Positions 1 to 64,000 of a stretch of DNA of 64,000 nucleotides are shown here, piece after piece. Position numbers and translations under genes: made by a program. Source of the DNA: Anaerolineales bacterium (GTDB lineage Bacteria > Chloroflexota > Anaerolineae > Anaerolineales > E44-bin32); the NCBI GenBank assembly GCA_035455265.1, contig DATIFK010000002.1:3436-67435 (forward strand). Direction: 5' to 3'. The notes below the pieces were generated by a model, which worked only from the letters and a program-made list of their open reading frames with translations, did not search any database and had not been told where the DNA came from. Numbering within the stretch: position 1 is the stretch's first letter; every line of letters starts with the position of its first letter.

Positions 1-1
1 C

Positions 2-736
2 ACTCCGGCGCTCGTCCTCGAGCCCCCCGATTTCGTTCCCAGCCCGACCCCGACCCTCCTGGCGCTTCCTCTCCCTTCCGAGAAGCTCATCATCGAGGCC
101 CCCGGGCCGGGATCGCAGACAGGGAGCCCGATTCGAGTCGTCGGCTGGGGCGGTCCCAGCTACGGCGATCGGATTCGCATTCGCCTGATCCGCGAGGACG
201 GCGAGCTCCTGGCGCAACTTCACACGTGGATCCTGGCGCCCACGGGCCGCGCCGGCCGATTCGTCGTCGATGTGCCGTTTCGCTTTTCGTCCGTGGCGGA
301 AGCGGCCCTGATCGAAGCCAGCTACGACAACCTGCTGACCGGTCGCCTCGACCACCTGACGACCCGCCGGGTGGTGCTGCTCACCACCGGCCGTCCCCTG
401 ATCCATCCCTATCTGGTCGCGGCAGAGAAGCTGACCATCCTTTCGCCGTACGAGGGGCGCATCATCGAGGGGGGCTCGATCCAGATTCGCGGCGCAGCCT
501 GGCTCGACGAAGATCTCCCGCTGCTCGTCGAGCTCATCGATCAGCCGGGCAACGTCCTGGCTTCGGCCGAGGTCACGGTGGCAGCGCCGGCCTTGGGGCA
601 GTTGGGGACGTTTGACGTCACGCTTCCGTACACCGTCGCCGAGAACCAGTATGCCTGGCTGGCGATCACCGAGCGCGGGACCAATCCCCCCATGGTCATG
701 CACTACACGAGCGTGCGGGTGTACCTCAAGCCGTAG
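2..736 (+). CDS. Gmad2/GerM-type immunoglobulin-like repeat protein, C-terminal part (5' end outside window)
   Basis: The frame is open from the window edge to TAG 734-736. It contains two tandem beta-rich modules (LIIEAPGPGSQTGSPIRVVGWG... and LTILSPYEGRIIEGGSIQIRGAAW...) of the Gmad2 Ig-like type. Third codon positions are G/C-rich. Confidence 0.55.
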   Translation, partial: TPALVLEPPDFVPSPTPTLLALPLPSEKLIIEAPGPGSQTGSPIRVVGWGGPSYGDRIRIRLIREDGELLAQLHTWILAPTGRAGRFVVDVPFRFSSVAEAALIEASYDNLLTGRLDHLTTRRVVLLTTGRPLIHPYLVAAEKLTILSPYEGRIIEGGSIQIRGAAWLDEDLPLLVELIDQPGNVLASAEVTVAAPALGQLGTFDVTLPYTVAENQYAWLAITERGTNPPMVMHYTSVRVYLKP

Positions 737-739
737 AGG

Positions 740-820
740 CAGTTGCCAGTTCCCGGTTCCCAGTCGCCAGTCAGGCGCACGCGATGGACTGGGAACTGGA
801 GACTGGAAACTGTCGACTGG
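740..820. repeat. Heptanucleotide tandem-repeat hairpin (STRR-like)
   Basis: The left arm reads CAGTTGC CAGTTCC CGGTTCC CAGTCGC CAGTCAG. After a loop of about 10 nt the inverted arm reads GACTGG GAACTGG AGACTGG AAACTGT CGACTGG. It lies directly after the stop at 736. Confidence 0.85.
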
Positions 821-826
821 TATAAT
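818..826 (+). promoter_or_regulatory. Putative extended -10 element TGGTATAAT, 10 nt upstream of the VanW ATG
   Basis: TGGTATAAT at 818-826 and ATG at 837, with no Shine-Dalgarno in between. Confidence 0.35.
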
Positions 827-836
827 CCCCGCCCCG

Positions 837-2696
837 ATGGACCTTACTCACGCGCCGTCGCGATCTCCTCTCGACGCACCCACCATCGCCCTCCGGCTTC
901 TGGTCGCCAGCCTGATCGCGGCGCTGGCGTTCTTCGTCGCCATCGTTGGTTTCGTGGCCGTCACGCGCCTGGCCTTCATGGGGCGCGCCCTGCCCGGCGT
1001 GAGCGTCGCCGAGGCCGCCGTGGGAGGCCGCCCGCGCCCTGAGATCGAGGCGCTGCTGGGCCAGACGCTGACCTACCCTCAGACGGGACGGATCGTCCTG
1101 CGCGACGGCGCGCAGGTGTGGACGGCCACGCCGGCCGAGCTGGGCGCGGTTCTCGACATTCCATCCATGGCCGGCGAAGCGCTGTCGGTCGGCCGGCGCG
1201 GCGCCTTCCCGCAGCGTCTGAACGAGCAGCTCGACTCGTGGTTCCGCGGCGAGACGCTCTCACCGATCCTGGTCGTCGACCAGCGCGTGGCCGCCTCCTA
1301 CCTGGCGGAAGTGGCGCGCCGGATCGACCAGCCCCAGATCGAAGCCAGTTTGTCGGTCCATGGATTGGACGTCGAGGTCCAACCCGGCCAGATCGGGCGC
1401 CAGCTCGACATGCCCGCGGCGATGGCGGCCGTCTCCGCGGCGCTGTCGACGCTCCACGACGCCAGCATCGCCCTGCCGGTGCGCGAGACGCCCCCGCAGA
1501 TTCTCGATGTCACGCAGCAGGCGGCCGTGGCGCGGGCGATCCTCAGTCAGCCGCTGACCCTGACGGCCGAGGGCGCCGGGCCGTGGGTCTTCGACGCTCC
1601 CGCCCTGGCTCAGATGATGCGCTTCAACCGCGTCAGCGACAACCAGGGCACCCGCTACGTCGTCGGGTTGGACCCGGTCGCCCTGATGAACTTCTTCGCC
1701 CCGCTGGCGCCTGAGCTCGAACGCGGCCCTCAGAACGCGCGCTTCATCTTCAACGACGACACGCGCCAGCTCGATTTGCTCCAACCGGCGGTGATCGGCC
1801 GCAGCCTGGATGTGGAAGCCACCCTCGAGTCCATCGACGCCGGCCTGGCCTCCGGACAGCACACGCTGGCGCTCGTCTTCGACACCACCCCGCCGGCCGT
1901 CGGCGACACCGCCACAGCCGCGGAACTGGGCATCACCGAGAACGTCTTGATGGCTTCCTACGGCATCCAGGGAGCCTCGACCTACTTCTACGGATCCAGC
2001 TCGGAACGAATCCAGAACATCACGACCGCCGCGGCCGCCTTCCACGGCCTGCTCGTCGCCCCGGGCGAGACGTTCTCCATGGCCGACCACCTCGGCGACA
2101 TCAGCCTCGACAACGGCTACGCCGAAGCCCTGATCATCATGGGCAATCGCACGATCAAGGGCGTCGGCGGCGGAGTCTGCCAGGTCAGCACGACCCTGTT
2201 CCGGGCTGTGTTCTTCGGCGGCTACCCCATCGTCGAGCGCCACCCGCACGCCTACCGCGTCGGCTACTACGAGCAGGGCACCGGGTCGCCCGGGCCCGGC
2301 CTCGACGCCACGGTCTTCGTCCCCCTGGTCGATTTCAAGTTCACCAACGACACGCCCTACTGGCTGCTGATGGAGACCTATATCTACGGCAACCAGCTGC
2401 TGTGGAAGTTCTACTCGACCTCCGACGGCCGCACCGTCGACTGGAGCAGCGATCGGTCGAACAAGGTCGACGCCCCCGACGACCTGTACCGCGAGAACGA
2501 GGACCTGCCCAAGGGGAAGATCGTCCAGGTCGACTACCACGCCGACGGTCTCGACGTCGTCGTCGTACGCACCGTTCAGCGCGGCGGCGAGACTCTCTAC
2601 CAGGATCGCATCAAGACGCACTACCTGCCCTGGCGGGCGATCTACGAGTACGGGCCCGGCACCGAGCTGCCGAAGGGCGCCCACAAAGAAGATTAG
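837..2696 (+). CDS. VanW family protein with N-terminal membrane anchor
   Basis: VanW-core motif GGGVCQVSTTLFRAVFFGGYPIVERHPHAYRVGYYE. There is an N-terminal TM helix (LLVASLIAALAFFVAIVGFVAV). ATG 837 is chosen because the longer ORF (from 612) reads through the repeat hairpin. Confidence 0.8.
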   Translation: MDLTHAPSRSPLDAPTIALRLLVASLIAALAFFVAIVGFVAVTRLAFMGRALPGVSVAEAAVGGRPRPEIEALLGQTLTYPQTGRIVLRDGAQVWTATPAELGAVLDIPSMAGEALSVGRRGAFPQRLNEQLDSWFRGETLSPILVVDQRVAASYLAEVARRIDQPQIEASLSVHGLDVEVQPGQIGRQLDMPAAMAAVSAALSTLHDASIALPVRETPPQILDVTQQAAVARAILSQPLTLTAEGAGPWVFDAPALAQMMRFNRVSDNQGTRYVVGLDPVALMNFFAPLAPELERGPQNARFIFNDDTRQLDLLQPAVIGRSLDVEATLESIDAGLASGQHTLALVFDTTPPAVGDTATAAELGITENVLMASYGIQGASTYFYGSSSERIQNITTAAAAFHGLLVAPGETFSMADHLGDISLDNGYAEALIIMGNRTIKGVGGGVCQVSTTLFRAVFFGGYPIVERHPHAYRVGYYEQGTGSPGPGLDATVFVPLVDFKFTNDTPYWLLMETYIYGNQLLWKFYSTSDGRTVDWSSDRSNKVDAPDDLYRENEDLPKGKIVQVDYHADGLDVVVVRTVQRGGETLYQDRIKTHYLPWRAIYEYGPGTELPKGAHKED

Positions 2697-2732
2697 CCGC
2701 GTGGGGGCCGTCCGCCCGCCGCACCACCGCGA

Positions 2733-2741
2733 TGGTAGAAT
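2733..2741 (+). promoter_or_regulatory. Putative extended -10 element TGGTAGAAT
   Basis: TGGTAGAAT lies 21 nt upstream of ATG 2763. Confidence 0.4.
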
Positions 2742-2762
2742 GCAGCACCGCGGAGCGCCGTC

Positions 2763-2987
2763 ATGATCAGCCCCGACCTGCTGGAAATCCTGCGCTGCCC
2801 GCATTGCGTGCGCGACAAAGAAGGCAAGCTCGTCCTCGTCCGGGACGCCTGGCTGGTCTGCCAGGAGCCGGACTGCCGCCGCAAGTACCCCATCCGCGAC
2901 GACATCCCCGTGATGTTGATCGACGAAGGGACGAAGTGGATCGGCGTTTCCGAGAAAGATCTGCCGGTCCCGCCCCCGGGAGATTGA
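2763..2987 (+). CDS. Trm112 family small zinc-ribbon protein
   Basis: 74 aa. It has [10 protein letters not shown]...L.C....[15 protein letters not shown], the typical Trm112/DUF343 signature. Confidence 0.8.
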
Positions 2988-3574
2988 CTCCGTCCGTGGC
3001 CGACCTGCCAGGCACGATCGCCGAACTGCTCTCCGGCGACGAGCGTCTGGCCGAGGCGGCCGCCGCCTGCCTGCCATCTCTCGGAACCGAGGCGCTTCCC
3101 CGTCTGCTGGAGCTCGTGACGTCGCGCGAACCCGATGTTCGCTGGTGGGCGACCCGCGCTCTGGCCGGGTTCAGCCACGCCGCCGCCGCCCAGGCCATCC
3201 TGGCACGCCTGGACGACCCGGAAGCCTCCGTCCGGCAATGCGCCGCCGTCGCCCTGCGTGGGCGCACCTCCGCCGAATCTCTTCCGGCTCTGGCCAAGGC
3301 GCTCGACGACCAGGATGCCCTGGTGGCCCGCCTGGCGGCCGACGCGCTGGCGAGCGCGGGCGCAGCCGCCATCCCCCACCTCGAGGCGGCCCTGCAATCC
3401 AGCGCGCGCCGCGCCCGGCTCGAGGCCGCCCGAGCTCTGTCCAGCCTGCACGACCCTAGGGCAATCCCCGCCCTGTACGCGGCTCTCAACGATCCATCGG
3501 CCATCGTCCAGCATTGGGCCGAGCAGGGGCTCGAGGCGCTGGGCCAGGGGATGGTTTACTTCTCGCCGGGGTAG
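2984..3574 (+). CDS. HEAT-repeat protein
   Basis: Repeated units of the form D..VR..A..AL ([60 protein letters not shown]). The start is uncertain: TTG 2984 overlaps the Trm112 stop and GTG 2996 is the alternative. Confidence 0.6.
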
Positions 3575-3577
3575 ACC

Positions 3578-5347
3578 TTACAACCCGGCCTGTGCCAGAA
3601 TCCTCTCCAGCGCCGCGATCGTCACCGGATGGTGGCGTGAGCGCCATCGCTCCAGCATCGGTCGCGCCACGGGACGCGACCAGTCTTCCTGGGCCAAGGC
3701 GCGAAACACCGGCTCGTGAAACGAAAGGCGGCCCACCCGGGCGAAGTACGCCTCGTAGGCCGGCAGCGCCTCGCGGTAGCCGCTGCGAACAGCCAGCTCG
3801 CTGAAACGAGTCAACAGCTCGCCGTCCCGCGTGCCACGAACCCGCAGCAGCTCCTCGAAGAACGCACAGTCGGCAGCCGGGATCTTCGGCAACAGACATC
3901 CGAGAAAGACGACCTTCTGCAGCCTCGTCCATGCCGCGACGCGTTGGGCGGACGGGCGAGTCCCCCGGCGGTAGGCCTCGGCCGCGGCCACGACCTCGTC
4001 GCGCATCGAGGACGGCACCTCGCCAGCTCTTTCTGGAAGGCCGGGCTGGTAGATCCAACGGCGGGCATCGATGGCGCGGGCGGCGTCCGGCAACTGTTCC
4101 TCCAGGTACTGCAGGAACTGCTGCGACGTGATCGACCGGAACCGGAAAGCATCCAGGTAGCCCTTCAAGAATCCGTCGAAGCGTTCGCGCCCGACAGCCA
4201 GTTCCAGGCTGCGGAAGAAGAGCATGCCCTTGTAGTAAGCGACATCCGAATAGGACTCATCGGGGTCCTTGCCGGCCAGGGGCAGGTTCAGGCAGGTCAT
4301 TGGAGAATCGGGCCCCAGCCGGTCGAGGGTGCGCATCAGACGCTGCACGCGGCCGGCGGTCCGCAGGCGAGAGCTCTCCACACCCTCGAGGACCTCCGAG
4401 ATGCGGCTCTCGGCGTACGTCGTCGGTCCCTCGTTGAGCCAGAAGTCCTCCCAGGTGGCGTTGGTCACCAGGTTTCCGGTCCAGGCATGCGCCAGCTCGT
4501 GGGCGATCAGCCACACGCCCGAGCGGTCGCCGGCCACGTAGGCGCCGTTGAGGAACGTCAGGCGCGGGTTCTCCATGCCGCCGTAGGGGAAGATCGAAGG
4601 CAAGATCAAGAGATCATAGCGGTCCCACAGATAGGGCCCGAAGAGCTTCTCGGCCTCCGTCACGCGGGCCTCGTTCTCGGCAAACTCCCATGCCGCCGCA
4701 TCGAGGATCTCCGGCTCGGCGTAGACGCCTGTCCGCGGGCCGAGAGCTCGAAAGTCGAGGCGCCCGACGGCAAAGGCCAGCAGGTAGGAGGGGATCGGCT
4801 GCGGCATGGCGAATCGGAACACGCTTACCCCGTCTCGCGGCTCGGCGCCCAAGGAGGCTGCCGCCATGACCGCCGTCAGGGGCGCCGGAGCCTCGATTTC
4901 CGCCTGGAAGGTGAACCGGATCGAGGGCGAATCCTGGCAAGGAAGAAGGCTGCGGGCATAGGCCGATTCGCATTGCGTGTAGAGGAACGGATGCACACCA
5001 CCGACCGTCTGGGCGGGTTCCAGCCATTGGAGCGCCATCGCGCCCGGGCTGGTCGTCACCTCGATCGAGAACTCCTGGACGCGGCGCAGGTCGTGCAGGT
5101 GCAGACGTTGGCCGAGGTGGGTCTCCTCACGATCGAGCGTCCAGCGGAGTTCCTGCTCGTTCGCTCGCACGCTCTGGATCTTCAGATCGCGCCCATCCAG
5201 AAACAAAGATCCTTCCACCGGGCGGTCGAGCGCGTAGTCCGCGTGGACCTGTACCGTCCGCGAGGCGAAATCAGGCCGGAGGCGGAGGTCCATCCGCGTG
5301 ATGCGCCCCTGGGAAGGATCGGAGAAGGAGTGAGGATCGTCAGCCAT
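3578..5347 (-). CDS. M1-family zinc aminopeptidase (leukotriene A4 hydrolase-like)
   Basis: Zinc motif HELAHAWTGN followed by WLNEGPTTY, with exopeptidase motif GGMEN upstream. The C-terminal helical domain is of leukotriene-A4-hydrolase type. Confidence 0.85.
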   Translation of the reverse strand: MADDPHSFSDPSQGRITRMDLRLRPDFASRTVQVHADYALDRPVEGSLFLDGRDLKIQSVRANEQELRWTLDREETHLGQRLHLHDLRRVQEFSIEVTTSPGAMALQWLEPAQTVGGVHPFLYTQCESAYARSLLPCQDSPSIRFTFQAEIEAPAPLTAVMAAASLGAEPRDGVSVFRFAMPQPIPSYLLAFAVGRLDFRALGPRTGVYAEPEILDAAAWEFAENEARVTEAEKLFGPYLWDRYDLLILPSIFPYGGMENPRLTFLNGAYVAGDRSGVWLIAHELAHAWTGNLVTNATWEDFWLNEGPTTYAESRISEVLEGVESSRLRTAGRVQRLMRTLDRLGPDSPMTCLNLPLAGKDPDESYSDVAYYKGMLFFRSLELAVGRERFDGFLKGYLDAFRFRSITSQQFLQYLEEQLPDAARAIDARRWIYQPGLPERAGEVPSSMRDEVVAAAEAYRRGTRPSAQRVAAWTRLQKVVFLGCLLPKIPAADCAFFEELLRVRGTRDGELLTRFSELAVRSGYREALPAYEAYFARVGRLSFHEPVFRALAQEDWSRPVARPMLERWRSRHHPVTIAALERILAQAGL

Positions 5348-5406
5348 CGTCGCTCGGCTGTCAGCTATCGGCCGTCAGCTCTTTGGAGTCCGGTGCCAAT
5401 GGTCGC

Positions 5407-5895
5407 TTATTTCAGCACAACCCATGCCCCCCAAGCGGCGGCCATGACAACGGCCAGCCCCAGCTTGACTCCCACCGACGCTCCGCAGCCGAGGGCCATC
5501 CCCACGGCGCTGCGGCCTGCCTGGCGGGCGTCGCGCAGACGCAGGTATTCGGCCAGGAACGTCCCGGCCAGCAGACCGACGAGGGCCCCGACGACCGAGA
5601 AGAAAACCAGGCCGATGAGACCCATCACCAGGCCTCCGAGAATTGCCCAGCCGGAGGCGCCGCCCAGGCGGGCGCCGGCCGAGCTGACCCACACCTCCGC
5701 CACCAAGCCGCCCAGCGCCGCGAGCGTCATCAGCCCGAACAGCCAGGGCCCCCACGCTCCCCAACCGACGACGACCCCATACACCAGACCGGCGACCCAC
5801 ATCATGACGAGATCGGGCAGGGCCGGCACGACGGCGCCGATGACTCCAATCACCATGACGACGCCGATGATGAGGGTGACGACGTCCGGTGTCAC
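5407..5895 (-). CDS. DUF456-type small integral membrane protein
   Basis: 162 aa, four or five Gly/Ala/Val-rich TM helices. The GTG start overlaps the serS stop (GTGA). Confidence 0.6.
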
Positions 5896-7172
5896 GCCTC
5901 ACCCTCCGGCTGGAGAACTGCGACACCACCCATCCACGGGCCGAGCACCTCAGGGACGATGACGCTTCCGTCGGCCTGCTGGTAGTTCTCGAGAACAGCG
6001 ATCAACGTCCGCGGCAAGGCCAGCCCGGATCCGTTGAGGGTGTGCACCGGAGTCGGTCGAGCCCCTTCCCTGGCGCGGTAGCGGATGTTGGCACGCCGCG
6101 CCTGGAAATCGCCGCAGTTCGACACCGATGACACCTCCAGCCATTCCTCCACGCCCGGCGCCCAGACCTCGACGTCGTAGGTCTTGCGCGCGGCGAAGCC
6201 CAGGTCGCCGGTGCACAGCAGCTTCACGCGGTGCGACAGGCCCAGGCCGAGGCACACCGCTTCGGCCTCGGCGAGCATCCGGTCGAGCTCTTCATCCGAC
6301 GACTCCGGCCGGCAGAAGACGTACATCTCGACCTTGTCGAACTGGTGGCCGCGCTTGATGCCGCGCACATCGCGCCCGGCCGACATCTTCTCCCGCCGGA
6401 AGCACGGCGTATAGGCGGCGTAGCGCCGCGGCAGGGACTCGGCCTCGAGGATCTCGTCCATGTGCAGGCCGGTCAACGGCACCTCGGCGGTCGGCACCAG
6501 CCACAAGTCTTCCTCGTGATCGCGGTAGAGGTTGTCCTCGAACTTGGGCAGTTGGCCGGCGGCGAACAGCGTCTGGCTGCGCACCAGAAACGGCGGATAC
6601 TTCTCGAGGTAGCCGGCCCGGGTGTGCAGGTCCAGCATCCAGGAAATCAGCGCCCGCTGCAACCGCGCCCCGGCCCCGCTCAGGACGTAGAAGCGCGAGC
6701 CGGTGATCTTGACGCCGCGCTCGAAATCCAGAATCCCCAGCGACGTCCCCAGGTCCCAATGCGGCCGGGGCTTGAAGTCGAAAGGCTTCGGTTCCCCTAC
6801 CGTCCGCACGACCACGTTGGCGGTTTCGTCCGGTCCGTCGGGCACGTCGGCCGCCGGCAGGTTGGGGATCGTCGCCAGGCGCTGCTGCAGGTCTTGCTCC
6901 ACCTGATGCACTTCCCGGTCCAGCGCTTCGATGCGTTCGCCGATGGAACGCATCGCCTCGATGCGCTCCTGGCGCGCCGCCGCCTCCGTCATTCGTCCGA
7001 TTTCCTTGGAGACCCGGTTGCGTTCCGCCTTGAGGGTTTCGACCTCACTCAAGCGTTGACGACGCCGCCCGTCGAGCTCGAGGATCTCGGCTACCGGCAC
7101 GGTGATCCCGCGGCGGCGCAACGACCGGTCGGCCTCATCGGCGTGATCGCGCAGGAACTGGATGTCGAGCAT
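5892..7172 (-). CDS. serS: Seryl-tRNA synthetase
   Basis: N-terminal coiled-coil arm ([10 protein letters not shown]...). Class II core motifs are present ([21 protein letters not shown], the TYDVEVW context, [18 protein letters not shown]). ATG 7172 follows GGAGG. Confidence 0.95.
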
Positions 7173-7488
7173 CGTCGCCTCCGGTCGAATGCAACGCCCC
7201 CTCATCCGCAGGACGAGGGGGCGCCCGTGGTGCCACCTGCATTCGTCCTGACCCGGCGATGACGTTCGGGCTCAGGACCTCGTGCGCGCTAACGGGCGGA
7301 CCCGGCTCCCTTACGGCGATTTCGCCCCTGCGGGAGCGACGGACGGCCGACGGGGCCGCCTTTGGCGGAGGGGATGATCGCCGGTCCTCTCACCGCCTCA
7401 CACCACCCGGCGGCTCTCTGAGAGAGGCAGAGAGCGATCGTGTCTCCGCGCCTGCGTCGTTGCACGGCGCCTGGAGGCGCCTTCGCTT
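7173..7488 (-). promoter_or_regulatory. T-box riboswitch leader of serS
   Basis: On the minus strand there are an AG-bulge/distal-loop pair (CAGAGAGCCGCC GGGTGGTGTGA GGCGG) and the conserved T-box sequence AATGCAGGTGGCACCACGGG (plus coordinates 7224-7243). The antiterminator arms are CAGGACGA/TCGTCCTG, followed by the competing helix CGCCCCCTC/GAGGGGGCG. A TATAAT at 7500-7495 (minus) is the likely -10. Confidence 0.7.
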
Positions 7489-7519
7489 GAAGCGATTATA
7501 CGCGCGAGAATGGCCGTTC

Positions 7520-7594
7520 CCAGGCACCAGTTCCCAGTTCCGAGTTTCCAGTGACAACTCAACACTGGGGACTGGGAACTGGAAACTGGGAACC
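7520..7594. repeat. Heptanucleotide tandem-repeat hairpin (STRR-like)
   Basis: CCAGGCA CCAGTTC CCAGTTC CGAGTTT CCAGTG, a 9-nt loop, then CACTGGG GACTGGG AACTGGA AACTGGG AACC. It ends 3 nt from the marR-family stop. Confidence 0.85.
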
Positions 7595-7596
7595 TT

Positions 7597-8049
7597 CTAC
7601 GTGGCCTCCCGCATACCGGCCAGCAGTTGCTCGAGCAGCCGCAACAGTGTCGCCTGCTCGCTGGGGCTCAACCGGCGCAGGGCGCGGCGCCAGCGCAGAT
7701 CGAGCCGGCGCGGCACGGCCCGCAGCAGCGCCCGGCCGCGTGGCGTCAGGCGCACCGCCACGCGCCGCCGGTCCCCGGCCGACCGCCGGCGCACCACCCA
7801 GCCGCGTCGCACCAGCCGCTCGACGATGGCGGTCATCGTGGCCGCATCCTGCAGGCTGGCTTCCGCCAGCGCCTTCATCCCCACTTCACGCCGCGCCGTC
7901 GCCAGGTGGACCAGCGGAACGTACTGCGCCACCGTCAAATGGAACGGCTCCAGGTCGTCCGCCAGCTGTTGGCGCACTCTCCACCACACTTGGAGCGCCA
8001 GCGGCAGCAGCGACCGTCCCTGGCGCCCCGGCCAATTGATTCGCAACAT
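7597..8049 (-). CDS. MarR family transcriptional regulator
   Basis: 150 aa. The winged-HTH pattern is LTVAQYVPLVHLA...MKALAEASLQDAATMTAIVERLVRRGWVVRRRSAGDRRRVAVRLTPRG. Confidence 0.85.
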   Translation of the reverse strand: MLRINWPGRQGRSLLPLALQVWWRVRQQLADDLEPFHLTVAQYVPLVHLATARREVGMKALAEASLQDAATMTAIVERLVRRGWVVRRRSAGDRRRVAVRLTPRGRALLRAVPRRLDLRWRRALRRLSPSEQATLLRLLEQLLAGMREAT

Positions 8050-8064
8050 AGACTATTTATAGCA
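8050..8064 (-). promoter_or_regulatory. Putative extended -10 (TGCTATAAA) 6 nt upstream of the MarR ATG (leaderless geometry)
   Basis: The minus strand reads TGC TATAAA TAGTCT ATG (8064 down to 8047). Confidence 0.45.
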
Positions 8065-8091
8065 CGAACGATCTCGACGGCCCGGCCATGA

Positions 8092-8120
8092 TTGACAAGC
8101 CGCGGTCTGCACCGTATGCT
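8092..8120 (+). promoter_or_regulatory. Sigma-70-type promoter TTGACA-17 nt-TATGCT for the oxoamine synthase operon
   Basis: TTGACA at 8092-8097, an exact 17-nt spacer, and TATGCT at 8115-8120. It is divergent from the MarR gene. Confidence 0.55.
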
Positions 8121-8198
8121 TGCTTTGGGCGCGAATGGCGCGCCCGTCTCATCCAACCACCGCTCCATCTCCCATCGCCGCATCGGACGAGGACCGCT

Positions 8199-9380
8199 AT
8201 GGACATCTTCGCCAAGTGTGGGGAGTTCACCGACGCCCGTCTGGCACAGGCGGCCGGGCTCTATCCGTACTTCCTGCCGCTCGAGGACACCGAAGGCACG
8301 GAGGTCGTCGTCGGCGGACGCCGTATCCTGATGATCGGTTCCAACAATTACCTGGGGCTGACCACCGATCCACGCGTGCGCCAGGCCTCGATCGACGCCG
8401 TGGCGCGCTACGGCACCTCGTGCACCGGCTCGCGCTTCCTCAACGGAACGCTCAAGCTGCACCAAGAGCTCGAGGCGCGCCTGGCGGCGTTCGTCTCCAA
8501 GCCGGCGGCGCTGGTCTTCAGCACCGGCTACCAGGTCAACCTGGGCACGATCTCCTGCCTCGTCGGCCGTGGCGACGTCGTCATTGCCGACAAGGACGAC
8601 CACGCCTCGATCGTCGACGGCTGTATGCTCGCCCTGGGCGAGCTGCGCCGCTTCAACCACAACGACCTCGCTCAGCTCGAACGCATCCTGACCGGTCTGG
8701 ACGAGAAGATCGGACGCCTGGTCGTGGTGGACGGCGTCTACTCGATGGGCGGCGATCTGGCTCCCGTCCCGCAGCTGATCGAGATCTGCCGCGCCCACGG
8801 CGCCCGCCTGATGCTCGACGACGCCCACTCGCTCGGCGTGATGGGCCACGGCCGTGGCACCGCCGCCCACTTCGGCGTGACCGACCAGGTCGACCTGATC
8901 ATGGGCACCTTCAGCAAGTCGTTTGCCTCGCTCGGTGGTTTCATCGCCGGCGACGACGAGGTCGTTCATTACATCCAGCACCACGCCCGGTCCCTGATCT
9001 TCAGCGCCTCGATGCCGGCCTCCAACGTCGCCGCCGTGCTGGCCGCCGTCGACATCATGGAGAAGGAACCGGAACGGGTCGATCGCCTGTGGGAAGTCGC
9101 CGAGCGGATGCGATCCGGGTTGAAGGCCATGGGATTCAACATGGGGCCCAGCGTCACGCCCATCATCCCCATCCGCACCGGCGATCAAGCGACCACCATT
9201 CTGGCCTGGAAGAAGTGCTTTGACGCGGGCCTGTACACCAACGCCGTGCTGGCGCCGGCGGTGCCTCCGGATGAGTGCCTGCTGCGCACCTCCTACATGG
9301 CCACGCACACCGACGAGCAGATCGACCGGGCGCTCAACATCCTGGGGGAGGTCGGGCGAGAGCTGGGACTCATCAACTAG
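8199..9380 (+). CDS. PLP-dependent alpha-oxoamine synthase, serine palmitoyltransferase-like
   Basis: Ordered motifs GSNNYLGL, GSRFLNGT, FSTGYQVNLG, DHASIVDG, DGVYSMGGDLAP, DDAHSLGV, the PLP-lysine motif GTFSKS, and SASMP. By eye it is closer to SPT than to BioF/Kbl. ATG 8199 lies downstream of the predicted promoter. Confidence 0.7.
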   Translation: MDIFAKCGEFTDARLAQAAGLYPYFLPLEDTEGTEVVVGGRRILMIGSNNYLGLTTDPRVRQASIDAVARYGTSCTGSRFLNGTLKLHQELEARLAAFVSKPAALVFSTGYQVNLGTISCLVGRGDVVIADKDDHASIVDGCMLALGELRRFNHNDLAQLERILTGLDEKIGRLVVVDGVYSMGGDLAPVPQLIEICRAHGARLMLDDAHSLGVMGHGRGTAAHFGVTDQVDLIMGTFSKSFASLGGFIAGDDEVVHYIQHHARSLIFSASMPASNVAAVLAAVDIMEKEPERVDRLWEVAERMRSGLKAMGFNMGPSVTPIIPIRTGDQATTILAWKKCFDAGLYTNAVLAPAVPPDECLLRTSYMATHTDEQIDRALNILGEVGRELGLIN

Positions 9381-9395
9381 GGGCCGGTGGTCATG

Positions 9396-9520
9396 CCCGG
9401 TTACCAGTCCCCAGTTTCCAGTTCCCAGCCTACAGGACCCGACCGCAGGACCGTCACCGCGAAGCGGCAACTGGCTACTGACCATCCATTCTGATCACTG
9501 ACCACCCACCACTGACCACT
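9396..9520. repeat. Heptanucleotide repeat arms separated by a spacer of about 40 nt
   Basis: The left arm is CCGGTTA CCAGTCC CCAGTTT CCAGTTC CCAGCC. The right arm carries ACTG-core heptads (AACTGG CTACTGA ... TCACTGA CCACCCA CCACTGA CCACT). Confidence 0.7.
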
Positions 9521-9532
9521 TCCTAAGCGCAC

Positions 9533-10519
9533 ATGGCCCCAGCCGAAACCGTTCTCGTCACCGGTGCCACCGGCTTCGTCGGCTCGAGGTTGTGCCGTGC
9601 CCTCGCCGCCGAAGGCTGCCGGGTGCGAGCCCTGCGCCGGCCCACCTCGAATCTCTCCGCCCTCGAAGGACTGCGCCTCGAGCTCATCACCGGTGACATC
9701 CTCGATCCCGAGTCGCTCGCCCGCGCCGTTCGCGGCGTCGATCTGGTCTTCCACGTCGCTGCCGAGTCGGCCTACTGGCGCCGTCCGGACGACGTCCTGC
9801 GATCGGCCGTGGCCGGGACGCGCTATATGCTCGAGGCGGCTCTCCAAGAGGGGGTGACCAAGGTCGTCCTCACCAGTTCCGTCGCCGCCATGGGCGTGCC
9901 ACTGCACGGGGAACTGCTCACCGAGGGTCACACGTTCCGTCTCCCCCAGGCTTTCTTTCCCTACGGCTACGCCAAGTACCAGTCGGAATTGACAGCCCTT
10001 CGTTTATCGGAGGGTCGCCTCCACCTAGTCATCGTCAACCCGTCCATCGTTCTCGGTCCCGGCGATCTGTATCAGATCAGCGGCTCCCTCATCACCGAGA
10101 CGGCACGCGGTCGGGCTTTCGTCTACAACGACGGCGGCGCCAACTACATCCACGTAGACGACGTTGCCGCCGGCCACATCGCCGCAGCCGCGCACGGCCG
10201 GCCCGGCGAGCGCCACATTCTCGGGGGCGAGAACCTGACGCATCGCCAGGCGCTCAGATCCATCGCCCAGATGGTCGGTGTCCGACCGCCGTGGCTTCAC
10301 CTGCCGGACGCTCTCGTCCCCGCCGCGGGCGCTCTGCTCGATGTGGCCGGCCGGTTCGTCCGCCTGCCCATGAACGGCGCGCAGATGCGCATCAGCCGTC
10401 AGCGCCTGTTCTGTGACACGGCCAAGGCTCAAGCAGAGTTGGGCTTCACTTCCACGCGGACCTTCCGCCAGGCCGCGCAAGAGGCCTATGATTGGTACCG
10501 TTCCGCCGGCATGATTTAG
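9533..10519 (+). CDS. Extended-SDR NAD(P)-dependent reductase (epimerase/dehydratase family), paralog 1
   Basis: Rossmann motif VTGATGFVGS, catalytic YGYAK (YxxxK), and NPSIVLGPGD. It is clearly paralogous to 22723-23730. Confidence 0.8.
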   Translation: MAPAETVLVTGATGFVGSRLCRALAAEGCRVRALRRPTSNLSALEGLRLELITGDILDPESLARAVRGVDLVFHVAAESAYWRRPDDVLRSAVAGTRYMLEAALQEGVTKVVLTSSVAAMGVPLHGELLTEGHTFRLPQAFFPYGYAKYQSELTALRLSEGRLHLVIVNPSIVLGPGDLYQISGSLITETARGRAFVYNDGGANYIHVDDVAAGHIAAAAHGRPGERHILGGENLTHRQALRSIAQMVGVRPPWLHLPDALVPAAGALLDVAGRFVRLPMNGAQMRISRQRLFCDTAKAQAELGFTSTRTFRQAAQEAYDWYRSAGMI

Positions 10520-10580
10520 AATGAGCATCCCGCGGGCCGGTGCTCGCGGGATTGTTCACGCAGAATCGGGCCGCGCCCGC

Positions 10581-11732
10581 ATGCCGAGCGGGTTGCGACC
10601 CAGAGCGGGAGCCGGGGTGCCTAAGGGAAAGCGTCTTCCTCCATCCACGCCGGCTACGCCAGCCTTCGTCCCGCCCTATCCACCAAGCTGGATCGACCGG
10701 CTCATGAGGTGGGTCGAGCGCATCCCCGGCCCGTTTTGGGTGGCCTACCTTGTGGCGGCCGTTGTCCTCGACCTCGCGCTGACCGCCGCTCTCTGGTCGG
10801 CAGGCACGGACCGAGCTGGAATTGTTACCCGTCTTCCTCTGTTCCTCGGCTTTGAAATCCCTGCCACTCTTGCCCTTGCTCACTACCTCAACCGGTCGGC
10901 TGCCAAGGCGCTCGATGAGTTCCGCCCCGTCCTGATCGCGACCGAGGCCGAATCCCTGACCTTTCGCTATCGACTGGTCACATTGCCACCCTCGGCGGCG
11001 CTCTGGTCAGGCATCGCCTTGCTCGTGGGCAATGTGATCATCGGCATGATGGCACCCCTTCTGGCCGGACAGCCTTCGCTCACCGCCCTCCAGGGGTTCC
11101 TTCAGCCGTTCCTTGTGGACGCGTCCAGGTCTCCGCTACCCATTGGGATCGACGTGGTTCTGCTGATCGTCTTCGCTTTGACCGTGGGAGCCGTGCTTTG
11201 GCACATCCTGCGCCAACTGGCCGTCATCAGCCTCATCTACAGCCGCCACACCAGGGTCAACCTCTTCAGGCTCGCCCCCCTGTATGCCCTCTCGCGCCAG
11301 ACGGCTCGAACCTCCATCGGACTGGTGCTCCTTTTCTCGGCGGCCCCGCTCGTCGTCCCCGAGGTGATGCGCCAGATGGGAAACCTCGTCTCTTCCGCAA
11401 TGGCCCTGCTCCTGGTGCTGGCTGTATTTATCGTGCCGTTGGTCGGCGTCCATCGGCTGCTGGATCGCGAGAAGGAGCGGCTGGTCAGCGAGAACGGGGT
11501 CATGATGGAGGCCGCCGTCGGCGAGTTGCACCGTCGCGTGACCAGCGGCAAGCTGCAGGCGATGGACGACATGAACAAAGTCATGGCCAGCCTGGAGATC
11601 GAGCGGGCGGCCCTGGTGCGGGTGCCCACATGGCCGTGGGATCCCGGGACATTGCGGACCGTGATGGCCGCCCTGTTCCTGCCCATCCTCATCTGGCTGA
11701 TCCAGTACGGATTGCAGAGGTTTCTGGGATGA
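10581..11732 (+). CDS. Uncharacterised 7-TM membrane protein, tandem paralog A
   Basis: Shares blocks FVPPYPPSWIDR, ALDEFRPVL, FRYRLVTLP, LRQL..I.LIYSRHT..NLFRLAPLYALS, GVHRLL..EKERL, MDDMNK..ASLEIE, and VPTWPWDPGTLR plus a final TM. ATG 10581 is preferred over ATG 10521 because it gives an N-terminal length like the other paralogs. Confidence 0.75.
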   Translation: MPSGLRPRAGAGVPKGKRLPPSTPATPAFVPPYPPSWIDRLMRWVERIPGPFWVAYLVAAVVLDLALTAALWSAGTDRAGIVTRLPLFLGFEIPATLALAHYLNRSAAKALDEFRPVLIATEAESLTFRYRLVTLPPSAALWSGIALLVGNVIIGMMAPLLAGQPSLTALQGFLQPFLVDASRSPLPIGIDVVLLIVFALTVGAVLWHILRQLAVISLIYSRHTRVNLFRLAPLYALSRQTARTSIGLVLLFSAAPLVVPEVMRQMGNLVSSAMALLLVLAVFIVPLVGVHRLLDREKERLVSENGVMMEAAVGELHRRVTSGKLQAMDDMNKVMASLEIERAALVRVPTWPWDPGTLRTVMAALFLPILIWLIQYGLQRFLG

Positions 11733-12898
11733 CATCCCGAAGATCTGCGCCTCCACCTCCTGCACGCAAGCTCGCTCCGACCGCCAGATCGCGGAACCTG
11801 TCTGAGCAGGCGTTCGTTCCTCCCTACCGACCCTCTTGGGTCGACCGATTCACCGACTGGGTCGATCGCCTGCCCGGGCCGGCGTGGCTTCCCTATGTCG
11901 TCCTGGCCCTGGCCGGCGCAGGCTTCTTCGTCGGCGTAGAAACGATCGCTGGCGATTATCGGCCGGGAGCCTACCTGACGCTGCACCTCTGGCTGGGGGC
12001 GGATGCCGCTTATCTTCTCGGCATGCTGCATCTGCTCGATCACGCCGCCGCCGACGCGCTGGAGGCGTTCCGCCCGGTCCTGATTCTCAACCGTTCGCCC
12101 GGCCAAGGTGCCTCGTCCGCCGGTTCGACCTTCGAAGAGATTCGCTATCGATTGACCACCCTTCCAGCCGGTCTCACCTGGGTGGCGGCGTTGCTCGGTG
12201 CGGTGCTCGGCCTGGGATTCCCGCTCGCCTTCATCCACCCGGGAGCTCCGGCCTTCTCTCTGGCGGGATCGATGGCCACCTTAGGCGTTTCAACTGTTCC
12301 GGCCGCCTCCGCCGCGATCCTCGCCCAATTCGTTGCGACGCAGGCCATCGCCGGAATCCTCGTCTACCATTCGATCCACCAGCTGCGAACGATCCACCTG
12401 ATCTATCGGGATCACTCCGGCGTCAACCTGTATCGGCTGCAGCCCTTGTATGCCTTTTCCGTGCCGTCGGCCCTCACCGCCGGCGGATGGGTGCTCTACA
12501 GCAGTCTTTGGTTCATCGCCGCGCCCAGCCTGCTGCATGAGTCCGGCAGTCTGGCGATGGCGGCCTTCTTTGTCCTGGTGGCTGGCGCGGCGTTCACCTG
12601 GCCCCTGTTGGGGATCCATCGGCGACTGCAGGTGGAGAAGAAGGCTCAGCTGGCTGAGAGCAACCAGCGATTCGAGGCGGCCGTGATCGAGCTCCGCCAC
12701 CGGTTCGACCGGCAACGGTTGACCCGGATGGACGATCTGCACAAGGCCATGGCGAGCCTCGACCTCGAGCAGACGGCCCTGCGCCGCATCCCGACCTGGC
12801 CGTGGGAGACTGGAACGCTGAGAGGGGTTATCGCCGCGTTGGTACTGCCGATCGTCATCTGGCTTCTCCAATTCGGCCTGGGAAGGCTGCTCGGATGA
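11729..12898 (+). CDS. Uncharacterised 7-TM membrane protein, tandem paralog B
   Basis: The ATG overlaps the paralog A stop (ATGA). It carries the same conserved blocks (FVPPYRPSWVDR ... IPTWPWETGTLR). Confidence 0.8.
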   Translation: MTSRRSAPPPPARKLAPTARSRNLSEQAFVPPYRPSWVDRFTDWVDRLPGPAWLPYVVLALAGAGFFVGVETIAGDYRPGAYLTLHLWLGADAAYLLGMLHLLDHAAADALEAFRPVLILNRSPGQGASSAGSTFEEIRYRLTTLPAGLTWVAALLGAVLGLGFPLAFIHPGAPAFSLAGSMATLGVSTVPAASAAILAQFVATQAIAGILVYHSIHQLRTIHLIYRDHSGVNLYRLQPLYAFSVPSALTAGGWVLYSSLWFIAAPSLLHESGSLAMAAFFVLVAGAAFTWPLLGIHRRLQVEKKAQLAESNQRFEAAVIELRHRFDRQRLTRMDDLHKAMASLDLEQTALRRIPTWPWETGTLRGVIAALVLPIVIWLLQFGLGRLLG

Positions 12899-12919
12899 GG
12901 TTGCCGTGATCTGCGACAA

Positions 12920-13015
12920 GGTCAGTCCTCAGTCGTCAGTCGCCGAGTTCAGCTGCCGCTGGCGCTAGACGGCAGGATCCTCGACGGCGGACTGAGCTCT
13001 GAGGACCTGAGGACG
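12920..13015. repeat. Heptanucleotide tandem-repeat hairpin (GTCAGTC type)
   Basis: GTCAGTC CTCAGTC GTCAGTC GCCGAGT TCAGCTG, then after a spacer GACTGAG CTCTGAG GACCTGAGGAC. It fills the gap between paralogs B and C. Confidence 0.7.
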
Positions 13016-13016
13016 T

Positions 13017-14120
13017 ATGAAACGGGCTTCGCGACGTGCCGCTCCAGCTCCCTTCGTCCCGCCCTACCCACCGTCCTGGTTCGATCGGCTCAGAGCGCGT
13101 TTGGACCGGGCCCGCGTCTCTCCCTATGTAGTGTATGCGCTCGTCGCTCTCGTCCTCTTCGTTCTACTGACGCTGGTCCAGTGGCGCGAAGGCGCGTACC
13201 CGGTGGGGGAAGTCAGGGCCTTCCACATCTTGTTTGCCGCTTGGCTTCCCTTCATGTTGGCTCTCATGCACTACCTGGACCATGTGGCCGACCGCGCCTT
13301 CGAGAAGTTCCGACCGTCTTTGTCGGCCACGCCCGACGAGAGCCTTTCGTTGCGCTACCGCCTGACGACGCTCCCGGCCGCGCCGGCCGCGCGCCTCGCC
13401 GGTGGTCTGGTGCTGGTGAACACTCTTCTGGTCCTGGTGGACAAGGGGTTTCTCCGGCCGGCGGCCGGAGCGAACGTGTTCGACCTCGGCCTGCAGCTCT
13501 TGCAGATCGCCCCGACACCTCTGTCCATCGCTGTGGTCGGCGCCCTCCTGCTTGGCGTTTGGTGGATCTCCGGAACCTTTCTGTATCACACGTTCCATCA
13601 GCTGCGTGTGATCAGCCGCATCTACGCCCGGCACACGCTGATTCGGCTCCTGCACCTCGGGCCGCTCTATAGCTTCTCCCGGGTCACACAGCAGACGACC
13701 ATCGGAATCCTTGCCTTCTTCTACATGTTCAGCCTCAGCGCCACCGGGTTCCGAAGTCAGCCCGGATTCCTCATCGCCGGCGGCATTCTCTTCGCCGCCG
13801 TCGCCGCCATTACCTTCGCCAGCCCACTGGTCGGGATCCATGACCTGCTGGTCTCGGAGAAGGATCGTCTGCTCGAGGCGAACACCCGTCGCCTGGAGGC
13901 CGGCATCGCAGACCTCCACCAGCAAATGGATCGGCGCGACCTGAGCGGCATGGACGACTTGAGCAAGGCCCTGGCCAGCCTGGATCTCGAACGGACTGTG
14001 TTGTCCCGCATCCCGACCTGGCCCTGGGAGCCGGGCACGCTGCGCGGTCTGGTGGCAGCGCTGCTCATCCCGGTCCTCATCTGGGCCATCCAGCTCGGCG
14101 CGGGACGACTGCTGCCATGA
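13017..14120 (+). CDS. Uncharacterised 7-TM membrane protein, tandem paralog C
   Basis: Carries the same conserved blocks (FVPPYPPSWFDR ... IPTWPWEPGTLR). Confidence 0.8.
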   Translation: MKRASRRAAPAPFVPPYPPSWFDRLRARLDRARVSPYVVYALVALVLFVLLTLVQWREGAYPVGEVRAFHILFAAWLPFMLALMHYLDHVADRAFEKFRPSLSATPDESLSLRYRLTTLPAAPAARLAGGLVLVNTLLVLVDKGFLRPAAGANVFDLGLQLLQIAPTPLSIAVVGALLLGVWWISGTFLYHTFHQLRVISRIYARHTLIRLLHLGPLYSFSRVTQQTTIGILAFFYMFSLSATGFRSQPGFLIAGGILFAAVAAITFASPLVGIHDLLVSEKDRLLEANTRRLEAGIADLHQQMDRRDLSGMDDLSKALASLDLERTVLSRIPTWPWEPGTLRGLVAALLIPVLIWAIQLGAGRLLP

Positions 14121-15190
14121 GCAAGCGCGCCGCCGCGGCCTCCCGGGAACCCGGGCCGCCTGCCTTCGCACCTCCCTACCCGCCGAGCCTTGTCGACCGA
14201 CTCATCGCGTGGCTCGACCGCCAGCCGGTGCCTGTCTGGCTGATTCTGCTGGCAGCCGCCGCCGTGGTGTTGGCGATCCTGACCGCCGTCCAATGGCGCG
14301 AGGGAGCGTATGCCGTCGGCACGTTCAATCCGCTCCATGCCATGGCCAGCGCCTACGTCCCATTCCTCGTCTGGCTCATCCGCTACCTCGATCGATCCGC
14401 CGCGAGCGCCCTGCAGGAATTCAGGCCCGCGCTCATGAGCGAATCCGAGGCGATGCCTTTGCGATACCGGCTCACGACGCTTCCGCGAACCGCAACGCTC
14501 TTCGTCGGCGGAGCCACGGCTTTGGCGATCGGCCTGATGGCGTGGCTGTTCTCTGCAGATTTGCGGTTGCTCGAGGTGGCTCCGACACTCTTGTCGGAGG
14601 CCGTGTTCGGCGCCGTCCTGATCGCCACCTGGTGGGCGACGGGGGTATTCGTTTACCACACGGTCCGTCAACTCGTGCTGATCCACGAGATTTACACTCG
14701 CCGCACACGCATCGACGTCTTTCAACTGACCCCGCTCTATGCCTTCTCGCACCACACGCGCCGGACGGCCGTCGCGATCCTGCTCTTTGTGTATCTGGAT
14801 TTCCTGATCGCCGACCCGACGCTCCGCTACCATCCGTTGAACCTCGGCGTCGGCGCGACGCTGGCCCTGCTCGCCGTGGTCGCCTTTGTCGGACCGCTGG
14901 GAGGAGTCCACCGCCTGCTGGCGGCCGAGAAGACGCGGCTCGTGGACGACAACGCCCGCCGCCTCGAAGCCGGGTTCCGCGAATTGCAGAAACGAATGGA
15001 CAGCCTGCGGCTTGCGGGTGCCGACGATCTGAACAAGACGCTCAGCAGCCTCGAGATCGAGCGAACGGCGCTGCTCCGCATTCCGACCTGGCCCTGGGAG
15101 CCTGGGACGATTCGCGGATTGGCGGCGGCTTTGCTCCTGCCGATCCTCATCTGGCTGATCCAGTTCGCTTTGGGTCGGTGGCTGGGATAA
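14117..15190 (+). CDS. Uncharacterised 7-TM membrane protein, tandem paralog D
   Basis: The ATG overlaps the paralog C stop (ATGA). It carries the same conserved blocks (FAPPYPPSLVDR ... IPTWPWEPGTIR). Confidence 0.8.
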   Translation: MSKRAAAASREPGPPAFAPPYPPSLVDRLIAWLDRQPVPVWLILLAAAAVVLAILTAVQWREGAYAVGTFNPLHAMASAYVPFLVWLIRYLDRSAASALQEFRPALMSESEAMPLRYRLTTLPRTATLFVGGATALAIGLMAWLFSADLRLLEVAPTLLSEAVFGAVLIATWWATGVFVYHTVRQLVLIHEIYTRRTRIDVFQLTPLYAFSHHTRRTAVAILLFVYLDFLIADPTLRYHPLNLGVGATLALLAVVAFVGPLGGVHRLLAAEKTRLVDDNARRLEAGFRELQKRMDSLRLAGADDLNKTLSSLEIERTALLRIPTWPWEPGTIRGLAAALLLPILIWLIQFALGRWLG

Positions 15191-15294
15191 GTCCGCGGTC
15201 AGGGGCCGGCGATCCGTCAGGCATCCGCCTGACCACCGAGAGACAACGCCTCGGCCCTCTCCCTTCGTACAGGTAACGCCCCCCGCAGCCGCCG

Positions 15295-15303
15295 TGGTAG
15301 GAT
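15295..15303 (+). promoter_or_regulatory. Putative extended -10 element TGGTAGGAT, 6 nt upstream of the ABC exporter start
   Basis: TGGTAGGAT at 15295-15303 and GTG at 15310. Confidence 0.35.
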
Positions 15304-15309
15304 GGCCGC

Positions 15310-17157
15310 GTGAAACCCCCCTGGGCTCGCCTGGCCGAGTGGTGGCCGTCGACGCGTGAGAAGATACGCGACGCGGCGATCAACGTCGTCCGCGCCTTTC
15401 AACTGGTGTGGCACTCGCACCCTCCGTCGGCCGCGCTGATGGCCGTCTGGACCTTGATCGGCGCGGCCTTGCCCGCCGGGCAGGCCTGGATCGGCAAGCT
15501 GATCGTCGACGCTGTGGTGGCCGCCATCCAGACTCACGTCGAGGCGATGGCCGGCCTGCGATCCGTGGCGCCCTTGCTGGCCGCCGAATTCGTTCTGCTC
15601 GTCGGGCAGGCGGGCATCAGCCAGGCGCGCAGCCTGACCGAGCACGTGCTCCATTCACGCCTCAACCTCAGCATCAACACACGCATCATCCGCAAGGCGC
15701 TTGAACTCGACCTGACGCACTTCGAGAACGCCGAGTACTACGACAAGCTTCAGAACGCCCGTCGCGAAGCCGACTGGCGCGGCCTGCAGATCGTCAACGG
15801 CGGCTTCTACCTGATTCAGAACGCCCTGACTCTGCTGTCCTTCGCCGCTCTGCTGATGCGTTTCAGCCCACTGCTGGCCGTGATCCTGTTCGTCGCCACG
15901 CTGCCGGCCTTCGTGGCGCAAAGCAGCTACGCCGATCTTACGTTTCGGGTCATCTCCTGGCGCGCTCCGGAAGCCCGCAAGCTCTCTTACCTCGAATACC
16001 TCCTGACCGACTACGACTCGGTCAAGGAAGTCAAGCTCTTCGGTCTGGGCGAACCGCTGCTGGGGCGCTACGCCGATCTGTTCTGGAAGTTCCTGCTCGA
16101 GGATCAGAGCATCGCCCAGCGCCGCAGCCTGGCCTCCTTCGGCTGGGGCCTGCTCGCCACGCTGACCTACTACGGCTCCTACGCGTGGATCGTGGTCCGG
16201 GCCGTCGGCGGGGCGATCACGCTGGGCGACATGACCCTCTACCTGGGGATCTTCCGCAGCAGCCAGCAGACCTTCGAGTCGATCTTCTTCGGGCTGAGCG
16301 AGCTCTACGAGAACGGCCTGTTCATGAGCAACCTGTTCGCCTTCCTGGAGCTGGCGCCGCAGCTCCCCGTCTCCGCTGATCCGGTTCGCCGCCTGCCGGC
16401 GAGGCGCACCGGTATCGAGTTCCAGGATGTGGCATTCCGCTACACCGGACACGACGACTACGCCGTGCGCGACATCAACCTGGTTGTCCATCCGGGTGAG
16501 AAGATCGCGCTGGTCGGGCCCAACGGCGCCGGCAAGACGACCCTCATCAAGCTGCTCACGCGCCTGTACGATCCGACGCGCGGCCGCATCCTGTTCGACG
16601 GGATCGATCTGCGCGACTACGATCCCGACTTGCTGCGCCGCCGCATCGGGGTGATCTTCCAGGACTACGTCCGCTATCACCTGACGGCGGCGGAGAACGT
16701 CGGCTTCGGCCAGATCGAAGCCCTGGGCGACCGGCCGCGCATCGAAACGGCGGCGGCCAAGAGCGGCGCCCACGACGTGATCACCGGCCTGCCCGAAGGC
16801 TACGAGACCACCCTCGGCCGATGGTTCTCCCGCGGCCGGGACCTCTCCGGCGGCGAGTGGCAGAAGATAGCCCTGGGCCGAGCCTTCATGCGCGAGTGCG
16901 ACATCCTGGTGCTGGACGAGCCGACCGCCGCACTCGACGCCGAGAACGAGCTGCTGGTCTTCCAGCGCTTCAAGCAGCTCACCGAGGACAAGATGGCTGT
17001 GCTCATCAGCCACCGCTTCTCCACGGTGCGCATGGCCGACCGTATCTACGTCCTCGACCAGGGGCGGATCATCGAGCAGGGCACCCACGACGACCTGCTG
17101 GCGCGCGGCGGCCGCTATGCGAGGTTGTTCACGCTCCAGGCGGAGTCGTATCGATAA
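15310..17157 (+). CDS. Fused TMD-NBD ABC exporter (MsbA/type I exporter-like)
   Basis: Six N-terminal TM helices. Walker A is GPNGAGKTT, the signature is LSGGEWQKIALGRAF, Walker B is ILVLDEPTAALD, and the H-loop is ISHR. Confidence 0.9.
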   Translation: MKPPWARLAEWWPSTREKIRDAAINVVRAFQLVWHSHPPSAALMAVWTLIGAALPAGQAWIGKLIVDAVVAAIQTHVEAMAGLRSVAPLLAAEFVLLVGQAGISQARSLTEHVLHSRLNLSINTRIIRKALELDLTHFENAEYYDKLQNARREADWRGLQIVNGGFYLIQNALTLLSFAALLMRFSPLLAVILFVATLPAFVAQSSYADLTFRVISWRAPEARKLSYLEYLLTDYDSVKEVKLFGLGEPLLGRYADLFWKFLLEDQSIAQRRSLASFGWGLLATLTYYGSYAWIVVRAVGGAITLGDMTLYLGIFRSSQQTFESIFFGLSELYENGLFMSNLFAFLELAPQLPVSADPVRRLPARRTGIEFQDVAFRYTGHDDYAVRDINLVVHPGEKIALVGPNGAGKTTLIKLLTRLYDPTRGRILFDGIDLRDYDPDLLRRRIGVIFQDYVRYHLTAAENVGFGQIEALGDRPRIETAAAKSGAHDVITGLPEGYETTLGRWFSRGRDLSGGEWQKIALGRAFMRECDILVLDEPTAALDAENELLVFQRFKQLTEDKMAVLISHRFSTVRMADRIYVLDQGRIIEQGTHDDLLARGGRYARLFTLQAESYR

Positions 17158-17182
17158 AGCCAGCGATCAGTGGTCGCTGGCT
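17158..17182 (+). terminator. Stem-loop immediately after the ABC exporter stop
   Basis: AGCCAGCGA TCAGTGG TCGCTGGCT forms a 9-bp stem. There is no U tract. Confidence 0.3.
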
Positions 17183-17222
17183 CGTGGTCAGCAGGCCGCG
17201 GGGGCGCCGTCCCCAGGAATCC

Positions 17223-17250
17223 GTAGGGGCACGCCGTGGCGTGCCCCTAC
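17223..17250. repeat. GTAGGGGC...GCCCCTAC palindromic element
   Basis: Perfect dyad GTAGGGGCACGCC GT GGCGTGCCCCTAC, in the convergent gap between the ABC exporter and bfr. Confidence 0.8.
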
Positions 17251-17316
17251 AAGCCTGATGCGATTCTGTTGAAACGGGCCTTGCCCCAGCGCCCGATTTC
17301 CCGTCTTCGGCGCCGG

Positions 17317-17787
17317 CTATTCCTCGACCTGGTTGGTGAGGTAGTTCTCCAGCCCCATCTGCTGGATCTGGTCCTGCTGGGCCTCGGCCCAGTCCCGGTG
17401 GCCCTCTTCCATGGTGAGGATCTTGGTCAGCAGCTCCACGGTGCCCTGGTCGTCCACCTCATGCCCCAGGCGGATCCCGGCGTTGTAGGCGGCAATGGCC
17501 CCGAGCTCGGACCCGCCGTCGTTGCCGATGATATCCGCCACCGACGAGCCGATCTGAATCGGGTTCAGCTTGGACGCGATCGGCGATCCTTCAAGGAAGA
17601 TGATCCGCTGGATCAGCCATTCGGCATGGTGCATCTCGTCGATCGCCTGCTTCTCGATGGCTTTGTGCAGGCGCTCGTAGCCCCAGTTGGCGCACATCTC
17701 GGAATGGACCATGTACTGGCTGATGGCGGTCAGTTCGTCGGCTAGCAGCTGGTTGAGCGTCGTCAGGATCTTGTCGTTGCCCTTCAT
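17317..17787 (-). CDS. bfr: Bacterioferritin
   Basis: 156 aa with LNQLLADELTAISQYMVHSEM, EMHHAEWLIQRI and EEGHRDW (ferroxidase-centre Glu/His pattern). Confidence 0.9.
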   Translation of the reverse strand: MKGNDKILTTLNQLLADELTAISQYMVHSEMCANWGYERLHKAIEKQAIDEMHHAEWLIQRIIFLEGSPIASKLNPIQIGSSVADIIGNDGGSELGAIAAYNAGIRLGHEVDDQGTVELLTKILTMEEGHRDWAEAQQDQIQQMGLENYLTNQVEE

Positions 17788-17854
17788 GGTCGGCTCCTGT
17801 GGTGTGGATGGGATGCGGGCTGTGATGTCTGGGGCCGGGAATGCAGGCTCCCCG

Positions 17855-21412
<3,558 letters not shown>

Positions 21413-21608
21413 GGTCTCTCCTGCCCTACCGGGATCCCGTTCACCCCAGTCTAGGAGCCCCCTTGCCGGCGCCCCAGTACAGAGCGCAGGGGAAACTGGA
21501 GGACAGTTGTCACGTTTCGGCCGCCAGCCTCGGTTTAGCTGGTGGCTGGAAGCTCCCGGCAAGACACCGGGACGATGTGGCGGCTGGTAGCTGCGGGGAT
21601 CGACTTGT

Positions 21609-22610
21609 CTAGAAGATACGGGGGAGCAACACGTTCAGAAGCAGGCCCAACACAAACATGGCCCCCGCCAGCTTGTTATGGTAGAAGGCGGCGGCGACGT
21701 ACCACAGGGGCCAGACGGGGTAGTTCTCCGGTGGTTTGTCCGGCCTCGGGTCGCGGTAGGTCTTCCACACCCGGCGCAACCTCGGCAGCGCCAGAGCGAC
21801 CAGCAGCACCCACGGCCCGAGCGTGCCGGTGAGCACCAGGATGACCACAATCACGTAGTAGGAGACCATGAGAGCCAGGTTCAAGGTCAACGACGCCTTC
21901 TCGCCGATCAAGACGGGGATGGTGTGAATCCCCTTGGCCTGGTCGGCCACGCGCTTGTCGATGTGCTTGCCCATCAGGACGGTCGTCACGATCAAGGCGT
22001 AGGGGACGCAGGCCAGCCAGACTCCGGCGGGCGGCCAGGCGTGCGCGCTGACGAAGTACGTGCCGCCGATCATCAGCGGTCCCCACACCAGAAAGACGCC
22101 GGGCTCCCCCAGCCCATGGTGCTTGAGGCGAATCGGGGGCGCGACGTAGAAGACACTGATGAACAGGCCCGCGGCAGCGAAAGCCAGCACCGGCCAGCCG
22201 GCCCGCAGCGCCAGGACGGCCATGATCGCGCCATCCACGACATTGATGGCCAGGATGGCCCGCCCCAGACCCGTCCGCGAGATCAACCCGCCGAGAATCG
22301 GGTGTGGCGCGTACTGCGCCCGGGCGTAGTCGTCCGTATCGACCCCGGCCTCCAGGTCGAAGAAATCGTTGATCATGTTGTTGGAGGCATGCGCCAGGAT
22401 CAGGCCGAACCACGCCAGCGCGAAACTGAGGAGGTCGATGCGCCCCACAGTCGCCAGGGCCAACAGGCCTCCGATCAGGCCCGAGATGCCCGTCATCGAG
22501 AACACGGCCGCGCGGGTGATGATCAACCACCGACTGACGGTGTCCATGTGCTTGTCGGGCGAGAGATTCGCCGTGTCGATGACTTCTTTCCAGTTGGCGA
22601 GGAGCGACAT
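21609..22610 (-). CDS. UbiA-family aromatic prenyltransferase (MenA-like)
   Basis: Polytopic membrane protein with the Asp-rich motif NNMINDFFDLEAGVDTDD. ATG 22610 is preceded by AGGAAGAG. Confidence 0.75.
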   Translation of the reverse strand: MSLLANWKEVIDTANLSPDKHMDTVSRWLIITRAAVFSMTGISGLIGGLLALATVGRIDLLSFALAWFGLILAHASNNMINDFFDLEAGVDTDDYARAQYAPHPILGGLISRTGLGRAILAINVVDGAIMAVLALRAGWPVLAFAAAGLFISVFYVAPPIRLKHHGLGEPGVFLVWGPLMIGGTYFVSAHAWPPAGVWLACVPYALIVTTVLMGKHIDKRVADQAKGIHTIPVLIGEKASLTLNLALMVSYYVIVVILVLTGTLGPWVLLVALALPRLRRVWKTYRDPRPDKPPENYPVWPLWYVAAAFYHNKLAGAMFVLGLLLNVLLPRIF

Positions 22611-22646
22611 CGGATCTCTTCCTGAGGGACGGTGGCTCAAGTGTAC

Positions 22647-22690
22647 CGCTGTCGGCTGTCGGCTGTCCTCCGCCCGCTGTCCGCTGCCCG
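22647..22690. repeat. One-armed heptad run (GCTGTCG type)
   Basis: GCTGTCG GCTGTCG GCTGTCC TCCGCCC GCTGTCC GCTGCCC, in the divergent UbiA/SDR intergenic region. Confidence 0.65.
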
Positions 22691-22710
22691 GGGGGATGGC
22701 GTCCGTGGAC

Positions 22711-22716
22711 TAGAAT
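22711..22716 (+). promoter_or_regulatory. Putative -10 hexamer TAGAAT, 6 nt upstream of ATG 22723 (leaderless geometry)
   Basis: The sequence reads TAGAAT GTCTGC ATG. Confidence 0.4.
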
Positions 22717-22722
22717 GTCTGC

Positions 22723-23730
22723 ATGCGAGTTCTCGTTACGGGCGCCACAGGTTTCCTCGGCTCGCACATCGCCCGCGAGCTGGCCGACGTGCACGACGTC
22801 CGCGTCCTGGTTCGCCCGCAATCCTCCCGTCGCCTGTTGACCGGGATGCGGGTCGAGGAAGCCGTCGGCGATATGCTCGAGCCGGGGACGCTCGTGGAGG
22901 CGTGCCGCGGCATGGACGCCGTGGTCCACGCCGCCGCCAACATGCGCGGCGCGGGCGGTGCCGAGGCGCGCGTGGGCAGCCACACCCTCGGCGCCAGCCA
23001 CCTGGCCGCGGCCGCCCAGCGGGCTGGGGTGCGGCGGTTCGTCTACGTCTCCTCGGTCGCCGCGCTCGGAATCCCCGACGATCCCCCCTCCCCAACCGAC
23101 GCCCACGCCAGCATCCTGGACGAACGGCACGAGTGGAACGCGCCGCCGGAGATGTGGCCGTACGGCTACGCCAAGTACCAATCCGAGCGCCAGGTCCTGG
23201 CGGCCGGCGATTCGATGATGGACGTCGTCATCGTCAATCCATCCGTGGTCCTCGGGCCGGGTGATCTCCACCGCGTGTCCAACGCCATTGTCTGGTGGAT
23301 GCTGCGGGGGCGGAGTCTGCCGGTGATCGACGGCGGCGTGGGCGTGGTCCACGTCCGGGATGTAGCCGAGGGCGCACGCGCGGCGCTCGAGCGCGGCCGG
23401 GCGGGCGAGCGCTACATCCTCAGCGGTGCGAATTTGCGTGTCGTCGAGCTGCTGAACATCGTGGCCGAGGCTGTCGGTCGTCCGCCTCCGCGCCTTCGCA
23501 TCCCCTTCCACCTGGCGCGGGCGTTGGCCGAGGCAAGCGGCGGCATCGGCCGCCTGCTGCGGCCGGCGGCGCGGCCGGTCCTTGTGGAGCTGGCCGGGCG
23601 CTACTTCTACTACGACAACCGCAAGGCCCGGCGCGAGTTGGGAGTCGCTCTGGCGCGGACGGCCCTCGACGGCGCGCGCCAGGCGGCGGCGTGGTACCGC
23701 GAAGAGCAGTGGTCCGTGGCGAGTGGCTAG
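22723..23730 (+). CDS. Extended-SDR NAD(P)-dependent reductase (epimerase/dehydratase family), paralog 2
   Basis: Motifs VTGATGFLGS, YGYAKYQSE and NPSVVLGPGD. The last 8 codons are encoded by the heptad repeat. Confidence 0.8.
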   Translation: MRVLVTGATGFLGSHIARELADVHDVRVLVRPQSSRRLLTGMRVEEAVGDMLEPGTLVEACRGMDAVVHAAANMRGAGGAEARVGSHTLGASHLAAAAQRAGVRRFVYVSSVAALGIPDDPPSPTDAHASILDERHEWNAPPEMWPYGYAKYQSERQVLAAGDSMMDVVIVNPSVVLGPGDLHRVSNAIVWWMLRGRSLPVIDGGVGVVHVRDVAEGARAALERGRAGERYILSGANLRVVELLNIVAEAVGRPPPRLRIPFHLARALAEASGGIGRLLRPAARPVLVELAGRYFYYDNRKARRELGVALARTALDGARQAAAWYREEQWSVASG

Positions 23731-23797
23731 TGGCCAGAAGGGGCCTGTGGACTGACCACTGACCACTGGCCACTGACCACTGGCCACTGACCGCTGC
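23707..23797. repeat. Heptanucleotide tandem-repeat hairpin (CCACTGR type) overlapping a CDS 3' end
   Basis: The left arm CAGTGGT CCGTGGC GAGTGGC TAGTGGC CAG contains the stop codon. The right arm is GGACTGA CCACTGA CCACTGG CCACTGA CCACTGG CCACTGA CCGCTGC. Confidence 0.85.
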
Positions 23798-23861
23798 CTC
23801 CGGCGCACGGCCGTGACGATGGCTCGGTCGATGGCGGGTTTGTGATACACTGCCGCAGGGG

Positions 23862-26800
23862 ATGGTTGCCAAGGGTCGTTCCTCTCCGTTGAGTTCCCCT
23901 CGCCGCGGCGAAAGCGATTCGATATGGGCGAATACCTTGCGCGCCTCTGCGGGCGTCGCCAGCCGCGCCGCCAGCGAGCAGGACGTGCTACGGGCTGTGA
24001 CCGAGGAACTGCGCCGTCTGAAGATGCGCGGTTCCGTCATGCTCTTCCGCCCCGACGGGAAGCTCGAGGTCCGCACTTCGGCCATCAGCCAGGCCCTCAC
24101 CTTCACCCTCCAGCGCCTCAGCGGGCTGAACATCATCGGGCACGCCTTCAACTCCGATGAGGTCGATCTGATCCGCGAGGCCCTCCAGAGCGGTCAGCCG
24201 TGTTTCGCGCCGTCGTCGTCGAATCTGGTGCGGCAAATCACCCCGCCGCCTTTCCGTACCCTGGTGCCTCGGCTCCTCAACATGCTGGGCGATCAGCCCG
24301 TGCTGGCGGCGCCGTTGCGCCTGGGCGACCAGGCCATCGGCGTCGTGACCCTCACCGCCCGCTGGCTAACCGTCGATGACGGTCCGATGCTGGCGGCGTT
24401 GGCGGATCACATCGCCATCGCCCTCGGCCACGTTCGAAGCAAGGTGGAGATCAGCCACGCGCTCGAACGCGAGCACCTGCTCAACCAGGTGGCCGAAACC
24501 GTCTCGAGCGCCCTGGAACTGCCGGAGGTCCTGCAGCGCGTGACGCGGCTGGCCGCCGAGATGACGGGCGCCGATTTCGCCGCCATCAGTCTGCTCGAAC
24601 CGTCCGGCGATGGCCTCAGCCAGCCGTACCTCTACGGACTGCCGGACGATCCCCACCTCAAGCCGACGCGCGGCCAGGGGGTTGTCTGGCGGGTGATCGA
24701 GCAGCGGCAGCCGATTCGCATCGACGACTACCCTTCCGACCCGGAGGCGATGGCCTCCTGGGTGCGCGCCGGGGCATCAGCCTTCCTCGGACTGCCGCTG
24801 CGCGACGGGGACCAGGTGATCGGCGCCATGGGATTGTTCACCGTCCGCAAAGGCAAACCCTTCAGCCCCGAGCGGGTCGCCATTGCCGAGGGCATCGGGC
24901 GCATGGCGTCCATCGCCGTCCGCAATGCTCGGCTGTACGCCGAGGCCAGCCGCCGCGCCGAAGAGGCCCAGGCGCTGATCCGGACGGCGCGTTCGATCAC
25001 CGCCTCGCTCGACCTGGTCACCGTGCTGAGCATGATCGCCGACCAGGCCCGCGAGTTGCTCCACGCCGACGGCAGCCGCATCCACTTGCTCGACCAGGAA
25101 CGCGGCGTGCTGCGGTGTCTGGTCGCCCTTGACACGCACGCCGAGGCCCTGCTGTCGCTCGAACTCCCGCTCGGCACGGGGCTGGTAGGCTGGGTCGTCA
25201 CCAACGGCATGCCCCTGATGAGCAACGATCCGACGGCCGACCCGCGCAGCCTGCAGGTGCCGGGGACGCCTCAAGACGAGCCGGAGTGCATTGTGATGGC
25301 GCCGCTCATCGTCCGGCAGCGGACGATGGGAGCGATGGTGGTCATCCGCGACGGTCGCGACCGTCCCTTCCATCCGTCGGATCTTGACCTGCTGACGGCG
25401 CTGGCGGCGCAGGCCGCCGTCGCCATCGAGAACGCTCACCTCTTCGGCCAGATTCAAGCTCAGGCCGCCCGCCTCGAATCAGAGGTGGCCCAGCGCACCC
25501 ACGACTTGGCCCTCTCCGAAGCCCGCTACCGTTCGTTGGTCGAGACCTCGATCGCGGCGATCGCCCAGCTCGACCAGCAGAGCGTGGTGACCTACGCCAA
25601 CCAGGCCTTCGCCGTGTTGATGGAGCGACCGGTCGAGCAGCTCGTCGGCCGGCGCATGGCGGACCTGCTGCCGAGCGAGTCCGCCGACCAGACGATGAAC
25701 CTGATCACGCAGCGCCTGCGCGGGCAGGCGCCTCCGGCCGAAGTCATCGAGGTCGACTTCGCCGGGCCATCCGGCCGGCGCCTTCCGGTCCTGATGGGCT
25801 TGAGGGTGATCTACGACGAGCAGAGGACCTCCCAGGGCGTGACCGTGTTGGTCCTGGACATCTCGGATCGGCGCGCCCTTGAGGAGGCGCTGCGCGCCGA
25901 GCGCGACCGGCTGGATGCCATCCTGTTCAACGTTGGAGACGCCGTCGTGGTCACCGACGCCGCCGGCGTGATCGAATACGTCAATCCGGCGTGGGAGCGG
26001 TTGAACGGCTACAGCTCCGAGGAAGCCGTCGGCCATCCGGCAAGCATCCTCAAGAGCGGCCTGCACGGCGCGGAGCTCTACGGTGAGCTGTGGTCGACGG
26101 TGACCAGCGGCCGCAGCTGGCACGGCGAGATGGTCAACCGGCGCAAGGACGGCAGCACCTACGACGTCGCCCTGACGGTCACGCCGCTGCTGGACCCAAG
26201 GGGCGCCGTCGTCCACATCGTTGCCGTGCTTTACGACATCAGTGCCCTCAAAGAGGTCGACCGTCTCAAGACGCAGTTTGTCTCCGACGTCTCCCATGAA
26301 CTGCGCACACCCCTCACCAACATCCGCCTCTACCTGGACCTGCTGCGGACGACCTCCGACCGAATGAAGGTCGAGCGCTACCTCGACACCCTCTCGCGCG
26401 AGAGCGACCGCCTGGCGCATCTGATCGACGATCTGCTGTCTCTGTCACGGCTCGATTCAGGTTCCACCGTCCCGAACATGCAACCGGTGGACATCAACCG
26501 GCTGCTGCGCTCGCTGGTCGACGACCGCCGCAACCTGGCCGCCAGCCGCGGCCTGGAGCTCCATCTGGCCGTCGATCCCGCCCTGCCCCTGGCGATGGGT
26601 GACGAGCGGCTGTTGACGCAAGTCTTCACCAACCTGCTGACCAACGCCATCAACTACACCCCCGACCATGGCAAGGTTATGCTGCGTACGTATCGGCTCG
26701 ATGAGGAGAACGCGCTCGGAGTGGCGACCGACGTGGAGGACACCGGCCCCGGCATTCCCGCCGAGGAACAGCCTCAGCTGTTCCGGCGATTCTTCCGCGG

Positions 26801-26981
26801 CCGCGCCGGGCGGACGACCGGCGCGGCGGGCACCGGGCTCGGGTTGGCGATCTGCAAGGAGATCGTCGACCGGCACGGCGGGCGCATCAGCATGGAGGCT
26901 GAGCGCAAGCCTGGAACGGGCGCCCGCTTCACCGTCTGGCTGCCCACCGGCGACGCCAACGGGGGATCTTCGGCCGGCTGA
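23862..26981 (+). CDS. Multi-sensor histidine kinase (GAF x3, PAS x2, HisKA, HATPase_c)
   Basis: H-box SHELRTPLTNIRLYLDLL and G-boxes DTGPGIP / GTGLGLAICKEIV. Two PAS-like segments are present (YRSLVETSIAAIAQLD... and RLDAILFNVGDAVVVTD...), with three GAF-like segments upstream. Confidence 0.85.
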   Translation: MVAKGRSSPLSSPRRGESDSIWANTLRASAGVASRAASEQDVLRAVTEELRRLKMRGSVMLFRPDGKLEVRTSAISQALTFTLQRLSGLNIIGHAFNSDEVDLIREALQSGQPCFAPSSSNLVRQITPPPFRTLVPRLLNMLGDQPVLAAPLRLGDQAIGVVTLTARWLTVDDGPMLAALADHIAIALGHVRSKVEISHALEREHLLNQVAETVSSALELPEVLQRVTRLAAEMTGADFAAISLLEPSGDGLSQPYLYGLPDDPHLKPTRGQGVVWRVIEQRQPIRIDDYPSDPEAMASWVRAGASAFLGLPLRDGDQVIGAMGLFTVRKGKPFSPERVAIAEGIGRMASIAVRNARLYAEASRRAEEAQALIRTARSITASLDLVTVLSMIADQARELLHADGSRIHLLDQERGVLRCLVALDTHAEALLSLELPLGTGLVGWVVTNGMPLMSNDPTADPRSLQVPGTPQDEPECIVMAPLIVRQRTMGAMVVIRDGRDRPFHPSDLDLLTALAAQAAVAIENAHLFGQIQAQAARLESEVAQRTHDLALSEARYRSLVETSIAAIAQLDQQSVVTYANQAFAVLMERPVEQLVGRRMADLLPSESADQTMNLITQRLRGQAPPAEVIEVDFAGPSGRRLPVLMGLRVIYDEQRTSQGVTVLVLDISDRRALEEALRAERDRLDAILFNVGDAVVVTDAAGVIEYVNPAWERLNGYSSEEAVGHPASILKSGLHGAELYGELWSTVTSGRSWHGEMVNRRKDGSTYDVALTVTPLLDPRGAVVHIVAVLYDISALKEVDRLKTQFVSDVSHELRTPLTNIRLYLDLLRTTSDRMKVERYLDTLSRESDRLAHLIDDLLSLSRLDSGSTVPNMQPVDINRLLRSLVDDRRNLAASRGLELHLAVDPALPLAMGDERLLTQVFTNLLTNAINYTPDHGKVMLRTYRLDEENALGVATDVEDTGPGIPAEEQPQLFRRFFRGRAGRTTGAAGTGLGLAICKEIVDRHGGRISMEAERKPGTGARFTVWLPTGDANGGSSAG

Positions 26982-27022
26982 ACGCTTCTTTCGACCGCCA
27001 TCAGATTCCCGTCACAAAACCT

Positions 27023-27087
27023 TAGGGGAGAAGCATCGCCTGAGAGTCCCACGGCTCGAGACCGATGTGGGCGATGCTTCGCCCCTA
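27023..27087. repeat. GTAGGGGC-family palindromic element (long-loop variant)
   Basis: TAGGGGAGAAGCATCGCC, then 29 nt, then GGCGATGCTTCGCCCCTA (18-bp stem with one mismatch). It lies in the convergent gap between the kinase and SDR paralog 3. Confidence 0.7.
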
Positions 27088-27101
27088 CACCTTCCGTCGC
27101 T

Positions 27102-28118
27102 CTACGGCCCCGTTGGGCGCAGCCCTGCGGCCGCCTCCTGCTCCGCCAGCAGCGTCTCACGCCAGGCCTGATCCGCCGGGCGAAACCGGAGGCCAAGCTC
27201 TGTCTCGGCCTTCTTCGAAGAATACTGAAACGATACGTAACCGCTGCGAACGACCTCGGTCGAAATGAAGGCGGGCTGGCCGAAGAGGCGCAGCAGCGGC
27301 CCCAACAGGAACCCCTGGCCCAGCGCCAATGGCCTCGGCATCCACAACCCCACGGGCCTTCGCCCGAGGGTCGCCTCCCACACGCCCATCAGTTGGCGCA
27401 GCGACAGGATATGGCCGGCGAGGAAGTACGTCTCCCCGACGTGGCCGCGCTTGGCCAGGGAGGCCAGGCCGTCGGCGACGTCCTCCACGTGGGCGAAGGT
27501 GAACGTCCCCTCCGGCGCCCAGGCGATGGGAGGCATGCGCCGGCGCACGTACAAACGCGCCATGACGCCAAAGGCCGAGTGGTCGCCCGGGCCGATGACC
27601 TGAGCCGGGCAGGCGACGATCACGTCTTCGCCGGCGGCCTGGTGCCGTAGCGCCAACCGGTGGGCCTCCGTCTTCGTCTTTTCGTAGATCGAAAGCTCGG
27701 GGCTGCGCCGCTCGAACGATTCGTCGGCGATGGTCCCGCCCGTGTCCCCCAGGGCGGTCGTCGTCGAGATGTAGATCGTGCGCCGGACGCCGGCCTCGGC
27801 CGCCAGCGTCAGCGCGTGCTCGGTACCTTCGACATTGACGGCTCGCATGGCGCGGTGAAGGCGGCGTGGCACACCCAGTTCGTACCAGCCGGCTACGTGG
27901 AAGAACACATCCGGCCGGGCGACCTCGAGGGCGGCCTTGACGCTCTCGCGGGCCGTCACGTCTCCCAGCAGCAACCGCACCCCTTGGGCCGCCAGGCGCC
28001 TCGCCGCAGGGCTGTCCGGCCGGCGGGTCACGACGTACGTCTCCCAGCGGCGCGCCAAGGCCTTGTCCGTCAGGCTCCGCCCGATGAATCCGGTGCCGCC
28101 GCTGATCAGCACTCGCAT
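27102..28118 (-). CDS. Extended-SDR NAD(P)-dependent epimerase/dehydratase family protein, paralog 3 (divergent)
   Basis: Rossmann motif ISGGTGFIGRS, catalytic YEKTK, and PAQVIGPGD. Confidence 0.8.
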   Translation of the reverse strand: MRVLISGGTGFIGRSLTDKALARRWETYVVTRRPDSPAARRLAAQGVRLLLGDVTARESVKAALEVARPDVFFHVAGWYELGVPRRLHRAMRAVNVEGTEHALTLAAEAGVRRTIYISTTTALGDTGGTIADESFERRSPELSIYEKTKTEAHRLALRHQAAGEDVIVACPAQVIGPGDHSAFGVMARLYVRRRMPPIAWAPEGTFTFAHVEDVADGLASLAKRGHVGETYFLAGHILSLRQLMGVWEATLGRRPVGLWMPRPLALGQGFLLGPLLRLFGQPAFISTEVVRSGYVSFQYSSKKAETELGLRFRPADQAWRETLLAEQEAAAGLRPTGP

Positions 28119-28261
28119 ACGGCGGCCTTCACTTCGGATCTTAGGGAGAGTCCTCCTCGACCCCCACCCCTCACCCTCGCGGAGCAGCCTGGAAGGCCTC
28201 CCCCGGACGGGTCAAGCCTCCCCTGGACGAGCCGATTCCGGGGGAGGGGAAGAGTTTTGAA

Positions 28262-28292
28262 GGAGGCGGGGAGCCTTCGGCTCCCCGCCTCC
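28262..28292 (-). terminator. Strong GC hairpin downstream of sbcC
   Basis: GGAGGCGGGGAGCC-TTCG-GCTCCCCGCCTCC gives a 13-bp stem. On the minus strand it is followed by TTCAAAACTCTTCC. Confidence 0.45.
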
Positions 28293-28448
28293 TTTGGATG
28301 CTCCCCCTCTCCACCACGGAATACTCTGTCGACGGTCGTTTCCCGGCGGAGAGGCCCACAGGGCTGCTTCGCGAGGGGCAGGGGGAGAGGTGGGAACCTT
28401 CTCTCATGGGATGAGCGCAAGGATCTCTTCATGAATCCATCCATGACA

Positions 28449-30542
28449 CTAGCTCAGGTTGTAGACCGAGCCTTCCGCCGTCTTGCGGATCTCGATCCGC
28501 ACGGGGAAGGCATCCTTCAATTCGTCGATGTGGGTGATGACCAGGATGCGGTCGAAGTCGTCCTGGATGCTGTTGATCGTCGCCACGAGCTGCTCCCGGC
28601 CGCGGGTGTCCTGCGAACCGAAACCCTCATCGATGAACAGGCAGCGCAGCTGTGCGCCCGCCCGGCGGGCCAACAGCCGCGACAAAGCAATGCGGACGGC
28701 GAAGTCGATGCGGAAGGCCTCACCGCCGGAGTACAGCTCGTAAGCGCGCGTGCCCAGCTCATCCGAGATCAGGATATCCAACGCCTCGCGCAGCTCACCT
28801 TCCTTGCTTTCGCGCTGGGTTTCGATGCGCACGTGCATGCGTCCGTCGGTCATGCGTCCCAGCAACTCGTTGGCGGCCCGCTCCAATTCAGGGACGACGG
28901 TCTCGATGACCATGGCCGGAACGCCGCGCTTGCCGAACGCTTGCCGAAGGTCCTCGAATAGACCGCGCTCCAGGTCGAGGCGCTGGCGCTCGGCCAGACG
29001 GGTCTCGCGCTGCTTGCCAAAGGCCTCGAGGGCATGCAATTGCTGGCGGGCCCCGCCGACGCGTTCGTCGGCCAGGCGCTTCTCCAGGCGCAGGCGGTCG
29101 AGGTCGGCTTGGGTCAATGACGCGGCGTGCAAGCGCGCTTCGCTCTCGTCGGCGCGCCGTTCCAGGTCGGCGCGGGCCGCCTGGTCCGCCACAGCATCCT
29201 GCTCCCAACGCGCCAGCCGCGCTTCCAGGGCGCGCGCCCGTTCCCCCGCCGCCTCGGCGTGCTGCCAGGCGGCCTCCAGCTCGCCGCGGCGCTTCTCCAG
29301 GCCGGGCCGCTCGCGCAGGCGCGCCTGCAAGCCGGCCTGCTGCCGCTCGAGATCCACGGCACGCGATTCGATCTCCCGCAACTGAGCCTGGTGGACCCGG
29401 TAGGCCTCTCGTCGCGCCTCGAGATCGGACTGAATCTCGTCGACGAGGCGGTGGCGGTGGTCTTCCGTGAGAGTCTGACCGCAGGTGGGGCACGTCGGGG
29501 ATTGCGACGCCTGGAGGACACTCAAGCGATTCTTGAGCGGGTCGCTTTCCGCCACCATGGCCTGGTTCAAGCCCTTCAGGTGCGCCGCTCCGGTACGAGC
29601 CTCGCCGAGTGATGCGGTGACCTGCTCCAGCTCGGTATCGATCGTCCCGAAGACTTCGAGCGCGCGGCGGACCTCCGTCAGCGCCGCCTCGAGAGCCACG
29701 CGGTCGGCCTGAGCCTGAACGGCAGCCAACTCCTGCGCCGCCTCGGCTCGCTCGCGCTCGGCCGTGACGATCCGCCGGGTGAGGTCATCGATCTGGCGCT
29801 GCAGGGAGACCAGCTCGGTGCGCGTCTGCTCCAGATCGGCCCACTGGCGCTCGGCCTGATCGAGCCGCGCCGCGGTCGAATCGGCCTCCGCCTGGGCCGC
29901 CTCGAGGATCGCCCGATATTCCGGCTCCCGCCGCAGCTCGGCTTCGACCTCTTGCAGCCATCCTTCCAGGCGCTGAATGGCGGCGCGCGTTTCTCCGATG
30001 CGGTCGCGGGCGCGCTGCTCGAAGACATCCCAGCGCTCCAGGCCGAGGATCTTGCCCAACACCTGCTTGCGTTCGGCGGGCGTCTTGCGGGTGAACTCAT
30101 CGGCGTGACCCTGCACCAGCAGGGCCGAGTTGACGAAGGTCTCATAGTCGAGGCGCAGCAACTCGTCGATCGCCTGCTGCGTCTCGCGCACGCCGCCTTC
30201 CGACAGCCCGCGCCAGCTCTGCACACTGGCGTCCCAGCCCTGGAACTCCAGCAGGCTGGCGCCGCGGCCGCCGGCCTTGCGCTGGCGCAGCACGCGATAG
30301 CGGCCGCCGCTCTGGTCGAACGTCAGGGCCACGCGCATCTCGGTCTCGCCCTGGTGAATCAGGTCATCGGCGCTGTTGCTGCGCGCCTTGCCCCACAACG
30401 CCCAGGTGATGGCATCGAAGATGGACGACTTGCCGGATCCGTTGGGGCCGGCCAGGCAGGCGATGTGGATTCCATCGAGGCTGAGCGGACCGGGATGCCG
30501 GTAGGGAAGGAAGTTCTCGATGTCGAGCTCGACGGGGATCAT
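28449..30542 (-). CDS. sbcC: SbcC/Rad50-type DNA double-strand-break repair ATPase
   Basis: Walker A GPNGSGKSS, a long coiled coil with the zinc hook CPTCGQ, and C-terminal LFIDEGFGSQD. Confidence 0.9.
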   Translation of the reverse strand: MIPVELDIENFLPYRHPGPLSLDGIHIACLAGPNGSGKSSIFDAITWALWGKARSNSADDLIHQGETEMRVALTFDQSGGRYRVLRQRKAGGRGASLLEFQGWDASVQSWRGLSEGGVRETQQAIDELLRLDYETFVNSALLVQGHADEFTRKTPAERKQVLGKILGLERWDVFEQRARDRIGETRAAIQRLEGWLQEVEAELRREPEYRAILEAAQAEADSTAARLDQAERQWADLEQTRTELVSLQRQIDDLTRRIVTAERERAEAAQELAAVQAQADRVALEAALTEVRRALEVFGTIDTELEQVTASLGEARTGAAHLKGLNQAMVAESDPLKNRLSVLQASQSPTCPTCGQTLTEDHRHRLVDEIQSDLEARREAYRVHQAQLREIESRAVDLERQQAGLQARLRERPGLEKRRGELEAAWQHAEAAGERARALEARLARWEQDAVADQAARADLERRADESEARLHAASLTQADLDRLRLEKRLADERVGGARQQLHALEAFGKQRETRLAERQRLDLERGLFEDLRQAFGKRGVPAMVIETVVPELERAANELLGRMTDGRMHVRIETQRESKEGELREALDILISDELGTRAYELYSGGEAFRIDFAVRIALSRLLARRAGAQLRCLFIDEGFGSQDTRGREQLVATINSIQDDFDRILVITHIDELKDAFPVRIEIRKTAEGSVYNLS

Positions 30543-31795
30543 CGCCGCGCACCCGGCCTCGTCGCCGACTCGGACGGAGTCTCGGCCAGCAGGTCGGCCG
30601 CCCGGGCCATCAGTTCCTTCAGGCGCGGCTCCGACTCGCCGCGCAGGCGGAAGTACTGCTCGACCAGTTGCAGGGGCGTGAAGGTTTCCAGGGCGGCGTC
30701 CCCCAACCGCGCCCGCATCTCGCTCTCGATCTGGCGCACCAGGGAGTGCGTGCTGGCCCCGGACAGCGCCGCATCGATCTCGCGCTCATGCAGCTGCGCC
30801 TGTTGGTCGGCGCGCATCGTCACCAGAAGGCGAACGACCGTGCCCTCCACCGTCTTCGGGTCGACGGCCTGCAGCACGGCCGCCGTCGGGTCGTCGGCCT
30901 GGCTCACGTCCACGCGAAACGTCCGAAACGGCCGGGCGGCCACCGGCTGAAACGTCCAACTCGTCTTTCCCCGCTCCAGTTCGATCCAACAGAAGCCCTT
31001 GGTCTCGTCCTCCTCCCCGAAGTCGATGCGTTCCAGCGAGCCGCTGTAGACGATCGGCGGGTAGCCGCCGGGGTTGAGGACCTGGTGCTTGTGGATGTGC
31101 CCGAGGGCGACGTAGTCCCAGGCCGCGTCCGTCAGGGTCGAGCTGAACACGGCCACGTCGTTCCCGAGCATCACCGACCGCTCCGAGCCCAGCCGTGCCT
31201 CCGCCACCGACAGGTGGCCCGCCAGCAGCCGCGGCATGGCCTGCTCCCGCGCCGTCTCGGTCAGGCCGGCGACGATGTCGGCCACCGTTTGGCGCAGGGC
31301 GCTCTCCAACTCGTCGATCGTCTTGCCGACATGCTCGTCGCGGGAGAGCAGGCGGTTGCGCATCGGATAGGGGATCCACGCCAGATAGACGGGACCGCGA
31401 CGCGTCTCGACGACCCGCCCCCCGGGCTTGTCGCCGACGATCACGTCCGGCACGTCCAGCGCTTGAAAGATGTCAACGCTGCTGGCCTTGGTGGCGACGC
31501 CGGGCATGTCGTGGTTGCCCACCAGCAGCAGCGTCGGCATGTGATCGGCCAGCCGCTTGATGCGCTGGGCGAACTCGCGTTGCTGCGTGGGCTCGGGGTC
31601 GCGGCTCTTGAAGGCGTCTCCGGCGAAGACGGCCAGGTCGCCGTCGTGGGCGATGGCGAAGTCGATGACTTCGTCGAGGCGGTCGAGGAAGTCGCGCACG
31701 CGGCTGGAGGTGCCCGTGGCGGGGTCCAGCTGTCCGTAGTTCTCCATGCCGACGTGGACGTCGGCGAAGTGGAGGACGCGTACCGGCTCGGTCAT
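30539..31795 (-). CDS. sbcD: SbcD/Mre11-type nuclease
   Basis: Phosphoesterase motifs HFADVH, GDAFKS, GNHD and GHIH. Its stop overlaps the sbcC ATG (ATGA). Confidence 0.9.
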   Translation of the reverse strand: MTEPVRVLHFADVHVGMENYGQLDPATGTSSRVRDFLDRLDEVIDFAIAHDGDLAVFAGDAFKSRDPEPTQQREFAQRIKRLADHMPTLLLVGNHDMPGVATKASSVDIFQALDVPDVIVGDKPGGRVVETRRGPVYLAWIPYPMRNRLLSRDEHVGKTIDELESALRQTVADIVAGLTETAREQAMPRLLAGHLSVAEARLGSERSVMLGNDVAVFSSTLTDAAWDYVALGHIHKHQVLNPGGYPPIVYSGSLERIDFGEEDETKGFCWIELERGKTSWTFQPVAARPFRTFRVDVSQADDPTAAVLQAVDPKTVEGTVVRLLVTMRADQQAQLHEREIDAALSGASTHSLVRQIESEMRARLGDAALETFTPLQLVEQYFRLRGESEPRLKELMARAADLLAETPSESATRPGARR

Positions 31796-31817
31796 GGGAG
31801 AGTGGACGGGCAGGCGC

Positions 31818-32279
31818 CTATTGGGGCCGGTCGATGGCGGGCCGCTCCATGCCGAGCATGCTCAGGCACAAGAACAACTCACCGCGATGATGAATGACCT
31901 GTTCGAGAACGTGCCACAGGATCCACCCGAGCATGGGCGTTCCATCGTCGGGCACCTGCACAATGCGATCGAGATCGCCGAGCTCGAGCGTGGCCAGGTA
32001 GGCCATGGTCTCCTTGTGAACGCGCTCCAGGTTGGCGCGCAGCGAGGCGACGTTGTCCCCCAGGGAACGTTCGTCCGGCCAGGCCGGCAGGGCACGGCGG
32101 ATCACGAATTGGATCCACCCCTCTTCCAGGTTGATGATGTGGCGCAGGATGTCGCCGACCGTCCGGGGATACTGCTCCGAGGGACGGAACTCCAGCTGGG
32201 CGTCCTTCAGCATGGCGACGCCGCGCAACAGATCGCGATGGACCACCGGCCAATGGTCGAAGTATTCGGCTAGGTTCAT
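31818..32279 (-). CDS. DinB-family protein
   Basis: 153 aa with a four-helix DinB pattern: an N-terminal helix, GDILRHIINLEEGW, and WHVLEQVIHHRGE. Confidence 0.7.
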   Translation of the reverse strand: MNLAEYFDHWPVVHRDLLRGVAMLKDAQLEFRPSEQYPRTVGDILRHIINLEEGWIQFVIRRALPAWPDERSLGDNVASLRANLERVHKETMAYLATLELGDLDRIVQVPDDGTPMLGWILWHVLEQVIHHRGELFLCLSMLGMERPAIDRPQ

Positions 32280-32869
32280 TCGTTGGCCTCCACCCGCGTC
32301 ATCCAGCGTTCCAACCCGGCAGGCGGCTGATAGACCACCAGGTGATCCAGGAGCGCTTCCGGTTCCTCGGCGTGAACGTACAGGCCCCGGTGTTCGGGAT
32401 AGATGAAGCCTTCAGCGGCAGCTCGGTCCATCCACTCCAGGAGCGAGTGGAAGTAATCGTTGTGATTCAACAACCCGACCGGGCGCGCATGGAGCCCGAT
32501 CTGCGCCCACGTCAAAACCTCGAACAGCTCTTCCATCGTGCCGAACCCGCCCGGCAGGGCCACAAAGGCGTCGCTCAGCTCGATCATCATCGCCTTGCGG
32601 TCATGCATCGAGTCGACCACGCGCAGCTCCTGGAGGCGGCCGTGGCGGAGCACCGGCGTATCGAAGAGACGCGGCATGATCCCGATCACCTGTCCCCCAT
32701 GGTCCAGCACGCCGTCGGCCAGCGCGCCCATCAACCCCGTGCCTCCACCACCGTAAACCAGCGTCAGCCCTCGCCGCGCCAGGACCGCCCCCATCGAACG
32801 GGCGATGTCGAGATACGGCGCAGCGACTCCGTCGCTCGAGCCGCAGAAGACGCACACGCGCTCGATCAC
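32276..32869 (-). CDS. LOG-family (TIGR00730) nucleotide phosphoribohydrolase
   Basis: Motifs VFCGSS, GGGGTGLMG and PGGFGTMEELFE. The GTG start overlaps the HIT stop and the stop overlaps the DinB ATG. Confidence 0.85.
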   Translation of the reverse strand: MIERVCVFCGSSDGVAAPYLDIARSMGAVLARRGLTLVYGGGGTGLMGALADGVLDHGGQVIGIMPRLFDTPVLRHGRLQELRVVDSMHDRKAMMIELSDAFVALPGGFGTMEELFEVLTWAQIGLHARPVGLLNHNDYFHSLLEWMDRAAAEGFIYPEHRGLYVHAEEPEALLDHLVVYQPPAGLERWMTRVEANE

Positions 32870-33315
32870 GTCCCGACCGCCTCGGCCAGGCTGCGCCGCA
32901 GGCGCGCCGCTGCGGCCTCAAGCCCGCCCCGGTCCGGCGTCGGGCGGCTTCCCAGCGGGATGCGCAGGCCAAATCCATCGCCCAGCGTGCGAGGGATGAC
33001 GTGCAGGTGGCAGTGGAAGACACTCTGACCGGCGGCCGCCCCGTCGGCGAGGTGTAGGTTGACCCCATCGACGCGCCGAGCCTCGCTCTGCATCGCCAGC
33101 GCCAGACGCCGCGCCACGGAGAACATGCGCGCGCCGCTGTCGGGATCGAGCGCCGCCAGCCCGGAGGCGTGCCGCTTGGGCACAACCAGGCAGTGGCCTT
33201 CGGCCACCGGATGCGAATCCAGGAAGGCCAGCACCAGGTCGTCGTCGTAGACCACGCTGGCCTCCGCCTGCCCGCGGGCGATGCGGCAGAAGATGCAGCT
33301 CTTGGAGTCGTCCAT
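32866..33315 (-). CDS. HIT (histidine triad) family hydrolase
   Basis: CIFCRI near the N terminus and the histidine triad HCHLHVIP. ATG 33315 is preferred. The longer TTG 33387 start abuts the repeat hairpin. Confidence 0.8.
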   Translation of the reverse strand: MDDSKSCIFCRIARGQAEASVVYDDDLVLAFLDSHPVAEGHCLVVPKRHASGLAALDPDSGARMFSVARRLALAMQSEARRVDGVNLHLADGAAAGQSVFHCHLHVIPRTLGDGFGLRIPLGSRPTPDRGGLEAAAARLRRSLAEAVGT

Positions 33316-33389
33316 CCGGATGAGGGTGAGGCCGGCTGACCGCGCGCCGGCGCGACGAGGGATTTTACCATCAGGACACTCACCCAAAT

Positions 33390-33445
33390 GGTTTCCAGTC
33401 TCCAGTTGCCAGTTTCCAGTGGACTGGGAACTGGAAGCTGGGAAC
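33390..33445. repeat. Heptanucleotide tandem-repeat hairpin in a divergent intergenic region
   Basis: GGTTTCCAGTCTCCAGTTGCCAGTTTCCAGT is immediately followed by GGACTGGGAACTGGAAGCTGGGAAC. Confidence 0.85.
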
Positions 33446-33473
33446 TTGAACCCAAGGTCGGTGCAACGGCCCG

Positions 33474-33482
33474 TGTTATTCT
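33474..33482 (+). promoter_or_regulatory. Putative extended -10 element TGTTATTCT
   Basis: Lies 18 nt upstream of ATG 33501. Confidence 0.3.
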
Positions 33483-33500
33483 TCGTGCCCGAGCAGATCC

Positions 33501-34103
33501 ATGGCCGGACCCGTCCTCGCGTTCATCGCCGTCGCCGCGTATGCCGCCTTACACAGCCTGTTGGCCAGCCGGTGGGCCAAGGCCCGCGCCCGGGCGCTGC
33601 TGGGCGGGGCGGCGGAGCGTGTCTACCGCCTGATCTTCAACGTCATCGGCGCCATCACGTTCCTGCCCGTGCTCGCCGTACTGGCGCTCGAGCCGGGCCG
33701 GAGACTGTATGCCGTTCCCTGGCCCTGGAGCATTCTCTTTGTGGCAGGTCAGGCGGTTGCGGCGGCTTGCGTCGCCGTCGGCATCTGGCAAACCGACGCG
33801 CTCCACTTTCTCGGCTTGCGTCAGCTGATGCCGAGCGACCGCGAGACGCCCTCGCTGGTCACGACCGGACTGTACCGCTACGTTCGGCACCCGCTCTACA
33901 CGGCCGGGATGGCCTTCCTGTGGCTGACCCCCCTGATGACCACCACGCTGCTGGCGGTTGATCTCGCGCTGACCGCTTACTTCTACCTCGGCACGTTCCA
34001 CGAGGAGGCTCGCCTGCGGGCCGAGTTCGGCGAGGCCTATGCCGAATACCAACGGCGCGTGCCGCGGCTCATCCCGAGGCTCCTTCGCCCGGCGGCCGAC
34101 TAG
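33501..34103 (+). CDS. Isoprenylcysteine carboxyl / phospholipid methyltransferase-family membrane protein
   Basis: Five TM helices and the motif GLYRYVRHPLYTAGMAF...EEARLRAEFGEAY. Confidence 0.7.
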   Translation: MAGPVLAFIAVAAYAALHSLLASRWAKARARALLGGAAERVYRLIFNVIGAITFLPVLAVLALEPGRRLYAVPWPWSILFVAGQAVAAACVAVGIWQTDALHFLGLRQLMPSDRETPSLVTTGLYRYVRHPLYTAGMAFLWLTPLMTTTLLAVDLALTAYFYLGTFHEEARLRAEFGEAYAEYQRRVPRLIPRLLRPAAD

Positions 34104-34430
34104 CAGGTTGGGGAAACGCGGGCTCGCACTTCATACCCCCACCCCTTACCCCTCCCCCTGCCTGGGCTCGGCTTCTCTCGCGCAAGTCCACTGCAGGGGG
34201 AGGGGTGTCTATTTCTGGGGGATGGGGGGTGAGGTGGAGAACGTATTCTTCCGCAACCCGCGAGGCCGTTCCTCACGGGCGGTGGGCTCGCCATTGCGCC
34301 GCCGTGGGGTCGGCGGTATATTCGCACCTCCTCGCGGTGAGGAACGCAGTTCGAACGACCATCCTGACCTGAACGAAACCAACTGGGGCGGCCGTGGCCC
34401 CAGCCCATGCCCACCCGACCCGGAGGCCGT

Positions 34431-34919
34431 ATGTACCGCTGGATCGTCTACCTTCACATCCTCGCCGTCTTCATCTTCCTCTTGGCCCATGGGGGTTCCG
34501 CCAGCGCCGTCTTCCGTATCCGGCGTGAGTCGGAGCGTTCTCGACTGGCAGCACTGCTCGACCTTTCCAGCGCAGGGCTCGGCGTGAGCTATGCCTCGTT
34601 GCTGATCCTACTGATCGCCGGCATCATCCTTGGCTTCGTCGGCCACTGGTGGGGTCAGGGTTGGATCTGGACCTCCCTCATTCTTCTCGTTCTCACGCTC
34701 GTCGGGATGTACCTTCGCAGCTCGATGCCGATGAACCGCTTACGCCAGGCAGCCGGGCTGCCCTACTTCGACGGACGGCGCGCTCAACCTGCCGCCACCC
34801 CGGCCAGCGACGAGGTCATCCGGGCCGCCGCAGCCGGCATGCGCCCCGTCGAGGTCGCCGCCATGGGAGTGGTGCCCATCGCCATCATCCTGTGGCTGAT
34901 GATGTTCAAGCCGTTCTAG
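34431..34919 (+). CDS. Small integral membrane protein (DUF2269-like)
   Basis: Four TM helices. ATG 34431 (MYRWIVYLHILAV...) is preferred over ATG 34407. Confidence 0.55.
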   Translation: MYRWIVYLHILAVFIFLLAHGGSASAVFRIRRESERSRLAALLDLSSAGLGVSYASLLILLIAGIILGFVGHWWGQGWIWTSLILLVLTLVGMYLRSSMPMNRLRQAAGLPYFDGRRAQPAATPASDEVIRAAAAGMRPVEVAAMGVVPIAIILWLMMFKPF

Positions 34920-34920
34920 G

Positions 34921-36459
34921 GTGAGACCGGCATTGACTGCGCGTCCCCGAAACGCTCTCCGCCCACGCCGCAAGCCAGCCTCCCAGCGGAGCCGCGCCGA
35001 CGTCGGACCGGCGACTCCGCCGACGCCAGGGGCTACGGCCAGCCGATGGTCTCGCCTGGCCCAGGCGGCGTGGGTCGTGACGGCGGTCGCCTCGGTCGCG
35101 CTCGTCGTCGCATCGCTCGCAGGCTACTCCGTCTGGCTTCGTGGTCAGAACCCTGTCCAGCCTGGACCTGAGCCCTACAACTTCTTCTATGTGCTTGGCG
35201 GCCTGAGCTCCCTGGCCACCGCCGTCATCTGCCTGGCCCTGTCCTTCATCCTCTTTCGCGGCCGGCGGGACGATCCGATGGCCCTGTTTGTGTCGTTCTT
35301 CGTCCTGATCTACGGGGTCGTCCTGGCCGGCCCGCTCGAATCCCTCGAAGCGGCCGTGCCCGGCGCCGGCGAGCTGGCCGTGAGTGTGATCCAACCGATT
35401 TTCTTCACGGTGCCGACGGTTGCCCTCATCGTGCTGTTTCCGGACGGGCGCCCTGTTCCGAAAGGGAGCCGCTGGCTGATCCTGCTCGCGGCGGGCAGCC
35501 TGGCGTTCCTTCCCTTCCTCGACGCCGGGTCGGCGAGCGCCCTCAACACACTCCCGGCTCAGCTTTGGGCGGTCCTGCTCGTCATCCTCTTCGGACTGGC
35601 ATTCGCCTCCCAGGTCTACCGATACAAACAGGTGTCGACCCCTGCCGCCCGCGAACAAACACGTTGGGTGGTCTTCGGCCTGGCCACGTGGCTGGTTTTG
35701 ATGATCGCCCAGGGTCTGCCGTACGTCTATCTCCAGAACCTTCCGCCGGGGGCTCCGCTGCCGTCGTGGGCGGCCGCGAGCAGCACGGTCTGGTGGCTGT
35801 CCCTCTCCGCCATCCCGGTGACGCTGACCATCGCCATCCTGCGTCACCGGCTTTTCGACATCGACGTCATCATCAATCGCGCGCTGGTCTACGGCGCCCT
35901 GACGGCGATCCTGGCGGGGCTGTACACGGCCTCCATCAGCCTGTTCCAGAGACTCTTCCAGTCCATCACCGGGCAGAAGTCCGACGCTGCCGTCGTACTC
36001 ACGACCCTGGTTCTGGCTTCGGCCTTCACGCCGATCCGGACGAGGCTGCAGGCGGTCGTCGACCGGCGTTTCAAAGACATCCACGATACGCGACGCCGGC
36101 TGGACACACTGGCGGAGGAGGTGCAACGAGGCCTGTGGGTCGTCTCGCCGCTGCAAGCCTCGCGGCGCCTGCTGGATGAGGCGCTGCTCGCCTTCGACGC
36201 CGAGGGCGGAGCGGTCTATCTGCGAGGCCGCAGGCAGGAGCAGCTGGCATACCAGAGCGGCACGTGGACGGGACAGCCCGTCCTGACCGTGCCCCTCGCC
36301 GCAGACCAGAAGGCATTTGGGCGTCTCGCTCTCGGGCCGCGCAAGAACGACGCCGGCTATACCCCCGAGGACGCCGACCTGCTGACCCGCACCGCCACGG
36401 CCGTCGCCTCGGCCTTCCCGGAGGAGGGGCCGGCGCGCCTGCGCCGCTCCGCCCGATGA
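34921..36459 (+). CDS. Polytopic membrane sensor-like protein with a C-terminal GAF-like domain, no kinase domain
   Basis: About 8 TM helices ending in LRHRLFDIDVIINRALVYG, a motif common at the end of sensor membrane modules. A soluble C-terminal domain of about 130 aa follows. The start is uncertain (GTG 34921). Confidence 0.6.
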   Translation: MRPALTARPRNALRPRRKPASQRSRADVGPATPPTPGATASRWSRLAQAAWVVTAVASVALVVASLAGYSVWLRGQNPVQPGPEPYNFFYVLGGLSSLATAVICLALSFILFRGRRDDPMALFVSFFVLIYGVVLAGPLESLEAAVPGAGELAVSVIQPIFFTVPTVALIVLFPDGRPVPKGSRWLILLAAGSLAFLPFLDAGSASALNTLPAQLWAVLLVILFGLAFASQVYRYKQVSTPAAREQTRWVVFGLATWLVLMIAQGLPYVYLQNLPPGAPLPSWAAASSTVWWLSLSAIPVTLTIAILRHRLFDIDVIINRALVYGALTAILAGLYTASISLFQRLFQSITGQKSDAAVVLTTLVLASAFTPIRTRLQAVVDRRFKDIHDTRRRLDTLAEEVQRGLWVVSPLQASRRLLDEALLAFDAEGGAVYLRGRRQEQLAYQSGTWTGQPVLTVPLAADQKAFGRLALGPRKNDAGYTPEDADLLTRTATAVASAFPEEGPARLRRSAR

Positions 36460-37226
36460 CGAACCACCACTCGACGCTGCCCCCTCCGCCGCGCCGGGCG
36501 GCCCCGTCGGCGGAGGCCCTGCCGCCACACGAGGGCTTCATTCAGGCGAAGATCTTCTCAGGGCTGGGCCCCGAGGACCTGGCTCGGGTCGCCGCCAGCT
36601 TCCGCTCCCGGCCGTTCGAGCGCGGTCGTCGCCTTTTTCGTGAGGGCGAGCCGGCGGCGGTCTACTACCTGGTCGGCGAGGGCCAGGTCAAGATCGTGCA
36701 GACCTCTCCCGAAGGTCTGGACGTCATCCTGCACATCTTCGGACCCGGAGAGATCATCGGCGCGCTGCCCACGCTGGGTGAAGGGGCGTATCCCGGCACC
36801 GCCATCGCCCTGACGGACGGCCTGGCGTTCGCGATCGATGCCGACGACTTCAACGACATCCTGCAGCGTCACCCGTCGGTGACCGTCCGCCTGCTGCGCT
36901 TCGCCACGGAGGTCCTCCAGGCATCCCATGTGCGCTTGCGCGAACTGGCCACACAACGCGTCGAGCAGCGCATCGCCCGCACCATCGCCCGGCTCGCCAC
37001 GCAGACGGGCGTCAAGACGGAGGAGGGCGTCACTTTGTCGACTCCCCTGTCGCGCCAAGACCTGGCCAATCTGACCGGGACGACGCTCTTCACCGTCAGC
37101 CGAACCCTCAAGGCATGGGAGCGCAAGGGCATCCTGCTCTCCAGCCGCAACCGCGTGACCGTGCTGAACCCCCACGCGCTGATCGCCATCGGGGAAGACC
37201 TCGTCGAGCGGCCGCCCTCGAGCTGA
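36456..37226 (+). CDS. Crp/Fnr-family transcriptional regulator (Dnr/NnrR-like, no Cys cluster)
   Basis: cNMP-binding-like beta-roll (FREGEPAAVYYLVGEGQVKIV...GPGEIIG) and C-terminal HTH LSRQDLANLTGTTLFTVSRTLKAWERKG. The ATG overlaps the upstream stop (ATGA). Confidence 0.85.
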   Translation: MTNHHSTLPPPPRRAAPSAEALPPHEGFIQAKIFSGLGPEDLARVAASFRSRPFERGRRLFREGEPAAVYYLVGEGQVKIVQTSPEGLDVILHIFGPGEIIGALPTLGEGAYPGTAIALTDGLAFAIDADDFNDILQRHPSVTVRLLRFATEVLQASHVRLRELATQRVEQRIARTIARLATQTGVKTEEGVTLSTPLSRQDLANLTGTTLFTVSRTLKAWERKGILLSSRNRVTVLNPHALIAIGEDLVERPPSS

Positions 37227-37232
37227 CCGTCT

Positions 37233-37246
37233 TTGCGCCAGCGCAA
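37233..37246 (+). promoter_or_regulatory. Fnr/NnrR-type operator TTGCG-N4-CGCAA
   Basis: Perfect dyad TTGCGCCAGCGCAA. Its centre lies about 41.5 nt upstream of the start site predicted from the TAGACT -10 at 37269-37274. Confidence 0.6.
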
Positions 37247-37268
37247 CGACAGCCCCTCTGGGGGCAGC

Positions 37269-37274
37269 TAGACT
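37269..37274 (+). promoter_or_regulatory. Putative -10 hexamer TAGACT, 9 nt upstream of ATG 37284
   Basis: The sequence reads TAGACT GGCCTTGCG ATG. Confidence 0.4.
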
Positions 37275-37283
37275 GGCCTTGCG

Positions 37284-37526
37284 ATGGTCGACTTCCCGCG
37301 CCCCGCGGAGGCTTTGAAGCTCACCATAGGCGACCTGCTGACACGCTGGCCGACTGGGGCTCGCGCCTTCGTGGAACACCGCATGGCCTGCATTGGGTGT
37401 GCGTTCAGCGCCTTCGACACCCTCGAGGAGGCCCTGGACATGCATCACGTCCCGGCAGCCTCCTTCTTTCGCTCCCTTGAAGGCGCCGCGCCCGCCCTAT
37501 CTCAAATCCATGGAGAAGAGACATGA
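37284..37526 (+). CDS. DUF1858 / hybrid-cluster-protein-associated redox disulfide domain protein
   Basis: 80 aa containing TIGDLLTRWP..ARAFVEHRMACIGCAFSAFDTLEEA. The stop overlaps the nirK ATG. Confidence 0.7.
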   Translation: MVDFPRPAEALKLTIGDLLTRWPTGARAFVEHRMACIGCAFSAFDTLEEALDMHHVPAASFFRSLEGAAPALSQIHGEET

Positions 37527-38953
37527 AAGTCTGGAGCATTTGGATTCGTATCGCCCCCGTGTTGCTGGCGGCGCTGGCGGCCTGCGCGCCGGCCGCCACC
37601 CCCACGCTCCCGCCCTCCCCGCCCACCGTCCCTCCGGCGCCGACGCAGACCACGATGGTCCTGGAGCCGACGGTGCGCTACACGCTGGTGACGGGCGCCG
37701 GCACGGGCAAGTTGAACTTCGTCGGCCGCGGTGGAGATATCGACGGCCAGGCCAATCCGGTCCTGACCGCCCAACCCGGCGACGTCGTCGAAATCACCCT
37801 CGTCAACGGAGATTCCATCTTGCACGACCTGACGATCGACGAGTTCAACGTGAAGACGCCTCAGATTCAGAACCTCGATGAGACCGCCAAGGTGACCTTC
37901 ACGGTCGATCGGGAAGGGGAGTTCTTCTACTACTGCACCGTCCCCGGCCATCGCCAGGCCGGAATGGAAGGGGTCCTGCGCGTCGGGAATCCCGCCGCTG
38001 CGACCGAAGCCCCCTCCCAGGCCGTCTCCGTCGTTCACAACCCGGCCGACCTGCCGGGGCCAATCGGTCGCCGCGCCCCGCAGACGGTGGATGTCGAGCT
38101 GACGGCGCAGGAAGTCGTCGCCCAGCTGGCCGACGGCGCCACCTATTCCTATTTCACTTTCAACGGCACCGTCCCGGGGCCGTTCGTGCGCGTGCGCGTC
38201 GGCGACACGGTGAACCTGACCCTGCACAACGACACGACCAGCACATTGGGCCACTCCATCGACCTGCACGCCGTCAACGGACCGGGAGGCGGCGCGGTCT
38301 ACACCCAGACTCTGCCGGGCGAGACGCACGCGTTCTCCTTCCGTGCCCTCAATCCGGGGCTGTTCGTGTATCACTGCGCCACGCCGAGCGTGGCCCACCA
38401 CATCGCCTCGGGCATGTACGGTCTCATCCTGGTCGAGCCGGAAGGGGGATTGCCGCCGGTGGACAAGGAGTTCTACGTGATGCAGGGCGAGATCTATACG
38501 GTCGAGCCTTTCGGCACCCAGGGCGCTCTCACCTTCAGCATGGAGAAGATGCTGGCCGAGGATCCCGAGTACTTCGTCTTCAACGGCGCGGCCATGGCGC
38601 TGACCACGGACGAGAACGCCCTCCACGTCAATGTGGGCGACAGCGTGCGCATCTTCTTCGGCGTCGGTGGTCCCAACGCCACGTCGTCGTTCCATGTCAT
38701 CGGCGAGATCTTCGATCGCGTCTACCCGTTCGCCGCCCTGACCTCGCCACCGCTGACCGACGTCCAGACCGTCAGCGTCCCACCCGGCGGCGCGGCCGTG
38801 GTCGAGTTCCGTGTCGACGTGCCCGGCCGCTACCTCCTGGTGGATCACGCTCTCAGTCGGTTGGAGCGCGGCCTGGTCGGGTTCTTGCTCGCCGAGGGGG
38901 CTGAGGATCCGACGATCTTCTCGGGCACGCTGACCGAAGGCTCCGGACACTGA
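37523..38953 (+). CDS. nirK: Copper-containing nitrite reductase with N-terminal cupredoxin extension and lipoprotein signal
   Basis: Lipobox LAALAAC. The extra type-1 Cu domain is HDLTIDEF...YYCTVPGHRQAGMEG. The NirK core has the T2Cu/T1Cu ligand motifs GHSIDLHAV and YHCATPSVAHHIASGMYG. Confidence 0.85.
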   Translation: MKVWSIWIRIAPVLLAALAACAPAATPTLPPSPPTVPPAPTQTTMVLEPTVRYTLVTGAGTGKLNFVGRGGDIDGQANPVLTAQPGDVVEITLVNGDSILHDLTIDEFNVKTPQIQNLDETAKVTFTVDREGEFFYYCTVPGHRQAGMEGVLRVGNPAAATEAPSQAVSVVHNPADLPGPIGRRAPQTVDVELTAQEVVAQLADGATYSYFTFNGTVPGPFVRVRVGDTVNLTLHNDTTSTLGHSIDLHAVNGPGGGAVYTQTLPGETHAFSFRALNPGLFVYHCATPSVAHHIASGMYGLILVEPEGGLPPVDKEFYVMQGEIYTVEPFGTQGALTFSMEKMLAEDPEYFVFNGAAMALTTDENALHVNVGDSVRIFFGVGGPNATSSFHVIGEIFDRVYPFAALTSPPLTDVQTVSVPPGGAAVVEFRVDVPGRYLLVDHALSRLERGLVGFLLAEGAEDPTIFSGTLTEGSGH

Positions 38954-39264
38954 TCGAGGACTCGCGTCTGAAGCGACTCTGAGCGGAGCGGCGGGGCCGA
39001 GTGTTGGCCCCGTCGCGCAGTCGAAGAGCGCTTGCGCAAGGGCCCTTCGACTGCGGTCGCAGTGTCCGGCGTTGTGCCCGAAGGCGCCAGGCGGCCTTCG
39101 CTCAGGGACCCTGGCAAGCTCCTTTGCAGTAGGTCACAGAGCGAACTTGGAGCCCGGGGCCACCAGGCTAGACGAAGGGCTCTCTGCATCCTATGACAGG
39201 TGCCACCGGCCGCCGCGTCGTATAATGCATCCAAACTGCTGGCTCGAGAACGGGAGCCGATAGG

Positions 39265-39459
39265 ATGGAAGGCATGCGCAGCATCGGTCTGCCGGAACTG
39301 CTGATCATCGTCGGGATCGTCGTGTTGATCTTCGGCGTCGGGCGGATCTCCAAGCTTGGAGGCGAACTCGGGCGCGGGATCCGCGCCTTCCGCGACGGGC
39401 TCAGCGGCAAGGACGACGAGGAACAGCCCCCGAAGGACACGCCAACGGGCGCCTCCTAG
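39265..39459 (+). CDS. tatA: Twin-arginine translocase subunit TatA/E
   Basis: GLPELLIIVGIVVLIFGVGRISKLGGELGRGIRAFR is a TM helix plus an amphipathic helix. The alternative start is ATG 39274. Confidence 0.85.
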   Translation: MEGMRSIGLPELLIIVGIVVLIFGVGRISKLGGELGRGIRAFRDGLSGKDDEEQPPKDTPTGAS

Positions 39460-39481
39460 GTTTGGAAAGCTGAGTCCGCCC

Positions 39482-39820
39482 GTGGTCGACGAAACCCACC
39501 TTGTTCCCGACCTGGGATCGCTGCTGTCGACCGCCCTGACCGACAGCATCGTCAGCCGGACGGTGTACGCCGGTGAACACGTCAAGGTCACGCTGTTCGC
39601 CTTCGCCGCCGGACAGGAACTGAGCGAGCACACCGCCTCGCAACCCGCGGTGCTGCACGTGTTGAAGGGCCAGGGCCGGATTCGACTGGGGAGCCAGAGC
39701 TCCGCCGCCGGTCCTGGAACCTGGGCCTATATGCCGGCCCATCTGCCGCACAGCGTGCACGCCGAAACCGAGCTCACCCTTCTCCTGTTGCTCCTCAAAG
39801 GCGCCGAGCCCGAACCTTAG
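39482..39820 (+). CDS. Cupin-domain protein
   Basis: Cupin motifs: FAAGQELSEHTASQPAVLHVLKGQG ... MPAHLPHSV. The GTG start is uncertain. Confidence 0.6.
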   Translation: MVDETHLVPDLGSLLSTALTDSIVSRTVYAGEHVKVTLFAFAAGQELSEHTASQPAVLHVLKGQGRIRLGSQSSAAGPGTWAYMPAHLPHSVHAETELTLLLLLLKGAEPEP

Positions 39821-39853
39821 CCCGGCCGTGGCCCACGTCAGGTCGAGGCGGTC

Positions 39854-40258
39854 ATGCCTACCCTGGCCCGTTGGTACATCAAGACCTCGTTCGCTTGGCT
39901 GGCCCTGGCCCTGCTTCTGGGGGTTGTATCGGTCATCTTGCCGGCCAGTTGGCCCTCGGCCGCCTTTGCCCCGGTCCAGATGCATGCCTTCGTTGTTGGA
40001 TGGATTACGCAACTGATCTTCGGGGTGGTCTACTGGATGTTCCCCAAAGCCAGCACCGAGCATCCCCGAGGAAGCGAAGGCCTGGCCGCGGCGACGTATG
40101 TTCTCCTCAATGCCGGACTCGCGGCGCGCGCGGTGGGTGAACCCATGGCGGCCTTGGGCGGCCCGGGCGCGCTATGGCTGATAGGTTCCGCTCTGATGCA
40201 GTGGCTGGCGGGACTGGGTTTCGTCCTCAACACCTGGCCAAGGGTGAAGGGGGGTTGA
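39854..40258 (+). CDS. Uncharacterised 134-aa 4-TM membrane protein, twin 1
   Basis: Paralogous to the next gene. Shared features are MP.L.RW, H....GW..QL.....YW..P, N.G and WPRVK. Confidence 0.75.
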   Translation: MPTLARWYIKTSFAWLALALLLGVVSVILPASWPSAAFAPVQMHAFVVGWITQLIFGVVYWMFPKASTEHPRGSEGLAAATYVLLNAGLAARAVGEPMAALGGPGALWLIGSALMQWLAGLGFVLNTWPRVKGG

Positions 40259-40259
40259 G

Positions 40260-40664
40260 ATGCCGCGGCTGACGCGCTGGGCCTTGCGGCTGGCCCTCCT
40301 TCACCTGATCTTGGGATTCAGCCTGGGTGCGCTGATGTTGTGCGCAAAGGCCAGCGGTGTTTGCGCCTGGGCGTGGCCGCTGCGCGGACTCCACATCGAA
40401 CTTCTCACCATCGGCTGGACGGCGCAGCTGGCGCTGGCCGTGGCCTACTGGATTCTCCCTCGCCACCCTGGCGGGCGGCGCGGTCCAGAGGCGCCGGCGT
40501 GGGCGGCCTGGGCTTTGCTTAACCTCGGCGTGTGGGTTTCCGGTCTGACGATGGCGCTGGTGGGACCGCGCCTGCTCCTCGGGGTCGGCCACTCCGCCGA
40601 GGCGCTGGGGATCCTGGTCTTCGCGGTACAGCTCTGGCCGCGAGTGAAGGCCTTCGGGGTGTAG
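40260..40664 (+). CDS. Uncharacterised 134-aa 4-TM membrane protein, twin 2
   Basis: Starts 1 nt after the twin 1 stop, with the same length and conserved positions. Confidence 0.75.
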   Translation: MPRLTRWALRLALLHLILGFSLGALMLCAKASGVCAWAWPLRGLHIELLTIGWTAQLALAVAYWILPRHPGGRRGPEAPAWAAWALLNLGVWVSGLTMALVGPRLLLGVGHSAEALGILVFAVQLWPRVKAFGV

Positions 40665-40668
40665 GCCC

Positions 40669-41688
40669 CTACGCCACCGCCCACCAATCCCGGCCTTCAG
40701 CCAGATTCATTCCTTTCAGCCGGGTCCGGATGATCTCGCGTGCCCCGCGCGCTCCGACGGCGGCAAGCACGACCGTCCCGGGCGTCGCGTGCAACAGCTC
40801 CGTTAGGTCGTCGGGCGCGTGGATCGGTTTCCCCCGGCGGCTACGGCCGATCTTCACCGGATCGATGTCAATGAAAGCCAGCAACGGCGCCCCCTCGCGC
40901 ACGAGATGCTTGCCGAGTCGGCGCCCGATGGCTCCGGCGCCCCAGACGATGACCCCGGGTGCCTGCCGCAGCGGACCCTGCATCAAGTAGTGGGCCTTGG
41001 CGCGCAGGAAGTTCTCCACCGAGTAGCGCGAGTCGGTGCGCGTCGCCCGCGCCGGGTGGTCCCGCCAGGCCATCAGCGGGCGTTCGACCTTGGCGAAGCG
41101 CGCGCCGGCCAGGTGCATCCGCAGCCACAGATCGTAGTCCTCCGGCCAACCGTGATCCTGGTAGCCGCCCAAGCGATCGAGCCAGCTGCGGCGCACCATC
41201 ACCGAAGGATGGACCAGAGGGCTCTCGACGAACATCTCACGGGCGATGGCCTCTGGCGTGGTCAGCCCGTTCAACCATTCGATGTAGAGGCGAAAGCCTT
41301 CCCTGATCTCCTCCGGCGGGAACCCCTCCACCAGGCAGCCGACGGCGGCCAGGTCCGGCTCGGCCGCCAGCCGGTCCCACTGTGCCTGCAGCCGATCGGG
41401 GTAGGCGAGGTCATCGGCGTCGTGGCGGGCGATGACATCCGCCCGACAGGCCTTCCAGCCTGCGTTGAGCGCTTCGATGAGACCGGCGTGCGCCCGGCGG
41501 ACCACGCGGAGGCGCGCATCGCGCGCCGCCCACGCCTCCAGCCGACCGGCGGTGGCGTCGCTCGAGCCGTCGTCGACGGCGATCAGTTCGAGGTCGTTCA
41601 GAGATTGAGCCAGAATCGATTCGACCGCGGCGTCGACTGTCGCCTCCGCGTTGTAGCATGGCATCAGGACGGAGACGCGAGGAGTCAT
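40669..41688 (-). CDS. Family 2 glycosyltransferase with a C-terminal Rossmann-like extension
   Basis: GT-A motifs VSVLMPCYNAE, VDDGSSD and HDADD. Confidence 0.8.
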   Translation of the reverse strand: MTPRVSVLMPCYNAEATVDAAVESILAQSLNDLELIAVDDGSSDATAGRLEAWAARDARLRVVRRAHAGLIEALNAGWKACRADVIARHDADDLAYPDRLQAQWDRLAAEPDLAAVGCLVEGFPPEEIREGFRLYIEWLNGLTTPEAIAREMFVESPLVHPSVMVRRSWLDRLGGYQDHGWPEDYDLWLRMHLAGARFAKVERPLMAWRDHPARATRTDSRYSVENFLRAKAHYLMQGPLRQAPGVIVWGAGAIGRRLGKHLVREGAPLLAFIDIDPVKIGRSRRGKPIHAPDDLTELLHATPGTVVLAAVGARGAREIIRTRLKGMNLAEGRDWWAVA

Positions 41689-41835
41689 CAGTTATCAGTT
41701 ATCAGTTATCAGTTTCTTGCAGCTTCAGGGCAATCATATGACCGAAGGCCCGCGGCGGCTCAGTCGGATGATGAGAACTGACCGTGCAGGCCAGGACAGG
41801 TATTGACTGATGACTGATGACTGGTGACTGACGAC
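41686..41835. repeat. Heptad repeat arms (ATCAGTT / TGACTGA) bracketing a spacer of about 90 nt
   Basis: The left arm is CATCAGTTATCAGTTATCAGTTATCAGTTTC (41686-41716) and overlaps the GT2 start codon. The right arm is TTGACTGATGACTGATGACTGGTGACTGACGAC (41803-41835) and abuts the permease stop. Confidence 0.8.
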
Positions 41836-42806
41836 TACGTTTCCCCGAGTTTCGTTCCCTGTCGTCCGAGGCGTGGATCGAGGGCGTCCCGCAGGCCGTC
41901 ACCCAGAAGGTTGAAGCCCAGCACGGTCAGCATGATGGCGAGGCCCGGGAAGAACACCAAGTGCGGAGCGGTGAAGACCTGGTTGCGGTCCTTGCCGAGC
42001 ATCGATCCCCACTCCGGGGTCGGCGGCTGGGCCCCCAGGCCGAGGAAGGACAGCGCCGCAGCGTCCAGGATGGCGGTAGCGATGCCGAGCGTCCCCTGGA
42101 CGATCAGCGGAGTCAACGCGTTCGGCAAGACCGAACGAAACAGGATCGTCCCCATGCCGGCGCCGAGGGCGCGCGAGGCAGCGACAAAGTCGCTCTCTTT
42201 GACCGACAGCACGCTGGCGCGGACCACCCGGGCGTAGATGGGGATCGACACAATCCCGATCGCCAGCAGGGCGTTGATCAGACCGGGTCCGAGCACCGCC
42301 ACGATGGCGATCGCCAACAGAAGCGAGGGGAAGGCGAGCAAGACGTCCATGACGCGCATGATGACGTCTTCGACCCATCCGCCCAGGTAACCAGCCAGCG
42401 CGCCGAGCACTGTCCCTACCGCGATGGCGAAACCCACCGAGACGATGCCGATGATGAGCGAATAGCGCGAGCCGTAGAGCACCCGGCTGAACAGGTCGCG
42501 CACGTTGCTGTCGATCCCCATGAAGTGCTGCGGTTGGTCGCTCGGGCAGCCGAGCAGGTGGATGCACGGTGGTTGCCGCGCCCCCACAGGCTCGATTCCG
42601 ATCAGGACCTGATACGGGTCGTACGGGGCAATGTAGGTGGCGGTGAGAGCGATCAGGACCAGGGCCCCCAGCATGGCTGCGCCGACCATGGCCGAACGGC
42701 GCTGGAAGAGCCGCCGCCACGTCGTGCGCCACAGGCTGACCGGCTGGCCGGCCAGGCTTTCGGCCGGCAGAAGACGTACGCCGGGAGAGGTGCTGTCGGC
42801 CGTCAC
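41835..42806 (-). CDS. Opp/Dpp-type ABC transporter permease (DppC-like)
   Basis: The permease core is SRYSLIIGIVSVGFAIAVGTVLGALAGY...FRSVLPNALTPLIVQGTL. GTG 42806 is chosen. The upstream part of the listed 502-aa ORF overlaps the neighbouring permease and is rejected. Confidence 0.85.
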   Translation of the reverse strand: MTADSTSPGVRLLPAESLAGQPVSLWRTTWRRLFQRRSAMVGAAMLGALVLIALTATYIAPYDPYQVLIGIEPVGARQPPCIHLLGCPSDQPQHFMGIDSNVRDLFSRVLYGSRYSLIIGIVSVGFAIAVGTVLGALAGYLGGWVEDVIMRVMDVLLAFPSLLLAIAIVAVLGPGLINALLAIGIVSIPIYARVVRASVLSVKESDFVAASRALGAGMGTILFRSVLPNALTPLIVQGTLGIATAILDAAALSFLGLGAQPPTPEWGSMLGKDRNQVFTAPHLVFFPGLAIMLTVLGFNLLGDGLRDALDPRLGRQGTKLGET

Positions 42807-42814
42807 GCATTCCC

Positions 42815-43882
42815 CTAGGGGAGCCGGATGCGCGGGTCGAGGTAGGTGTAGGACAGATCGACGAGCATGTTGATGGCGACGTAGCCGAAGGCGATGACCA
42901 GAGTGAACGCCTGGATGATCGGGTAGTCGCGGGCGGTGATGGCCTCGAACAGGATGCGGCCGACGCCCGCCAAACCAAAGACGGTTTCCGTCAACACCGC
43001 CCCGCCCAGCAGTCCGCCGAGCGACAGGCCGATGATGGTGACCACAGGTAGCAGAGCGTTGCGCAGCGCGTGCCTCATCACCAGGCGCGCCCGCGGCACG
43101 CCCTTGGCTTTGGCCGCCCGGATGTACTCCTGCCCCAGGACGTCCAGCAGGCTGGAGCGGGTCATCCGGGCGATGATCGACAGCGGGATGGTCGACAGGG
43201 CCATCGCCGGCAGGATCAAGTGCTTGAGCACGTCGAACAGGACCGGCCAGTTGAACGTCAGCAGGGAGTTGAAGATATACAGATTGGCGAAGAACTCCAT
43301 CACCTTGTAGAAGCCTGTCGTGGTGTCGAAGTTCAGACCCCACACCTGGAAGAAGGGCGTGGCCGTCAGCCCGGCGGTGATCCTTCCCGACGGAGGCAGG
43401 ATCCCGAGTACGATCGAAAACAGGTAGGCCAGCATCAGGCCCAACCAGAACACCGGCATCGAAACGCCGATATTGGCTCCGGCCATCGTAGCGATATCGA
43501 CCGGGGAATTGTGCCGGATGGCGGAGATGATCCCGGCGGGCACGCCGACGATGATCGCCAACAGCAGCGCCGCCATGCTCAATTCGATGGTCATGGGCAG
43601 ACGTTCAGCGAGGATGATCGAGACCGGGCGGCTGAAGCGGATGGATTCACCGAAGTCGGCCCGGACCATATTGCCCATGTAGATGAAGAACTGCGTCGTG
43701 ATCGGGCGGTCGAGGCCCATGAGGTGATTCCAGCGGGCACACACCTCTTCGGTGGCATGCTCACCCAGCATCGCCCGGCACGGATCGCCCGGGATCAGGC
43801 GGGCCAATACGAACACGGCCACCAGGATCCCGAACAGGACCGGGATTGAAGTCAACAAGCGGCGAACGGTGTACTGCACCAT
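42815..43882 (-). CDS. Opp/Dpp-type ABC transporter permease (DppB-like)
   Basis: The N terminus MVQYTVRRLLTSIPVLFGILV is typical of DppB. The conserved loop is RAAKAKGVPRARLVMRHALRNALLPVVT. Confidence 0.85.
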   Translation of the reverse strand: MVQYTVRRLLTSIPVLFGILVAVFVLARLIPGDPCRAMLGEHATEEVCARWNHLMGLDRPITTQFFIYMGNMVRADFGESIRFSRPVSIILAERLPMTIELSMAALLLAIIVGVPAGIISAIRHNSPVDIATMAGANIGVSMPVFWLGLMLAYLFSIVLGILPPSGRITAGLTATPFFQVWGLNFDTTTGFYKVMEFFANLYIFNSLLTFNWPVLFDVLKHLILPAMALSTIPLSIIARMTRSSLLDVLGQEYIRAAKAKGVPRARLVMRHALRNALLPVVTIIGLSLGGLLGGAVLTETVFGLAGVGRILFEAITARDYPIIQAFTLVIAFGYVAINMLVDLSYTYLDPRIRLP

Positions 43883-43990
43883 CGATAAGGACCTTGCCAA
43901 CCAGCCGGACGTTCTTGGGGAAAGCCGCGGGGCGGGAGGCGTTGGGCTTCCCGCCCCGCGGTTCCCTTCAGGTCAAAGCCTGGATTCCGA

Positions 43991-45667
43991 TCAGCCTGGC
44001 GGCAGGTTCATCAGGCTTGTCCAGAGGTACGAGTAGTACTCCCACTGGTTGGTGTTGCCGACGTGGAGCGGCGACGAGGCGTCGAGCCCCATGGTGAAGG
44101 TCGCCACGACGTCATTGGCGTCGAAGGACGTGCCGTCGTGGAACTTGACGCCCTGACGCAGCGCGCAGGTCCACACGGACAGGTCGTCGTTCGGAGTGCA
44201 CGACGTCGCCAGCGCCGGCTCGGGGACGGCCTCGTTCGGCGGGTAGGCATACATGCCTTCGACCACCTGCGTGCAGCCGCGCAGCGACTCGCCGTCCGTC
44301 TCATCAGCGCAGAACAGGCTGATAGGCTCGGCATTCTGCATGAAGACGAACGTGTCGCCGGAGCCCGGGGACGAGAAGGCGAAGCGCTCTTCCGTCAGCG
44401 GGCTGGCTTGCGGGACCCCGACGTCGGCGCGGTAGGCTGCCGCCGAGGCGCCGTGAGCAACCGGCACCATGGGGACCAGCTCGCGGATGGCGTTGTTGGC
44501 CTGGGTGTAGATGGCCGTGGCTTGCGCCGGATCGGCGATGGCCGCGCCCTGCTTCAGCAGGTCATAGATCTCCGGGAAGGGGTTGCCGAACTGCGGGTTC
44601 GCCTCACCGAAGTGGAAGTCGAGGAAGTTCGTGATGTGCGGGTAGTCGGCGCCCCAGCCGAGCAGGTACAGGCCGTCGAGCCGTCCGGCGCCCGACTCCT
44701 CGATGAACGCGCCCGACTCCATCACCTCGATGGTGGCGTCGATGTTCAGGTTCTGCTTGAGCTGAGCCTGGATCTCCTCAGCCACACGACCGACTTCCGG
44801 CAGGTAGCCGCGGACGACGTCGCGATAGAACAGCTTGGTCGAGAAGCCGTCGGGGAAGCCGGCATCCGCCAGAAGTTGCTTGGCGGCGGTGGGGTCGAAG
44901 TCATACCACGGGTCGCCGTCGCAGCCGTTGGGGATTTCGCACGGCGTGAAGTGGGTCGCCACCACCGAGCCCGCCGGGTAGAACGTGTCGACGATCCGCT
45001 GGCGGTCGATGCCCATGGCGATGGCCTTGCGTACATTGACATCGTCGAAGGGCTCGAAGGTGTTGGTCATCGCGATGTAGAAGATGTTGAGCGCGGCGCG
45101 GTCGATCAGCTGAAGATTCGGGTCACCCTTGATGACGGCGAAGTCATCCGGGCCGGGATTGTCGATCCCGTTGACGGTGCCGGCCTGCAGCTCGAGCGTG
45201 CGGGCCGCCGACTCGGCGCTCCAGCGGAAGACCAGGGTCTTGGCCTTGGCCGCCTCGCCCCAGTAGTCGTCGAAGCGAGTGAAGGTCAGGCTCTCGCCGG
45301 CCGTCCACTGCGAAACCTGGTACGGTCCGGTGCCGACGGGCGAGCGCAGGCGGACTTCCGCCGGGGTGTCGGCCTTCGATTCGTACTCCAGCCATTCCTG
45401 CGGGTAGATACCGAACACGTCGAAGGCTATCTTCTGCAGGAAGGCCGGGTCCGGCTGGCACATGGTGAATTCGACGGTGTACTGATCGAGCGCCTTGACG
45501 CTCCTCATCAGGCCGCCATAGTCACAGTTGCCGGCATCCAGGACCATCGGCTCGCTGTACTTGACCTCCGCATAGGGACGCGGCGGGCCGGCTGGCGCAC
45601 AGGCCGCCAGGACCATGGCCAGGGCGACGAGCGCACCGAGGCCTGCAAACAACGAACGGCGTTTCAC
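43991..45667 (-). CDS. Family 5 (peptide/nickel) ABC substrate-binding lipoprotein
   Basis: GTG 45667 is preceded by GGAGGAG. The signal plus lipobox reads LVALAMVLAAC. The overall layout is that of a family-5 SBP. Confidence 0.85.
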   Translation of the reverse strand: MKRRSLFAGLGALVALAMVLAACAPAGPPRPYAEVKYSEPMVLDAGNCDYGGLMRSVKALDQYTVEFTMCQPDPAFLQKIAFDVFGIYPQEWLEYESKADTPAEVRLRSPVGTGPYQVSQWTAGESLTFTRFDDYWGEAAKAKTLVFRWSAESAARTLELQAGTVNGIDNPGPDDFAVIKGDPNLQLIDRAALNIFYIAMTNTFEPFDDVNVRKAIAMGIDRQRIVDTFYPAGSVVATHFTPCEIPNGCDGDPWYDFDPTAAKQLLADAGFPDGFSTKLFYRDVVRGYLPEVGRVAEEIQAQLKQNLNIDATIEVMESGAFIEESGAGRLDGLYLLGWGADYPHITNFLDFHFGEANPQFGNPFPEIYDLLKQGAAIADPAQATAIYTQANNAIRELVPMVPVAHGASAAAYRADVGVPQASPLTEERFAFSSPGSGDTFVFMQNAEPISLFCADETDGESLRGCTQVVEGMYAYPPNEAVPEPALATSCTPNDDLSVWTCALRQGVKFHDGTSFDANDVVATFTMGLDASSPLHVGNTNQWEYYSYLWTSLMNLPPG

Positions 45668-45830
45668 GGGCTCTCCTCCATTCATAAGGGTCGGGTACGG
45701 GGAACCGCACGATCCGAGTTGCTGAGCCATCCACCTCCTCTGCCCGATAGGGCCACGGCCCGAAGGCGGGCCGATCGTGGGGATGTATCGTTGCGGCTGT
45801 GAATCAGGGGTCGCTTTGGCGTGATTTGCT

Positions 45831-45839
45831 ATTCTAGCA
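45831..45839 (-). promoter_or_regulatory. Putative extended -10 element TGCTAGAAT for the peptide transporter operon
   Basis: The minus strand reads TGCTAGAAT. It would give a leader of about 160 nt. Confidence 0.4.
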
Positions 45840-46018
45840 GGAATCAGGCGGTCGTCAAACAGGCGTCCGGCGCTTGGAAGCGTCGCTGGAGGCCCCCGCA
45901 GGCTGGCGGAGGCGTCCTCAGGGTAAGGCCTGCGGCCACGAGAACGGCGGACGGCTGATAGCGGATGGCCCCCGGAAGAACACCCCACTCGGACCGCGGA
46001 CCGCCCGCTATCAGCTTC

Positions 46019-47278
46019 CTATGGCCCGACCCTCGTCCCATCCGGCAGAACGGCGTTCTTGGGAACGACGACGATGCCGTCCCGCACCGACCAAGCCGCC
46101 TCATCGAGGTCCGTCCCGGGCGGGAAGGGCTCGATTTGCACCCGGCGGCCGATGCGGGCGTTCTTGTCCACGATGGCCCCCCGAATCCTGGAGCCGGCTC
46201 CCACGCCGATCGCCGGAGCGGATGCCGGCGCCGGCGGCGCCTCCGACTCGTAGTAGTCGGCCCCCATCATGACGGTATCCTGAATGCTCACGTCGTCGCC
46301 GATCAGGGAACGAATGCCGACGACGGTGTGAACGATTTCGGCGCCCTCGACCAGACAGCCGTCCGCCAGCAGCACGCGGTCGAGGCGGACGTCGTAGATG
46401 CGCGAGCCGGGCAGCAGGCGCGGCCGGGTGTAGATCGGCGCCACCGGATCGTGGAACGAAAAGAGCGGGTTCGGGCCCACCAGAGCCAGATTGGCCTCGT
46501 AGAAAGCCCGGATCGATCCGATGTCCTCCCAGTAGCCGTCGAAGACGTAGCCGAAGACGCGGTGGGAGGCGATCGCCGCCGGGAGCACGCCGCCTCCGAA
46601 ATCGTCATGCGGTCCGGCGAGCATCTCCGTCAGGGCCGGGCGGCGGAAGATGTAGATCCCCATCGAGCCGACAAACGGGAAGCTCGGATCCGGCCGGCTG
46701 ACCAGGCTCTCCAGCACAGACGGGTCGCGCGGCTTCTCGGCGAAGGCGGTGATGCGGCCATCCCCCGCCAGACGCAGCACGCCGTAGCGGGCCGCGTCCT
46801 CCCCGCGGATCGGCCGAACGGCGACCGTCACATCGGCCTCGACTTGGCGGTGGAACTCGATCAGGCCGCCGTAGTCCATCCGATACAGATGGTCGCCGGC
46901 CAGAATCAGCACATCCTGGGCGTGCGTCGCCTCGATCTCGAAGAGCTGCTTGCGAACGGCGTCGGCCGTCCCCTGGTACCAGTCCAGGTTGGTCGTCGTT
47001 TGCTCCGCCGCCAGGATCTGCACCCAGCCCGGATGGAACAGATCGAAGTGGTAGGTTTGCGAGATGTGGCGGTGGAGCGAGGCGGAGTTGAACTGCGTCA
47101 GGATCGAGACCTGGTGGACGCCGGAGTTGAGGCAGTTGCTGAGCGGGATGTCGATCAGTCGGTACTTGCCGGCGATCGGCACCGCCGGCTTGGCGCGCTC
47201 GCGCGTCAACGGCCACAGCCGAGTGCCCCGCCCTCCGCCCAGAATGACGGCCAGGACCCGCTCGTGCGAACCCGCCAT
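46019..47278 (-). CDS. glgC: Glucose-1-phosphate adenylyltransferase
   Basis: LGGGRGTRLWPLTRERAKPAVPIAGKYRLIDIPLSNCLNSG, plus a C-terminal left-handed beta-helix region. Confidence 0.9.
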   Translation of the reverse strand: MAGSHERVLAVILGGGRGTRLWPLTRERAKPAVPIAGKYRLIDIPLSNCLNSGVHQVSILTQFNSASLHRHISQTYHFDLFHPGWVQILAAEQTTTNLDWYQGTADAVRKQLFEIEATHAQDVLILAGDHLYRMDYGGLIEFHRQVEADVTVAVRPIRGEDAARYGVLRLAGDGRITAFAEKPRDPSVLESLVSRPDPSFPFVGSMGIYIFRRPALTEMLAGPHDDFGGGVLPAAIASHRVFGYVFDGYWEDIGSIRAFYEANLALVGPNPLFSFHDPVAPIYTRPRLLPGSRIYDVRLDRVLLADGCLVEGAEIVHTVVGIRSLIGDDVSIQDTVMMGADYYESEAPPAPASAPAIGVGAGSRIRGAIVDKNARIGRRVQIEPFPPGTDLDEAAWSVRDGIVVVPKNAVLPDGTRVGP

Positions 47279-47414
47279 GGCCTCATTCTACGGCGAAATG
47301 GAGATGGGCTCCCACCCCCCGCCAATGCCCGGCAGGCCCGAGAGGGGCAACGGATGGGGGACAGGGGCGGGTAGCAGCTGGCTGGCGGCCGGTGGCAGTG
47401 CCGGGGGTGAGGAC

Positions 47415-47618
47415 CTACCTCCGCACCTCGCCCTCGACTTCGAAGCCCAGTCGTTCACCGGGAGCGGCACCGTAGTCGGTCAGGTCCTCCAGGGTCAGGC
47501 GGACGCGGAACGGGCCGGGGTGCGATGAGCGCGCCAGGTGCCGGATCACGGCTTCGTCGGCCCCGACGCCGAAGGTTTTCAGCAGGCGGCGGATGTCATC
47601 GCGGCTTGGGCTGTCCAT
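47415..47618 (-). CDS. Small hypothetical protein (67 aa)
   Basis: ATG start with coding-like G/C third positions. I recognise no motif. Confidence 0.45.
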   Translation of the reverse strand: MDSPSRDDIRRLLKTFGVGADEAVIRHLARSSHPGPFRVRLTLEDLTDYGAAPGERLGFEVEGEVRR

Positions 47619-47637
47619 CGTCTCCTCCGGTCCGAGT

Positions 47638-48453
47638 CTACATAGTCAGGAACAGGGCGATCGCCGCGCCCACGATTGACGCCGCCAGATTGACGCCGTC
47701 GTTGCGCAGCCAGGGCCATCCCCGCAGGCGCCGGGTGGCCGTCCCGCAGATGTGAGTAGGATGGCGCTCGGTCTCCTTGCCGCACGCGGGGCACCAATAG
47801 ATCGCCTGCACGGTGGCGCCGAGCAGGCTGTCGGCCAGCGAGCCGAAGAACCCGCCAAGCGTTGCGGCCACGCCCAGGGCCGTACCGGCCGAAGGTCCCT
47901 GGAGCGCAGCGTAAGGGGCAGCGAGCCCGGCTGGCAAACCGATCAGGGCCGCGCCTCCGATGGCTGCCAGCAGACCCTCGACACTGGCCGCACCGGAGGT
48001 TCCGGGTTCGACGAGGCGCCCATCGGTCAGCCGCCGCGGCCAGCCTCGCGCCAAGACACCCAGCTCGGTGGCCCATGTGTCGGCGTTGACGGCGGCCAGC
48101 GCGCCGGCAATCGCCGCCAGCCAGCGGGGGTCGCGCGTGAGCCCATAGGCGAGCGAGGCGGCTGCCGCCACACCGCCGTTGGCCAACACCTGGCCGGCAT
48201 CGCGTTCGCCGCCCTTGTCGAAGGCGGCCGCCACCGCCACCTTGCGCGCTGCACCCGCCCGCGAAAGCAGGCTCGAGGAGATGAAGAACGTCATCAGCAA
48301 CAGGGCCGGCAGGAGACCGCCGAATCCAAACGTGATCGATCCCACCAACACGGCCGCCCAGGCCCCACTTGGAGCGAGTGCTCGGGCGCGGCGGGCCAGG
48401 AAGGCCACCCCAACGGCCAGAGCGATCCCCACCGCTACCTGTGTGGAATTCAT
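47638..48453 (-). CDS. DUF92/TMEM19-family integral membrane protein
   Basis: Polytopic, with ANGGVAA, NADTWATELG and GTSGA..VEG motifs. ATG 48453 is preferred over the longer listed ORF. Confidence 0.65.
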   Translation of the reverse strand: MNSTQVAVGIALAVGVAFLARRARALAPSGAWAAVLVGSITFGFGGLLPALLLMTFFISSSLLSRAGAARKVAVAAAFDKGGERDAGQVLANGGVAAAASLAYGLTRDPRWLAAIAGALAAVNADTWATELGVLARGWPRRLTDGRLVEPGTSGAASVEGLLAAIGGAALIGLPAGLAAPYAALQGPSAGTALGVAATLGGFFGSLADSLLGATVQAIYWCPACGKETERHPTHICGTATRRLRGWPWLRNDGVNLAASIVGAAIALFLTM

Positions 48454-48526
48454 GGGGGATCTCTGTGGAGAACCCGTGTCGGAGCTGTGGATAAGGGCCG
48501 AATCCCTGTGGAAAACATGGGGAAGG

Positions 48527-49432
48527 TCAGGCCGCCGCGATGAGTTGCAGGGCAGCGCCCCAGAAGAGCACTCCCACGACGACCGCCAGTCCCCACATGC
48601 CGTACGCCAGGAGCCGATCACCCTCCGATCTGTACAACCAACCACCCAGGAGGGCGTCGACCACCCAGCATAAGCCCGCGGTCAGCGGCAGGAAAAGCAA
48701 TCGGCCGGGAGGCACCAGCAGGTTGGGCTGGCCTGCAGCGTCAAATCCAAAAGGGATTAGAGCCGCGGCATGGGAGAGGGAGGCGCCCAGATAGCCCAAC
48801 AACCCGATGGGCAGGGCCAAGCCGAGCAGGACCAGCCAGCGCGCCGTCTTGTCCTCCCACAACCGGTCCGAAAAGAACTCGGGCCGCACCGACAGGGGGG
48901 TGACCTTCTCGAGCGGGCCGAGGCGCGTGGCCCGCACGAAGGCTTCCAGAAAAGCCTTGGGATCGGGCGGTGAGATGGCGAGCACGCGGCCGCCGGTGGC
49001 GACCAACAACGTCTCGGCGGCGGACCGCGTCGAAAGGAATTCGATCGGACCGACCCCCTCGACCCGGCCCTCCCCCACAACGCATCCAGGCCACCACAAG
49101 CCGCGCGCCGGCCGCAGGCTGAGCCTCATCTCTTCGGGAACAGGCTGCAGGACAACCTCCGCCATGGGCGCTTCTTCGAGGCGAAGCCCCCAGCGCAAGC
49201 GAAGAGCGTTGCGGTCGATTCGATAGCGGGCTGTCAGCAGGCCATACAGGCGGTAGGCGGCAACGACGGCCAGGGGAGCCCCCGCCAGCGGCATAAGGGT
49301 CCACAACACCAACCACGGGGATAGCGCCGCGCGTCCGATCTGAGCCAGGCCGATGGCCGCAGCCGCCAGGCCTGCCAGGAGCAGGCCGATCCCGATCAGC
49401 AGGCCGGTGCGCAGAGGCGGTCGACAGTCCAT
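48527..49432 (-). CDS. Membrane protein with a bacterial PH-like (YdbS/YdbT-type) domain
   Basis: Two N-terminal TM helices, then YRIDRNALRLRWGL..., then C-terminal TM helices. ATG 49432. Confidence 0.45.
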   Translation of the reverse strand: MDCRPPLRTGLLIGIGLLLAGLAAAAIGLAQIGRAALSPWLVLWTLMPLAGAPLAVVAAYRLYGLLTARYRIDRNALRLRWGLRLEEAPMAEVVLQPVPEEMRLSLRPARGLWWPGCVVGEGRVEGVGPIEFLSTRSAAETLLVATGGRVLAISPPDPKAFLEAFVRATRLGPLEKVTPLSVRPEFFSDRLWEDKTARWLVLLGLALPIGLLGYLGASLSHAAALIPFGFDAAGQPNLLVPPGRLLFLPLTAGLCWVVDALLGGWLYRSEGDRLLAYGMWGLAVVVGVLFWGAALQLIAAA

Positions 49433-49495
49433 CGGGGAATGCAACGGGGGTGCGCCTGGGAGCAGCACCCCCGTCGAAAGCGCATCAACGGACGA

Positions 49496-50440
49496 TCAGC
49501 GAGCAGCGGCCGGCTCGCGAACGTAGACAGGCTCGTTCCAATGGCGGTACTTCCGCAACCGGCCGCGCACGACGTCCTGGTACATCTGGCGCATCTGCCC
49601 GGTCACCGGGCCCATGACACCGTCGCCGACCGGCCGGTGGTCGATACGTGTCACAGCCGTCACCTGGGCGGCGGTTCCTGTCAGGAAGAGCTCGTCGCAG
49701 ACGTAGACCTCGGTGCGGTCGATGTGCCGCTCGACGACGGGCAGCCCCAACTCGTCCTGGGCGAGGGTGATGATGGTGCGGCGGGTGATCCCCTCCAGGA
49801 TGTTGTCGGTCACCGGCGGCGTGATCAACACGTCGTTGCGCACCATGAAGACATTCTCGGCGCTGCCCTCGGAGATGTGGCCCTCGTTGGTCAACACCAA
49901 GGCCTCATCGAAGCCCGAACGGACGGCGTCGGTCTTGATGAAGGCCGAGTTGATATAGGCGCCGGTGATCTTGGCCCGGGCCGGCACGGCATTGTCGTCG
50001 ATGCGGCGCCACGACGAGAACGTGACGTGGGCTCCCTCGTCCCGATCCACATAGCGGTCGAAGGGGACGGCAAACATGGTCAGCTCATCGTGCAGGTCGT
50101 GGAGCCGGACGCCGATGATCTCGTCGGATTTGTACACCAGCGGGCGGATATAGCAGTCCTGGCGGAGCCCTTCCGCCTGAAGCAAGCGCAACGTGATGTC
50201 GCGCAAGTCCTCTTCCGTGAGGTCGATGGTGGCGCACAGCATGCGCGCCGAATGCAGCAGGCGGTGGTAGTGGTCGAGGATACGGAACACGAACAGCTGT
50301 TCCTCCTCGGGGTTCCAGTAGCCGCGCAGACCTCCGAACGCCCCTGTGCCGTAGTTCAGCGCGTGAGTCATCACGCCGACTTTGGCCTCGCTGTAAGGGA
50401 CCATCTTGCCTTGGAAGTATGCGAAGCGGGGAAGGGTCAC
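49496..50440 (-). CDS. ilvE: Branched-chain amino acid aminotransferase (class IV)
   Basis: Contains HALNYGTGAFGGLRGY, EGSAENVF and GITR. GTG 50440 is preceded by AGGAGG. Confidence 0.85.
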   Translation of the reverse strand: MTLPRFAYFQGKMVPYSEAKVGVMTHALNYGTGAFGGLRGYWNPEEEQLFVFRILDHYHRLLHSARMLCATIDLTEEDLRDITLRLLQAEGLRQDCYIRPLVYKSDEIIGVRLHDLHDELTMFAVPFDRYVDRDEGAHVTFSSWRRIDDNAVPARAKITGAYINSAFIKTDAVRSGFDEALVLTNEGHISEGSAENVFMVRNDVLITPPVTDNILEGITRRTIITLAQDELGLPVVERHIDRTEVYVCDELFLTGTAAQVTAVTRIDHRPVGDGVMGPVTGQMRQMYQDVVRGRLRKYRHWNEPVYVREPAAAR

Positions 50441-50714
50441 GGTGGGCCACCTCCTGCAAGGCGCCACGCGGCCTGATGGATCACGGCCACGGCCTCCCCT
50501 GAGGGTGGGGGTCCGCCTTGCCTGGGTATTATAGCCTCCCGACAAGAGGGTGGGAAGCCTGCAAGACTAACGCTTGACCTACGACATTCCTCCTTATGGG
50601 GACGTCGCTGCCCGAATCCGCAAGGACGTCAATTCGACTCGTCCGGCCAATCCCCACCCTACCCACCCTGAGGCGGGAGGGATTATGCCTCCCAAGAGCT
50701 TGCCAACCGACGCG

Positions 50715-50743
50715 AAAAGGCCGGCCCCTAATCGGGGCCGGCC
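50715..50743 (-). terminator. Rho-independent terminator of dnaK
   Basis: The minus strand reads GGCCGGCCCC GATTA GGGGCCGGCC TTTT, 24 nt after the dnaK stop. Confidence 0.75.
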
Positions 50744-50766
50744 TCGGATACTTCGCCGCCTGAGGC

Positions 50767-52653
<1,887 letters not shown>

Positions 52654-52894
52654 AGACGCATACCTCCACTTCCCCTCCAGCCTACTCGGGCACCGCAAGA
52701 AAAGGGTTAACGCCGCATTGGAGCGAGATCAGCGACGAGGCCGGTATACTTCAGGGGGCAGTGACGAGTGGTCAGCATGGCAGGCGCAGGCTTCAGCCCT
52801 GCGGCCGCAGCCTGAAGGCTGCGGCTACCCATCGGCCCTCGGTTCCCGCGAAGGATGTCGCAGCGATGGATAGGAGGCCAAGACGGGTGAGGGG

Positions 52895-54040
52895 ATGCCT
52901 GGTCGGCTAACCTTGATAGGCTCCGGCGAGACCGCGCCGGGTATGGTCCGGGTGCACCGGGCCCTGCTCGACTCGCTCGGCGAGCCGCCGCGCCCGGTCT
53001 TCCTCGACACGCCGGCCGGCTTCGAGCTCGGGGTGGACGGCATCGCTGCCCGGTTCGTCGAGTTCTTCCGCACCAGCCTCGATCTCGATCTGCGCGTGGC
53101 GCGCTACCGCCATCGCGACGACCCGCCGCGCGCCCAGGGCGAGGCCCTCGAGGCTTTGACCCAGGCCAACTACATCATCGCCGGCCCGGGCAGCCCGACC
53201 TACGCCGTCGACCAGCTCCGCGCGACTCCCTTCGCCGAAGCCTTGGTCCGCCGCTGGAACGCCGGGGCCCAGTTGGTCTTCGCCAGCGCCGCGACCATCT
53301 CCCTCGGCCGGCACGCGCTCCCGGTCTACGAGATCTACAAGGTTGGCCAGCCCCTGCATTGGGCTGACGGGCTGGACGTCCTCGGATCGGTCGGATATGA
53401 ACTGGCGATCATCCCGCATTGGGACAATGCCGAAGGCGGTACCCACGACACCCGGGCGTGCTTCATGGGGATGGAGAGGTTCGCTCGCTTGCGGGCGCTG
53501 CTGCCGCCCACGGCCACCGTCCTGGGGGTCGACGAACACACCGCCGTGACGCTCGACATCGACGGCGGCGTAGCCGAAGTGCGCGGCAAGGGAGGCATCA
53601 CGGTGCTGCGCGGCGACGAGCAAACGGTCTACCCGAGCGGCCAATCCTTCCGCCTGGAGGCGCTGCGGCCTCCGGGCGTCGCAGCGAGTCCGGCCGGCGG
53701 AGCTCCAGCCAACCCGGCACCATCGGCGACGGCGGCTGCTATCGGGCAGGCCGCGGCATTGGTCGGCTCCGGAGATCTGCCGGGCGGGCTCCGCCTGGCG
53801 GCGGACAAGGCGCCGGGCGACCTGGCGGTGTTGCTCCATCAGGCGGCTTCGGCGGTGGAACAGGCTGAACCGTCGACGGATGACGTCGCGCCCCTGCTGG
53901 ATATCCTCATCGAACTGCGCAGCAGCCTGCGGGAGCGCGGCGAGTGGGCTCTGGCCGACGGCTTACGCGACCGATTGGAGGCCATCGGCTTCCAGCTCCG
54001 GGACACGCCCGAGGGCACGGTGTGGGTGCGCGTGCGCTAG
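52895..54040 (+). CDS. Hypothetical two-domain protein: glutamine-amidotransferase-like/peptidase S51-like N-domain plus CysRS-C-terminal-like tail
   Basis: N-terminal elements LTLIGSGE, IIAGPGSP and FASAAT occur in S51-like order (weak resemblance). The C-terminal sequence LRERGEWALADGLRDRLEAIGFQLRDTPEGTVWVRV closely resembles the extreme C terminus of cysteinyl-tRNA synthetases. Confidence 0.45.
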   Translation: MPGRLTLIGSGETAPGMVRVHRALLDSLGEPPRPVFLDTPAGFELGVDGIAARFVEFFRTSLDLDLRVARYRHRDDPPRAQGEALEALTQANYIIAGPGSPTYAVDQLRATPFAEALVRRWNAGAQLVFASAATISLGRHALPVYEIYKVGQPLHWADGLDVLGSVGYELAIIPHWDNAEGGTHDTRACFMGMERFARLRALLPPTATVLGVDEHTAVTLDIDGGVAEVRGKGGITVLRGDEQTVYPSGQSFRLEALRPPGVAASPAGGAPANPAPSATAAAIGQAAALVGSGDLPGGLRLAADKAPGDLAVLLHQAASAVEQAEPSTDDVAPLLDILIELRSSLRERGEWALADGLRDRLEAIGFQLRDTPEGTVWVRVR

Positions 54041-54191
54041 CCGGACCAGCCGCGTTTCGCTCTTCCATTTTCTCGTCCAAGCATCGCAGATCTTCCTCTC
54101 GGCCGGAGAGCTTTCGGGCCGGCAGCCGAATTCGCTGCAAACCACCTGCAAGGTCCAGCGGCTCCTTTCAATGCTAGGCTGAGACGGAGGC

Positions 54192-55754
54192 GTGTTCCCG
54201 CCAGAGCCGGTTCACGGCCGGCCTGTTCGCGTGCGGAGGTTCTGCTTGCGAAGCGCCAACGTGCGCCGGGTTCTGCGGCAATGGCTGAGCCCGCCGCGTT
54301 TCGACAACGACGAACAGGCTCAGGCAGCCTCTCTGCTCAACACCATCTTGTGGGCGGCCCTGGTCATTACCATGCTGACCAGCGTCATTCCGCTCTTCCT
54401 GACGAATCCCATCCCGGTCATCAGCCTCGTCATCATTGCTGTGGCCGTTGTCATGGAAGTCATGAGTCTGGTTCTTCTGCATCGAAGGCACGTCCGCCTG
54501 GCCAGCGCCATCCTTTCTTCGATGGGCATGTTGATCATCACCGGCGCCGTCTACTTCTTCGGCGGTCTGCGCGACCCGAGCTTCAATGCCTACGTTCTGA
54601 TCATCCTGGTCGGCGGTTTGCTCCTCGGAGGTCGCGCCGCGGCGCTCCTGGCCGTCGGCGGCATCCTCGCCGGCCTGGTCATGCTGATGGCCGAGACAGC
54701 TGGCAGGCTGCCGGTCCCCAACTACGAGGTCACCTCCGCCCAGCGCTGGTACACCGGCGCGCTGATCTTCTGCCTGGCAGCTGTCCTACTCGGCCTGGCC
54801 CTGCAGAGCATCCGAAACGCGTTGGCCAAGGCCAGGGCGAACGAGCAGGCCCAGCTGGAAGCCAACCGTGAGCTGCAAGCCATACGTGAGTCGCTGGAAG
54901 AGAGGGTCCGCCTGCGCACCAAGGAACTCAGCGACAGCCATGTTCAGCTGGAACAGGCCTATCGAAGCCTGCAGGAGAATCAGCAACGTCTGCTGATCTC
55001 CGAAAAGATGGCTTCGCTTGGGCGGCTGACGGCCGGCATCGCGCACGAGATGAACACGCCGATCGCCGCCGTCCGATCCTCATTGGCCCAGCTGCAGGCC
55101 CTGGTCGACGAGTACCGGACGTCGGCCGGGGATGCGGACGTCTCGCCCGACGATCATAAGCAGATCGCAGCCGAGATGCGGCGGGCCATCGACATCGGCA
55201 GTCTGGCCGCCGAAAGGTCGGCCAGCTTCGTCCGCGGCGTCAGGGCCCAAACGCGCGACCTGGACCGGGAACCGGCCCTGGCCTTCGAAGTGGCACCCGT
55301 GCTGCAGGATGCGTTGATGCTTTTAAGCCACTCCCTGCGCGCGGCCAGCTGCCGCCTGGAGGTCGTCACGGACCAGGCAAGCGGCTTGCGGTTGTTCGGC
55401 TCACCCGGCCGGTTCGCCCAGGTGATCACCAATCTGGTCACCAACTCCATCGATGCCAGCGCGCCCAAGGGCGGAGGGCTCATCACGGTACGCCTGACCG
55501 GCGTTGACGGCGGACTGAGCCTGAGCGTGGAGGACCAAGGCGTCGGCATCGCGCCCGAGAACCTGGCGCGCGTCTTCGACCCGATGTTCACGACCAAGCC
55601 GTTTGGCCAAGGCACCGGGCTGGGTATGACCATCGTCCACGACATCGTCACGTCCGAATTGTCCGGGACCATCGAGATCCACAGTGAGCTGGGAACGGGA
55701 ACGAAGGTCGACCTGACCCTCCCGCTCCCGCGCGAGGTCGAGCATGCCGCGTAA
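54192..55754 (+). CDS. Membrane-bound sensor histidine kinase
   Basis: Six TM helices, a coiled-coil linker, H-box MASLGRLTAGIAHEMNTPI, N-box NLVTNSIDA, and G-boxes DQGVGI / GTGLGM. The start is uncertain. Confidence 0.8.
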   Translation: MFPPEPVHGRPVRVRRFCLRSANVRRVLRQWLSPPRFDNDEQAQAASLLNTILWAALVITMLTSVIPLFLTNPIPVISLVIIAVAVVMEVMSLVLLHRRHVRLASAILSSMGMLIITGAVYFFGGLRDPSFNAYVLIILVGGLLLGGRAAALLAVGGILAGLVMLMAETAGRLPVPNYEVTSAQRWYTGALIFCLAAVLLGLALQSIRNALAKARANEQAQLEANRELQAIRESLEERVRLRTKELSDSHVQLEQAYRSLQENQQRLLISEKMASLGRLTAGIAHEMNTPIAAVRSSLAQLQALVDEYRTSAGDADVSPDDHKQIAAEMRRAIDIGSLAAERSASFVRGVRAQTRDLDREPALAFEVAPVLQDALMLLSHSLRAASCRLEVVTDQASGLRLFGSPGRFAQVITNLVTNSIDASAPKGGGLITVRLTGVDGGLSLSVEDQGVGIAPENLARVFDPMFTTKPFGQGTGLGMTIVHDIVTSELSGTIEIHSELGTGTKVDLTLPLPREVEHAA

Positions 55755-57228
55755 GCGCCCCGCGAAATCTCCAACCGGCTACGTCGTGCTTCTGGTCGAT
55801 GACAACGCGGAATACCTCGAGGCCAGCCGGATGCTGCTCGAAAACGAGGGCCACAGCGTTCTGTGCGCCGGGGATGGCGCCGGAGCGCTCGAGATCGTCC
55901 GGGAGAGACATGTCGACCTGATGTTGCTGGACTACTACATGCCGAAGATGACCGGCGAACAGGTGGTCGCCAAGCTGAGAGAGTTCAACCCTCTCATCCA
56001 GGTGATCCTGCAAACGGGATATGCCAGCGAACAGCCTCCGCGCGAGCTCCTGCGTCGCCTCGACATTCAGGGCTACTACGATAAGAGCGAGGGCCCGGAC
56101 AAGCTGTTGCTGTGGACGGACGTCGGCCTGAAGGCCGCCTATGCCGTCCAACTTCTCGAGATGAACCGGCGAGGCCTTCGCTACATCCTGGACGCCACAC
56201 CCGACCTCCACCGCATTCAACCTCTCGAGGACCTGCTTCATGGCGTCCTATGGCAGATGGCAGGTTTGCTGCATGCCTCCGATACCTTTCTGGCCGTGGT
56301 GTCCGGCGAGGCGCATCCGACGGTGCAGCCCGAGGCGGCCGAAACGTTTGTCGCCATGGTCAATGACGACCTTGAGCTCAGCATCCGCGCCGGGACCGGC
56401 CGCTTCTCCGATCGCCCGTCGCTGGGGCTGGCCTTGCCGGATGATGAACGACGAGCCATTCAGAAGGCGATGGAGGCCGGCCGCACCGTTCAAGGGCCCC
56501 GCTCGACCATTGTTCCCCTGTCCATCCGCGAGACCTCGCTGGGCGTGATCTTCCTCGAGGCTCCTGGGCTGACGGACCAGAATCAGGACCTGCTGCGAAT
56601 CTTCGCCAACCAAGCCGCCGTGGCCATTCAGAACACCCAGCTATACGAAAGGGCCACACTGGACTCGCTGACCGGTGTCTTCGGCCGGGGTTTCTTCGAG
56701 GATTGCCTGCGGCGGGAACTGCGGGCCGCGTTTCGATCCGCCGTCCCCCTCGTCGTTCTGATGCTCGACGTCGATGACATGAAGGCCATCAACGACACTC
56801 GAGGCCACCTGGCAGGCGACCACTGCCTGTCGACTTTGGGGCGCCTGCTTCGCAGCCTGGTTCGCGAGAACGATGTGGTTGGCCGCTACGGCGGCGACGA
56901 GTTTGCTTTCGTCCTCACCCGCACCGATATCGCCGAGGCCCAGATCGTGGCGCAGCGCGTCCTGGAGGCCGTCGGGCGTGCGGACTGGACGTTCGAGGAC
57001 ATGCCCGTCTCGGTCTCGTGCAGCCTCGGACTCGCTGAGCTGCCGCCTCACCGCTTTGAGGCCGATTCCATTCCACGCCCGCTACCCCACGAGTACTTCG
57101 AGAGGATGGCCCAGGTCGTTATCGAGCGAGCCGACGGCGCTCTCTATCAGGCCAAGCGTGGCGGCGGGCAAGGGCTGCGGATCGGAGAGTCGGCCGACTG
57201 GTTGGACATCGTCCTCACCCCCGGCTAG
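55744..57228 (+). CDS. Response regulator with receiver, GAF-like and GGDEF (diguanylate cyclase) domains
   Basis: Receiver VLLVDDN...LMLLDYYMPKMTG. The GGDEF site is RYGGDEFAFVL. It overlaps the kinase gene by 11 nt. Confidence 0.85.
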   Translation: MPRKRPAKSPTGYVVLLVDDNAEYLEASRMLLENEGHSVLCAGDGAGALEIVRERHVDLMLLDYYMPKMTGEQVVAKLREFNPLIQVILQTGYASEQPPRELLRRLDIQGYYDKSEGPDKLLLWTDVGLKAAYAVQLLEMNRRGLRYILDATPDLHRIQPLEDLLHGVLWQMAGLLHASDTFLAVVSGEAHPTVQPEAAETFVAMVNDDLELSIRAGTGRFSDRPSLGLALPDDERRAIQKAMEAGRTVQGPRSTIVPLSIRETSLGVIFLEAPGLTDQNQDLLRIFANQAAVAIQNTQLYERATLDSLTGVFGRGFFEDCLRRELRAAFRSAVPLVVLMLDVDDMKAINDTRGHLAGDHCLSTLGRLLRSLVRENDVVGRYGGDEFAFVLTRTDIAEAQIVAQRVLEAVGRADWTFEDMPVSVSCSLGLAELPPHRFEADSIPRPLPHEYFERMAQVVIERADGALYQAKRGGGQGLRIGESADWLDIVLTPG

Positions 57229-57286
57229 AATCCGGCCTGGCGCGCGCGGATCGAACTGCGAGGTCGGCATAGCGTGGTCCCCTTCG

Positions 57287-58750
57287 ATGGATAGTCCGGC
57301 CCAGGCCGCCAACCCTTCGTCGGACAGAGCTCGGCCGCGGCCGGCACTGCCGGCGGACGATCTGACTCAGCTAGGCGCCGTCGAGTTGTTGCGCCGGCTG
57401 CACCGCCGCGAGGTTTCAGCCGCCGAGGTGGTGGAGGCGCACATCCGCCGGATCGAGAACGTCAATCCGAAACTGAACGCGCTGGTGACCGACACCTTCG
57501 ACGAGGCCGCCCGAACCGCGCGCCGAGCGGACGAACGTATCGGCCGCGGCGGATCCCTGCCCCCGCTCCTCGGACTTCCATTCACCGTCAAGGACGCCTT
57601 CCCCGTGGCGGGGGTGCGCTTCACGGCCGGCCTGTTGCGCCGGAAGGATCACATCGCCGGCGAAGACGCCGAGATTGTGAGGCGTATGCGGGCCGCCGGC
57701 GCCATCCTCCTCGGGAAGACCAATGTGCCCGACCTGTCCGCCTCCGTCGACACCGAGAACCTCATTTTCGGGCAGACCCACAACCCTTGGAACCCTCAAC
57801 GCTCATCCGGAGGCAGCTCCGGCGGTGAAGGTGCATTGGTGGCGGCCGGCGGATCCCCTCTGGGCATAGGTTCGGATTTCGCCGGCAGCGTTCGGATCCC
57901 GGCGGCCTCGTGCGGGGTTCCCGGCCTCAAGACGAGCCCGGGCCGGATCCCCCTGGATGGTCACGTGCCAGAGACTCCGGTCGAGCTGTCCGGCTGGAAC
58001 ACCGCCGGCGCCCTCGCACGCAAAGTGGAGGATCTGAACCTTGCGCTGGCGACCCTGGCCGGCTCGGCGCGCATCCCCCTTGAATCGGTGCCGCTCCACG
58101 GGCGCAGACTCATCGTCCCCGAACCGCTCCGGGGCTATCCGCCCTCGGCCGAGAACGAGGCCGCCCTCGAGGCTTCCCTGCAGGTTCTGCGCGAGCGAGG
58201 CATGGTCCTTCAGCGCGGGGTCTTTTCCTTGGACCAAGTGCCTTTTGAATATGCCGCCTGGCTGTATCGCTTCTGGCTCCCGTCCCTGCTGCGCCAACTC
58301 GGCGCGGGCAGGCCGATTCGGATGCTTGCCGAGGGGAAGAACCATATCGCGGGCCGCCCCACGATCTCCCGCAAGGTCATGGCCTTGATCGCCACCATGT
58401 CGCTGACTGGCCCCTTCTTGATCGCTTCGGGACGCGGCCGGCCCGCCAGGCTGGCCTCCCTGAAACAGGAGTTTGGCCGGGCCATCGGTGAGGAGGGCGT
58501 GGTCGTCTGGTACTGGAGCGCCTCAGGCGCACCGACGACATCTGCTTCGGGTCTCACCGGATCGTCTGGCTACACCACGGTGTTCAACGCGTTGGGAGTC
58601 CCGGCGGCCGTGGTTCCCACAGGAATGGGCCGGGGAGGCTTGCCGTTGGCGGTGCAGGTTGCGGCCGCGCCGGGAAGAGATGAAACGGCCCTCGCTGTCT
58701 GCCAGGCCATCGAGGCCGCCCTCGGTGGCTGGCGTCGGCCACCCATCTGA
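57287..58750 (+). CDS. Amidase-signature family amidase
   Basis: The amidase signature is GGSSGGEGALVAAGGSPLGIGSDFAGSVRIPA. ATG 57287 is preferred. The upstream part of the listed ORF overlaps the GGDEF gene. Confidence 0.85.
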   Translation: MDSPAQAANPSSDRARPRPALPADDLTQLGAVELLRRLHRREVSAAEVVEAHIRRIENVNPKLNALVTDTFDEAARTARRADERIGRGGSLPPLLGLPFTVKDAFPVAGVRFTAGLLRRKDHIAGEDAEIVRRMRAAGAILLGKTNVPDLSASVDTENLIFGQTHNPWNPQRSSGGSSGGEGALVAAGGSPLGIGSDFAGSVRIPAASCGVPGLKTSPGRIPLDGHVPETPVELSGWNTAGALARKVEDLNLALATLAGSARIPLESVPLHGRRLIVPEPLRGYPPSAENEAALEASLQVLRERGMVLQRGVFSLDQVPFEYAAWLYRFWLPSLLRQLGAGRPIRMLAEGKNHIAGRPTISRKVMALIATMSLTGPFLIASGRGRPARLASLKQEFGRAIGEEGVVVWYWSASGAPTTSASGLTGSSGYTTVFNALGVPAAVVPTGMGRGGLPLAVQVAAAPGRDETALAVCQAIEAALGGWRRPPI

Positions 58751-58850
58751 ATCAGCCTGTCGAAGTACAACGGGAGCGTGCCAGCCAGGCCCGTGGTCCG
58801 GGCCGACCGGCGACCGGGGAAGTCTTGGTATCCTTGGGGACGAGGTGCCG

Positions 58851-59369
58851 ATGACCGACCTGGAAGCGTTCCGTCACGAGAAGGACGACTTCTTCCAAAC
58901 GAATCCCTACAGCCCTCTTACGCCGGAACAGCAGCGCGACTTCGCTGGCCTGCGCTACTTTCCCGAGGACCCGGGCTTGAGGCTGAAGGTGCCCGTAGAA
59001 CGATTCGACGCGCCGGACACGATTCGGATGCAGACCAGCACCGGGGACGTCCAGGCGTACGAGCGTTTCGGCCGCTTCAGACTGACCGTCGACGGCCAGG
59101 AAGCCGCCATGACGATCTACCGCAACGAGAACGGCTACTTTCTGCCGTTCGTCGATTCGTTGGCGGGCAAGGAGACGTACGGCGCGGGTCGCTACCTGGA
59201 ACCGGAGGAACAACCGGACGGCACGTTCGTGGTGGACTTCAACCTGGCCTACAACCCGTACTGTGCGTACAACGAGAACTGGTCCTGCCCGATCACCCCG
59301 GCCGAGAACCGTGTCAAGGTGCCGATTCGGGCGGGGGAGAAGATGTATCTCAGCGGTGCACATCCGTAG
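58851..59369 (+). CDS. DUF1684 domain protein
   Basis: Contains FRHEKDDFF..NPYSPL, LRYFPEDP, GAGRYL and NPYCAYNENWSCPITPAENR. ATG 58851 is preceded by GAGGTG. Confidence 0.75.
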   Translation: MTDLEAFRHEKDDFFQTNPYSPLTPEQQRDFAGLRYFPEDPGLRLKVPVERFDAPDTIRMQTSTGDVQAYERFGRFRLTVDGQEAAMTIYRNENGYFLPFVDSLAGKETYGAGRYLEPEEQPDGTFVVDFNLAYNPYCAYNENWSCPITPAENRVKVPIRAGEKMYLSGAHP

Positions 59370-59390
59370 GGGCACGGCATGCCCCCCTAC
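59366..59390. repeat. GTAGGGGC-family palindromic element (imperfect copy)
   Basis: GTAGGGGCACGGCATGCCCCCCTAC. The DUF1684 stop codon TAG is part of the element. Confidence 0.65.
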
Positions 59391-59531
59391 CACACAGGGG
59401 GATCCGCTCTTCCCTCCCCTTGAGGCTAGATGGCATGGCGGAGGGTCGCGGCCATGCTTGCGACCTACCCGCCATTCGGCGCGCCCCGATCGACTGAAAT
59501 CCCATTAGGATTCCCAGGCAGGGATTGGCGC

Positions 59532-60230
59532 ATGACCGCGTTGGATCATGTTCTCGAACGTTCGCGCCCGAGAGGTTTGTCCCTCGATCGCCTCAGCCTC
59601 GCCGCTCTGGTGCTGGCGTTGGGGCTCTACGCGATCCTTCCCTGGCTGGCACCGGTCTTCATGCGCCTGGGCTGGGAACCGGCGGGCCGCGCGCTGTATG
59701 CGATCTACTCGACTCAGTGCCACCAGATGGCGCAGCGTTCTTTCTTCCTATTTGGGCCCAAGGCGATGTACTCGATGGCGGAATTGGCCCGGGCAGGCGT
59801 GGCGCCCGACGCCTCGGCGTTGAGGGCTTTCATAGGGTCGCCGACGCTGGGCTGGAAGGTTGCCTGGTCAGATCGCATGGCCTCGATGTACTTGAGCCTG
59901 TTCGTATTCAGCGCCGCCGCCTTCCGCCTCGGAAGACGTCTGCCCCCCTTGCCCCTTGGGGCCGCCCTGGCTCTGCTCCTACCGATGGCCCTTGACGGAG
60001 GCACTCACTTTCTGAGCGACCTCTCCGGGCTGGGGCAGGGCTTTCGCGATCAGAACGCCTGGTTGGCAAGCCTCACGGGGAACGTGTTCCCATCCTCCTT
60101 CTATGTGGGCGATGCCTTGGGGTCCTTCAACTCGTGGATGCGCATTCTATCGGGCATCCTCTTCGGCCTGGCCCTCGCCTGGGCGGCGATCCCGGCTCTC
60201 CGCCGGGCTCTGGCGGGCATGGATGCGTAG
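59532..60230 (+). CDS. DUF2085-family membrane protein
   Basis: Contains YSTQCHQMAQRSFFLFG, with multiple TM helices and a conserved DGGTH. Confidence 0.6.
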   Translation: MTALDHVLERSRPRGLSLDRLSLAALVLALGLYAILPWLAPVFMRLGWEPAGRALYAIYSTQCHQMAQRSFFLFGPKAMYSMAELARAGVAPDASALRAFIGSPTLGWKVAWSDRMASMYLSLFVFSAAAFRLGRRLPPLPLGAALALLLPMALDGGTHFLSDLSGLGQGFRDQNAWLASLTGNVFPSSFYVGDALGSFNSWMRILSGILFGLALAWAAIPALRRALAGMDA

Positions 60231-60288
60231 CGCCCCAGCCGGACGTGGCAGCGTCGGCCTTGCCGGGCCTCCGCCGGACCTCGCTCGC

Positions 60289-60297
60289 TGATATGAT
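60289..60297 (+). promoter_or_regulatory. Putative extended -10 element TGATATGAT upstream of the YHS gene
   Basis: TGATATGAT lies 72 nt upstream of ATG 60370. Confidence 0.4.
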
Positions 60298-60369
60298 CGA
60301 TGCGACGGGTGATGGCGCGGCGGAGGTACGATCCGTCTCAGAGCGCACAGGTCATCGGGAGGTGAAACC

Positions 60370-60546
60370 ATGGCCATCGATCCTGTATGCGGCATGACCG
60401 TCGACGAAAAGACGGCCACGCTCAAGTCCGAGTTCAGCGGCAAGACCTACTACTTCTGCGGCCCCGGCTGCAAGCGCAGCTTTGACAAGGAGCCGGCGAA
60501 GTATGCCGCCGCGATGCCCCCGGCTCACGGAGCCCATCACGGCTAG
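60370..60546 (+). CDS. YHS/TRASH-domain small metal-binding protein (58 aa, not in the ORF track)
   Basis: My own translation is MAIDPVCGMTVDEKTATLKSEFSGKTYYFCGPGCKRSFDKEPAKYAAAMPPAHGAHHG. It has the YHS signature DPVCGM.V....Y.G..YYFC...C...F. The ATG is preceded by GGGAGGTG. Confidence 0.8.
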   Translation: MAIDPVCGMTVDEKTATLKSEFSGKTYYFCGPGCKRSFDKEPAKYAAAMPPAHGAHHG

Positions 60547-60561
60547 ACTCCCCGCCGCTCG

Positions 60562-61236
60562 ATGAGCTCGGAACCCATTCGCGTCCTGCTGGCGGACGAC
60601 CACGCGGTCGTCCGCCAGGGGATTCGGCAGTTCCTCGAGGACAGCGGGGGAATCACCGTCCTGGCCGAGGCGGCCGACGGTGAAGAGGCGCTGCGCCTGA
60701 TCCGCGAGCACCTCCCCGACGTGGCTGTGCTGGATATCCAGATGCCGCGCAGCTCGGGGATCGACGTCGCCCGGGCCATCCGGGCCGAACGCCTGCCCGT
60801 CGGCGTTCTCATCCTGACGGCCTTCGACGACGAGCCCTACATTCGCGCCGTCCTCCAGGCGGGCGCCAACGGCTTCGTCCTGAAGACCGCCGACGCCGGC
60901 GACATCGTCGAAGCCGTGCGAGACGTCCACGAGGGCAAGTCGGTGCTCGATCCCTCGATCGCCCGCCGGCTGATGACGCAGCTCGCCCGGTCGGAGGACG
61001 ACCGCCTGCCGATGGAATCGCTGACCGAGCGGGAGCTCGACGTGCTCCGCCTGACGGCGCGTGGGTTCACCAACAAGGCCATCGGGGCCCAGCTGTCGAT
61101 CAGCGACCGGACCGTGCAGGGCCATCTGGCGAAGATCTACGGCAAGCTCCACGCCGCCAGCCGCACCGAGGCGGTCATGCGGGCCGTGACGCTCGGATGG
61201 ATCCCGCCTGTGCTGGCCGACGACAAGTCGGCGTGA
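60562..61236 (+). CDS. NarL/LuxR-family response regulator
   Basis: Receiver RVLLADDHAVVRQG...VAVLDIQMP. The HTH is LTERELDVLRLTARGFTNKAIGAQLSISDRTVQGH. Confidence 0.9.
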   Translation: MSSEPIRVLLADDHAVVRQGIRQFLEDSGGITVLAEAADGEEALRLIREHLPDVAVLDIQMPRSSGIDVARAIRAERLPVGVLILTAFDDEPYIRAVLQAGANGFVLKTADAGDIVEAVRDVHEGKSVLDPSIARRLMTQLARSEDDRLPMESLTERELDVLRLTARGFTNKAIGAQLSISDRTVQGHLAKIYGKLHAASRTEAVMRAVTLGWIPPVLADDKSA

Positions 61237-62954
61237 CCGCCTCCACGGGCCCCTCGCCCGAGCGTTCGGGTGTCAGCCGCGCCAGCCGCCTGACGCCCCG
61301 CCTGTTCCTCTTCGTCGTCCTGCCGCTGACGGCCCTGCTGGTCGTCATTGCCTTCGGCAGCCTGGCTCTGCATTCGCAGGCGATGCGGTCCCTCGTCGCC
61401 GAACGCGAGCAGCGGACGGCGCACGCCGCCGCCGACTCGGTGTCGGAACAGCTTCAACACCTCGGAAGCCTGGTTCAGGCGCTGGCCCGACACGCGCAGA
61501 CGGCGCCCAGCCCCGCTTCGGCCTTGGGTGACTTCGGGTTTCTGCTCGACACCTTCGAAGGCGGGACGGCTCTGGTCGCACCGGATGGATCCATCACGAC
61601 GGCCGGCGGCCAGGCGGATTGGAGCGACCGTCCGGTTGCATCGATCGTGGCAGCGGCCCGGTCGACCGGGGCCGTCCAGTTCTCCGAAGCCTTCTCCGAT
61701 CCGACCTTGGGCGCCCCGCTGGTCCTGACGGCGTATGCAGCCCCCGACGGGGAGGCGGCGGTCGGGGCCTTCCTTCCGGCCGGTCTGGCGGCGCGCATCC
61801 TGGATGACGCCTTCACCGGCGAAAGTCGGGTCGAGGCCTGGATCGTCGATCCGGAGATGCGTACCCTCTACCGGCTGGGCGGCGAGGCCACTTTCTCTCT
61901 GGTGGACCATCCGGGCGTGGCAGAGGCGTTGCGCGGCGAGAGCGGCGTGACCTTCGCCACGTTCGCCGGGGAAGAACACGTCATCGCCTATCGTCCCATC
62001 CCGCCCACGGGATGGGCCCTCGTGATCGAGGAGCCTTGGGAGGCCGTCGACAATCCGCTGCTCCGTCAGACGCAGGCCGCGCCGTTGATTCTGCTGCCGG
62101 CCTTCGCGCTGGCCGTCCTGGCGCTGGTCTTCGGCCTGCGCCAGGTGGTTCAACCGCTGCAGGCCCTCGATTCCCGCGCCGCCTCCTTGGGGCGCGGAGA
62201 TTTCGAAGCCATCGAACGCCCCGTCGGCGGCATCGGCGAGATCAGATCATTGCAGCAGACTCTCGTGCGCATGGCGCGGCAGGTGCGCAGCTACCAGGAC
62301 TCCATTCGACGCTACGCCGCGGCCCTGACCCGCGGTCAGGAAGACGAGCGCCGACGCCTGGCGCGCGAGCTCCACGACGACACCGTCCAGGCGCTGATCG
62401 CCCTCGACCAACGGACGCAGCTGGCGCAGATGGCCGTCCGCAAGGGTTCTCCGGAAGCGGCCGAGCGGCTGACCGAACTTCGCCAGTGGACCCTGTCGTT
62501 GCTCGACGGCGTGCGGCGCGTCATCCGGGCCTTGCGCCCGGTCTATCTGGAAGACCTCGGCCTCCCCTCGGCGTTGGAAATGCTCGCCCAGGACGTCGAG
62601 AAAGCCTCCGGCATGAGGGTCCGACTCGAGTTGCACGGCACTCCCCTGAGGCTGAGCCCCGACCGAGAGATCGCCGTGTACCGGATCACCCAAGAGGCCT
62701 TGAGCAACGCCGCGCGCCACTCCCAGGCGCGCCAGGTCGACCTGGACGTCGCTTTCGAACCCGGACGGCTCCAGCTGACGGTTCACGACAACGGCCTCGG
62801 CTTCGCCGCGCCGGGGAGCCTCAACGAACTGGCTCCCTCGGATCACTACGGCCTGCTCGGCATGCAGGAACGGGCGGAGCTGATGGGGGCGCGTCTGAGG
62901 ATCGACACGGCGCCCGGCGCCGGGACAACGGTTCGCCTCGACTTGCCCCTCTGA
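61233..62954 (+). CDS. Sensor histidine kinase, HisKA_3 (NarX/LiaS-like) type with periplasmic sensor and HAMP
   Basis: The GTG overlaps the regulator stop (GTGA). There are two TM helices flanking a domain of about 230 aa. The H-box is RRLARELHDDTVQAL, followed by HDNGLGF and GLLGMQERAELMGARL. Confidence 0.85.
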   Translation: MTASTGPSPERSGVSRASRLTPRLFLFVVLPLTALLVVIAFGSLALHSQAMRSLVAEREQRTAHAAADSVSEQLQHLGSLVQALARHAQTAPSPASALGDFGFLLDTFEGGTALVAPDGSITTAGGQADWSDRPVASIVAAARSTGAVQFSEAFSDPTLGAPLVLTAYAAPDGEAAVGAFLPAGLAARILDDAFTGESRVEAWIVDPEMRTLYRLGGEATFSLVDHPGVAEALRGESGVTFATFAGEEHVIAYRPIPPTGWALVIEEPWEAVDNPLLRQTQAAPLILLPAFALAVLALVFGLRQVVQPLQALDSRAASLGRGDFEAIERPVGGIGEIRSLQQTLVRMARQVRSYQDSIRRYAAALTRGQEDERRRLARELHDDTVQALIALDQRTQLAQMAVRKGSPEAAERLTELRQWTLSLLDGVRRVIRALRPVYLEDLGLPSALEMLAQDVEKASGMRVRLELHGTPLRLSPDREIAVYRITQEALSNAARHSQARQVDLDVAFEPGRLQLTVHDNGLGFAAPGSLNELAPSDHYGLLGMQERAELMGARLRIDTAPGAGTTVRLDLPL

Positions 62955-63033
62955 TCGAACCGGCCCCTCGGGCGGGCCAAACGGCCTGTCGCCGTTGGGC
63001 TGTTCGACGCTCGGGCCACCCGCGCCCTACGCC

Positions 63034-63039
63034 TAGACT
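63034..63039 (+). promoter_or_regulatory. Putative -10 hexamer TAGACT, 7 nt upstream of ATG 63047 (leaderless geometry)
   Basis: The sequence reads TAGACT GAGGGTG ATG. Confidence 0.35.
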
Positions 63040-63046
63040 GAGGGTG

Positions 63047-63439
63047 ATGGCCGAGGTCTCCTCCCCCTGGGTGTTGCCCTGCAGCGGCGAACAGGCCGCT
63101 CGAATGGTCGTCGACGAGCTGACCCGGCGCGGCTTTCACGTTGTGCGCAGCTTCGATCTGAACGCCGCGACGGATGGCCGGTGCGACTGCCCCTACCACG
63201 GAACGGCGAGGTGCAGCTGCCAGTACGTGGTCCTGCTGGTCTACGGAGCCCAAGGCTCTCCGGCAGTCGTCACCGCCCACAGCCGCGACGACCACGCCCA
63301 TCTCGATGTGGTGACTGATCCCAACGCTCCCGCAGATCCCGAACTGGTCGACCAGGTGGTGGCGGCGCTGGCCGGAGCCGGCGGCGCGTTTGCGGGAGCG
63401 ACTTGCGGTCCGTTGTCGCCCCAGGAGGACACGCCGTGA
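63047..63439 (+). CDS. Small Cys-rich protein (DUF302-like topology)
   Basis: 130 aa containing CDCPYHGTARCSCQYVVLLVY. The upstream part of the listed 475-aa ORF overlaps the kinase and is rejected. Confidence 0.55.
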   Translation: MAEVSSPWVLPCSGEQAARMVVDELTRRGFHVVRSFDLNAATDGRCDCPYHGTARCSCQYVVLLVYGAQGSPAVVTAHSRDDHAHLDVVTDPNAPADPELVDQVVAALAGAGGAFAGATCGPLSPQEDTP

Positions 63440-63702
63440 GGGGCTTCGGCGTGGGCTTGATCGCCAGGGGCGCCTCCTAGCCGGCTTCCTGCTGGCGCCG
63501 ATCATCTTGGTGATCCTCCTTCTTCGCCCATCGGACGCAGCTCTCTCCAGCCATGACATCCGTCGCCGGCGGCGCCCGCATCCGACACGAGCCAAATGGC
63601 GTGCCGATCCCGGGCCAAACGCCGCTACGACCCCCCGCCCCCTACCCGTAAACTGGGCGGGAGATATCTGATTTCGCCGGTCGAGGCACTCTGGAGGTAC
63701 GA

Positions 63703-64000
63703 ATGAGTCGGACGTTGCAGTGGGTTCTCGGTGTATCGGCCGTGGTCGTGGCACTGGCGGTCGCCTTCGCCCTCATCGCCCCGTGGGTTATTCCTTCGTG
63801 GGTCGGTAGGGGCTACAGCGGTTACGGGATGATGGGTAGCAATGGTGGCTACGGGATGATGGGTGGCAATGGTGGCTACGGCATGATGGGTGGCAACGGC
63901 GGCTACGGGATGATGGGTGGCAATGGTGGCTCCGGGATGATGGGGGGTAACGGCGGCTACGGGATGATGGGCGGTGGCCGCGGCGGCTTCTCCACCACCG
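63703..64000 (+). CDS. Secreted/anchored Gly-Met-rich repeat protein (3' end outside window)
   Basis: The ATG is preceded by GGAGGT. An N-terminal TM/signal helix (VLGVSAVVVALAVAFALIAPWVI) is followed by (GYGMMGGNG)n. Confidence 0.7.
   Translation, partial: MSRTLQWVLGVSAVVVALAVAFALIAPWVIPSWVGRGYSGYGMMGSNGGYGMMGGNGGYGMMGGNGGYGMMGGNGGSGMMGGNGGYGMMGGGRGGFSTT
63820..63981 (+). repeat. 27-bp in-frame tandem repeat, about 6 copies
   Basis: The unit GGCTACGGGATGATGGGTGGCAATGGT encodes GYGMMGGNG. Copies differ mainly at synonymous positions. Confidence 0.9.

Follow-up and report, generated by a model that had tools for sequence, protein, structure and literature searches.

The locus described here encodes enzymes resembling those of sphingolipid synthesis, followed by a series of membrane proteins, and raises the question of whether these genes serve a single pathway. 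It lies in a 64,000-nucleotide stretch (the window) of a contig from an uncultured Anaerolineales (Chloroflexota) bacterium. The first-pass annotation had described a MarR gene divergent from seven co-directional genes, and our analysis recovered all eight as described, with the following layout.

7597..8049, - strand: MarR-family transcriptional regulator, divergent from the operon (Pfam MarR_2/MarR, E ~1e-9)
8092-8120, + strand: promoter-like site TTGACA-17-TATGCT (sigma-70-like match, 10/12 positions)
8125-8156, + strand: imperfect palindrome 3' of the promoter-like site, candidate MarR operator
8199..9380, + strand: predicted serine palmitoyltransferase (SPT), PLP-dependent alpha-oxoamine synthase, 393 aa (NCBIfam, PDB, active site, tree)
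9396..9520, no strand: two heptanucleotide tandem arrays, CCCAGTT x4.7 and CTGACCA x4.3 (TRF)
9533..10519, + strand: extended SDR, 328 aa (Pfam Epimerase and 3Beta_HSD, NCBIfam, motifs, synteny)
10521..11732, + strand: 7-TM paralogue 1, 403 aa (paralogue alignment)
11729..12898, + strand: 7-TM paralogue 2, 389 aa (paralogue alignment)
13017..14120, + strand: 7-TM paralogue 3, 367 aa, the modelled member (AlphaFold2, topology, conservation)
14117..15190, + strand: 7-TM paralogue 4, 357 aa (paralogue alignment)
15310..17157, + strand: ABCB-type half-transporter, TMD and NBD, 615 aa (Pfam ABC_tran, NCBIfam, PDB matches)
17158..17250, no strand: pair of strong hairpins, with arms of 12 nt and 13 nt, where the ABC and bacterioferritin genes converge

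The gene junctions from SPT to the ABC gene are operon-like. The SDR and the first 7-TM gene are separated by 1 nt, and the first and second, and the third and fourth, 7-TM genes overlap by 4 nt (ATGA). The promoter-like site is the single sigma-70-like match in the 10.5 kb, and all strong hairpins lie 3' of the ABC stop, where the pair likely marks the operon end. Since the 7-TM array begins 1 nt past the SDR stop and has neither a terminator nor its own promoter-like site, it is probably co-transcribed with the lipid genes. The tandem heptanucleotide arrays fill the SPT-SDR gap, and their motif is enriched in intergenic regions of the window. We took the SPT start at 8199 because the 393-aa homologues all begin MDIFAKCG, although the longest open reading frame begins at 8088.

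The synthase is a predicted serine palmitoyltransferase

By every test available at the sequence level, the synthase is a serine palmitoyltransferase. Its best NCBIfam match was SPT_CFB (513 bits, versus 369 for bioF and 332 for Kbl), which is below the 640-bit equivalog cut-off for SPT. The best PDB match was the SPT of S. multivorum (414 bits, 48.6% identity over 381 residues), compared with 240 bits for cysteate acyltransferases, ~220 for Kbl and ~190 for BioF. The SPT active site is identical at 15 of 16 residues, among them Lys240 (the counterpart of Lys244), and the residues that hold the serine hydroxyl/carboxylate network in the S. multivorum enzyme (Asn52, Gly80, Ser81, His138, Thr241 and Ser243) are all conserved. 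A neighbor-joining tree placed the synthase with Bacteroidota SPTs (99% bootstrap), with a 92% split between SPTs and Kbl. The synthase shares its clade, its length and a soluble single-domain architecture with S. multivorum SPT (PDB 3A2B/8GUH; NCBIfam NF047600); it differs from the Bacteroidota enzymes in its sub-threshold score and in belonging to a separate Chloroflexota/Spirochaetota subclade without a characterised member. The motifs that had suggested an SPT-like enzyme rather than BioF or Kbl (GSRFLNGT, FSTGYQVNLG, DGVYSMGGDLAP, GTFSKS and GLKAMGF) were all found in the translation, and profile, structure, active-site and tree comparisons agree with that assignment. Kbl and BioF were rejected, as they score lower and lie outside the SPT clade.

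The adjacent SDR is a conserved partner of SPT

The SDR had been assigned to the epimerase/dehydratase family, in agreement with its Pfam matches, and its Rossmann (GxxGxxG, residues 11-17) and catalytic (YxxxK, residues 144-148) motifs are intact, with an Arg35-Arg36 pair. The best-scoring groups were the NAD(P)-dependent, lipid-linked enzymes HpnA (TIGR03466, 286 bits), SdmB (NF052578, 152 bits) and OleD (NF042422, 107 bits), and the best structure match was PDB 3WJ7 (212 bits). The closest characterised relatives are thus lipid ketoreductases/dehydrogenases (OleD, SdmB and 3-beta-HSD), not threonine dehydrogenases. Unlike members of these groups, the SDR falls under every curated cut-off and has SPT as its conserved partner; a scan of the SDR neighbours showed no genes for hopanoids, olefins or sterols.

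The SDR is a conserved partner of SPT, often translationally coupled in relatives. Orthologues lie directly 3' of SPT in loci L001-L005 and L081-L085 and in 14-21 metagenome contigs (at least 21 contigs), with adjacency kept down to 49-52% SDR identity and the SPT stop overlapping the SDR start in L003 and L004. In our tree these SPT-adjacent SDRs form their own clade (100% support); the CerR-type SDRs that adjoin SPT in sphingomonads and other phyla lie opposite them across a split with 92% support. The match of the SDR to a Sphingomonas SPT-adjacent SDR was no better than that of its two paralogues in the window, both within 20 kb. These comparisons place the SDR in an Anaerolineales HpnA-like clade, not with the CerR type of other phyla, and orthology to CerR was rejected on its position across that split. 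The parallel drawn earlier with the CerR reductase beside spt therefore stands insofar as an extended SDR of the same superfamily adjoins SPT, but does not extend to orthology. We propose that the SDR is an NADPH-dependent 3-ketosphinganine (or 3-keto-ceramide) reductase; because it is not orthologous to CerR and has two nearby paralogues, only its adjacency to SPT points to this substrate.

Comparison with known ceramide clusters

SPT is also paired with an extended SDR in Sphingomonas, Desulfarculaceae, Acidobacteria and Saprospiraceae, and three-gene spt-bcerS-SDR operons were found in Acidobacteria, Saprospiraceae, Planctomycetota and Desulfarculaceae. These operons share the SPT clade of the window and likewise pair SPT with an SDR matching the HpnA model. 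They carry a ~375-aa double-GNAT gene beside spt (between spt and the SDR in Saprospiraceae and Acidobacteria), whereas the Anaerolineales operon lacks this gene and has the 7-TM array and ABC exporter instead. With the spt-acp-cerR ... bcerS cluster of Caulobacter and Sphingomonas, the window shares an SPT and an adjoining extended-SDR reductase, for condensation followed by keto reduction, but it has no dedicated ACP, acyl-ACP synthetase or bCerS. A periplasmic reduction step seems unlikely because the organism, unlike those with the alphaproteobacterial system, is presumably monoderm.

The first-pass annotation had seen no acyl carrier protein and no ceramide-synthase-like gene, which holds within the window: intergenic gaps of <=152 bp contain neither, and tblastn with bCerS-like proteins gave only E > 0.08. 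No bCerS lay within 10 kb of SPT at any Anaerolineae locus examined. However, bCerS-like GNAT genes occur unlinked to SPT in six Anaerolineae/Chloroflexi genomes, so the missing acyltransferase does not support an unusual route and none is called for. The suggestion that sphingoid bases had not been described for this lineage is outdated, as the sphingolipid potential of Anaerolineae has been in print since 2024: Ding et al. 2024 (PMC11334938; see also PMC12619533) reported 218 Chloroflexota MAGs with Spt-like genes, and a correlation of Anaerolineae with ceramides. SPT and the SDR fit this published prediction, which leaves the membrane proteins as the unexplained part of the locus.

The 7-TM proteins resemble receptor channels

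The description of four paralogous polytopic proteins was confirmed, with seven helices evident from AlphaFold models and hydropathy and 39-44% identity to paralogue 1, which had no match in Pfam, NCBIfam or PADLOC. The family comprises ~3,000 unannotated sequence clusters and appears to be restricted to Chloroflexota. In one lineage only, it forms arrays behind SPT-SDR; these hold from 1 to at least 8 copies, and copy number varies over this range between close relatives. Because such variation is typical of receptor families, it suggests a receptor family rather than a pathway enzyme. Single members were found in ~39 metagenome contigs and several genomes, with unrelated neighbours where the flank suffices.

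The AlphaFold2 model of paralogue 3 (pLDDT 91, pTM 0.85) is all-helical with a split last helix; a second family model reached pLDDT 95. The predicted topology of paralogue 3 is N-in/C-out (27 Lys and Arg inside versus 3 outside), and every conserved motif faces the cytoplasm, including the invariant residues His, Glu-Lys, Ser and Tyr. In Foldseek searches, insect gustatory and odorant receptor (GR/OR) chains made up 3 of the 20 best matches of the first model and 11 of the 26 best of the second, for which Gr43a was the top PDB hit (prob 0.95-0.96, E 0.07). These GR/OR matches (E 0.07-1, TM-scores 0.30-0.36) are below usual significance, and other weak matches were to ABC-exporter TMDs and designed helical bundles. 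Neither model matched a ceramide synthase or any acyltransferase fold.

The comparison was extended to the traits of 7TMICs, represented by insect Gr43a, BmGr9 and Orco/OR5 and the bacterial 7TMICs of Himmel, Moi & Benton 2023. The family shares with these the N-in/C-out topology, short outer and long inner loops, cytoplasm-extended TM4 and TM6, and a TM7 split into one cytoplasmic and one membrane part, with conservation centred on the cytoplasmic "anchor" and TM7b as in the published description. In contrast, the GR signature TYhhhhhQF is absent, the GR-like Q-aromatic pair that closes TM7 occurs in the SPT-linked subfamily but not across the family, and no sequence-profile link to 7TMICs was found. 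On their models, the 7-TM proteins look like receptors or channels of the 7TMIC type rather than enzymes, and a role in lipid synthesis is unlikely given that insect gustatory and odorant receptors topped, weakly, the structural matches.

The ABC exporter, MarR and a variable 3' slot

Sequence matches identify the ABC protein as a generic ABCB half-transporter and putative exporter. It shares the ~600-aa TMD-NBD fusion and the Walker and signature motifs with MsbA and other ABCB-type (type IV) half-transporters, and its PDB matches were ABCB1/4/11/19, Rv1273c/72c, TmrAB and MsbA (~200 bits to the last three). The "MsbA-like" label is apt at the ABCB family level, but the protein is far under the MsbA equivalog cut-offs (273-279 bits versus 602-780; 279 versus 780 for NCBIfam MsbA_rel) and, unlike MsbA, would have no lipid A to export in a presumably LPS-less monoderm host.

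The ABC gene lies 3' of the 7-TM array in 12 metagenome contigs (64-96% identity). MarR is upstream of SPT in ABC-carrying relatives (L001/L084, L085, L081, L190, L191, L207 and L222) and absent from L003-L005 and L082. The slot between the SDR and the PFOR gene is empty in L003-L005; FeoB occupies it in both L082 and L090, a PD40 protein in L087 and, in the window, bacterioferritin. Given this variability, the 7-TM and ABC genes may be passengers without a lipid link. Synteny in related genomes is conserved for SPT-SDR, but 7-TM and ABC genes follow this pair in one sublineage only; elsewhere the cluster lacks them (L003-L005), or they are found singly among unrelated genes.

Proposed function and alternative explanations

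We lean, by a little more than even confidence, towards a single operon that joins an SPT-SDR sphingolipid core to a lineage-specific array of receptor/channel-like 7-TM proteins, an ABC exporter and MarR. SPT would condense L-serine and a long-chain acyl thioester (acyl-CoA or acyl-ACP) to 3-ketosphinganine, and the co-translated HpnA-like SDR would use NADPH to reduce the C3 keto group, giving sphinganine; alternatively, the keto-ceramide would be reduced after acylation, as proposed for Caulobacter. N-acylation to ceramide would fall to a bCerS-type GNAT encoded outside this locus, the arrangement seen in other Anaerolineae. For the SPT and SDR steps, support comes from homology, from conservation of the active site and from the conserved coupling of the two genes. 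In this sublineage the 3' end of the operon would have been extended by an expandable, Chloroflexota-specific 7-TM array and the ABCB-type exporter, with MarR probably repressing the shared promoter. Judging from the models, the 7-TM proteins have 7TMIC subunit architecture and most likely assemble into receptor/channel complexes, either homo- or hetero-oligomeric, and the exporter may carry the lipid or a different substrate across the single membrane. These roles of the 7-TM, ABC and MarR proteins are possibilities based only on fold resemblance and operon membership.

The first-pass annotation instead saw a cluster for synthesis and export of an amino-lipid, with the ABC protein as a possible flippase. 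In such a model all seven genes would be dedicated to the lipid, and the 7-TM proteins would supply the missing chemistry, either N-acylation in the manner of a membrane ceramide synthase or head-group transfer. The SPT-SDR-7TM(n)-ABC order is kept and translationally coupled although the SDRs are only 52-70% identical, the invariant cytoplasm-facing 7-TM residues could be catalytic, the lack of bCerS near SPT agrees with such a system, and bacterial sphingolipid flippases are not yet known (PMC11087976). We nevertheless consider it unlikely, because the close relatives L003-L005 have SPT-SDR without 7-TM or ABC genes in the cluster, and one such genome has its 7-TM genes on a separate contig (L003 versus L093). 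The lone 7-TM members among unrelated neighbours, a copy number odd for an enzyme, fold matches at best to receptor channels and the bCerS-like genes of Anaerolineae also weigh against it. Its SPT identity, SDR partner and SPT-SDR synteny survive, but lineage novelty and an unusual route do not, and the SDR is not a CerR orthologue. A different product is less probable still, whether a 1-deoxy base (from Ala or Gly), a sulfonolipid-type base (from cysteate), a small amino-alcohol or that of a misassigned BioF or Kbl. The public (JGI) annotation of these proteins is 8-amino-7-oxononanoate synthase or 2-amino-3-ketobutyrate CoA ligase, the synthase is under the SPT cut-off, SPTs also accept Ala and Gly (PMC10196870), and 1-deoxyceramides have been reported from anaerobes (PMC11334938). 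Against this stand the intact serine network, the lower cysteate acyltransferase, Kbl and BioF scores, the position of Kbl and BioF outside the clade, and a neighbourhood in which no tdh-like or bio genes were seen.

The remaining alternative, that the 7-TM array, ABC gene and MarR are a separate module (e.g. for sensing/efflux or stress) inserted in a permissive 3' slot with no lipid tie, is possible although we doubt it. Control of an exporter by MarR is common in efflux systems. What lies between the SDR and the convergent PFOR gene varies, MarR and the ABC gene are gained or lost jointly in genome loci, and in L091 (Promineifilaceae) a 39%-identical ABC exporter lies beside a lone 7-TM member with no SPT nearby. 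What favours a single operon over such an insertion is the uninterrupted junction of the array with the SDR gene, together with the position of multi-copy arrays directly 3' of the SDR in every metagenome contig that shows the upstream side; the genome loci L093, L094, L095 and L102 are exceptions to this arrangement.

Gene content and organization of the locus

Analysis of the interval recovered exactly the genes that the first-pass annotation had listed, a MarR gene followed divergently by seven co-directional genes, which are set out here with their flanking genes.

Genes of the locus and its flanks (position, strand, product)
5892-7205, minus strand, serS, flanking gene
7597-8049, minus strand, MarR gene
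8199-9380, plus strand, alpha-oxoamine synthase (serine palmitoyltransferase, SPT), with the start placed at the Met of MDIFAKCG, which is common to hundreds of 393-aa homologues
9533-10519, plus strand, extended short-chain reductase (SDR)
10521-11732, 11729-12898, 13017-14120 and 14117-15190, plus strand, four 7-TM paralogues, 39-44% identity to the first paralogue
15310-17157, plus strand, ABC half-transporter
17317-17787, minus strand, bacterioferritin, flanking gene
17855-21562, minus strand, pyruvate:ferredoxin oxidoreductase (PFOR), flanking gene

The junctions in the series running from the SPT to the ABC gene are operon-like; a 1-nt gap separates the SDR stop codon from the next start, and two paralogue pairs are joined by ATGA overlaps. 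The gap between the MarR and synthase genes contains, at 8092-8120, the single sigma-70-like promoter match in 10.5 kb, with an imperfect palindrome after it, and strong hairpins in the operon region were found only 3' of the ABC stop codon. No riboswitch or other known RNA was found within the operon, and miRNA-family matches at 7516-7593 corresponded to a heptamer-repeat hairpin. The closest genome is an Anaerolineales MAG in which the synthase is 90% identical and its neighbors are 77-84% identical; no identical copy of the window protein is on record in public contigs.

The synthase groups with serine palmitoyltransferases

When the synthase was compared with NCBIfam models, the Bacteroidota SPT model NF047600 ranked first (513.4 bits), ahead of bioF (369 bits) and Kbl (332 bits). 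The protein scored under the curated SPT equivalog cut-offs (513.4 versus 640 bits for NF047600 and 417 versus 500 bits for NF047599), and its bioF and Kbl scores were also under the cut-offs of those models. The best match in the PDB was the Sphingobacterium multivorum SPT (414 bits), followed by the sphingomonad SPTs (about 295 bits), with cysteate acyltransferases (about 240 bits), Kbl (about 220 bits) and BioF (about 190 bits) lower. The active-site residues of the S. multivorum enzyme (PMC10196870) were then transferred onto an alignment with the window protein, and 15 of the 16 were identical, among them the lysine that forms the Schiff base and those that bind the carboxylate and hydroxyl of serine. 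The PLP-binding and catalytic residues His138, Asp210, His213, Thr241 and Lys244 of S. multivorum are retained as His135, Asp207, His210, Thr237 and Lys240, and the serine-binding network (Asn52, Gly80, Ser81, Ser243 and Met271) is identical at four of five positions, the exception being a Met271-to-Ile substitution at a contact that S. multivorum SPT makes through the main chain (PMC10196870).

In a neighbor-joining tree with Bacteroidota and sphingomonad SPTs as references and few outgroups (E. coli Kbl and E. coli BioF, without CFAT, ALAS or CqsA), the synthase fell within the SPT clade, in a Chloroflexota/Spirochaetota subclade joined to the Bacteroidota SPTs with 99% bootstrap support, and the SPTs were split from E. 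coli Kbl at 92%. Because the synthase scores best and clusters with SPTs, the SPT-like reading made from the motifs alone is upheld, and an identity as Kbl or BioF is ruled out by the HMM scores, the PDB ranking and the tree, in which both references fall outside the SPT clade. On these sequence comparisons, we assign the protein as an SPT.

The first-pass annotation had held that sphingolipid-type bases were undescribed for this lineage. That claim is outdated, because Spt-like proteins were reported in 218 Chloroflexota MAGs by Ding et al. in 2024 (PMC11334938), who also found Anaerolineae in the Black Sea to be correlated with ceramides, glycosyl-ceramides and lysine-ceramides, and a 2025 follow-up proposed Chloroflexota as a source of sedimentary sphingolipids (PMC12619533).

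Many of these proteins are named otherwise in public records. The Chloroflexota SPT-like proteins P0004 to P0120 of our collection carry the names "8-amino-7-oxononanoate synthase" or "2-amino-3-ketobutyrate CoA ligase," which looks like a systematic misannotation masking sphingolipid potential. In more distant Anaerolineae, the contexts of the SPT gene differ and no conserved neighbors were found; the neighbors there are heterogeneous and include DUF3048, RIO kinase, GFO/IDH/MocA, AMP-binding and PHGDH-like proteins. A DUF3048 protein lies directly 3' of SPT in two of the retrieved loci, L008 and L009. In L009, from one Anaerolineae genome, a D-3-phosphoglycerate dehydrogenase-like gene (2-Hacid_dh, 8625-9638, plus strand) lies just upstream of SPT (10001-11179), possibly tying serine supply to the pathway.

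The linked reductase falls outside the CerR lineage

The SDR has an N-terminal GxxGxxG motif, a catalytic YxxxK motif and, past the second strand, an Arg-Arg pair that suggests NADPH as the cofactor. Its best model was HpnA (TIGR03466), at 285.8 bits against a trusted cut-off of 367.65, followed by SdmB and OleD, and its best structure was PDB 3WJ7, with cinnamoyl-CoA and dihydroflavonol reductases ranking next. No hopanoid biosynthesis genes were present among the neighbors scanned around the SDR. Threonine dehydrogenases, one of the identities that would have counted against the original proposal, were absent from the 60 PDB matches listed and from the best 25 of 49 NCBIfam matches. Every close relative has an SDR orthologue directly 3' of SPT, a pattern that persists at SDR identities as low as about 50% and in some cases includes overlapping stop and start codons; the cluster is syntenic among relatives.

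The reductase had been likened to that encoded next to spt in Caulobacter. It does belong to the same superfamily and adjoins spt, but it is not a CerR orthologue. HpnA was the best model for all SPT-adjacent SDRs retrieved from Sphingomonas (in the CerR position), Desulfarculaceae, Acidobacteria and Saprospiraceae; in the SDR tree, however, a split with 92% support separated these proteins from the Anaerolineales SDRs, which clustered with paralogues of the same genomes, including the window copies at 22723-23730 and 27102-28118. The window SDR is about 30% identical to the alphaproteobacterial SPT-adjacent SDR (63 to 85 bits), and the two other window paralogues score alike, so that orthology to CerR is ruled out by both the tree and the scores. 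Because its coupling to SPT is conserved and its relatives act on keto groups of lipids, we infer that the SDR would reduce 3-ketosphinganine or a keto-ceramide.

Judged by sequence, then, the SPT-reductase core of the proposed synthesis-and-export cluster is well founded and its enzyme logic fits the known pathway, whereas for the five genes downstream a part in synthesis and export is no more than a possibility. The core differs from the known system because its reductase is of another lineage, no acyl carrier protein (ACP) or bacterial ceramide synthase (bCerS) gene is linked and the host is presumably monoderm. Chloroflexota, in particular Anaerolineae, are among the most abundant bacteria of anoxic sediments and, on metagenomic evidence alone, have been put forward as major contributors of sedimentary sphingolipids; the locus offers a concrete, clonable two-gene unit, an SPT with a non-CerR-type reductase, with which that proposal can be tested.

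The two window paralogues of the SDR (22723-23730, plus strand, and 27102-28118, minus strand) are HpnA-like and 41% and 30% identical, respectively, to the SPT-linked copy, and a large GAF-PAS histidine kinase gene lies between them (23862-26981, plus strand). A counterpart of the 22723-23730 paralogue occurs a few kilobases past PFOR in four loci of relatives (L003 to L005 and L084).

Ceramide synthase-like genes are unlinked in Anaerolineae

A double-GNAT protein of about 375 aa, which matches the published bCerS, adjoins SPT in Desulfarculaceae, Planctomycetota, Acidobacteria, Brevinema and Saprospiraceae, and in Sphingomonas a double-GNAT gene of this size lies 6 to 7 kb from SPT. A bCerS-like gene occurred together with both SPT and SDR in 41 of 80 loci overall. 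No such gene was found in the 64-kb window (tblastn E > 0.08) or less than 10 kb from SPT in the Anaerolineae and spirochaete loci, and a search of the window for the other Sphingomonas cluster genes (ACP, acyl-ACP synthetase and bCerS) found none. A scan of species-representative genomes, however, revealed bCerS-like genes in six Anaerolineae/Chloroflexi MAGs (L272, L277, L303, L310, L321 and L333), in each case with no SPT or SDR within 6 kb. Ceramide genes therefore appear to be dispersed in this class. The first-pass annotation was correct that an acyltransferase is missing near SPT, but because of these unlinked genes the local absence does not demand the unusual or new route that it had suggested.

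Elsewhere, compact operons combining spt and an SDR with a bCerS-like double GNAT were observed in Acidobacteria, Saprospiraceae and one unclassified MAG, and spt-bCerS pairs were observed in Planctomycetota, Desulfarculaceae and Brevinema. These loci provide reference sets for the bacterial ceramide pathway beyond Proteobacteria and Bacteroidales.

Retrieved loci with spt-bCerS-type operons or pairs
L025, 1385-4655
L041, 10001-13267
L028, 2049-5384
L015/L016
L023 to L027

A 7-TM family of Chloroflexota follows the reductase

The main puzzle of the locus is a receptor-like, Chloroflexota-specific 7-TM family that has been repeatedly expanded and is co-transcribed with sphingolipid genes. Searches of Pfam (with single proteins and with all 56 alignment members), NCBIfam and PADLOC gave no match for these proteins, and a profile search of PDB sequences returned coiled-coil noise only. 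Profile searching recovered 3,063 clusters at 50% identity (884 at E <= 1e-30), and all 17 matches in species-representative genomes were from Chloroflexota, so the family is apparently restricted to this phylum. The genes occur in two modes. Stand-alone members are single genes or short arrays amid transposases, MFS transporters, carotenoid genes and TIR-STAND genes, for which no conserved partner gene was found. In the sublineage of the window, arrays with copy numbers from 1 to at least 8 lie directly after the SPT-linked SDR; the SDR was directly upstream of the array in 21 metagenome contigs, 14 of which also showed SPT, and the ABC gene was directly downstream in 12. In somewhat more distant relatives, SPT-SDR is followed directly by PFOR, and in one MAG of this type family members lie on a separate contig (L093, with SPT-SDR-PFOR on L003). 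The slot between the SDR and the convergent PFOR gene is variable and may hold FeoB (16370-17491 in L082 and 6236-8149 in L090), bacterioferritin (17317-17787 in the window), a PD40-repeat protein (374-2146 in L087), and 7-TM arrays and/or the ABC exporter.

Two AlphaFold models of 7-TM proteins (pLDDT 91 and 95) contain seven membrane helices with a strongly predicted N-in/C-out topology (27 Lys plus Arg inside versus 3 outside). The outer loops are short, and TM4 (168-205 in the first model) and TM6 extend into the cytoplasm. The C-terminal helices of the first model span residues 249-305, 312-331 and 339-365, with a break at IPTWPWEPG, so that the final helix is split into cytoplasmic and membrane parts at an invariant PTWPW turn. 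Essentially all conserved motifs of the family are on the cytoplasmic face, and the membrane and outer parts vary.

Comparison of both models with the PDB by Foldseek gave nothing significant (no E value was below 0.07), and the matches included no acyltransferase fold, whether ceramide synthase (TLC), MBOAT or another. For the second model, the top two matches were Drosophila Gr43a (probability 0.95 to 0.96, with an E value of only 0.07 and a TM-score of only 0.33 to 0.36), and insect gustatory or odorant receptor (GR/OR) chains made up 11 of the top 26; the first model was weaker in this respect (3 of the top 20). The architecture of the models agrees point by point with the published description of the 7TMIC superfamily, including a split TM7 (cytoplasmic 7a and pore helix 7b) and an extended TM4-6 anchor domain, and that superfamily is reported to include bacterial members (10.1101/2023.08.30.555482). 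The GR pore motif TYhhhhhQF is not family-wide; just its Q-aromatic pair was seen, in the SPT-linked subfamily only, which is weak evidence, and the motif was dropped as an argument for GR kinship.

Our best current reading of the models is that the 7-TM proteins may be 7TMIC-like receptor or channel subunits, for which we judge the chances to be roughly even. They are less likely to be enzymes of lipid synthesis, because copy number is volatile, stand-alone members exist and no acyltransferase-like fold was found. We give a small chance to a fuller proposal, in which the genes are bacterial 7TMICs whose function depends on or responds to the upstream sphingolipid or, alternatively, encode a new membrane-bound N-acyltransferase replacing bCerS. 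As 7TMIC-like subunits, the proteins could be gated by sphingoid bases or could depend on sphingolipid to line the pore, and if both the assignment and such a dependence were true, the locus would hold the first genomic-context clue to prokaryotic 7TMIC function. The locus in any case brings to light a large unannotated family whose structure is predicted with confidence and whose gene expansion follows a receptor-like pattern. Should the likeness to insect GR/OR channels be real, the arrays would offer a tractable bacterial system for the superfamily, and co-transcription with lipid-synthesis genes would be a first functional hint for it.

The ABC transporter and MarR genes

The exporter had been described as MsbA-like and as a possible flippase. 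An MsbA (lipid A flippase) identity was rejected, since the ABC protein scored well below the MsbA equivalogs (272.8 versus 602 bits for TIGR02203 and 214 versus 867 bits for NF008381), resembles multidrug or mitochondrial ABCB proteins at least as closely as it does MsbA and gives generic matches family-wide; the host, moreover, presumably lacks LPS. It is best classed from its sequence as a generic ABCB-type half-transporter, and a sphingolipid flippase function is possible but unsupported. The MarR domain scored above Pfam thresholds (39.4 versus 27 bits for PF12802 and 37.5 versus 24.6 bits for PF01047). Across genome loci, the MarR and ABC genes are gained and lost together, which would be explained if the divergent promoter governed the whole operon, or if a MarR-efflux module had been added to the locus.

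A Promineifilaceae locus (L091, 7898-11134), with no SPT nearby, has a full ABC exporter (ABC_membrane plus ABC_tran) directly upstream of a single 7-TM gene; its nucleotide-binding region is 39% identical to the window ABC protein. It provides the sole hint of a 7-TM/ABC tie independent of lipid genes.

Other features of the window

Heptanucleotide tandem arrays (CCCAGTT, CTGACCA/ACTGACC, GACTGGA and others; 3 to 6.6 copies) occupy many intergenic gaps, two of them within the operon, and resemble the STRR heptamer repeats of cyanobacteria. With up to one mismatch, CCCAGTTCCCAG was observed 10 times, compared with an expectation of 0.38. A long hairpin just past the MarR stop codon, built by two opposed arrays at 7516-7593, is the source of the spurious miRNA-family matches.

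Heptamer arrays in the window
787-820
7516-7593
9396-9428
9491-9520
12921-12942
22646-22690
23751-23796
33391-33446
41683-41714
41804-41836

Directly upstream of serS and on the correct strand (7206-7455, minus strand), a T-box leader match scored below threshold (28 bits versus a gathering cut-off of 93, E of about 1e-4 locally). AGAGA, GGUGGUG and CCGUUA motifs and the T-box motif (AAUGCAGGUGGCACCACGGG) are recognizable, and the element is probably a genuine GC-rich T-box riboswitch of seryl-tRNA synthetase. At the extreme end of the window (63823-63971) there is a 27-nt tandem repeat with the unit TACGGGATGATGGGTGGCAATGGTGGC (5.5 copies, 89% matches, TRF score 235); because its period is a multiple of 3, it may be coding and may specify a Gly/Met-rich peptide repeat.
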